Assembly: GCF_000981805.1 (NCBI RefSeq)
Contig: NZ_CP011132.1
Coordinates: 5,224,805-5,248,804, forward strand
Source of the DNA: Citrobacter amalonaticus Y19
GTDB taxonomy: Bacteria; Pseudomonadota; Gammaproteobacteria; Enterobacterales; Enterobacteriaceae
Direction: 5' to 3'
Length of the DNA: 24,000 nt
Position numbers and translations under genes: made by a program. Under the pieces are notes generated by a model. It did no database searches. It saw nothing but the letters and a program-made list of their open reading frames with translations, and was not told the DNA's origin. How positions within the stretch are numbered: position 1 is the stretch's first letter; the number at the start of each line of letters is the position of its first letter. Below are positions 1 to 24,000 of the stretch, piece after piece.

Positions 1-1
1 G

Positions 2-73
2 TTTGGCAACCTTCCCGAGGAAGAGGCCTGGCTGCTGTCCGTCCACTTTGAAGTCGCGAAAGACAACCTTTAA
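2..73 (+). CDS. 3' end of an upstream CDS (...FGNLPEEEAWLLSVHFEVAKDNL*), possibly a small stand-alone PRD-domain protein belonging to the downstream cluster
   Basis: Frame 2 is open from the window edge to TAA at 71-73, 11 nt before the next gene's ATG. The C-terminal 'AWLLSVHFE' resembles the conserved His-containing helix of PRD domains. Only 23 codons are visible. Confidence 0.35.
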   Translation, partial: FGNLPEEEAWLLSVHFEVAKDNL

Positions 74-84
74 GGAGTAACAAC

Positions 85-447
85 ATGGAACAGATTACAG
101 TCGTGATTGGCGATCGTCTGGGGAAAGGCCAGAAAGTGGCGGCAGGCGTCGAGAAAGCCGGTGGTCGTGCAGTGGTAGTACCGGGCGTCGCCGCGGATAT
201 GAAACTGGGGGACGTGATGAAAGCGGAAAACGCCACGTTCGGCATCTCTTTTTGCGGCAGCGGCGGCGCGGGCGCTATCACCGCACAGAACAAATACGGC
301 TACAAAGCCAAATACGGGATGCGCTCTGTGGATGAAGGCGTAACGGCGATTAACGAAGGCTGCAACGTGCTGGGCTTCGGCTTTATGGATAAAGAAGAGC
401 TCGGTGAGCGTCTGGTTCAGGCCTGGCAGAAAAAATACGGCGCGTAA
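85..447 (+). CDS. Glycine-rich SFCGS-motif protein (120 aa, soluble), function unknown
   Basis: ORF with SD (AAGGAG, 72-77) upstream of the ATG. It contains GISFCGSGGAGAITAQNK (Cys57, codon 253-255). Recognised from memory as the Gly_rich_SFCGS / 'EF_0830-AHA_3911' family. Confidence 0.85.
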   Translation: MEQITVVIGDRLGKGQKVAAGVEKAGGRAVVVPGVAADMKLGDVMKAENATFGISFCGSGGAGAITAQNKYGYKAKYGMRSVDEGVTAINEGCNVLGFGFMDKEELGERLVQAWQKKYGA

Positions 448-449
448 GT

Positions 450-749
450 ATGAAAGAACAATTCACCACAACGGTGAGAGTCACCGGTAAAGGCGAAGCC
501 AAAACGCGCGCCTTTGCCGATGCCCTGAACCACGTTCAGGCCGCGGTCATGAAGGCATCGCCGCATATTTTACTGCGTATTGAGCCACAGGATGTGCAGG
601 TTGTTCAAGCGCGGGAAGCGGTGCGCAAAGAAGCGTTTTTGTTCTTCTTTCTGCGCCGGGAACGACGCACTTACAGCGTGGAGCTGGATGTGACCGTCAA
701 CGTGACAGCCATCAATCTGGACAAGGTGGATTTTGTCTCGCAACGCTGA
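450..749 (+). CDS. Small soluble protein of unknown function (99 aa; DUF4312-like)
   Basis: The ATG lies 2 nt after the previous stop (TAAGTATG), suggesting translational coupling. No TM segments. Conserved partner of the SFCGS protein, as far as I recall. Confidence 0.75.
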   Translation: MKEQFTTTVRVTGKGEAKTRAFADALNHVQAAVMKASPHILLRIEPQDVQVVQAREAVRKEAFLFFFLRRERRTYSVELDVTVNVTAINLDKVDFVSQR

Positions 750-771
750 TTCTTGTTAAGAAGGCATAATT

Positions 772-1548
772 ATGTTCCTGATAATTTTAATAAAATCGCT
801 CATCATCGGTGCCCTCGTCGGCGTGGGTGTGGGGGCCGGGGCTGCACGCATGTTTCATGCGCCTACTACACAGGGGATGGGGGCATTTCGAACTCTGGGG
901 GAACTGAACTCCTGCGAAGGGGATCCGGCTTCTCACTTCTCGTTTGGTCTGGGCTTTTTCTTTAACGCCTGGGCCTCATCCGTTGCGGCGGGCTCGTTCA
1001 CACAGGACGTGGATCACCGCATTATTCCTAACTGGGGCGCGGCAGCGCTGATGATCAAAAACCGCAACGTCGGTGAAACGCTGCATGACCCGAAAAAGAT
1101 GGCGATTGCCTGCGGCATCATCGGCATGATCGTCGTGACCTTCCTGAACCTCACCGCCTCTTCCGTACCGGAAGCGTTGCAGGTGACCGCCGTTAAGGTA
1201 CTGGTTCCTGCGGCAAACCTGCTGGTCAACACCGTGATGCCGGTGATCTTCTGGCTGGCGGCAATCGACGCCGGTAAGAAATCGGGCTTCTGGGCAACCG
1301 TTTTCGGCGGCGCGGCGCAGTTGATCATGGGTAACGCCGTACCGGGTCTGGTGCTGGGCATCCTGATCGGTAAAGGCGTTGAAGAGAGCGGCTGGAACCA
1401 TGTGACCAAAGTGATGATGGCGGCGATTGTTCTGCTGTTCGTCCTGAGCGGCTTCTTCCGTGGCTTCGACATGAAGATGATCGAATCCTTCCACATGACC
1501 GTGCCGAACTGGCTCGAACTGATCCACAACTCGCTTAGCGGCAAATAA
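772..1548 (+). CDS. Polytopic inner-membrane protein of unknown function (258 aa; DUF4311-like)
   Basis: SD AAGAAGG upstream. Multiple Gly/Ala/Val-rich hydrophobic segments (IIGALVGVGVGAGAA, IACGIIGMIVVTFL, VMPVIFWLAAI, VLGILIG, AAIVLLFVLSGFF). Confidence 0.85.
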   Translation: MFLIILIKSLIIGALVGVGVGAGAARMFHAPTTQGMGAFRTLGELNSCEGDPASHFSFGLGFFFNAWASSVAAGSFTQDVDHRIIPNWGAAALMIKNRNVGETLHDPKKMAIACGIIGMIVVTFLNLTASSVPEALQVTAVKVLVPAANLLVNTVMPVIFWLAAIDAGKKSGFWATVFGGAAQLIMGNAVPGLVLGILIGKGVEESGWNHVTKVMMAAIVLLFVLSGFFRGFDMKMIESFHMTVPNWLELIHNSLSGK

Positions 1549-1559
1549 CGGAGGCCACA

Positions 1560-2204
1560 ATGGAACAGAATAAAGGTTTTTGGTTTGCCGACTGGTCGTT
1601 CCCGATCTTCGTTGGCTTGCTCTCCTCCGGCGTGTTTGCCGGGACGCACATGTACTACCTGTACGGGATTGGCGCGTTCAACGAAGTGGCTTTCGTGGCC
1701 ATGCTGAAAGCGGGAATTGATACCGGATCGTACGGCGCGGTGGCGGCGTTTGGCGCCAGCTTCCTGTTCGCCCGTATTATCGAAGGTTCTCTGGTGGGGA
1801 TTCTGGATATCGGCGGCGCGATTCAGACCGGCGTGGGTCTGGGGGTTCCGGCGCTGCTGCTGGGCGCGGGCATTATGTTCCCGGTTGAGAACTTTATCGC
1901 TTCTCTGGCTACGGGGCTGGCGATTGGTCTGGCGATCGGTTACGTCATCATTCTGGCGCGTAAGTTCACCATCAATCAAAGTGATTCGACCTACGGGGCG
2001 GACGTGATGATGGGGGCCGGTAACGCCTCGGGGCGTTTCCTTGGCCCATTGATCATCCTCAGTGCGATGACGGCGTCGATCCCTATCGGTGTGGGTTCTT
2101 TGGTTGGCGCACTGCTGTTTTACATCTGGCAGAAACCGATCACCGGCGGCGCGATCCTTGGCGCAATGATTTTAGGTTCAATCTTCCCGATTGCCATTAG
2201 CTAA
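1560..2204 (+). CDS. Polytopic inner-membrane protein of unknown function (214 aa; DUF4310-like)
   Basis: SD GGAGG 6 nt upstream of the ATG. Hydrophobic Gly-rich segments run throughout (FVGLLSSGVFAG, GVGLGVPALLLGAGIMF, LATGLAIGLAIGYVIIL, GAILGAMILGSIF). Confidence 0.85.
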   Translation: MEQNKGFWFADWSFPIFVGLLSSGVFAGTHMYYLYGIGAFNEVAFVAMLKAGIDTGSYGAVAAFGASFLFARIIEGSLVGILDIGGAIQTGVGLGVPALLLGAGIMFPVENFIASLATGLAIGLAIGYVIILARKFTINQSDSTYGADVMMGAGNASGRFLGPLIILSAMTASIPIGVGSLVGALLFYIWQKPITGGAILGAMILGSIFPIAIS

Positions 2205-2211
2205 CCCCCCG

Positions 2212-2231
2212 GCGGGCGTGAAAACGCCCGC
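2212..2231 (+). other. Intercistronic GC-rich stem-loop between the membrane-protein module and the enzyme module
   Basis: GCGGGCG-TGAAAA-CGCCCGC: a 7-bp perfect stem and 6-nt loop with no downstream T-tract. It lies 8 nt after the stop at 2204 and 18 nt before the ATG at 2249. Confidence 0.45.
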
Positions 2232-2248
2232 ACTAACAGGAGAGAGAC

Positions 2249-3382
2249 ATGTTTGATTTACTCCTGCGCCGTGCGCGTCTGGTTGACGATACGGTTTGTG
2301 ACATCGCCCTGAAGGACGGCAAAATCGCCGCGTTAGGCGAGATAAACGACCCGGCGGTGAAAACCGTTGAGCTCAACGGCGAGTGTTACGTCAGCGCCGG
2401 ATGGATTGATTCCCACGTTCACTGCTATCCAAACTCCCCGATTTATCACGACGAACCGGACAGCGTAGGCATTGCCACCGGCGTGACCACCGTTGTGGAT
2501 GCGGGCAGCACCGGTGCCGACGATATTGATGATTTCTATACCCTTACGCGCGAAGCTGCGACGGAAGTCTATGCGCTACTGAATATCTCCCGTGTCGGAT
2601 TGATTGCACAAAACGAGCTGGCGAACATGGCCAACATCGACGCCGACGCGGTGAAGCAGGCGGTAAAACGTTACCCCGATTTTATCGTTGGCCTGAAGGC
2701 GCGAATGAGCAGCAGCGTGGTGGGTGAAAATGGCATTACACCGCTGGATCGCGCGAAAGCGATGCAGCAAGAGAACGGTGATTTTCCCCTGATGGTCCAC
2801 ATCGGCAATAACCCGCCGGATTTGGATGAGATTGCGGAGCGCCTGACGGCGGGCGATATCATCACCCACTGCTACAACGGAAAACCCAATCGTATCCTGA
2901 CGCCGGAAGGCGAACTGCGCGCCTCGGTCACCCGGGCGATTCAACGCGGTGTGCGTCTGGATGTTGGGCACGGCACTGCCAGCCTGAGTTTCGCGGTGGC
3001 GAAACGCGCCATCAGCTTAGGCATTCTGCCGCAGACCATCAGCTCTGATATCTATTGCCGCAACCGCATCAGCGGCCCGGTGTATTCACTGGCGAACGTG
3101 ATGTCGAAATTCCTCGCCATCGGAATGTCGCTGCCGCAGGTCATCGACTGCGTGACCGCCAATGCCGCCGATGGCTTGCGTCTGAAATCCAAAGGTCGCC
3201 TCCAGCCAGGTCTGGACGCTGACTTAACCCTCTTTACGCTAAAGCGTCAGCCAACCGTGCTGATGGATGCCGAAAATGACAGTTTGCAGGCTGAGAATCT
3301 GCTGGTGCCGCTTGCCGCAATACGTGCGGGCAAGGGCTATATGACCGAACAAGGGAGCGCGGAACATGCCTTCGATTTTTGA
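2249..3382 (+). CDS. Metal-dependent amidohydrolase / deacetylase (dihydroorotase/NagA-like superfamily), 377 aa
   Basis: SD AGGAGAG upstream. The N-terminal beta-sandwich-type start (LLRRARLVDD...DIALKDGKIAALG) is followed by WIDSHVHC, the HxH metal motif (His56/His58, 2414-2422). VDAGSTG and DVGHG motifs are typical of the superfamily. Confidence 0.85.
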   Translation: MFDLLLRRARLVDDTVCDIALKDGKIAALGEINDPAVKTVELNGECYVSAGWIDSHVHCYPNSPIYHDEPDSVGIATGVTTVVDAGSTGADDIDDFYTLTREAATEVYALLNISRVGLIAQNELANMANIDADAVKQAVKRYPDFIVGLKARMSSSVVGENGITPLDRAKAMQQENGDFPLMVHIGNNPPDLDEIAERLTAGDIITHCYNGKPNRILTPEGELRASVTRAIQRGVRLDVGHGTASLSFAVAKRAISLGILPQTISSDIYCRNRISGPVYSLANVMSKFLAIGMSLPQVIDCVTANAADGLRLKSKGRLQPGLDADLTLFTLKRQPTVLMDAENDSLQAENLLVPLAAIRAGKGYMTEQGSAEHAFDF

Positions 3383-4484
3383 GAAATACCATTTAAAGCA
3401 GGTTATTAATACCTCCGGACGTATGACGGCGCTGGGCGTTTCTACGCCGCGCCCGGAAGTGGTGGAAGCGGCGATGGCCGGCATGAACCAGTACTTTGAA
3501 ATGAAAGATCTGGTGAATAAAACCGGGGAATACATCGCGACGCTGCTGGATGTGGAAGGGGCGACAGTGGTCTCCTGTGCGTCGGCGGGTATCGCCCAGT
3601 CGGTGGCTGCCGTGCTGGTTCAGGACAGCGACTGGCTGTTGGAAAACCTGCACGTCACGCCGATTGAAAATAACGAAATCGTGCTGCCGAGAGGCCATAA
3701 CGTCAACTTTGGTGCGCCGGTCGGCACGATGGTGGCGCTGGGCGGCGGCAAGCTGGTGGAAGCGGGTTATGCCAATGAATGTTCTGCTGCACAGCTGGCT
3801 GCGGCGATCACCCCGCGTACGGCGGCGATCCTGTACATCAAATCCCACCACTGCGTGCAGAAAAGCATGCTCAGCGTTGAGCAGGCTGTCGTGGTGGCGC
3901 GTAAACATAATCTGCCGCTGATTGTCGATGCGGCAGCGGAAGAAGATCTGCAGTGCTACTACCGTTCCGGCGCGGATCTGGTGATCTACAGCGGTGCGAA
4001 GGCCATTGAAGGGCCAACCAGCGGACTGGTCATCGGTAAAACGCAGTATGTCGAGTGGGTGAAACGCCAGACTGCGGGCATTGGCCGGGCGATGAAGGTC
4101 GGCAAAGAGGGGATTCTTGGCCTGACCTGCGCCATTGAACTCTATCTGCATGCGCAGAAAGAGAGCGGCGCGGAGATGGTGGAAAAAATGACGCCGTTTA
4201 TTGACGCGCTGAATGCGCTCAACGGGGTGACCGCTCGCGTGGTGTGGGACAGCGCCGGACGGGATATCGCCCGTGCAGAAATTAAGTTCGATGAAGCCGT
4301 TACCGGCATCGCGACGGGTGAACTGGTGGACGCGCTCAAGCAGGGCGAATACGCAATTTACTTCCGTGGCTACAAAGCCAACGAAGGGATTATTGAAGCG
4401 GATGTGCGCAGCGTAGACCGCGCACAGCTGGACATTGTGGCGCGCCGTATCGGTGACGTGATTAATCAGGAGAAACAAGCATGA
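3366..4484 (+). CDS. SelA-like PLP-dependent enzyme (DgaE-like; candidate aminosugar-acid-phosphate ammonia-lyase/dehydratase), 372 aa
   Basis: 17-nt overlap with the previous gene. The motif YSGAKAIEGPTSG matches the SelA-family PLP-lysine loop (SGDK..GGPQ.G), placing it at Lys212 (codon 3999-4001). The N-terminal 'KQVINTSGRMTALG' is typical of the family. Confidence 0.8.
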   Translation: MPSIFEKYHLKQVINTSGRMTALGVSTPRPEVVEAAMAGMNQYFEMKDLVNKTGEYIATLLDVEGATVVSCASAGIAQSVAAVLVQDSDWLLENLHVTPIENNEIVLPRGHNVNFGAPVGTMVALGGGKLVEAGYANECSAAQLAAAITPRTAAILYIKSHHCVQKSMLSVEQAVVVARKHNLPLIVDAAAEEDLQCYYRSGADLVIYSGAKAIEGPTSGLVIGKTQYVEWVKRQTAGIGRAMKVGKEGILGLTCAIELYLHAQKESGAEMVEKMTPFIDALNALNGVTARVVWDSAGRDIARAEIKFDEAVTGIATGELVDALKQGEYAIYFRGYKANEGIIEADVRSVDRAQLDIVARRIGDVINQEKQA

Positions 4485-5221
4485 AACTGACCCCGAACTT
4501 TTACCGCGATCGCGTCTGCCTGAATGTACTGGCCGGCTCGAAAGAGAACGCTCGTGATATTTACGACGCGGCGGAAGGTCATGTGCTGGTCGGCGTGCTC
4601 TCCAAAAATTACCCGGATGTCGAAAGCGCCGTGGCGGATATGCGTGACTACGCGACGCTTATCAACAACGCGCTCTCTGTCGGGCTGGGCGCGGGCGATC
4701 CGAACCAGTCGGCGATGGTCAGTGAAATCTCCCGCCAGGTTCAGCCGCAGCACGTCAACCAGGTGTTCACCGGCGTGGCAACCAGTCGCGCCCTGCTCGG
4801 GCAGAGTGAGACGGTGGTTAACGGTCTGGTATCGCCAACCGGTACGCCGGGTCTGGTGAAAATTTCCACCGGACCGTTGAGCTGCAAAGCGGCGGACGGC
4901 ATTGTCCCGGTCGAAACGGCTATCGCATTGCTGAAAGATATGGGCGGTAGTTCGATCAAATACTTCCCGATGGGCGGTCTGAAATGCCGTGACGAATATA
5001 AAGCGGTGGCTGAGGCCTGTGCGCGTCATGATTTCTGGCTGGAACCGACCGGTGGGATCGATCTGGAAAACTATGCTGAGATTTTGCAAATTGCCCTCGA
5101 CGCGGGCGTCAGTAAAATCATTCCTCACATTTATAGTTCTATTATTGATAAGGTAAATGGGAACACCCGTCCGGATGATGTGCGCCAGCTGCTTGCGCTG
5201 ACCCGGGCGTGTGTAGGTTAA
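4481..5221 (+). CDS. KDGP-aldolase family protein (DgaF-like 2-dehydro-3-deoxy-phosphogluconate aldolase), 246 aa
   Basis: ATGA start/stop overlap with the upstream gene. Recognised by similarity to DgaF / the 'EF_0839' KDGP aldolase family (e.g. IKYFPMGGL, LEPTGGID). Confidence 0.75.
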   Translation: MKLTPNFYRDRVCLNVLAGSKENARDIYDAAEGHVLVGVLSKNYPDVESAVADMRDYATLINNALSVGLGAGDPNQSAMVSEISRQVQPQHVNQVFTGVATSRALLGQSETVVNGLVSPTGTPGLVKISTGPLSCKAADGIVPVETAIALLKDMGGSSIKYFPMGGLKCRDEYKAVAEACARHDFWLEPTGGIDLENYAEILQIALDAGVSKIIPHIYSSIIDKVNGNTRPDDVRQLLALTRACVG

Positions 5222-5239
5222 AAAAACGAGGAGAGTGAT

Positions 5240-7150
5240 GTGCGATTCCCCAACCAACGTTTGGCGCAACTGTTTACTATGTTGCAAAACGAGACGCTGC
5301 CACAGGATGAGCTGGCGCAGCGGTTGTCGGTTTCCACACGTACTGTTCGTGCCGATATTACTGCGCTCAACGCCCTGCTGACTCAGCACGGCGCGCAGTT
5401 TATCCTCAGCCGGGGCAACGGTTATCAGCTCAGGATCGATGACCCGGCAAGCTATCAGTCCCTGCAATCGCAGCAGCCCAGCGCGCTGCGAATTCCGCGA
5501 ACCAGTCATGAACGCGTGCACTATCTGATGGTGCGCTTTCTGACATCCGCCTTTTCTCTCAAACTCGAAGATTTAGCTGATGAATGGTTTGTCAGTCGGG
5601 CGACGTTACAGAACGACATGGCGGAAGTGCGCGAATGGCTGCAACGCTATCATCTGACGCTGGAAACGCGCCCGCGCCACGGTATGAAACTGTTCGGCAG
5701 CGAGATGGCGATCCGCGCCTGTCTGACCGATCTGCTCTGGACCCTGGCGCAGCAGGATCCTGCTAATCCGCTGGTGACCGAAGAGGCGCTGTATGCCGGT
5801 GTGCCGTCGCAGCTTCAACCTCTCCTTGAGGAGATCTTCAACCGCTTCCATATTCGCCTTACCGACGAAGGCGAGCTGTTTTTGCGTCTGTACTGCGCGG
5901 TCGCGGTACGCCGCATCAGCGAAGGGTATCCGCTGTCGGAGTTCACCACCGAAGAGGTGGAAGAGAACGTGTGCCTGGCGGCGCGTGAGATTGCTGCTGT
6001 GGTGCAGCATCTGGCAAATCATCCGCTTTCGGTGTCAGAAGAGAACTGGCTGAAGGTGCATATCGCGGCGCGGCAGGTGCAGGAGATTGCCCCCAGCGCG
6101 ATCAATGCCGACGACGAGGAAGCGCTGGTCAATTACATCCTGCGGTTTATCAACAGCCAGTACAACTATAACCTGTTGAATGATAAACAGCTTCATGCGG
6201 ATTTACTCACTCACATCAAAACGATGATCACCCGGGTGCGCTATCAGATAATGATCCCGAACCCGCTGCTGGAGAACATCAAGCAGCACTATCCAATGGC
6301 ATGGGATATGACCCTGGCGGCGGTTTCCAGTTGGGGCAAATACACCCCTTACGCCATCAGCGAAAATGAGATCGGCTTTCTGGTGTTGCACATCGGCGTT
6401 GGGCTTGAACGTAGTTACAACATCGGTTACCAACGGCAGCCAAAAGTCCTGCTGGTTTGTGACGCGGGAAATGCGATGGTGCGGATGATTGAAGCGGTAC
6501 TGGCGCGTAAATATCCGCAGATTGAAATTGTGCATACGCTGACGCTGCGCGATTATGAACAGCGCGAGAGTATCGCGGAGGACTTTGTGATCGCCACTGC
6601 GCGGATCGGTGAGAAAGACAAACCGGTCGTGCAAATAGCCCCGTTCCCCACCGATTATCAGCTGGAACAGATTGGTAAATTGGTGCTGGTGGACAGAACC
6701 CGTCCGTGGATGCTGAACAAATACTTTGATGCCGCGCATTTTCGTATTATCGACGGCGAAATGGACCAGCAGACGCTGTTTAAAACCTTGTGCGATCAGT
6801 TGCAGAGTGAAGGGTTTGTCGATGCGGAATTCCTCGACTCGGTGGTCGAGCGTGAGGCGATCGTCAGCACAATGCTCGGTGACAGCATTGCGCTGCCGCA
6901 CGCCCTCGGACTGCTGGCGAAAAAAACGGTGGTCTATACGGTGCTCGCCCCACAGGGCATCGCCTGGGGTGACGAAACCGCACACGTGATCTTTTTACTC
7001 GCGATCAGTAAAAGCGAGTACGAAGAGGCAATGGCTATCTACGATATCTTCGTCACTTTCCTGCGTGAACGCGCGATGACGCGACTGTGCGGTAGCCAAA
7101 ACTTCGCCGAGTTTAAAGCGGTAGCGATGGAGTGCGTGAGTCGTTTTTGA
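5240..7150 (+). CDS. PRD-domain transcriptional regulator with N-terminal wHTH, two PRDs, an EIIB(Gat)-like domain and a C-terminal PTS EIIA(Mtl/Fru)-type domain (MtlR/LicR/ManR class), 636 aa
   Basis: GTG start with SD GAGGAGA (5229-5235).
- wHTH: ELAQRLSVSTRTVRADITALN.
- PRD-type His helices: WLKVHIAARQ, LLTHIKTMITR, FLVLHIGVGL.
- EIIB-like: KVLLVCDAGNAM (Cys407, 6458-6460).
- EIIA-2 active-site-like: GDSIALPHALG (His554, 6899-6901). Confidence 0.85.
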   Translation: MRFPNQRLAQLFTMLQNETLPQDELAQRLSVSTRTVRADITALNALLTQHGAQFILSRGNGYQLRIDDPASYQSLQSQQPSALRIPRTSHERVHYLMVRFLTSAFSLKLEDLADEWFVSRATLQNDMAEVREWLQRYHLTLETRPRHGMKLFGSEMAIRACLTDLLWTLAQQDPANPLVTEEALYAGVPSQLQPLLEEIFNRFHIRLTDEGELFLRLYCAVAVRRISEGYPLSEFTTEEVEENVCLAAREIAAVVQHLANHPLSVSEENWLKVHIAARQVQEIAPSAINADDEEALVNYILRFINSQYNYNLLNDKQLHADLLTHIKTMITRVRYQIMIPNPLLENIKQHYPMAWDMTLAAVSSWGKYTPYAISENEIGFLVLHIGVGLERSYNIGYQRQPKVLLVCDAGNAMVRMIEAVLARKYPQIEIVHTLTLRDYEQRESIAEDFVIATARIGEKDKPVVQIAPFPTDYQLEQIGKLVLVDRTRPWMLNKYFDAAHFRIIDGEMDQQTLFKTLCDQLQSEGFVDAEFLDSVVEREAIVSTMLGDSIALPHALGLLAKKTVVYTVLAPQGIAWGDETAHVIFLLAISKSEYEEAMAIYDIFVTFLRERAMTRLCGSQNFAEFKAVAMECVSRF

Positions 7151-7170
7151 GAGCCATTATCCAGATATGA

Positions 7171-7205
7171 ATGTAATGCAGATGTAATGCTATAATGCAT
7201 TACAT
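7171..7205 (+). promoter_or_regulatory. relBE-type promoter/operator: repeated ATGTAATGC motifs and a 9-bp perfect inverted repeat flanking a TATAAT -10 box
   Basis: ATGTAATGC occurs at 7171-7179 and 7182-7190, TATAAT at 7191-7196, and GCATTACAT (the reverse complement) at 7197-7205. This sits 23 nt upstream of the antitoxin ATG. Confidence 0.6.
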
Positions 7206-7227
7206 TTCTTTTTTCTCTGGAGGCATA

Positions 7228-7470
7228 ATGGCCACACTTAACGTCCGTCTGGATGACAAACTCAAAAACGAGGCGTATGCCGTGCTGGAAAAACTCAATA
7301 TTACGCCTACTGAAGCGGTAAGACTGCTGTTTCAGTATGTGGCTGAAAATGGACGCATGCCGATAAAGACACTCACTGTCAGTGATAGCGAAGAAGCGTT
7401 ATTGCGTACTGTCAGGGAGCGACTGGCCGATCCGCAAGAGGCCATTAAGGTCAGACTGGATGCGCTATGA
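7228..7470 (+). CDS. relB: RelB-family antitoxin (ribbon-helix-helix), 80 aa
   Basis: MATLNVRLDDKLKNEAYAVLEKLNITPTEAVRLLFQYVAENGRMP... aligns along its length with E. coli RelB (MGSINLRIDDELKARSYAALEKMGVTPSEALRLMLEYIADNERLP...). SD GGAGG lies 6 nt upstream of the ATG at 7228. The tracked ORF start at 7195 has no SD. Confidence 0.85.
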   Translation: MATLNVRLDDKLKNEAYAVLEKLNITPTEAVRLLFQYVAENGRMPIKTLTVSDSEEALLRTVRERLADPQEAIKVRLDAL

Positions 7471-7751
7471 ACTGGCGTTTGATCCGCGAGCGCTGAAGGA
7501 ATGGCAAAAGTTGGGTGAAACGGTGAAAAACCAGTTCAGGAAGAAACTGGCTGAGGTGCTTTTACATCCACGGCTCCCCTCCGCCCGGCTTCATGACTTT
7601 CCTGATTGCTACAAGATAAAACTCAAGGCGTCAGGCTTCAGGCTGGTTTATCAGGTGAAGGACGCACAGATTCTGGTATTGGTGATTGCGATCGGTAATC
7701 GGTAAACGGGAAAAATCGGCCGTTTATCAGGAAGCTGACAAACGGCTTTGA
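7460..7751 (+). pseudogene. relE: RelE/StbE-family mRNA-interferase toxin, frameshifted by a 7-bp tandem duplication. The ORF as written stops at 7705 (81 aa); the intact reading would end at 7751 (94 aa).
   Basis: MRYELAFDPRALKEWQKLGETVKNQFRKKLAEVL...PDCYKIKLKASGFRLVYQV matches E. coli RelE. Its ATG overlaps the antitoxin stop by 11 nt. The +1 frame after 7701 reads GKREKSAVYQEADKRL*, which matches the RelE C-terminus GKRERSEVYSEAVKRIL. Confidence 0.8.
7691..7704 (+). repeat. Perfect 7-bp tandem duplication ATCGGTA-ATCGGTA inside the relE-like gene
   Basis: Read directly: gcg ATCGGTA ATCGGTA aacggg. Deleting one copy restores ...VIAIGKREKSAVYQEADKRL*. Confidence 0.9.
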
Positions 7752-7759
7752 CGGGGACG

Positions 7760-8224
7760 TTACCGCAAATGGTGCACAACCTGGTTGCTGCTGCCGCGCC
7801 AGATCAGCGCCGGGTCTTTCAGATCCTGCACATACTTACCGTCGACCAGCACGTTGATGAGATCCACAACCTGCATTTGCGCGGCATTGAGTTCATCTAG
7901 CTTATAGCCGGTCCACACCCAGATATCTTTGCCCGCACATTCAGCGTGAATGCGTTGCACCAGTTTCAGAATATCCGGTACGTTCTGCGGATGAAGCGGA
8001 TCGCCGCCGGAAAGGGAGATCCCCTGGCGGTGGATCCGTGTATCGTTCAGATCGTTAATGATCTGGTCTTCCATTTCTTTCGTGAACGGTTGGCCTGAAT
8101 TGAGTCGCCAGGTGCTTTTGTTGTAGCAGCCAGGACATTCGTGCACGCACCCTGAAACAAACAGGGTGCAGCGAGTTCCGGGGCCATTAACGATGTCGAC
8201 AGGATAATATTGATGGTAATTCAT
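7760..8224 (-). CDS. nrdG: Anaerobic ribonucleoside-triphosphate reductase activating protein (radical SAM), 154 aa
   Basis: MNYHQYYPVDIVNGPGTRCTLFVSGCVHECPGCYNKSTW... is near-identical to E. coli NrdG. The start is taken at the Met preceded by AGGAAAA, not at the 5-codon longer ORF start. Confidence 0.95.
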   Translation of the reverse strand: MNYHQYYPVDIVNGPGTRCTLFVSGCVHECPGCYNKSTWRLNSGQPFTKEMEDQIINDLNDTRIHRQGISLSGGDPLHPQNVPDILKLVQRIHAECAGKDIWVWTGYKLDELNAAQMQVVDLINVLVDGKYVQDLKDPALIWRGSSNQVVHHLR

Positions 8225-8239
8225 TTTTCCTCGTTGCAT

Positions 8240-8346
8240 TTGGCGCTGTAGCGGTGCTGGCCGCTCTCACTCTCCCGGGTCACTTACTTATGTAAGCTCC
8301 CCTGGATTCGTTCGTTTGCCGCCTTGCTACAACACCAACTGCTTAG
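8240..8346. repeat. ERIC (IRU) enterobacterial repetitive intergenic consensus element
   Basis: Contains ATGTAAGCTCCCCTGGATTCG (compare ERIC1R primer ATGTAAGCTCCTGGGGATTCAC) and CGCTCTCACTCTCCCGGGTCACTTACTT (compare the reverse complement of ERIC2, CGCTCACCCCAGTCACTTACTT). Confidence 0.8.
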
Positions 8347-8384
8347 AGGAAAACCACGACATTGGAACTATAGCGAGCGGTAGT

Positions 8385-8465
8385 AGGCCGGATAAGGTGC
8401 TTGCACCGCCATCCGGCAACATTGTGATACCTGATGGCGACGCGATTGCGTCTTATCAGGCCTAC
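8385..8465. repeat. Two REP (palindromic unit) elements forming a BIME-like pair
   Basis: AGGCCGGATAAGGTGCTTGCACCGCCATCCGGCA (8385-8418) and ACCTGATGGCGACGCGATTGCGTCTTATCAGGCCTAC (8429-8465). Both are imperfect palindromes with the classic GCCGGATAAGG / CTTATCAGGCCTAC REP signatures. Confidence 0.85.
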
Positions 8466-8483
8466 GGCCTTTGCAAACGAAAA

Positions 8484-10622
8484 TTACCCGATCTGTCCAT
8501 TTCCTAAATGCTTAACGCGACGCTTCACTTCTTCCTGTTTACCGGCGTTAAACGGACGCGCGTCCGGGCTACCTAAATAACCACATACGCGGCGGGTAAC
8601 CGACACGCGTGCGGCGTCGTGGTTACCGCACTTCGGACAGGTGAAGCCTTTACTGGTGCACTCGAACTCGCCGGTAAAGCCGCACTCGTAGCATTCATCG
8701 ATTGGTGTGTTGGTGCCGTAATACGGCACATGCTGATAGCTGTAATCCCAGACGTCTTCCAGCGCTTTCAGGTTGTGCTGGATGTTCGGGTACTCGCCGT
8801 AGCAAATGAAGCCACCGCTCGCCAGCGGCGGGTAAGGCGCTTCGAAATCGATTTTGTCGTACGGATTCACCTTCTTCTCTACGTCGAGGTGGAAACTGTT
8901 GGTGTAGTAGCCTTTATCGGTGACGCCCGGCACAACGCCAAACTCGGCGGTATCCAGACGGCAGAAGCGGTCACACAGGTTTTCACTCGGCGTGCTGTAC
9001 AGGCTGAAACCGTAGCCCGTCTCTTCCTTCCACTTATCGACGGCCTGACGCAGATGCTCAACAATGGCAACAGCTTTCGCGCGCAGTACGTCGCTGTCAT
9101 ACAGATGCGTATCGCCAAACAGGGCGTTGATGGTTTCGTGGATACCGATGTAGCCTAGTGAAATCGATGCGCGACCGTTTTTAAAGATTTCCGCAATGTC
9201 ATCATCGGCTTTCAGACGTACGCCACAGGCCCCTTCCATATACAGGATCGGTGCGACGCGGGCTTTAACGCCTTCCAGACGGGCGATACGGGTCATCAGC
9301 GCTTTACGCGCCAGCGTCAAACGATCGTCCAGCAACTTCCAGAACGTCTGCTCATCACCACCCGCTTCCAGTGCGATTCGCGGCAGGTTGAGGCTGATCA
9401 CGCCGAGGTTATTACGCCCATCGTGAACCTGTTCGCCCTTTTCGTTTTCCCACACGCCGAGGAAGCTGCGGCAGCCCATCGGGGTTTTGAACGAACCGGT
9501 GACTTTCACCACCTGATCGTAGTTCAGGATGTCCGGATACATACGTTTGCTGGCACACTCCAGCGCCAGTTGTTTGATGTCGTAGTTCGGGTCGCCAAAC
9601 TTGTGGTTCAGGCCGTCACGAATTGCAAACACCAGTTTCGGGAACACGGCGGTTTTGCGATTTTTACCCAGACCAGCGATACGGTTACGCAGAATGGACT
9701 GCTGAATCAGGCGCGATTCCCAACTGGTGCCCAGACCGAAACCAAAGGTGACGAACGGCGTCTGGCCGTTGGCGGTATGCAGCGTATTGACCTCATACTC
9801 CAGAGACTGGAATGCGTCGTAGCACTCTTTCTCGGTACGGGAATGCGCGTAGCCGTCGGCATCCGGAATTTGCCACTCTTCCGCCGTTTTACGGTGCTTT
9901 TTGAAGCTGGCGGTCACGAACGGCGCGAGCACTTCATCAATACGGTTAATGGTGGTGCCGCCGTAAATATGGCTGGCAACCTGAGCGATGATTTGCGCGG
10001 TCACGGCGGTGGCGGTAGAGATCGATTTTGGCGGTTCGATCTCCGCATTCCCCATCTTAAAGCCCTGCGTCAGCATCCCTTTCAGATCGATCAACATACA
10101 GTTGAACATCGGGAAGAACGGGGAATAGTCGAGATCGTGATAGTGAATGTCACCGCGCTCGTGCGCCTGCACCACATCACGCGGCAGCAGATGCTGACGA
10201 GCGTAGTGTTTGGCCACGATACCGGCCAGCAGGTCGCGCTGGGTCGGGATGACTTTACTGTCTTTGTTGGCGTTCTCATTGAGCAACGCAGAGTTGGTTT
10301 GCTCCACCAGGCCGCGAATTTCCTGGTTCAGGCGACCGCGTTTCTCACGCTGAATATCACGGTCATGACGATATTCAATGTAGGCGCGCGCGAGTTGCTT
10401 GTAAGGACCCGACATCAGTTGGTTCTCAACCGCGGTCTGGATCTCATTAATATCGACCTGGCTACGCGCATCCATCTGGCTGCTTACGACTTCTGCGACG
10501 GTGGCGCAGTAATCTGCGTCATCGACTCCCGCTGCTTTAGCTGCACGCAGAATGGCTTCTTTGATGCGCTCTGATTTAAACGGCACTTTACAGCCATCTC
10601 GTTTCATCACATGCGGTGTCAT
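8484..10622 (-). CDS. nrdD: Anaerobic (class III) ribonucleoside-triphosphate reductase, 712 aa
   Basis: MTPHVMKRDGCKVPFKSERIKEAILRAAK... through the C-terminal glycyl-radical region ...RVCGYLGSP... is near-identical to E. coli NrdD. The ATG at 10622 follows GGAG with 6-nt spacing. The tracked ORF adds 2 codons from a GTG. Confidence 0.95.
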   Translation of the reverse strand: MTPHVMKRDGCKVPFKSERIKEAILRAAKAAGVDDADYCATVAEVVSSQMDARSQVDINEIQTAVENQLMSGPYKQLARAYIEYRHDRDIQREKRGRLNQEIRGLVEQTNSALLNENANKDSKVIPTQRDLLAGIVAKHYARQHLLPRDVVQAHERGDIHYHDLDYSPFFPMFNCMLIDLKGMLTQGFKMGNAEIEPPKSISTATAVTAQIIAQVASHIYGGTTINRIDEVLAPFVTASFKKHRKTAEEWQIPDADGYAHSRTEKECYDAFQSLEYEVNTLHTANGQTPFVTFGFGLGTSWESRLIQQSILRNRIAGLGKNRKTAVFPKLVFAIRDGLNHKFGDPNYDIKQLALECASKRMYPDILNYDQVVKVTGSFKTPMGCRSFLGVWENEKGEQVHDGRNNLGVISLNLPRIALEAGGDEQTFWKLLDDRLTLARKALMTRIARLEGVKARVAPILYMEGACGVRLKADDDIAEIFKNGRASISLGYIGIHETINALFGDTHLYDSDVLRAKAVAIVEHLRQAVDKWKEETGYGFSLYSTPSENLCDRFCRLDTAEFGVVPGVTDKGYYTNSFHLDVEKKVNPYDKIDFEAPYPPLASGGFICYGEYPNIQHNLKALEDVWDYSYQHVPYYGTNTPIDECYECGFTGEFECTSKGFTCPKCGNHDAARVSVTRRVCGYLGSPDARPFNAGKQEEVKRRVKHLGNGQIG

Positions 10623-10649
10623 GATCACTCCATAATTTGTAAGAACAGG

Positions 10650-10658
10650 TTATCCACA
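10650..10658 (+). promoter_or_regulatory. Perfect DnaA-box 9-mer TTATCCACA in the nrdD 5' leader
   Basis: Exact match to the high-affinity DnaA box consensus, 28 nt upstream of the nrdD ATG. Confidence 0.5.
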
Positions 10659-10727
10659 GAGGCTCGGGAAGCATTGATATGATTATTCATCTCTCTATCC
10701 AATCACTTCCCGCAATCCAGTCCCATG

Positions 10728-10736
10728 TTATCCACA
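10728..10736 (+). promoter_or_regulatory. Second perfect DnaA-box 9-mer TTATCCACA, same orientation, 78 bp from the first
   Basis: Exact 9/9 match. A 7/9 inverted copy (TGTGGACAT, 10750-10758) follows, giving TCCACA...TGTGGA dyad symmetry. Confidence 0.5.
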
Positions 10737-10785
10737 ATGTCACCCTGACTGTGGACATCATCGTTGTTGTAAATGTAGTTGATTA

Positions 10786-10873
10786 ATACAACATGTTGGG
10801 GCGGATTGCATTCTAAGTTCTATATATAGTGATTTGCATCAAAAGTGTTTGCGATTTTTTTGATATAGCGCAA
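10786..10873 (-). promoter_or_regulatory. nrdDG promoter region: two NrdR boxes, a -10 hexamer and two FNR-type sites
   Basis: - NrdR-box-like palindromes: ATACAACATGTTGGGG (10786-10801) and GTTCTATATATAGTGA (10817-10832), centres 31 bp apart.
- -10 TAGAAT on the minus strand (10810-10815).
- FNR-like sites: GTGAT-TTGC-ATCAA (10829-10842) and TTGAT-ATAG-CGCAA (10860-10873), centres 31 bp apart. This fits the -33.5/-64.5 layout I recall for E. coli nrdDG. Confidence 0.55.
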
Positions 10874-10986
10874 GGTAAAAAGCAGAGCGTACAGTTGGCG
10901 CGCGTTATAGCGATTGTAAATTGTGATAGAGAAAAATCTGATTATTTATTCAGCAAAAACAGTTAGCTAAGGCAAACCAGGAATTC

Positions 10987-11014
10987 TGCCCGGAAAGACG
11001 TCCTTCTCCGGGCA
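10987..11014 (-). terminator. Possible treC terminator hairpin
   Basis: TGCCCGGA-(12 nt)-TCCGGGCA, an 8-bp stem located 17 nt past the treC stop. The downstream U-tract is weak, so efficiency is uncertain. Confidence 0.35.
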
Positions 11015-11030
11015 TGAGGGGGTCAGCCGG

Positions 11031-12686
11031 TTACTTCTGAAGCCACCAGATGGCTTCGAAAGGACGCAGCGTCATTGCCGTCGGCTGTGGTGAAACTTCA
11101 TCATAGTTGTGCATCAGTACCTGCCAGCTACCCCGGCACGATTCCGGTCGCCAGGCCTGACATTCACCGCTCAGGTTGGCAATGACCAGCAGCGTTTGCC
11201 CCTGCCATTCGCGGCGATAGCACCAGAGATACGGGCTGTCCGGCAACAGATCCTGATAGTCGCCCCAGGCGAGTACCGGTTCAGATTTGCGTAACGCAAT
11301 CAGCCGTTGGTAGGTGTAAAACACTGACGCGTTATCGCCGAGCGCGCGCTCCACGTTGATGTCCGCGTAGTTATCGCACAGAGGGATCCACGGTTCGCCC
11401 TGGCTGAAACCTGCGTTTTTTCGGCCATCCCATTGCATTGGCGTACGACTGTTGTCGCGGGATTTACTGGCCAGGATTGCCAGAAGCTCATTGGCATCAC
11501 GACCTTCAGCCCGCAACTCAGCGAACATGTTATGGCTTTCCACATCACGGTAGTCGGTGATTCGGGTGAAGTGCGGATTGGTCATGCCGATCTCTTCACC
11601 CTGGTAGATATACGGCGTCCCCTGCATGCCGTGCAGCACCATCGCCAGCATTTTTGCCGCTGGCACCCGATATTCACCTTCGTCGCCGAAACGTGACACG
11701 ATGCGCGGCTGATCGTGGTTACACCAGAACAGCGCATTCCATGCGACGTTATGCATCCCTTGCTGCCAGTGGCGGAACAGGGTTTTCAACGCGACAAAAT
11801 CGGGCTTCGCCAGTGTCCATTTCTCTCCATCAGGATAATCAACCTTCAGGTGATGAAAATTGAAGGTCATCGACAGTTCGCTACCGTCCAGCGCGGCATA
11901 GCGCTGGCAATGTTCCAGCGTGGTGGAGGACATCTCGCCGACCGTCATCAGCTTGCGCGGCGTAAAGACGTCACGGTTCATCTCATGCAGAAATTCATGC
12001 GCCCGCGGCCCATCGGTGTAAAAGCGGCGACCGTCTCCGTCAAGGTCGTTGGGGAAGCTCTGATCTTTAGAAATCAGATTGACGACGTCCAGGCGCAGGC
12101 CATCCACGCCGCGATCGGCCCAGAATTCGCAGACTTTTTTCAGCTCGGCGCGAACGGCAGGGTTTTCCCAGTTCAGGTCCGCCTGTTCCGGGGCGAAGAG
12201 GTGCAGGTAATACTGTTCGCTCTGCGCATGCCATTGCCAGGCGTTGCCGCCAAACTTAGAACGCCAGTTGTTGGGGAGCGTATCGGGCGTGCCGTCGCGC
12301 CAGATGTAAAACTCGCGATACGGGCTGTCCTTGTCGAGCGCCTCACGAAACCAGGCGTGCTGCGTGGAGGTGTGATTAAACACCATATCGAGAATGATGC
12401 GGATACCGCGCGCTTTTGCCTGGGCGACCAGTTCGTCGAAATCATCCAGCGTACCGTAGGCGGGATCGATTGCCGTGTAGTTGGCGACATCGTAGCCATT
12501 ATCCACCTGCGGCGAGATATAGAACGGCGTCAGCCAGATGGCATCCACGCCCAGTTTATGCAGATAGTCGAGGCGCTGGGTCACGCCACGTAAATCGCCA
12601 GTGCCGCTGCCGGTCGTATCCTGAAAGCTCCTGGGATAAATCTGGTAGATGACGCCGTTTTGCCACCAGTGGGGAAGGGTATTCAT
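11031..12686 (-). CDS. treC: Trehalose-6-phosphate hydrolase, 551 aa
   Basis: MNTLPHWWQNGVIYQIYPRSFQDTTGSGTGDLRGV... is near-identical to E. coli TreC (551 aa). The start is chosen at the ATG 6-7 nt after AGGAA. The tracked ORF extends 10 codons further without support. Confidence 0.95.
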   Translation of the reverse strand: MNTLPHWWQNGVIYQIYPRSFQDTTGSGTGDLRGVTQRLDYLHKLGVDAIWLTPFYISPQVDNGYDVANYTAIDPAYGTLDDFDELVAQAKARGIRIILDMVFNHTSTQHAWFREALDKDSPYREFYIWRDGTPDTLPNNWRSKFGGNAWQWHAQSEQYYLHLFAPEQADLNWENPAVRAELKKVCEFWADRGVDGLRLDVVNLISKDQSFPNDLDGDGRRFYTDGPRAHEFLHEMNRDVFTPRKLMTVGEMSSTTLEHCQRYAALDGSELSMTFNFHHLKVDYPDGEKWTLAKPDFVALKTLFRHWQQGMHNVAWNALFWCNHDQPRIVSRFGDEGEYRVPAAKMLAMVLHGMQGTPYIYQGEEIGMTNPHFTRITDYRDVESHNMFAELRAEGRDANELLAILASKSRDNSRTPMQWDGRKNAGFSQGEPWIPLCDNYADINVERALGDNASVFYTYQRLIALRKSEPVLAWGDYQDLLPDSPYLWCYRREWQGQTLLVIANLSGECQAWRPESCRGSWQVLMHNYDEVSPQPTAMTLRPFEAIWWLQK

Positions 12687-12733
12687 AGTCATTTCCTGGT
12701 TATGCGAGGGGCGCAAGTGCGCCCCGAATAAAA

Positions 12734-14155
12734 TCAGACAATCTGTAACGTGCCCTGACGGTATTTACGCTGGTAGACCACGGAGGTCAGCACGATCGGG
12801 ATGACAATGGCGATCGCCATCGCGACGGCGTAAACCTGCCAGTAAGTCGGTTGGATGGAGAGGATGCCCGGTAAGCCGCCGACGCCGATGCCGTTGGCCA
12901 TCACCCCGTACAGACCACAGAGCAGCCCGGCAAGGCCGGAGCCGATCATCGCGCAGAGCATCGGGAAGCGGTATTTCAGGTTGATACCGTACATTGCCGG
13001 CTCGGTGACCCCCAGATAGGCGGAGATCGCGGCAGGAACGGAGATCTCGCGTTCGTTCTGTTTACGGCTGGCGATAATAATGCCCACCACCGCAGAAGCC
13101 TGCGCGATGTTGGAAAGGGCAATCAGCGGCCATACCGGGGTTCCCCCCATGCTCTGGATCATCTGCATATCAATGGCGAGCGTGGTCTGATGCACGCCGG
13201 TAATCACCAACGGGGCGTACAGGAAGCCGAACAGCGCCGCGCCAATCGGGGCGAAGCTGCCGGTCATCAGATGGCGAACCGCAAACGCCACGCCGTCGCC
13301 AATCAAGCGGCCAAACGGGCCGATCAGCGCATGAGCGAGGAAGACCGCGAGGATCAATGAACAGACCGGCACCACAACGAGGTAGAGGTAATCCGGCACC
13401 ATGCGTTTCAGGCGCGTTTCAATCATGCCCAGCGCCAGACCGGCCAGCAGTGCCGGAATGACCTGTGCCTGATAGCCCACTTTCGCGATGGTGAACAGGC
13501 CGAAGTTCCACACCTCCGGTACCTGTTGCCCCAGCAGATACGCGTTCATCAACTGTGGCGATACCAGCGTGACGCCAAGCACGATGCCGAGGATCGGCGT
13601 GCCGCCCATTTTTTTCACCGCTGACCAGCAGATGCCCACCGGCAGATAGAAGAAGATGGCTTCGCCAATTAGCCACAGGAAGTCATAAATCGTTTTCAGC
13701 GCCGGATACATCTGCGCCAGCGTCTGGCCGTTGCTCATCGGCAGGTCGCCAATGACGTTACGAAAACCTAAAATCAAGCCCCCGCTGATCAGCGCCGGCA
13801 GCAGCGGGAAGAAGATTTCAGCGAAGTGGGAAATGAGCTGTTCATGCCATTTCATGTTCTGGCGAGCCGCTTTTTTCGCCTGCTCTTTATCGGCGTGCGC
13901 CTGTCCGGTGGTCGCCAGCAGCGCCTTGTAGTAATCGCCGACCTCGGTGCCAATCACCACCTGGAACTGACCGGCGTTGGTAAAGCAGCCTTTGACCATC
14001 GGCAACTCTTCGATTTCCTTCGGTCTGGCGTTTGCTGGCTGATTCAGCACAAAGCGCAGGCGCGTAATACAGTGACTCACTGTGGCGATATTCTCTCGCC
14101 CGCCTACCAGCGCTATCAGCCGGTCAATATCCGCTTGTTTAACTTTGCTCATCAT
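12734..14155 (-). CDS. treB: PTS trehalose-specific EIIBC component, 473 aa
   Basis: MMSKVKQADIDRLIALVGGRENIATVSHCITRLRFVLNQPANARPKEIE... contains the EIIB Cys motif (HCITRLR) and a polytopic EIIC domain. Near-identical to E. coli TreB. Confidence 0.95.
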   Translation of the reverse strand: MMSKVKQADIDRLIALVGGRENIATVSHCITRLRFVLNQPANARPKEIEELPMVKGCFTNAGQFQVVIGTEVGDYYKALLATTGQAHADKEQAKKAARQNMKWHEQLISHFAEIFFPLLPALISGGLILGFRNVIGDLPMSNGQTLAQMYPALKTIYDFLWLIGEAIFFYLPVGICWSAVKKMGGTPILGIVLGVTLVSPQLMNAYLLGQQVPEVWNFGLFTIAKVGYQAQVIPALLAGLALGMIETRLKRMVPDYLYLVVVPVCSLILAVFLAHALIGPFGRLIGDGVAFAVRHLMTGSFAPIGAALFGFLYAPLVITGVHQTTLAIDMQMIQSMGGTPVWPLIALSNIAQASAVVGIIIASRKQNEREISVPAAISAYLGVTEPAMYGINLKYRFPMLCAMIGSGLAGLLCGLYGVMANGIGVGGLPGILSIQPTYWQVYAVAMAIAIVIPIVLTSVVYQRKYRQGTLQIV

Positions 14156-14207
14156 GAAGCCTCGTGGCGATGACTGTGAAAAGGGGGTTGTTATGCGATG
14201 GGCTCAG

Positions 14208-14247
14208 AGTATATCCGGGATAAAAAATTAAAAATGGGAACGTTCCC
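14208..14247 (-). promoter_or_regulatory. treBC promoter region with a candidate TreR operator palindrome
   Basis: Perfect 12-bp palindrome GGGAACGTTCCC (14236-14247), typical of LacI-family operators, upstream of a minus-strand TATACT -10 candidate (14208-13). An adjacent TGTGATCTTCG gives only half a CRP site. Confidence 0.5.
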
Positions 14248-14298
14248 GAAACGCAGCGAAGATCACAAATTATCGTTCAGAAAGCGATCAGCAATGAT

Positions 14299-15246
14299 TC
14301 AGGAAAGGGTGGAAGGAATGACTATCTGGCGCAGATCGCTGCGTCCGTTGATCTGCTCTACCAGTTGGGCAGCCGCCTGGCGCCCGGCTTCGGCATAACC
14401 GGGATCGACCGTGACGATCTCCGGATGCAGGAATTTCATCAGCGGCGTATTACCAACGCTCGCCAGTTGCAGGTTATCGACTCGCTGTTCCTGCAAATAC
14501 TTACTGGCGCCGAGCGCGAGGGTATCCGTGGCGCATACCAGCGCGGAAGTGTCCGGCGTAATGACGCTCGCGGCATGCTCATAGCCTTGCTTCATCGCCA
14601 GACCTGGCAGGGCAGCAACGGGATGTAACTTATGTTGTTTGCAAAAGGCGAGATAGGCGTCATGGCGGCGCTGTCCGGTGGTGACGTCACTGTGCGGAAC
14701 GCCGAGGAAACTGATGTTGCGATGTCCCTGATCGTACAGGCGCTGCATCAGGATTTTAATCGCCCCGTCGTCGTCGTAGCAGACGGAAGCAAAGCCTTTT
14801 GCATCACGAGCCAGCAATACCAGTGATGCCTGCCACGGGGCGATCATCGCGTCGGTGATGCCGGTAAAGCCAAACAGCACCACGCCGTCGATGTTGCGGC
14901 GTTTCAGCATTCCCAGGTGCTCTTCCACTTTCTCCGGGGAAAACTGGCTTTCCATCATAATAGGATCGTAACCCTGCTCATAAAACACCGGCAGCATCGT
15001 CTGTACGGCAAGATTTTCCGACAGTGAATCGAGACGAGTCACAATGATGGCGACCACTTTATCGCTTTGACCACGCATGGCGCGGGCAGAACGAGAAGGG
15101 GAAAATCCGTGCTGATTCATCACGGCTTCGACACGCTCGCGAGTCCGTTCACTGACGCCACTTTCGTTGTTCAGCACACGGGAAACGGTGGATTTCCCCA
15201 CACCGCTTAAGCGGGCGATGTCTTTGATAGTCAGCCGATTTTGCAT
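14299..15246 (-). CDS. treR: Trehalose operon repressor (LacI family), 315 aa
   Basis: MQNRLTIKDIARLSGVGKSTVSRVLNNESGVSERTRERVEAVMNQHGFSPS... contains a LacI-type HTH. Near-identical to E. coli TreR. Confidence 0.95.
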   Translation of the reverse strand: MQNRLTIKDIARLSGVGKSTVSRVLNNESGVSERTRERVEAVMNQHGFSPSRSARAMRGQSDKVVAIIVTRLDSLSENLAVQTMLPVFYEQGYDPIMMESQFSPEKVEEHLGMLKRRNIDGVVLFGFTGITDAMIAPWQASLVLLARDAKGFASVCYDDDGAIKILMQRLYDQGHRNISFLGVPHSDVTTGQRRHDAYLAFCKQHKLHPVAALPGLAMKQGYEHAASVITPDTSALVCATDTLALGASKYLQEQRVDNLQLASVGNTPLMKFLHPEIVTVDPGYAEAGRQAAAQLVEQINGRSDLRQIVIPSTLS

Positions 15247-15404
15247 CCTGTTTTCCCGTGGTACGCTGCAAAAGATGATAAGAGGGTAACTTTACTCGTA
15301 GAAACCTCAATGGGCAAAGTCTGGTTTATACACGTCATCCTTCACGCTGCCTCAGTCCTGGCGTCGTTCATTCACTTGCCTCAGGATGCACCCGAATGAT
15401 TTTG

Positions 15405-15442
15405 TGTATACGTTTTGTTTAATTGCCGGGGGTTATTATAAC
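15405..15442 (+). promoter_or_regulatory. mgtA promoter with a PhoP box
   Basis: Direct repeat TGTATA-cgttt-TGTTTA (15405-15421) matches the PhoP box (T/G)GTTTA-N5-(T/G)GTTTA. TATTAT/TATAAC -10 candidates lie at 15434-15442. The predicted TSS (~15450) gives a ~265-nt leader, as I recall for Salmonella mgtA. Confidence 0.6.
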
Positions 15443-15451
15443 GCCATAGAT

Positions 15452-15715
15452 GCCACAAATATTATGATCTACAACTTATAATCTGCGGGCTAAATCATTC
15501 ACTTACCGGAGGCTTTATGGATCCCGATCCCACCCCTCTCCCGACATGGAGAACACGCGCTTTCCGGTAAGTCTGCCCTTCGCTGTCTTACCGGTGATGT
15601 AAGACAGTGACGCGTTAACGTCCCTGTTAAGAAAATCATGTTACCTGTCAGGTAAGGCTTTGCCACGCCTGAAGGATATTTCTGCGCCCGTCTTGTTGGC
15701 GCGGAGGGACTGCCT
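15452..15715 (+). promoter_or_regulatory. mgtA 5' leader (Mg2+/proline-sensing attenuator containing mgtL)
   Basis: A perfect 10-bp long-range pairing, ACTTACCGGA (15501-10) / TCCGGTAAGT (15563-72), encloses mgtL. Further stems: GTCTTAC/GTAAGAC (~15585-15605) and TTACCTG/CAGGTAA (~15640-15655). Confidence 0.7.
15517..15570 (+). CDS. mgtL: mgtA leader peptide MgtL, 17 aa (MDPDPTPLPTWRTRAFR)
   Basis: SD GGAGG 6 nt upstream. The proline-rich 17-codon ORF closely resembles E. coli MgtL ([17 protein letters not shown]) and sits at the expected position in the leader. Confidence 0.85.
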   Translation: MDPDPTPLPTWRTRAFR

Positions 15716-18424
15716 ATGTTTAAAAATATCACTCGCCAGCTGTTTGCCCGGCTTGGCCGCCATCTGCCCGATCGCCTGGTGCATCGCGATCCGTTACCGA
15801 ATGCACAGTCAATTGCCAGCACCCCGATTCCGTCTTCACTGAGTGAACACTGCCTGAAAGTGGCCGTGATGGATGAAAAGACGTTGTGGAAGACGTTTAA
15901 TGCGCATCCGGAAGGACTCACTGCGACTGAGGTGAACGCCGCCCGCGAACAACACGGAGAAAACCTTCTGCCCACCCAGAAACCGTCGCCGTGGTGGAAG
16001 CATCTGTGGGTCTGTTATCGTAATCCGTTCAATATCTTACTGACCCTTCTGGGGGCTATCTCGTATGCCACCGAGGATCTATTCGCCGCCGGGGTGATCG
16101 CCCTGATGGTGGCAATCTCCACGCTGCTTAACTTTGTCCAGGAAGCGCGTTCCACCAAAGCGGCAGATGCGCTGAAAGCGATGGTCAGCAATACCGCGAC
16201 GGTGCTGCGGGTCATCAATGATAAAGGGGAAAACGGCTGGGTTGAGCTGCCTATCGATCAACTGGTGCCAGGTGACATCATCAAGCTGTCGGCGGGGGAT
16301 ATGATCCCGGCCGATCTGCGGGTGATTCAGGCGCGGGATCTGTTTGTCGCCCAGGCGTCGCTAACCGGCGAATCGTTGCCGGTGGAGAAAGTGGCGCGCA
16401 CTCGCGACGTCGCTCAAAGCAACCCGCTTGAGTGCGACACCCTCTGCTTTATGGGGACCAACGTGGTGAGCGGCACGGCGCAGGCGATGGTGATCGCCAC
16501 CGGCGCCCATACCTGGTTTGGTCAACTGGCAGGGCGCGTCAGCGAACAGGAAAGCGAGCAGAACGCCTTTCAGAAAGGGATCAGCCGCGTCAGTATGTTG
16601 TTGATTCGCTTTATGCTGGTGATGGCGCCGGTGGTATTGCTCATTAATGGTTATACCAAAGGCGACTGGTGGGAAGCGGCGCTGTTTGCGCTCTCTGTCG
16701 CCGTGGGACTGACGCCGGAAATGTTGCCGATGATTGTCACCTCGACGCTGGCGCGCGGCGCGGTGAAACTGTCGAAGCAAAAAGTGATCGTCAAGCATCT
16801 GGATGCGATTCAGAACTTCGGCGCGATGGACGTTCTGTGTACCGATAAAACCGGCACGCTGACCCAGGACAAAATAGTGCTGGAGAATCATACGGATATC
16901 TCCGGCAAGCCCAGTGAACGCGTCCTGCATGCCGCGTGGCTGAACAGCCATTACCAGACCGGGCTGAAAAACCTGCTGGATACCGCCGTGCTGGAAGGTG
17001 TTGATGAAGGGGCCGCGCGCGCGTTGTCTACCCGCTGGCAGAAAATTGATGAGATCCCGTTTGATTTTGAGCGCCGTCGGATGTCGGTGGTGGTAGCAGA
17101 AGAGACGGAGGTACATCAACTGGTGTGTAAAGGCGCGTTGCAGGAGATCCTCAGCGTCTGTACGCAGGTGCGTCATAACGGCGAAATTGTCCCGCTGGAT
17201 GACAACATGCTGCGCCGGGTGAAACGCGTGACCGACACGTTGAACCGTCAGGGGCTGCGCGTCGTTGCCGTGGCAACGAAATATTTGCCGGCACGGGAAG
17301 GAGATTATCAGCGCATTGATGAAGCCGATCTGATCCTTGAAGGCTACATTGCCTTCCTCGATCCGCCGAAGGAAACTACCGCCCCCGCCCTGAAGGCGCT
17401 TAACGCCAGTGGTATCACCGTGAAGATCCTGACTGGCGACAGCGAACTGGTGGCTGCGAAGGTGTGCCGTGAGGTGGGCCTGGACGCCGGAGAGGTGATT
17501 GTCGGAAACGAGATTGAAAGCATGAGTGACGATGCGCTCGCCGCATTGGCCCAGCGTACCACGCTGTTTGCACGCCTGACGCCGATGCATAAAGAACGGA
17601 TTGTCCGGTTGCTCAAACGCGAAGGGCACGTGGTGGGTTTTATGGGCGACGGCATCAACGACGCGCCAGCGCTGCGTGCGGCGGATATCGGCATCTCGGT
17701 TGACGGTGCGGTCGATATCGCCCGTGAAGCGGCCGATATCATCCTGCTGGAAAAGAGCCTGATGGTACTGGAAGAAGGAGTGATTGAAGGGCGCCGTACG
17801 TTCTCCAATATGCTGAAGTACATCAAGATGACCGCCAGTTCTAACTTTGGCAACGTCTTTAGCGTGCTGGTGGCGAGCGCCTTTTTGCCGTTCTTGCCTA
17901 TGCTGCCGCTACACTTGCTGATTCAGAACCTGCTGTACGATGTCTCCCAGGTGGCGATCCCGTTTGATAACGTTGACGATGAGCAGATCCAGAAACCACA
18001 GCGCTGGAATCCGGCGGATTTGGGTCGCTTCATGCTCTTCTTTGGCCCGATCAGCTCCATCTTCGACATTCTGACGTTTTGCCTGATGTGGTGGGTATTC
18101 CACGCCAACGTGCCGGAAGCGCAAACGCTGTTCCAGTCAGGCTGGTTTGTGGTGGGACTGCTGTCGCAAACGCTGATTGTGCATATGATTCGTACGCGCC
18201 GTGTGCCATTCATTCAAAGTCGCGCTGCCTGGCCGCTGCTGTTGATGACGCTGGTGGTGATGGTCGTGGGAATTGCGCTGCCATTTTCGCCGCTGGCAGG
18301 TTATCTGCAATTGCAGGCGTTACCGCTCAGTTATTTCCCCTGGCTGGTGGCGATCCTGGTGGGTTATATGACGTTAACGCAACTGGTGAAAGGCTTCTAT
18401 AGCCGCCGCTACGGCTGGCAGTAA
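15716..18424 (+). CDS. mgtA: Mg2+-importing P-type ATPase, 902 aa
   Basis: Near-identical to E. coli MgtA along its length. Contains the P-type DKTGTLT phosphorylation motif, TGES, and GDGINDAPAL. Confidence 0.95.
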   Translation: MFKNITRQLFARLGRHLPDRLVHRDPLPNAQSIASTPIPSSLSEHCLKVAVMDEKTLWKTFNAHPEGLTATEVNAAREQHGENLLPTQKPSPWWKHLWVCYRNPFNILLTLLGAISYATEDLFAAGVIALMVAISTLLNFVQEARSTKAADALKAMVSNTATVLRVINDKGENGWVELPIDQLVPGDIIKLSAGDMIPADLRVIQARDLFVAQASLTGESLPVEKVARTRDVAQSNPLECDTLCFMGTNVVSGTAQAMVIATGAHTWFGQLAGRVSEQESEQNAFQKGISRVSMLLIRFMLVMAPVVLLINGYTKGDWWEAALFALSVAVGLTPEMLPMIVTSTLARGAVKLSKQKVIVKHLDAIQNFGAMDVLCTDKTGTLTQDKIVLENHTDISGKPSERVLHAAWLNSHYQTGLKNLLDTAVLEGVDEGAARALSTRWQKIDEIPFDFERRRMSVVVAEETEVHQLVCKGALQEILSVCTQVRHNGEIVPLDDNMLRRVKRVTDTLNRQGLRVVAVATKYLPAREGDYQRIDEADLILEGYIAFLDPPKETTAPALKALNASGITVKILTGDSELVAAKVCREVGLDAGEVIVGNEIESMSDDALAALAQRTTLFARLTPMHKERIVRLLKREGHVVGFMGDGINDAPALRAADIGISVDGAVDIAREAADIILLEKSLMVLEEGVIEGRRTFSNMLKYIKMTASSNFGNVFSVLVASAFLPFLPMLPLHLLIQNLLYDVSQVAIPFDNVDDEQIQKPQRWNPADLGRFMLFFGPISSIFDILTFCLMWWVFHANVPEAQTLFQSGWFVVGLLSQTLIVHMIRTRRVPFIQSRAAWPLLLMTLVVMVVGIALPFSPLAGYLQLQALPLSYFPWLVAILVGYMTLTQLVKGFYSRRYGWQ

Positions 18425-18432
18425 ACAAAAAT

Positions 18433-18466
18433 AATGGCTGCTTCGGCAGCCATTCTCTTTTTTTTA
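18433..18466 (+). terminator. Rho-independent terminator of mgtA
   Basis: AATGGCTGC-TTCG-GCAGCCATT: a 9-bp stem and tetraloop followed by CTCTTTTTTTT. Confidence 0.85.
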
Positions 18467-18783
18467 CCGTGCAAGAATATATTCTTTCCCTCCGTCGTGT
18501 TTTATTTTTTTTGAAAAACAAAAGTGGTGTGGTTGATCACAATTTAAGCCCTCTTCAGAACATCTTTTTTCCAGGAAAAAGACCTTCATTGCAAAAATGA
18601 AACAGCGTGCTAAAAAAAATTCCATCCTGCGTCATTTTATGAACATAATCATCGTAATAATTTGTTACACCGACTCGTCTGCGTGGGCAATGTCATTCCT
18701 TACTGTCCCTTTTAATTAAGGCGGCCCTCTATCCTGCAAGTCGTTTGTATTTATGAAAATTATAAACCTCTGGAGATGGAAAA

Positions 18784-19761
18784 ATGAAACTGACCAAAAC
18801 CTTGTTGAACCTGTGTATGGGGTCTGCCTTGCTGCTGGCCGCTCAGGCGGCGTCTGCACAAACGTTGCGTGCGGCAGATGTCCATCCGGCGGATTATCCG
18901 AACGTGGTCGCTGTGAAGCATATGGGTGAAAAACTCAGCGCCGCTACCGACGGGCGTCTGGATATTAAAACCTTCCCGGGCGGTGTGCTGGGCGATGAAA
19001 AGCAGATGATTGAACAGGCGCAACTGGGCGCGATTGATATTATCCGCGTGTCGATGTCTCCGGTTGCCGCCATATTGCCAGAGATTAACGTCTTTACGCT
19101 GCCCTATATCTTCCGTGATGAAGATCACCTGCACAAAGTGCTGGACGGGGCGATTGGTCAGGAAATTGGCGACAGACTCACCGCCAACAGCCAGTCCCGA
19201 CTGGTGTTTCTTGGCTGGATGGATGCAGGTACGCGTAACCTGATTACCAAGGATCCGGTCGTGAAACCGGAAGACCTGAAGGGGATGAAAATCCGCGTTC
19301 AGACCAGCCCGGTATCGCTCGATACCTTAAAAGCGATGGGCGCGAATGCGATCGCCATGGGGACCAGCGAGGTGTTCAGCGGGATGCAGACCGGGGTCAT
19401 TGATGGCACAGAAAATAACCCACCAACCTTTGTCGCGCATAACTATCTGCCGGTTGCCAAAAATTACACCTGGAGTAAGCATTTCATTATTCCTGAGCTG
19501 TTCCTGTTTTCAAAAGCCAAGTGGGATAAGTTGAAAAAAGAAGATCAGGATTTAATTATTAAACTGGCGAGAGAAGCACAAATGGAGCAGCGCCAACTCT
19601 GGGAAGCATATAACGCGAAATCGCTGGAAACGATGAAAGCGAATGGTGTGAATTTTCATGATATCGATACGAACTATTTCTATAAAGCCACACAGCCCGT
19701 CCGGGAGCAATATGGTAAAGACCACCAGGATTTGATCAAGCGAATTCAGGATGTGAAGTAA
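18784..19761 (+). CDS. TRAP transporter substrate-binding protein (DctP family), 325 aa, substrate unknown
   Basis: Signal peptide MKLTKTLLNLCMGSALLLAAQAASA/Q. DctP-family features include LRAADVHPADYP, GDEKQMIEQAQLGAIDI and NVFTLPYIF. SD GGAGATGG upstream. Confidence 0.85.
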   Translation: MKLTKTLLNLCMGSALLLAAQAASAQTLRAADVHPADYPNVVAVKHMGEKLSAATDGRLDIKTFPGGVLGDEKQMIEQAQLGAIDIIRVSMSPVAAILPEINVFTLPYIFRDEDHLHKVLDGAIGQEIGDRLTANSQSRLVFLGWMDAGTRNLITKDPVVKPEDLKGMKIRVQTSPVSLDTLKAMGANAIAMGTSEVFSGMQTGVIDGTENNPPTFVAHNYLPVAKNYTWSKHFIIPELFLFSKAKWDKLKKEDQDLIIKLAREAQMEQRQLWEAYNAKSLETMKANGVNFHDIDTNYFYKATQPVREQYGKDHQDLIKRIQDVK

Positions 19762-19765
19762 TTCA

Positions 19766-19795
19766 TCAGGCGGGTGACGGAGGTCATCCGCCTGA
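19766..19795 (+). other. Intercistronic hairpin after the TRAP binding-protein gene
   Basis: TCAGGCGG-(14 nt)-CCGCCTGA, an 8-bp stem immediately after the stop at 19761. This is the usual position for elements that raise binding-protein mRNA relative to permease mRNA. Confidence 0.4.
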
Positions 19796-19822
19796 ATCGG
19801 TTATTCGTTCGAGGTGATGATT

Positions 19823-20332
19823 ATGGGTGAATGTTATTCATCGGTAATGGATGTGCTGTATCGAATTTCAATGTGGATTGCCGGGCTGGCTTTATTGGTA
19901 ATGGTCGCGGTTATTCCTGTAGGAATATTCGCGCGCTATGTGATGAATAGCGCGCTGTCCTGGCCTGAACCGGTCGCCATATTATGCATGGTGACATTCA
20001 CCTTTGTCGGTGCGGCGGTCAGTTACCGTGCGGGTTCGCATATTGCTGTCAGCATGGTGACCGATCGTCTTGGCGAAATGGGACGCCGGATCTGCTTTAT
20101 CGGTGCCGATCTGATGCTGCTGGCGATCAGTATTTTTATTCTTTGGTACGGTTCGACGCTCTGTTACGAGTTGTGGCAACAACCCGTGGCGGAATTTCCC
20201 ATTTTGACTGCCGGGGAAAACTATCTTCCGCTCCCTATCGGTTCTGCGATCACGCTGCTTTTCATCATCGAAAAGATCTGTCGTGGCGATCAGTATCAAC
20301 GTCCCGTCGTCATGCTGGGTTCAACCAGTTGA
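19823..20332 (+). CDS. TRAP transporter small permease (DctQ family), ~169 aa
   Basis: Four hydrophobic segments. Starts are possible at 19814 (GTG), 19817 and 19823. The ATG at 19823 is best spaced from GAGG (19811-14). Confidence 0.8.
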   Translation: MGECYSSVMDVLYRISMWIAGLALLVMVAVIPVGIFARYVMNSALSWPEPVAILCMVTFTFVGAAVSYRAGSHIAVSMVTDRLGEMGRRICFIGADLMLLAISIFILWYGSTLCYELWQQPVAEFPILTAGENYLPLPIGSAITLLFIIEKICRGDQYQRPVVMLGSTS

Positions 20333-20362
20333 TGACCGAACCGACTTCATAGGGGAAAGCAA

Positions 20363-21649
20363 ATGGATGCATTTATTCTCGTTTTTACGCTCGGCATCAT
20401 GCTGGCGATTGGGGTGCCGGTGGCGTACGCGGTGGGGATCAGCGCGATCGTCGGGGCGTGGTATATCGATATCCCGCTGGAAGCGGTGATGATCCAGTTG
20501 ACCAACGGCGTGAACAAATTCTCGCTGCTGGCGATCCCATTCTTTATTCTGGCCGGTGCGATTATGGCGGAAGGGGGGATCGCGCGGCGGTTAGTGAACT
20601 TCGCCTACATCTTTGTTGGCTTCATCCGTGGCGGTCTGTCGCTGGTGAACATTGTGGCGTCGACCTTCTTTGGCGCGATCTCAGGATCGTCGGTGGCGGA
20701 TACCGCGTCCATCGGTTCGGTGATGATCCCTGAAATGGATAAGAAAGGGTATCCGCGCGACTTCGCCGCAGCGGTTACCGCCAGCGGTTCGGTGCAGGCA
20801 ATCCTGACGCCGCCCAGCCATAACTCGGTTATCTACTCGCTGGCGACGGGCGGTACGGTGTCGATTGCCGCGCTGTTCATTGCCGGGATCCTGCCGGGGC
20901 TGTTGCTGAGCTTTGCCCTGATGGTGATGTGCGTGGGCTTTGCCCATAAGCGCGGCTACCCGAAAGGGGAGCGCGTACCGTTCCGACAGGCGCTGAAGAT
21001 CTTTCTCGATACGCTGTGGGGACTGATGACGGTCGTCATCATCATGGGCGGGATCCTTTCCGGTATCTTTACCGCAACGGAATCGGCGGCGATCGCCTGC
21101 CTGTGGGCGTTCTTCGTGACCATGTTTATCTACCGCGACTACAAATGGTCTGAACTGCCGAAGCTGATGTATCGCACGGTGAAGACCGTAACCATCGTGA
21201 TGATCCTGATTGGTTTCGCCGCGGCATTTGGCGCCATTATGACGTACATGCAGTTGCCGATGCGCATTACCGAAGCCTTCACCAGCATCTCGGATAACAA
21301 GTATGTCATCCTGATGTGCATTAACATCATGCTGCTGCTGATCGGTACGCTGATGGACATGGCGCCGCTGATCCTGATCCTGACGCCCGTGCTGCTGCCG
21401 GTCACCAACGCTCTCGGCATTGATCCGGTACACTTCGGGATGATTATGCTGGTGAACCTGGGGATTGGCCTGATCACGCCGCCGGTGGGCTCGGTGCTGT
21501 TTGTCGCCAGTGCGGTGAGTAAACAGAAGATAGAGCAGGTGGTGAAGGCGATGCTACCGTTCTATGCGGTGCTTTTCCTGGTGCTGATGCTGGTGACCTA
21601 TATCCCGGCGATTTCGCTGTTCCTGCCGAAATTCTTTGGCGTGATGTGA
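20363..21649 (+). CDS. TRAP transporter large permease (DctM family), 428 aa
   Basis: ~12 TM segments. DctM hallmarks include LLAIPFFILAGAIM and FFGAISGSSVADTASIGSVMIPEM. Confidence 0.9.
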   Translation: MDAFILVFTLGIMLAIGVPVAYAVGISAIVGAWYIDIPLEAVMIQLTNGVNKFSLLAIPFFILAGAIMAEGGIARRLVNFAYIFVGFIRGGLSLVNIVASTFFGAISGSSVADTASIGSVMIPEMDKKGYPRDFAAAVTASGSVQAILTPPSHNSVIYSLATGGTVSIAALFIAGILPGLLLSFALMVMCVGFAHKRGYPKGERVPFRQALKIFLDTLWGLMTVVIIMGGILSGIFTATESAAIACLWAFFVTMFIYRDYKWSELPKLMYRTVKTVTIVMILIGFAAAFGAIMTYMQLPMRITEAFTSISDNKYVILMCINIMLLLIGTLMDMAPLILILTPVLLPVTNALGIDPVHFGMIMLVNLGIGLITPPVGSVLFVASAVSKQKIEQVVKAMLPFYAVLFLVLMLVTYIPAISLFLPKFFGVM

Positions 21650-21663
21650 GGGGACGGCAGTGA

Positions 21664-21696
21664 CAAAAATCCGGGCATTTATGCCCGGATTTTTGT
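21664..21696. terminator. Bidirectional Rho-independent terminator shared by the TRAP operon (+) and ridA (-)
   Basis: AAAAAT-CCGGGCA-TTTA-TGCCCGG-ATTTTTG: a GC stem flanked by an A-run on one side and a T-run on the other, between convergent genes. Confidence 0.85.
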
Positions 21697-21703
21697 TTAT
21701 CGC

Positions 21704-22090
21704 TTAGCGACGAACGGCGATCGCTTCGATCTCGATCTTCACGTCTTTTGGCAGACGCGCGACTTCCACGCAGGAACGTGCCGGGAAGGTGGCGTTGTGC
21801 TCGGTGAAGAACGCTTCGTAGGTGGCGTTGACGGTCGCGAAATCGTTCAGATCTTTGACAAACACGGTCGTTTTCACGATGTCGCCCACTTTCAGGCCAG
21901 CGGCTTCAACGATAGCTTTCACGTTTTCCAGTGACTGACGCGCCTGTGCAGAGACGTCGTCCGCCACGCTGCCGGTTTTCGGATCAACCGGGATCTGACC
22001 GGAAGTGATGATCATGCTGCCCAGATCAACGCCCTGAACATATGGACCGATTGCTGCGGGTGCATTTTCCGTCGCGATAGTTTTGCTCAT
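21704..22090 (-). CDS. ridA: 2-iminobutanoate/2-iminopropanoate deaminase RidA (YjgF), 128 aa
   Basis: MSKTIATENAPAAIGPYVQGVDLGSMIITSGQIPV... is near-identical to E. coli RidA. Confidence 0.95.
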   Translation of the reverse strand: MSKTIATENAPAAIGPYVQGVDLGSMIITSGQIPVDPKTGSVADDVSAQARQSLENVKAIVEAAGLKVGDIVKTTVFVKDLNDFATVNATYEAFFTEHNATFPARSCVEVARLPKDVKIEIEAIAVRR

Positions 22091-22166
22091 GATTTCTCCT
22101 GAAGTACAGCGGTAAAAGAATTTTCCCAGGTATTATAGGTAGCCAGGAATTTATAACCAACCCCAA

Positions 22167-22628
22167 TTAGTTGGCCAGCACCACATAATGAGAAAACTCT
22201 TTTTCACAGTATTTGCATTTGAGAGCAATGTCATCTACGCGTTTTTTCACTGCGAAGCTGGATGAAACCGGCTCGGCGTGGCTGATGCAGTTACTGTTCG
22301 GGCAGACCAGCACGCTGTCGATGCGATCCGGCAGGCTTGGGCGAGATTTCCCTACCACTTCGTAGTTGTCGATACGGTTAACGGTGGCCTGCGGCGCGTA
22401 CAGTGACAGTTGGTTAACCTGTTCGGCGGTCAGGAAGGTATTCTCGATTTTTATCAGGTCTTTACGCCCCATTTCACCAGAAGGCAGGTTAAGACCGATG
22501 GTGATGCGCTGATCGGTTTCGGTCAACTTAAACAGGGTCAGCAATTTAAAGCCAACCTGCGCGGGAATATGGTCGATTACGGTGCCGCATTTGATCGCTT
22601 CAACCTGCAGTTTATTATCGTGTGTCAT
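22167..22628 (-). CDS. pyrI: Aspartate carbamoyltransferase regulatory chain, 153 aa
   Basis: [30 protein letters not shown]... with the C-terminal Zn motif CPNSNCISH...CKYCEK. Near-identical to E. coli PyrI. Confidence 0.95.
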
Positions 22629-22642
22629 CTCGTTATCTCCCC

Positions 22643-23578
22643 TTACAGTGCCAGATCGCTAGTCAGAACCAGTGCCAGTAACGCCTGGCGCGCGAAAATC
22701 CCGTTGCCTGCCTGCTGGAAATACCAGGCGTGTGGCGTTTTATCCACGTCCGTGGCGATTTCATCAATACGCGGCAGCGGATGCAGTACCTTCATGTTTT
22801 CCCGTGCACCCGCCAGGTCGCTGGCGCGCAGAACAAACTGGGCCTTCACGTTGGCGTATTCTGAAGGGTCCAGACGTTCTTTCTGCACGCGGGTCATGTA
22901 CAGAATGTCCACCTCCGCCATCACCTCTTCGATAGAGGAGTGCAGGCTCCAGGCAATGCCTTTATCGTCGAGCATATCGAGAATGTACTGCGGCATCGCC
23001 AGCGCATCCGGGGCGATGAAGTAGAAGCGGTTGCCGTCAAACTTCGCCAGCGCCTGCGTCAGCGAGTGTACGGTACGGCCATATTTCAGGTCGCCGACCA
23101 TCGCCACATGCAGATTGTTCAGACGACCCTGCGTTTCCTGAATGGTGAACAGATCCAGCAGCGTCTGGGTCGGATGCTGGTTCGAGCCGTCGCCCGCGTT
23201 CAGTACCGGCACCTTGCCGGAGAATTCCGTCGCCAGACGTGCCGCGCCTTCCTGTGGGTGGCGCATCACGATCGCGTCAACGTAGGTGCTGATAACCGAG
23301 ATGGTATCCGCCAGCGTCTCGCCTTTCTTGCCCAGCGACGTGTTGGCGCTGTCGGAGAAGCCGACCACGCTGGCGCCCAGGCGGTGCATTGAGGTTTCAA
23401 ACGACAAGCGGGTACGGGTAGAGGCTTCAAAGAAGCAACTGGCAATCACCTTGTGCTTGAGCAGTTCCGGTTGTGGGTTAGCTTTTAATTTCGCCGCGGT
23501 CGCCAGCACCAGATTGAGGTCGTCGCGACTGAGGTCGTTTATGGAAATGATGTGTTTTTGATATAGCGGGTTAGCCAT
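22643..23578 (-). CDS. pyrB: Aspartate carbamoyltransferase catalytic chain, 311 aa
   Basis: [36 protein letters not shown]... with the STRTR and HPLPR motifs. The start is at the Met matching E. coli PyrB (SD AGGAGA upstream). The tracked ORF adds 8 unsupported codons. Confidence 0.95.
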
Positions 23579-23599
23579 GTTTATCTCCTGACGCCCGGG

Positions 23600-23628
23600 C
23601 AAAAAAAAAGCCCCTCATTTGAGGGGCT
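23600..23628 (-). terminator. pyrBI attenuator (Rho-independent terminator in the leader)
   Basis: Minus strand: GCCCCTC-AAAT-GAGGGGC followed by TTTTTTTTT, immediately upstream of the pyrB SD. Confidence 0.85.
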
Positions 23629-23716
23629 GGGAATAGGTTAGCAACGGAAAGAAAAACGGCAGGCCAGCGTCTGTTTTCAGACGCGGTAAGACAGAATGTC
23701 GTACACACTGGACCAT
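23615..23716 (-). CDS. pyrL: pyrBI leader peptide PyrL, 33 aa (MVQCVRHSVLPRLKTDAGLPFFFPLLTYSQPLK)
   Basis: SD GGAGGAAG upstream. The N-terminus matches E. coli PyrL (MVQCVRHFVLPRLKKDAGLPFFFPL...). The stop TGA lies inside the attenuator hairpin. Confidence 0.85.
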   Translation of the reverse strand: MVQCVRHSVLPRLKTDAGLPFFFPLLTYSQPLK

Positions 23717-23728
23717 ACTTCCTCCCGG

Positions 23729-23769
23729 CAAATTGTCCGCGATTATACTCAGCTCCGTTTGCGGATCAA
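23729..23769 (-). promoter_or_regulatory. pyrLBI promoter with an AATTTG initially transcribed region
   Basis: Minus strand: TTGATC (-35, 23764-69), 16-nt spacer, TATAAT (23742-47), then CGCGGACAATTTGCC. The AATTTG (23729-34) is the T-tract known in E. coli for UTP-sensitive reiterative transcription. Confidence 0.65.
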
Positions 23770-23814
23770 GCAAATAATGCCATTTTTATTCAACGCAAAC
23801 GGTTTTAATGAATA

Positions 23815-24000
23815 TTAATTCATTTTTAGTAAGTAGTTAATCTGTTTGTGGACAAGGCCTGTCCGCTGCACAACCCGTGGGGCAACCCAGACAATACTGC
23901 TACCCGCGATCACTCCCAGGATCTCCGGCAGGGCATGATAATCGAGGATCCTGGCAACGGCGCGACCATAACCGGCGGCGGTATGGATAAGGATAAATTC
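23815..24000 (-). CDS. 3' end of a hypothetical CDS entering from the right window edge (...EFILIHTAAGYGRAVARILDYHALPEILGVIAGSSIVWVAPRVVQRTGLVHKQINYLLKMN*)
   Basis: Open minus-strand frame from position 24000 to a TAA at 23815-17 (61 codons). It has coding-like GC content, unlike the AT-rich spacer 23750-23830. It is not in the supplied track, presumably because it has no start codon in the window. I do not recognise the family. Confidence 0.35.
   Translation of the reverse strand, partial: EFILIHTAAGYGRAVARILDYHALPEILGVIAGSSIVWVAPRVVQRTGLVHKQINYLLKMN

What the first reader, a model, noticed from the sequence alone, without database searches (positions are those of the whole stretch)
2..7150. 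PRD-regulated catabolic cluster with four uncharacterised proteins (SFCGS, small soluble, two membrane) where a PTS EIIABCD would be expected
Seen in the sequence: at least 9 same-strand genes are separated by 2-44 nt or overlap (17-nt overlap at 3366-3382, ATGA overlap at 4481-4484), and the starts I checked are preceded by SD-like sequences. The gene order is:
- a PRD-like C-terminus
- a 120-aa Gly-rich soluble protein with an SFCGSGGAG loop
- a 99-aa soluble protein
- 258-aa and 214-aa Gly/Ala-rich polytopic membrane proteins
- a metallo-amidohydrolase (HxH)
- a SelA-like PLP enzyme (Lys212 loop)
- a KDGP-aldolase-family protein
- an HTH/PRD/EIIB/EIIA regulator

Established knowledge: in S. 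Typhimurium dgaABCDEF, the SelA-like DgaE converts D-glucosaminate-6-P to KDPG and DgaF cleaves it. The four genes upstream of dgaE/F are mannose-family EIIA, B, C and D. PRD regulators are switched by PTS phosphoryl transfer.

From memory, the first four proteins here belong to the Gly_rich_SFCGS, DUF4312, DUF4311 and DUF4310 families. These form a conserved neighbourhood first flagged as 'EF_0829-EF_0839 / AHA_3910-3917'. I know of no experimental function for them.

Inference: the two-soluble plus two-membrane module sits exactly where EIIA-B-C-D sit in dga, and no canonical permease is present. It may therefore be a non-canonical, possibly phosphoryl-transfer-coupled, uptake system feeding an aminosugar-acid-type pathway.
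Basis: partly seen in the sequence, partly recalled or inferred. Interest (0 to 1): 0.88.

Follow-up and report, generated by a model that had tools for sequence, protein, structure and literature searches.

The report
Possible new PTS-type sugar-acid uptake module
A conserved nine-gene operon pairs three amino-sugar-acid-phosphate enzymes with five uncharacterised proteins, and comparative genomics indicates these five take phosphate from the bacterial sugar-phosphotransferase relay, so they may be a new, untested kind of sugar import machine.

Summary

New evidence on function:
- **Phosphorylated substrate.** The DgaE-like enzyme keeps the three arginines that hold the 6-phosphate in Salmonella DgaE. 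They are invariant in 15 diverse clusters, and no kinase is conserved in the cluster.
- **Link to the PTS.** HPr or HPr-Enzyme I genes lie in or beside the cluster in 6 of 14 non-enteric contexts. Three of these are Actinobacteria whose regulator is IclR-type, so a PRD regulator cannot be HPr's target there.
- **Small PRD protein.** It precedes SFCGS in all 92 complete cluster loci examined and keeps an invariant His. In several Firmicutes it is naturally fused to SFCGS.
- **SFCGS.** It has an invariant Cys but an RpiB/LacAB isomerase fold, not a known EIIB fold.
- **DUF4312.** It has no conserved His or Cys, so it is not a classical EIIA.
- **DUF4311 and DUF4310.** They match no known transporter family.

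Best reading (confidence about 0.5): a PEP/HPr-dependent uptake-and-phosphorylation system of a new type, feeding an N-acyl-amino-aldonate-6-phosphate pathway. No published characterisation was found. The mechanism is untested, and an isomerase role for SFCGS remains a live rival.

The parts
2..73 (+). 3' end (23 codons plus stop) of the small stand-alone PRD protein (TIGR03582, EF_0829/AHA_3910 family). It includes the second conserved His, codon 44-46.
   Evidence: The translation FGNLPEEEAWLLSVHFEVAKDNL* is identical to the C-terminus of L001:8964-9299, which scores 137.8 bits on TIGR03582. His50 and Arg57 are invariant in 9 sequences, including E. coli YhfY. The protein lies directly upstream of SFCGS, or is fused to it, in every other cluster locus of the survey.
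85..447 (+). SFCGS protein (120 aa). It has an RpiB/LacAB-like five-stranded alpha/beta fold, with invariant Cys57-Gly-Ser59 at the end of strand 3. It is proposed to be a Cys phosphocarrier (EIIB-equivalent). The rival reading is an isomerase.
   Evidence: PF14272 200.9 bits and TIGR03577 225.6 bits. Cys57 is invariant in 17 diverse sequences. AlphaFold pLDDT is 89-97. The top 44 Foldseek hits against the PDB are all RpiB/LacAB/DhuI-type proteins (E = 3e-6, probability 1.0). Natural PRD-SFCGS fusions exist: P0281, P0278, P0283, P0317, P0308.
450..749 (+). DUF4312 protein (99 aa), soluble, predicted beta-alpha-beta-beta. It has no conserved His or Cys and its role is unknown. It may be a structural or coupling subunit.
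   Evidence: PF14189 114.9 bits and TIGR03578 140.3 bits. Conservation analysis. The model has only pLDDT 54-71. No PDB sequence hit.
772..1548 (+). DUF4311 polytopic membrane protein (258 aa), with a very conserved polar-rich segment (residues 26-90; R40, E44, N46, H55, D79, R83 invariant and H82 nearly so). It is proposed to be half of the translocator.
   Evidence: PF14188 407.9 bits and TIGR03580 522.4 bits. It is 67-73% identical to the Enterococcus, Brevibacillus and Bartonella copies. AlphaFold pLDDT is about 85-95, all-helical. No PDB fold or sequence match.
1560..2204 (+). DUF4310 polytopic membrane protein (214 aa). It may be a distant paralogue of DUF4311 and is proposed to be the second half of the translocator.
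   Evidence: PF14187 360 bits and TIGR03579 394.2 bits. hhalign against DUF4311 gives E = 5e-4, probability 31%, colinear over 161 columns. The model is poor (pLDDT below 50) because only 5 homologues could be supplied. No PDB or Pfam remote hit.
2249..3382 (+). Amidohydrolase/deacetylase-family metallohydrolase (EF_0837 / STM4445 family, cog3964). It is inferred to N-deacylate the phosphorylated amino-aldonate.
   Evidence: TIGR03583 588.1 bits. 710 bits to PDB 8WZY (deposited as 'Dihydroorotase') and 362 bits to 2ICS.
3366..4484 (+). DgaE-family PLP-dependent ammonia-lyase. It is inferred to convert a 2-amino-2-deoxy-aldonate 6-phosphate into a 2-keto-3-deoxy-aldonate 6-phosphate plus NH3.
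   Evidence: TIGR01437 605.9 bits. The DgaE equivalog NF047797 scores 376.9 bits, below its cut-off of 600. 295.7 bits to the Salmonella enzyme 7LC0. K212, H161/H162 and the phosphate-cluster residues R303/R334/R348 (DGL Arg301/332/346, PMC9529869) are conserved. K212, H162 and the three arginines are invariant in all 15 diverse clusters; H161 in 14 of 15.
4481..5221 (+). KDGP (DgaF-type) aldolase. It is inferred to cleave the 2-keto-3-deoxy-6-phospho-aldonate into pyruvate and glyceraldehyde 3-phosphate.
   Evidence: PF07071 366.7 bits. NF047796 scores 389.7 bits, above its cut-off of 300. 478 bits to PDB 3M0Z. It is replaced by an Eda-type aldolase (PF01081) in two actinobacterial clusters.
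5240..7150 (+). MtlR/LicR-type PRD-containing transcription regulator: HTH_11, Mga, 2 x PRD, a putative EIIB(Gat)-like segment with Cys407, and an EIIA(Mtl/Fru)-like domain with His554.
   Evidence: Pfam PF08279, PF05043, PF00874 (two stretches) and PF00359. The EIIB-like segment gives no HMM hit. The motifs KVLLVC407DAG and IALPH554A were read from the sequence.

Best explanation
The operon encodes a self-contained catabolic pathway for an N-acylated 2-amino-2-deoxy-aldonic acid. This is a D-glucosaminate-type sugar acid; N-acetyl-D-glucosaminate from oxidised chitin is one candidate. Its first five genes form a new kind of PEP-dependent (PTS-type) uptake-and-phosphorylation module.

**Proposed steps.**
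1. PEP passes its phosphoryl group to Enzyme I and then to HPr (general PTS proteins).
2. HPr~P phosphorylates the invariant His50 of the small stand-alone PRD protein, which stands in for an EIIA.
3. The phosphoryl group passes to the invariant Cys57 of the SFCGS protein. SFCGS is an RpiB-fold protein used here as an EIIB-equivalent.
4. The substrate enters through the DUF4311/DUF4310 membrane pair and leaves as the 6-phosphate. DUF4312 acts as a non-phosphorylated coupling subunit.
5. The amidohydrolase removes the N-acyl group.
6. The DgaE-like lyase makes a 2-keto-3-deoxy-6-phospho-aldonate plus ammonia.
7. The aldolase gives pyruvate and glyceraldehyde 3-phosphate.

The MtlR-like regulator reads the phosphorylation state of the relay.

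**Shown here:** gene content and order, family memberships, folds, conserved residues, natural fusions and genomic linkage to HPr/EI.

**Inferred:** every phosphotransfer step, the transport role of the membrane pair, and the identity of the substrate.
For: **1. The substrate must be a 6-phosphate.**
- The DgaE-like enzyme keeps the PLP lysine, the His pair and all three arginines that bind the 6-phosphate in Salmonella DgaE (PMC9529869). The lysine, one His of the pair and the three arginines are invariant in all 15 cluster enzymes from four phyla; the other His in 14 of 15.
- The aldolase passes the DgaF equivalog cut-off. In Actinobacteria it is replaced by the non-homologous Eda KDPG aldolase.
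- In Entomoplasma the regulator is an RpiR/SIS type; that type is known to sense sugar phosphates (my knowledge).
- No kinase is conserved in the cluster. This holds even in the 838-kb Entomoplasma genome and on a 55-kb Bartonella plasmid.

**2. General PTS proteins travel with the cluster.**
- HPr-EI fusion genes lie next to it in two Alphaproteobacteria.
- HPr genes with the canonical GLHARPA site lie inside it in Streptomyces, Cryobacterium, an actinobacterial metagenome contig and Lacrimispora.
- In the three Actinobacteria the regulator is IclR-type. The only PRD left for HPr to act on is therefore the small PRD protein of the module.

**3. The small PRD protein belongs to the module.**
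- It is present directly upstream of SFCGS, or fused to it, in all 92 other cluster loci of the survey.
- It keeps an invariant His and Arg.
- It is naturally fused to SFCGS in at least five divergent Firmicutes sequences. This mirrors the PRD plus EIIB-like arrangement of MtlR/LicR regulators.

**4. SFCGS has a plausible phospho-acceptor.** It has an invariant Cys at a strand-loop-helix junction in a confidently modelled alpha/beta fold.

**5. The regulator implies a cognate EII.** It carries EIIA-like His554 and a Cys407 motif. In this regulator class (from my knowledge of MtlR/ManR/LicR) that implies control by a cognate EII, and this module is the only candidate in the operon.

**6. The membrane pair is always present, always adjacent and extremely conserved**.
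Against: - The closest fold of SFCGS is an enzyme. All 44 significant Foldseek hits are RpiB/LacAB/DhuI-type isomerases, and no PTS EIIB appears in the top 50. Its Cys-Gly-Ser aligns with the catalytic Cys66-Gly-Thr68 of E. coli RpiB. It could simply be an isomerase.
- DUF4312 has no conserved phosphorylatable residue, and its role is a guess.
- The membrane proteins resemble no EIIC or any other transporter. A transport role therefore rests only on hydrophobicity and context. The DUF4310 model is unreliable.
- HPr or EI is embedded in only 6 of 14 non-enteric contexts and could serve regulation rather than catalysis.
- The E. faecalis and E. faecium versions carry an additional canonical EIIC gene. 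E. faecalis also has an adjacent PfkB kinase, which offers other routes to a phosphorylated intermediate there.
- A stand-alone PRD acting as a phosphocarrier has no precedent that I know of.
- There are no experimental data.
Confidence: 0.5

Rival explanations
1. Enzyme-plus-carrier reading. SFCGS is a genuine RpiB/LacAB-type isomerase or epimerase acting on a pathway intermediate. DUF4311/DUF4310 is an ordinary ion-coupled secondary carrier. The phosphate comes from an ATP-dependent kinase encoded elsewhere. HPr and the small PRD protein only regulate transport or transcription, in the manner of inducer exclusion or LacS-type control.
For: - The fold is RpiB/LacAB with probability 1.0, and the Cys-x-Ser/Thr catalytic pair is aligned.
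- RpiB appears as a weak hit in Pfam and NCBIfam.
- A PfkB kinase lies next to the E. faecalis cluster and near the Pectinatus one.
- HPr is embedded in fewer than half of the non-enteric contexts.
Against: - SFCGS lacks the C-terminal helix that carries the phosphate-binding Arg133/His134/Arg137 of RpiB. At the position of His99 it has a non-conserved Asn or Arg.
- It scores below the LacAB_rpiB gathering threshold (16.6 against 24.7 bits).
- From deacylation through elimination to aldol cleavage, no step needs an aldose-ketose isomerase.
- I know of no precedent for an isomerase naturally fused to a PRD domain.
- No kinase is conserved in the cluster, even in a minimal genome and on a small plasmid.
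- Alphaproteobacteria acquire HPr-EI together with the cluster.
Confidence: 0.22
2. Split reading, on the model of dihydroxyacetone kinase. DUF4311/DUF4310 only lets the substrate in. The soluble trio (small PRD, SFCGS, DUF4312) is a cytoplasmic PTS-dependent kinase that uses HPr~P instead of ATP. SFCGS binds the sugar acid in its RpiB-like pocket.
For: - It rests on the same PTS linkage and phosphate requirement as the main explanation.
- The RpiB fold is a known sugar-phosphate-binding scaffold.
- The E. faecalis variant has an extra EIIC and a MupG-like 6-phospho-glycosidase. That pair would release an unphosphorylated sugar acid inside the cell, which would then need a cytoplasmic kinase.
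- By my knowledge, DhaKLM sets a precedent for a PTS-driven soluble kinase.
Against: - The soluble and membrane genes are never separated in any of the loci examined. This argues for one complex.
- No homology to DhaK, DhaL or DhaM was detected for any component.
Confidence: 0.18
3. The five proteins are not a transport system at all. They could be a membrane-bound sensor or an enzyme complex, for example a signal-transducing unit that controls the regulator, with the substrate entering by an unrelated permease.
For: - DUF4311 has an unusually conserved polar segment with invariant His, Asp, Arg and Glu residues, more like an active site than a typical carrier.
- There is no similarity to any known transporter.
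Against: - The module is retained with three different regulator types: PRD-type, IclR and RpiR. It is therefore not an accessory of one regulator.
- No other permease is conserved in the cluster, although a polar anionic substrate must cross the membrane.
- The module is retained in a minimal Mollicute genome.
Confidence: 0.07

Closest known systems
Salmonella dgaABCDEF (D-glucosaminate PTS permease of the mannose family plus DgaE and DgaF; Miller et al. 2013, from my knowledge, cited in PMC7396535 and PMC9529869)
   Same: - It uses the same two downstream enzymes. The DgaE-family lyase scores 295.7 bits with catalytic and phosphate-binding residues conserved. The DgaF-type aldolase is above the equivalog cut-off.
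- The operon logic is the same: a block with two soluble and two membrane proteins directly upstream of the enzymes.
- The pathway substrate is phosphorylated.
   Different: - The four or five upstream proteins share no detectable homology with EIIA/B/C/D-Man.
- This cluster adds an amidohydrolase, which implies an N-acylated or otherwise masked substrate.
- The regulator is PRD/EIIA-type, whereas dgaR is a sigma-54 activator (my knowledge).
- The lyase falls below the DgaE equivalog cut-off (376.9 against 600 bits). The substrate is therefore probably related but not identical.
Canonical PTS Enzyme II complexes with a His-His-Cys relay (Glc, Mtl/Fru, Lac/Chb, Gat and Asc families)
   Same: - Genetic dependence on EI and HPr.
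- A candidate chain HPr-His, then His on a small soluble protein, then an invariant Cys on a small alpha/beta protein, then a membrane component.
- A PRD/EIIA-type regulator in the same operon.
   Different: - None of the components belongs to a known EIIA, EIIB or EIIC family.
- The candidate 'EIIA' is a PRD domain.
- The candidate 'EIIB' has an RpiB fold, with the Cys after strand 3 rather than strand 1.
- The membrane part is two small proteins with no EIIC signature.
- There is an extra soluble subunit (DUF4312) with no phosphorylatable residue.
RpiB/LacAB sugar-phosphate isomerases (e.g. E. coli RpiB 2VVR, M. genitalium RpiB 6MU0, LacAB 4LFK, DhuI 4U8F)
   Same: - SFCGS shares the five-stranded parallel alpha/beta fold: TM-score normalised to the target 0.55-0.69, rmsd about 3.3-3.9 Å over about 125 residues.
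- The Cys-Gly-Ser/Thr motif sits at the same loop.
   Different: - SFCGS is about 30 residues shorter and lacks the C-terminal helix with the phosphate-binding residues.
- The His99 equivalent is not conserved.
- Sequence identity is 15-20%, and the score is below the Pfam gathering threshold.
- It always sits next to, or is fused with, a PRD domain and two membrane proteins.
E. coli K-12 yhfZ-yhfY-yhfX-yhfW-php-yhfU-yhfT-yhfS operon (uncharacterised)
   Same: - It has a parallel architecture: a small stand-alone PRD protein (YhfY), a ~117-aa soluble protein with a Cys-Gly-rich loop (YhfU, 'IGACNTGAGAA'), a polytopic membrane protein (YhfT), an amidohydrolase-superfamily enzyme (Php) and PLP enzymes.
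- YhfY aligns with the small PRD protein across the invariant His and Arg (hhalign E = 1e-3; alignment).
   Different: - Similarity of YhfU to SFCGS (E = 0.24-0.3) and of YhfT to DUF4311 (E = 0.012-0.03) is not significant.
- The enzymes differ.
- This system is also uncharacterised, so it explains nothing yet.
Oxidative chitin pathway of Pseudoalteromonas (OngB deacetylase, OngC deaminase, KdgK; PMC9537276, PMC12017989)
   Same: The chemistry follows the same logic: an N-acetyl-amino-aldonate (GlcNAc1A) is deacetylated, deaminated to a 2-keto-3-deoxy acid and fed into the Entner-Doudoroff aldolase step.
   Different: - That route runs on unphosphorylated intermediates, with phosphorylation last by KdgK.
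- By my knowledge it uses non-orthologous enzymes and an ordinary inner-membrane transporter.
- Here the lyase is built for a 6-phosphate, so phosphorylation must come first.
- The substrate assignment for the present cluster is only my inference.

Membership tests
TIGRFAM/Pfam 'EF_0829-EF_0839 / AHA_3910-3917' conserved neighbourhood | Each protein scores above the curated cut-off of TIGR03582, 03577, 03578, 03580, 03579, 03583 and 03581, and of PF14272, PF14189, PF14188 and PF14187 | tested here: met
   All scores are above their cut-offs.
PEP:carbohydrate phosphotransferase system (as a functional class) | Functional or genetic dependence on Enzyme I and HPr | tested here: met
   This is genetic linkage only. 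HPr-EI fusions or HPr genes lie in or beside the cluster in 6 of 14 independent non-enteric contexts. Three of these have no PRD-type regulator. The biochemistry was not tested.
PEP:carbohydrate phosphotransferase system (as a functional class) | An EIIA with a conserved phosphorylatable His | tested here: inconclusive
The small PRD protein has an invariant His50, but it is not a member of any EIIA family.
PEP:carbohydrate phosphotransferase system (as a functional class) | An EIIB with a conserved phosphorylatable Cys or His, belonging to a known EIIB fold | tested here: inconclusive
   Cys57 is invariant. The fold is RpiB-like, and no EIIB appears in the Foldseek top 50.
PEP:carbohydrate phosphotransferase system (as a functional class) | A membrane component homologous to one of the seven known EIIC/EIID families | tested here: not met
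   - No Pfam EIIC/EIID hit, even at E = 10 (tested for DUF4310).
- No PDB sequence or profile hit.
- Best Foldseek E-value against the PDB is 2.1.
PEP:carbohydrate phosphotransferase system (as a functional class) | The substrate is phosphorylated concomitantly with uptake | not testable with these tools
   The evidence is indirect only. The downstream lyase keeps the 6-phosphate-binding Arg cluster, and no kinase is conserved in the cluster.
RpiB/LacAB sugar-phosphate isomerase family (PF02502) | RpiB-type fold | tested here: met
   The top 44 Foldseek hits against the PDB all belong to the family, with probability 1.0.
RpiB/LacAB sugar-phosphate isomerase family (PF02502) | Score above the Pfam gathering threshold | tested here: not met
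   16.6 bits against 24.7. NCBIfam RpiB models score 17 bits against cut-offs of 135-168.
RpiB/LacAB sugar-phosphate isomerase family (PF02502) | Catalytic Cys (or Glu) base with the neighbouring Thr | tested here: met
   C57-G-S59 aligns with C66-G-T68 of E. coli RpiB. Both residues are invariant.
RpiB/LacAB sugar-phosphate isomerase family (PF02502) | Ring-opening His99 and the C-terminal phosphate-binding Arg133/His134/Arg137 (E. coli numbering, from my knowledge) | tested here: not met
   The aligned position 90 is Asn or Arg and is not conserved. The protein ends at about RpiB residue 130.
[quoted passage not shown] | Family HMM, equivalog HMM and catalytic residues | tested here: inconclusive
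   - The family model TIGR01437 is met (605.9 bits against 385.3).
- The equivalog NF047797 is not met (376.9 bits against 600).
- The PLP Lys, the His pair and the Arg301/332/346 equivalents are conserved.

The chemistry is therefore the same, but the substrate may differ.
DgaF / KDGP aldolase | Equivalog HMM cut-off | tested here: met
   NF047796 scores 389.7 bits against 300. PF07071 scores 366.7 bits.
MtlR/LicR/ManR-type PRD-containing activators | HTH, Mga, two PRDs, an EIIB(Gat)-like domain and an EIIA(Mtl)-like domain | tested here: inconclusive
   HTH_11, Mga, 2 x PRD and EIIA_2 are met. The EIIB-like domain is not detected by HMM. Only the motif KVLLVC407DAG is present.

The most novel reading that the evidence does not exclude
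This is an eighth, previously unrecognised family of the bacterial phosphotransferase system, built from non-canonical parts:
- a stand-alone PRD domain as the HPr-accepting 'EIIA';
- an RpiB-fold protein as a phospho-cysteine 'EIIB';
- a heterodimer of two distantly related small membrane proteins (DUF4311/DUF4310) as a new 'EIIC';
- a non-phosphorylated fifth subunit (DUF4312).

The E. coli yhfY/yhfU/yhfT genes would then be a second branch of the same class.
Probability: 0.35. Interest if true: 0.9.

Novelty: new variant of a known kind. Interest (0 to 1): 0.78.

Why it matters
The PTS has been studied for sixty years, and by my knowledge its permease families are considered essentially catalogued.

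- **A new family.** A further family with unrelated EII components would show that the relay has recruited new folds: a PRD domain as a carrier and an isomerase scaffold as a phospho-Cys protein. It would also give the first function to a stand-alone PRD domain.
- **Breadth.** The module is widespread. At least 522 species-representative genomes carry it. They include Salmonella, Klebsiella, Citrobacter, Enterobacter, Yersinia, Aeromonas, Enterococcus, Listeria, Streptomyces and Mollicutes. It is absent from all 5,426 complete E. coli genomes searched.
- **Mobility.** It sits on plasmids and on a composite transposon in outbreak vancomycin-resistant E. faecium (PMC11934601).
- **Practical value.** Identifying the substrate would explain a niche-specific nutrient route in gut pathogens. 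It would also assign a function to four Pfam DUF or uncharacterised families at once.

The hypothesis is now directly testable with standard phosphotransfer assays.

Tried and rejected
2. **Modelling both membrane proteins in one chain.** I used a database read-through fusion (P0332). The DUF4311 half came out well. The DUF4310 half did not (pLDDT below 50), because my third homologue search, a concatenated divergent query, returned only DUF4311 hits and no stand-alone DUF4310. A first alignment (A5) misaligned the stand-alone DUF4310 and was discarded.
3. **The DUF4312 half of the soluble model.** It is only moderately confident, and its fold could not be searched separately.
4. **Full-library phmmer with the fused membrane pair.** It gave only family members and fragments. 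The weakest 93 hits, where remote families might sit, are not listed.
5. **Profile searches of DUF4311 and DUF4310 against the PDB, plus a relaxed (E = 10) Pfam scan of DUF4310 members.** These gave noise only.
6. **hhalign of SFCGS against YhfU and of DUF4311/DUF4310 against YhfT.** The motifs are suggestive but not significant. I therefore do not claim homology beyond the PRD proteins.
7. **Reading DUF4312 as an EIIA.** Rejected, because no His or Cys is conserved.
8. **Reading the membrane pair as ManY/ManZ-like.** Rejected for lack of any hit.
9. **Ten literature searches.** I searched on family names, accessions, and locus tags from Salmonella, E. faecalis, Aeromonas and the E. coli yhf genes. 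No functional study turned up. Subscription-only papers are not covered.
10. **Database 'fusions' from enterics** (P0270-P0276, P0284, P0300, P0016, P0018, P0039). These are frameshift, read-through or gene-caller artefacts and were not counted as evidence. Only the clean Firmicutes PRD-SFCGS fusions were counted.

Full report
**1. What is in the sequence**

The ORF table and the first 120 bases show nine + strand genes between 2 and 7150. Their coordinates are 2-73 (a 3' fragment), 85-447, 450-749, 772-1548, 1560-2204, 2249-3382, 3366-4484, 4481-5221 and 5240-7150. Spacers are 11, 2, 22, 11 and 44 nt, followed by overlaps of 17 and 4 nt and a final 18-nt spacer. Seven of the eight starts have a GGAG-type ribosome-binding site. 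Terminator-like sites within the block are no more frequent than in shuffled sequence.

- Gly_rich_SFCGS
- DUF4312
- DUF4311
- DUF4310
- an EF_0837-type amidohydrolase
- a DgaE-family PLP lyase
- a KDGP aldolase, which passes the DgaF equivalog cut-off
- a regulator with HTH_11, Mga, two PRDs and an EIIA_2 domain

Only a KVLLVC407DAG motif suggests it.

The fragment at 2-73 is the end of a stand-alone PRD protein of about 112 aa (TIGR03582), not of a large regulator.

The window's DUF4311 is 100% identical to that of Citrobacter amalonaticus. The Salmonella orthologues are probably STM4440-STM4448. No match to the locus was found in any of 5,426 complete E. coli genomes.

**2. How conserved the arrangement is**

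I examined 92 complete cluster loci in a scripted survey: 80 Enterobacteriaceae and 12 from E. faecalis, Brevibacillus, Bartonella, Entomoplasma, Koleobacter (plus a related metagenome contig), Microvirga, Streptomyces, Cryobacterium, an actinobacterial metagenome contig, Lacrimispora and Pectinatus. Three further loci (Thermoanaerobacter, Kroppenstedtia, Chromobacterium) were read from their gene calls.
- The five genes small-PRD, SFCGS, DUF4312, DUF4311 and DUF4310 are contiguous and in that order wherever they were called. A few divergent small-PRD or DUF4312 genes were missed by phmmer and picked up only by hmmsearch or by the gene calls.
- The amidohydrolase and the DgaE-like lyase always accompany them.
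- The aldolase is normally the KDGP type. It is an Eda-type (PF01081) enzyme in two Actinobacteria and is missing in one Streptomyces.
- Regulators vary: PRD/EIIA-type, IclR-type in Actinobacteria and RpiR/SIS in Entomoplasma.

The membrane protein DUF4311 is 67-73% identical between Proteobacteria, Firmicutes and a Bartonella plasmid, which is unusually high.

This is therefore one fixed pathway with one fixed five-protein module. It is not a generic transporter shuffled among pathways.

**3. The pathway needs a phosphorylated substrate and has no kinase**

[quoted passage not shown] In that enzyme, docking places the substrate's phosphate at Arg301, Arg332 and Arg346, with His162/His163 on the catalytic loop (PMC9529869).

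Mapping through the HMMER alignment, the equivalent residues here are R303, R334, R348 and H161/H162, with K212 as the PLP lysine. K212, H162 and the three arginines are invariant in 15 cluster-associated enzymes from four phyla; H161 is conserved in 14 of 15.

The aldolase is a KDPG-type enzyme by two independent routes: DgaF-type, or Eda-type where replaced.

No kinase is conserved in the cluster:
- none in the window;
- none on the 55-kb Bartonella plasmid;
- none in the 838-kb Entomoplasma genome's cluster;
- none in Brevibacillus, Microvirga, Chromobacterium, Lacrimispora, Kroppenstedtia, Thermoanaerobacter or the Actinobacteria.

A PfkB kinase lies adjacent only in E. faecalis and in a separate neighbouring operon in Pectinatus. 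The phosphate must therefore be installed before the amidohydrolase and lyase steps, and the five-protein module is the only conserved candidate.

**4. Link to the PTS**

This is the strongest new result.
- In Bartonella sp. HY406 (plasmid) and Microvirga sp. W0021, an HPr-Enzyme I fusion gene (671 and 679 aa, with all four Pfam domains) lies immediately next to the cluster. By my knowledge, Alphaproteobacteria normally lack sugar PTS permeases.
- In Streptomyces, Cryobacterium and an actinobacterial metagenome contig, an 87-91-aa HPr gene is the last gene of the operon. The same holds in Lacrimispora.
- All six carry the canonical G[L/I]HARPA phosphorylation site.
- None of the 80 enterobacterial loci has one nearby. 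This is expected, because enterics carry ptsHI elsewhere.

In the three actinobacterial loci the regulator is IclR-type. HPr therefore cannot be there to phosphorylate a PRD regulator, and the only PRD in the locus is the small PRD protein of the module.

**5. The soluble components**

*Small PRD protein.*
- It keeps an invariant His (His50 in the Citrobacter protein) and Arg57 across nine divergent sequences, including E. coli YhfY.
- A second His (His104, encoded in the window at 44-46) is conserved in most.
- In Koleobacter and at least four other divergent Firmicutes sequences, the PRD and SFCGS are one polypeptide (P0281, P0278, P0283, P0317, P0308).
- Similar 'fusions' from enterics are frameshift artefacts and were ignored.

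*SFCGS.*
- AlphaFold2 gives a confident model of the SFCGS half of the read-through fusion P0270, which is 93% identical to the window protein (pLDDT 89-97). It is a five-stranded parallel alpha/beta fold, with the invariant Cys57-Gly-Ser59 at the end of strand 3.
- Foldseek against the PDB returns 44 significant hits. All are RpiB/LacAB/DhuI-type isomerases (best E = 3e-6, probability 1.0). No PTS EIIB appears in the top 50.
- HMM searches had already pointed weakly to RpiB, and the Cys aligns with the catalytic Cys66 of E. coli RpiB.
- However, SFCGS is shorter. It lacks the C-terminal helix that carries RpiB's phosphate-binding residues, and it does not conserve the His99 position.

*DUF4312.*
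- It has no conserved His or Cys in 16 diverse sequences.
- It is modelled only at moderate confidence as beta-alpha-beta-beta.
- It cannot be a classical EIIA.

**6. The membrane components**

- DUF4311 models confidently as an all-helical polytopic protein. DUF4310 does not, because I could supply only five homologues.
- Neither protein hits any transporter family in Pfam, in PDB sequence or profile searches, or (for the model) in Foldseek against the PDB, where the best E-value was 2.1.
- Profile-profile comparison suggests the two proteins are distant paralogues: E = 5e-4, probability 31%, colinear over 161 columns, with matching GAF, FG..F and Gly-rich motifs. This would fit a pseudo-symmetric heterodimer, but it is not established.
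- DUF4311 carries a strikingly conserved polar segment (residues 26-90). R40, E44, N46, H55, D79 and R83 are invariant and H82 has one exception.

**7. Synthesis**

The most economical reading is a PTS-type system built from non-canonical parts:
1. HPr~P phosphorylates the small PRD protein on His.
2. The phosphoryl group passes to Cys57 of SFCGS.
3. The substrate is phosphorylated as it passes, or just after it passes, the DUF4311/DUF4310 pair.
4. It is then deacylated, deaminated and cleaved.

By my knowledge, PRD domains are known acceptors of phosphate from both HPr and EIIB proteins. MtlR/LicR-type regulators already combine PRDs with an EIIB-like Cys domain, so a PRD-SFCGS pair, fused in some Firmicutes, is a plausible miniature of that arrangement.

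The main weakness is that the fold and the Cys-x-Ser motif of SFCGS are those of an isomerase. I cannot exclude that it is one, with HPr and the PRD acting purely as regulators.

A third possibility is a permease plus a soluble HPr-dependent kinase, on the model of dihydroxyacetone kinase. The E. faecalis variant fits this idea. It inserts a canonical EIIC and a MupG-like 6-phospho-glycosidase, which would release an unphosphorylated sugar acid inside the cell.

**8. Substrate**

The extra amidohydrolase, compared with dgaABCDEF, implies an N-acyl (or otherwise amide-masked) derivative of a 2-amino-aldonate. N-acetyl-D-glucosaminate, the end product of LPMO-oxidised chitin, is an attractive candidate. 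A non-phosphorylated route for it is known in Pseudoalteromonas (PMC9537276). This is my inference only, and I put it at roughly one chance in four.

The amidohydrolase itself has a near-identical crystal structure, 8WZY, deposited as 'Dihydroorotase'. I found no paper for it.

**9. Prior knowledge and novelty**

The neighbourhood was flagged long ago in TIGRFAMs as a conserved hypothetical set. Ten full-text searches found no functional study:
- One paper lists STM4441-2 as 'unknown' and Crp-regulated (PMC11000858).
- An E. faecalis Tn-seq paper merely speculates about amino-sugar metabolism (PMC7701990).
- An E. faecium outbreak paper places the cluster on a composite transposon (PMC11934601).

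The E. coli yhfZYXW-php-yhfUTS operon has a parallel architecture with a homologous small PRD protein and is equally uncharacterised.

I rate the finding as a new variant of a known kind: a PTS-type system with unrelated EII parts. It is real, widespread and directly testable. Mechanistic confidence is about 0.5.

Noticed in passing
window 7195-7705 (+): Two overlapping small ORFs directly after the regulator hit RelB antitoxin (PF04221, 54.5 bits) and ParE/RelE-type toxin (PF05016, 41.3 bits). This looks like a type II toxin-antitoxin pair, and it probably corresponds to Salmonella STM4449/STM4450.
   Followed up: partly
window 15502-15616 (+), upstream of 15716-18424: The Rfam Magnesium-II riboswitch (RF01056) matches at 109.1 bits, E = 2e-21. 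It sits in the leader of a 902-aa P-type ATPase (E1-E2_ATPase, Cation_ATPase_N/C), in the style of mgtA.
   Followed up: partly
window 11031-15246 (-): This is a trehalose-type PTS locus:
- a 561-aa alpha-amylase-family enzyme (treC-like);
- a 473-aa PTS EIIB+EIIC protein (treB-like);
- a LacI-family repressor (treR-like).

The same window therefore also contains a canonical PTS permease for comparison.
   Followed up: partly
window 7760-10628 (-): ORFs of 159 aa and 714 aa look like the anaerobic ribonucleotide reductase activase and catalytic subunit (nrdG and nrdD). This is from my reading of the translations only and was not tested with HMMs.
   Followed up: no
window 18784-21649 (+): A complete TRAP transporter: DctP 250 bits, DctQ 79.8 bits and DctM 396.5 bits.
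   Followed up: partly
L081 (E. faecalis) 11620-14355; E. faecium transposon in PMC11934601: Enterococcal versions of the cluster carry extra genes. In E. faecalis a Lac/Chb-type EIIC (PF02378), a 99-aa protein with no family hit and a MupG-like 6-phospho-glycosidase are inserted between DUF4310 and the amidohydrolase, and a PfkB kinase follows. In E. faecium a fructose-type EIIC lies next to the cluster on an IS110-flanked composite transposon. This hints at a disaccharide form of the substrate.
   Followed up: partly
L084 10846-12492 (Entomoplasma freundtii); P0156, P0157, P0159, P0168: In Mollicute-like sequences, DUF4310 carries an N-terminal extension of about 330 aa. It is Lys/Asn/Glu-rich, looks like a coiled coil and has no Pfam hit. 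Another DUF4310 (P0175) has a C-terminal Big_2 domain.
   Followed up: partly
PDB 8WZY against window 2249-3382: A solved structure deposited as 'Dihydroorotase' matches the cluster's amidohydrolase over its full 377 residues at 710 bits. No paper was found for it. The name is probably a misannotation, given what is known of cog3964 (my knowledge of Ornelas et al. 2013).
   Followed up: partly
L087 4936-12345 (E. coli K-12 yhfS-yhfZ): The E. coli operon has the same building plan. It has a small PRD protein, a ~117-aa protein with a Cys-Gly-rich loop (DUF2620), a membrane protein (YhfT family), an amidohydrolase-superfamily protein (Php) and PLP enzymes. It may be a sister system, but homology beyond the PRD protein is not significant.
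   Followed up: partly
P0016, P0332, P0270-P0276, P0300: Public protein collections contain many artefactual 'fusion' proteins from this locus. They arise from read-through, frameshifts or eukaryotic gene calling. P0016 is labelled as a protein of the fungus Astraeus odoratus, which almost certainly reflects bacterial contamination of that assembly.
   Followed up: partly
L085 14500-15306; L094 11323-12123: In Koleobacter and Thermoanaerobacter, a HAD-family sugar-phosphatase-like gene (Hydrolase_3 / S6PP) directly follows the aldolase. Its role is unexplained. It might be a safety valve against sugar-phosphate stress.
   Followed up: no
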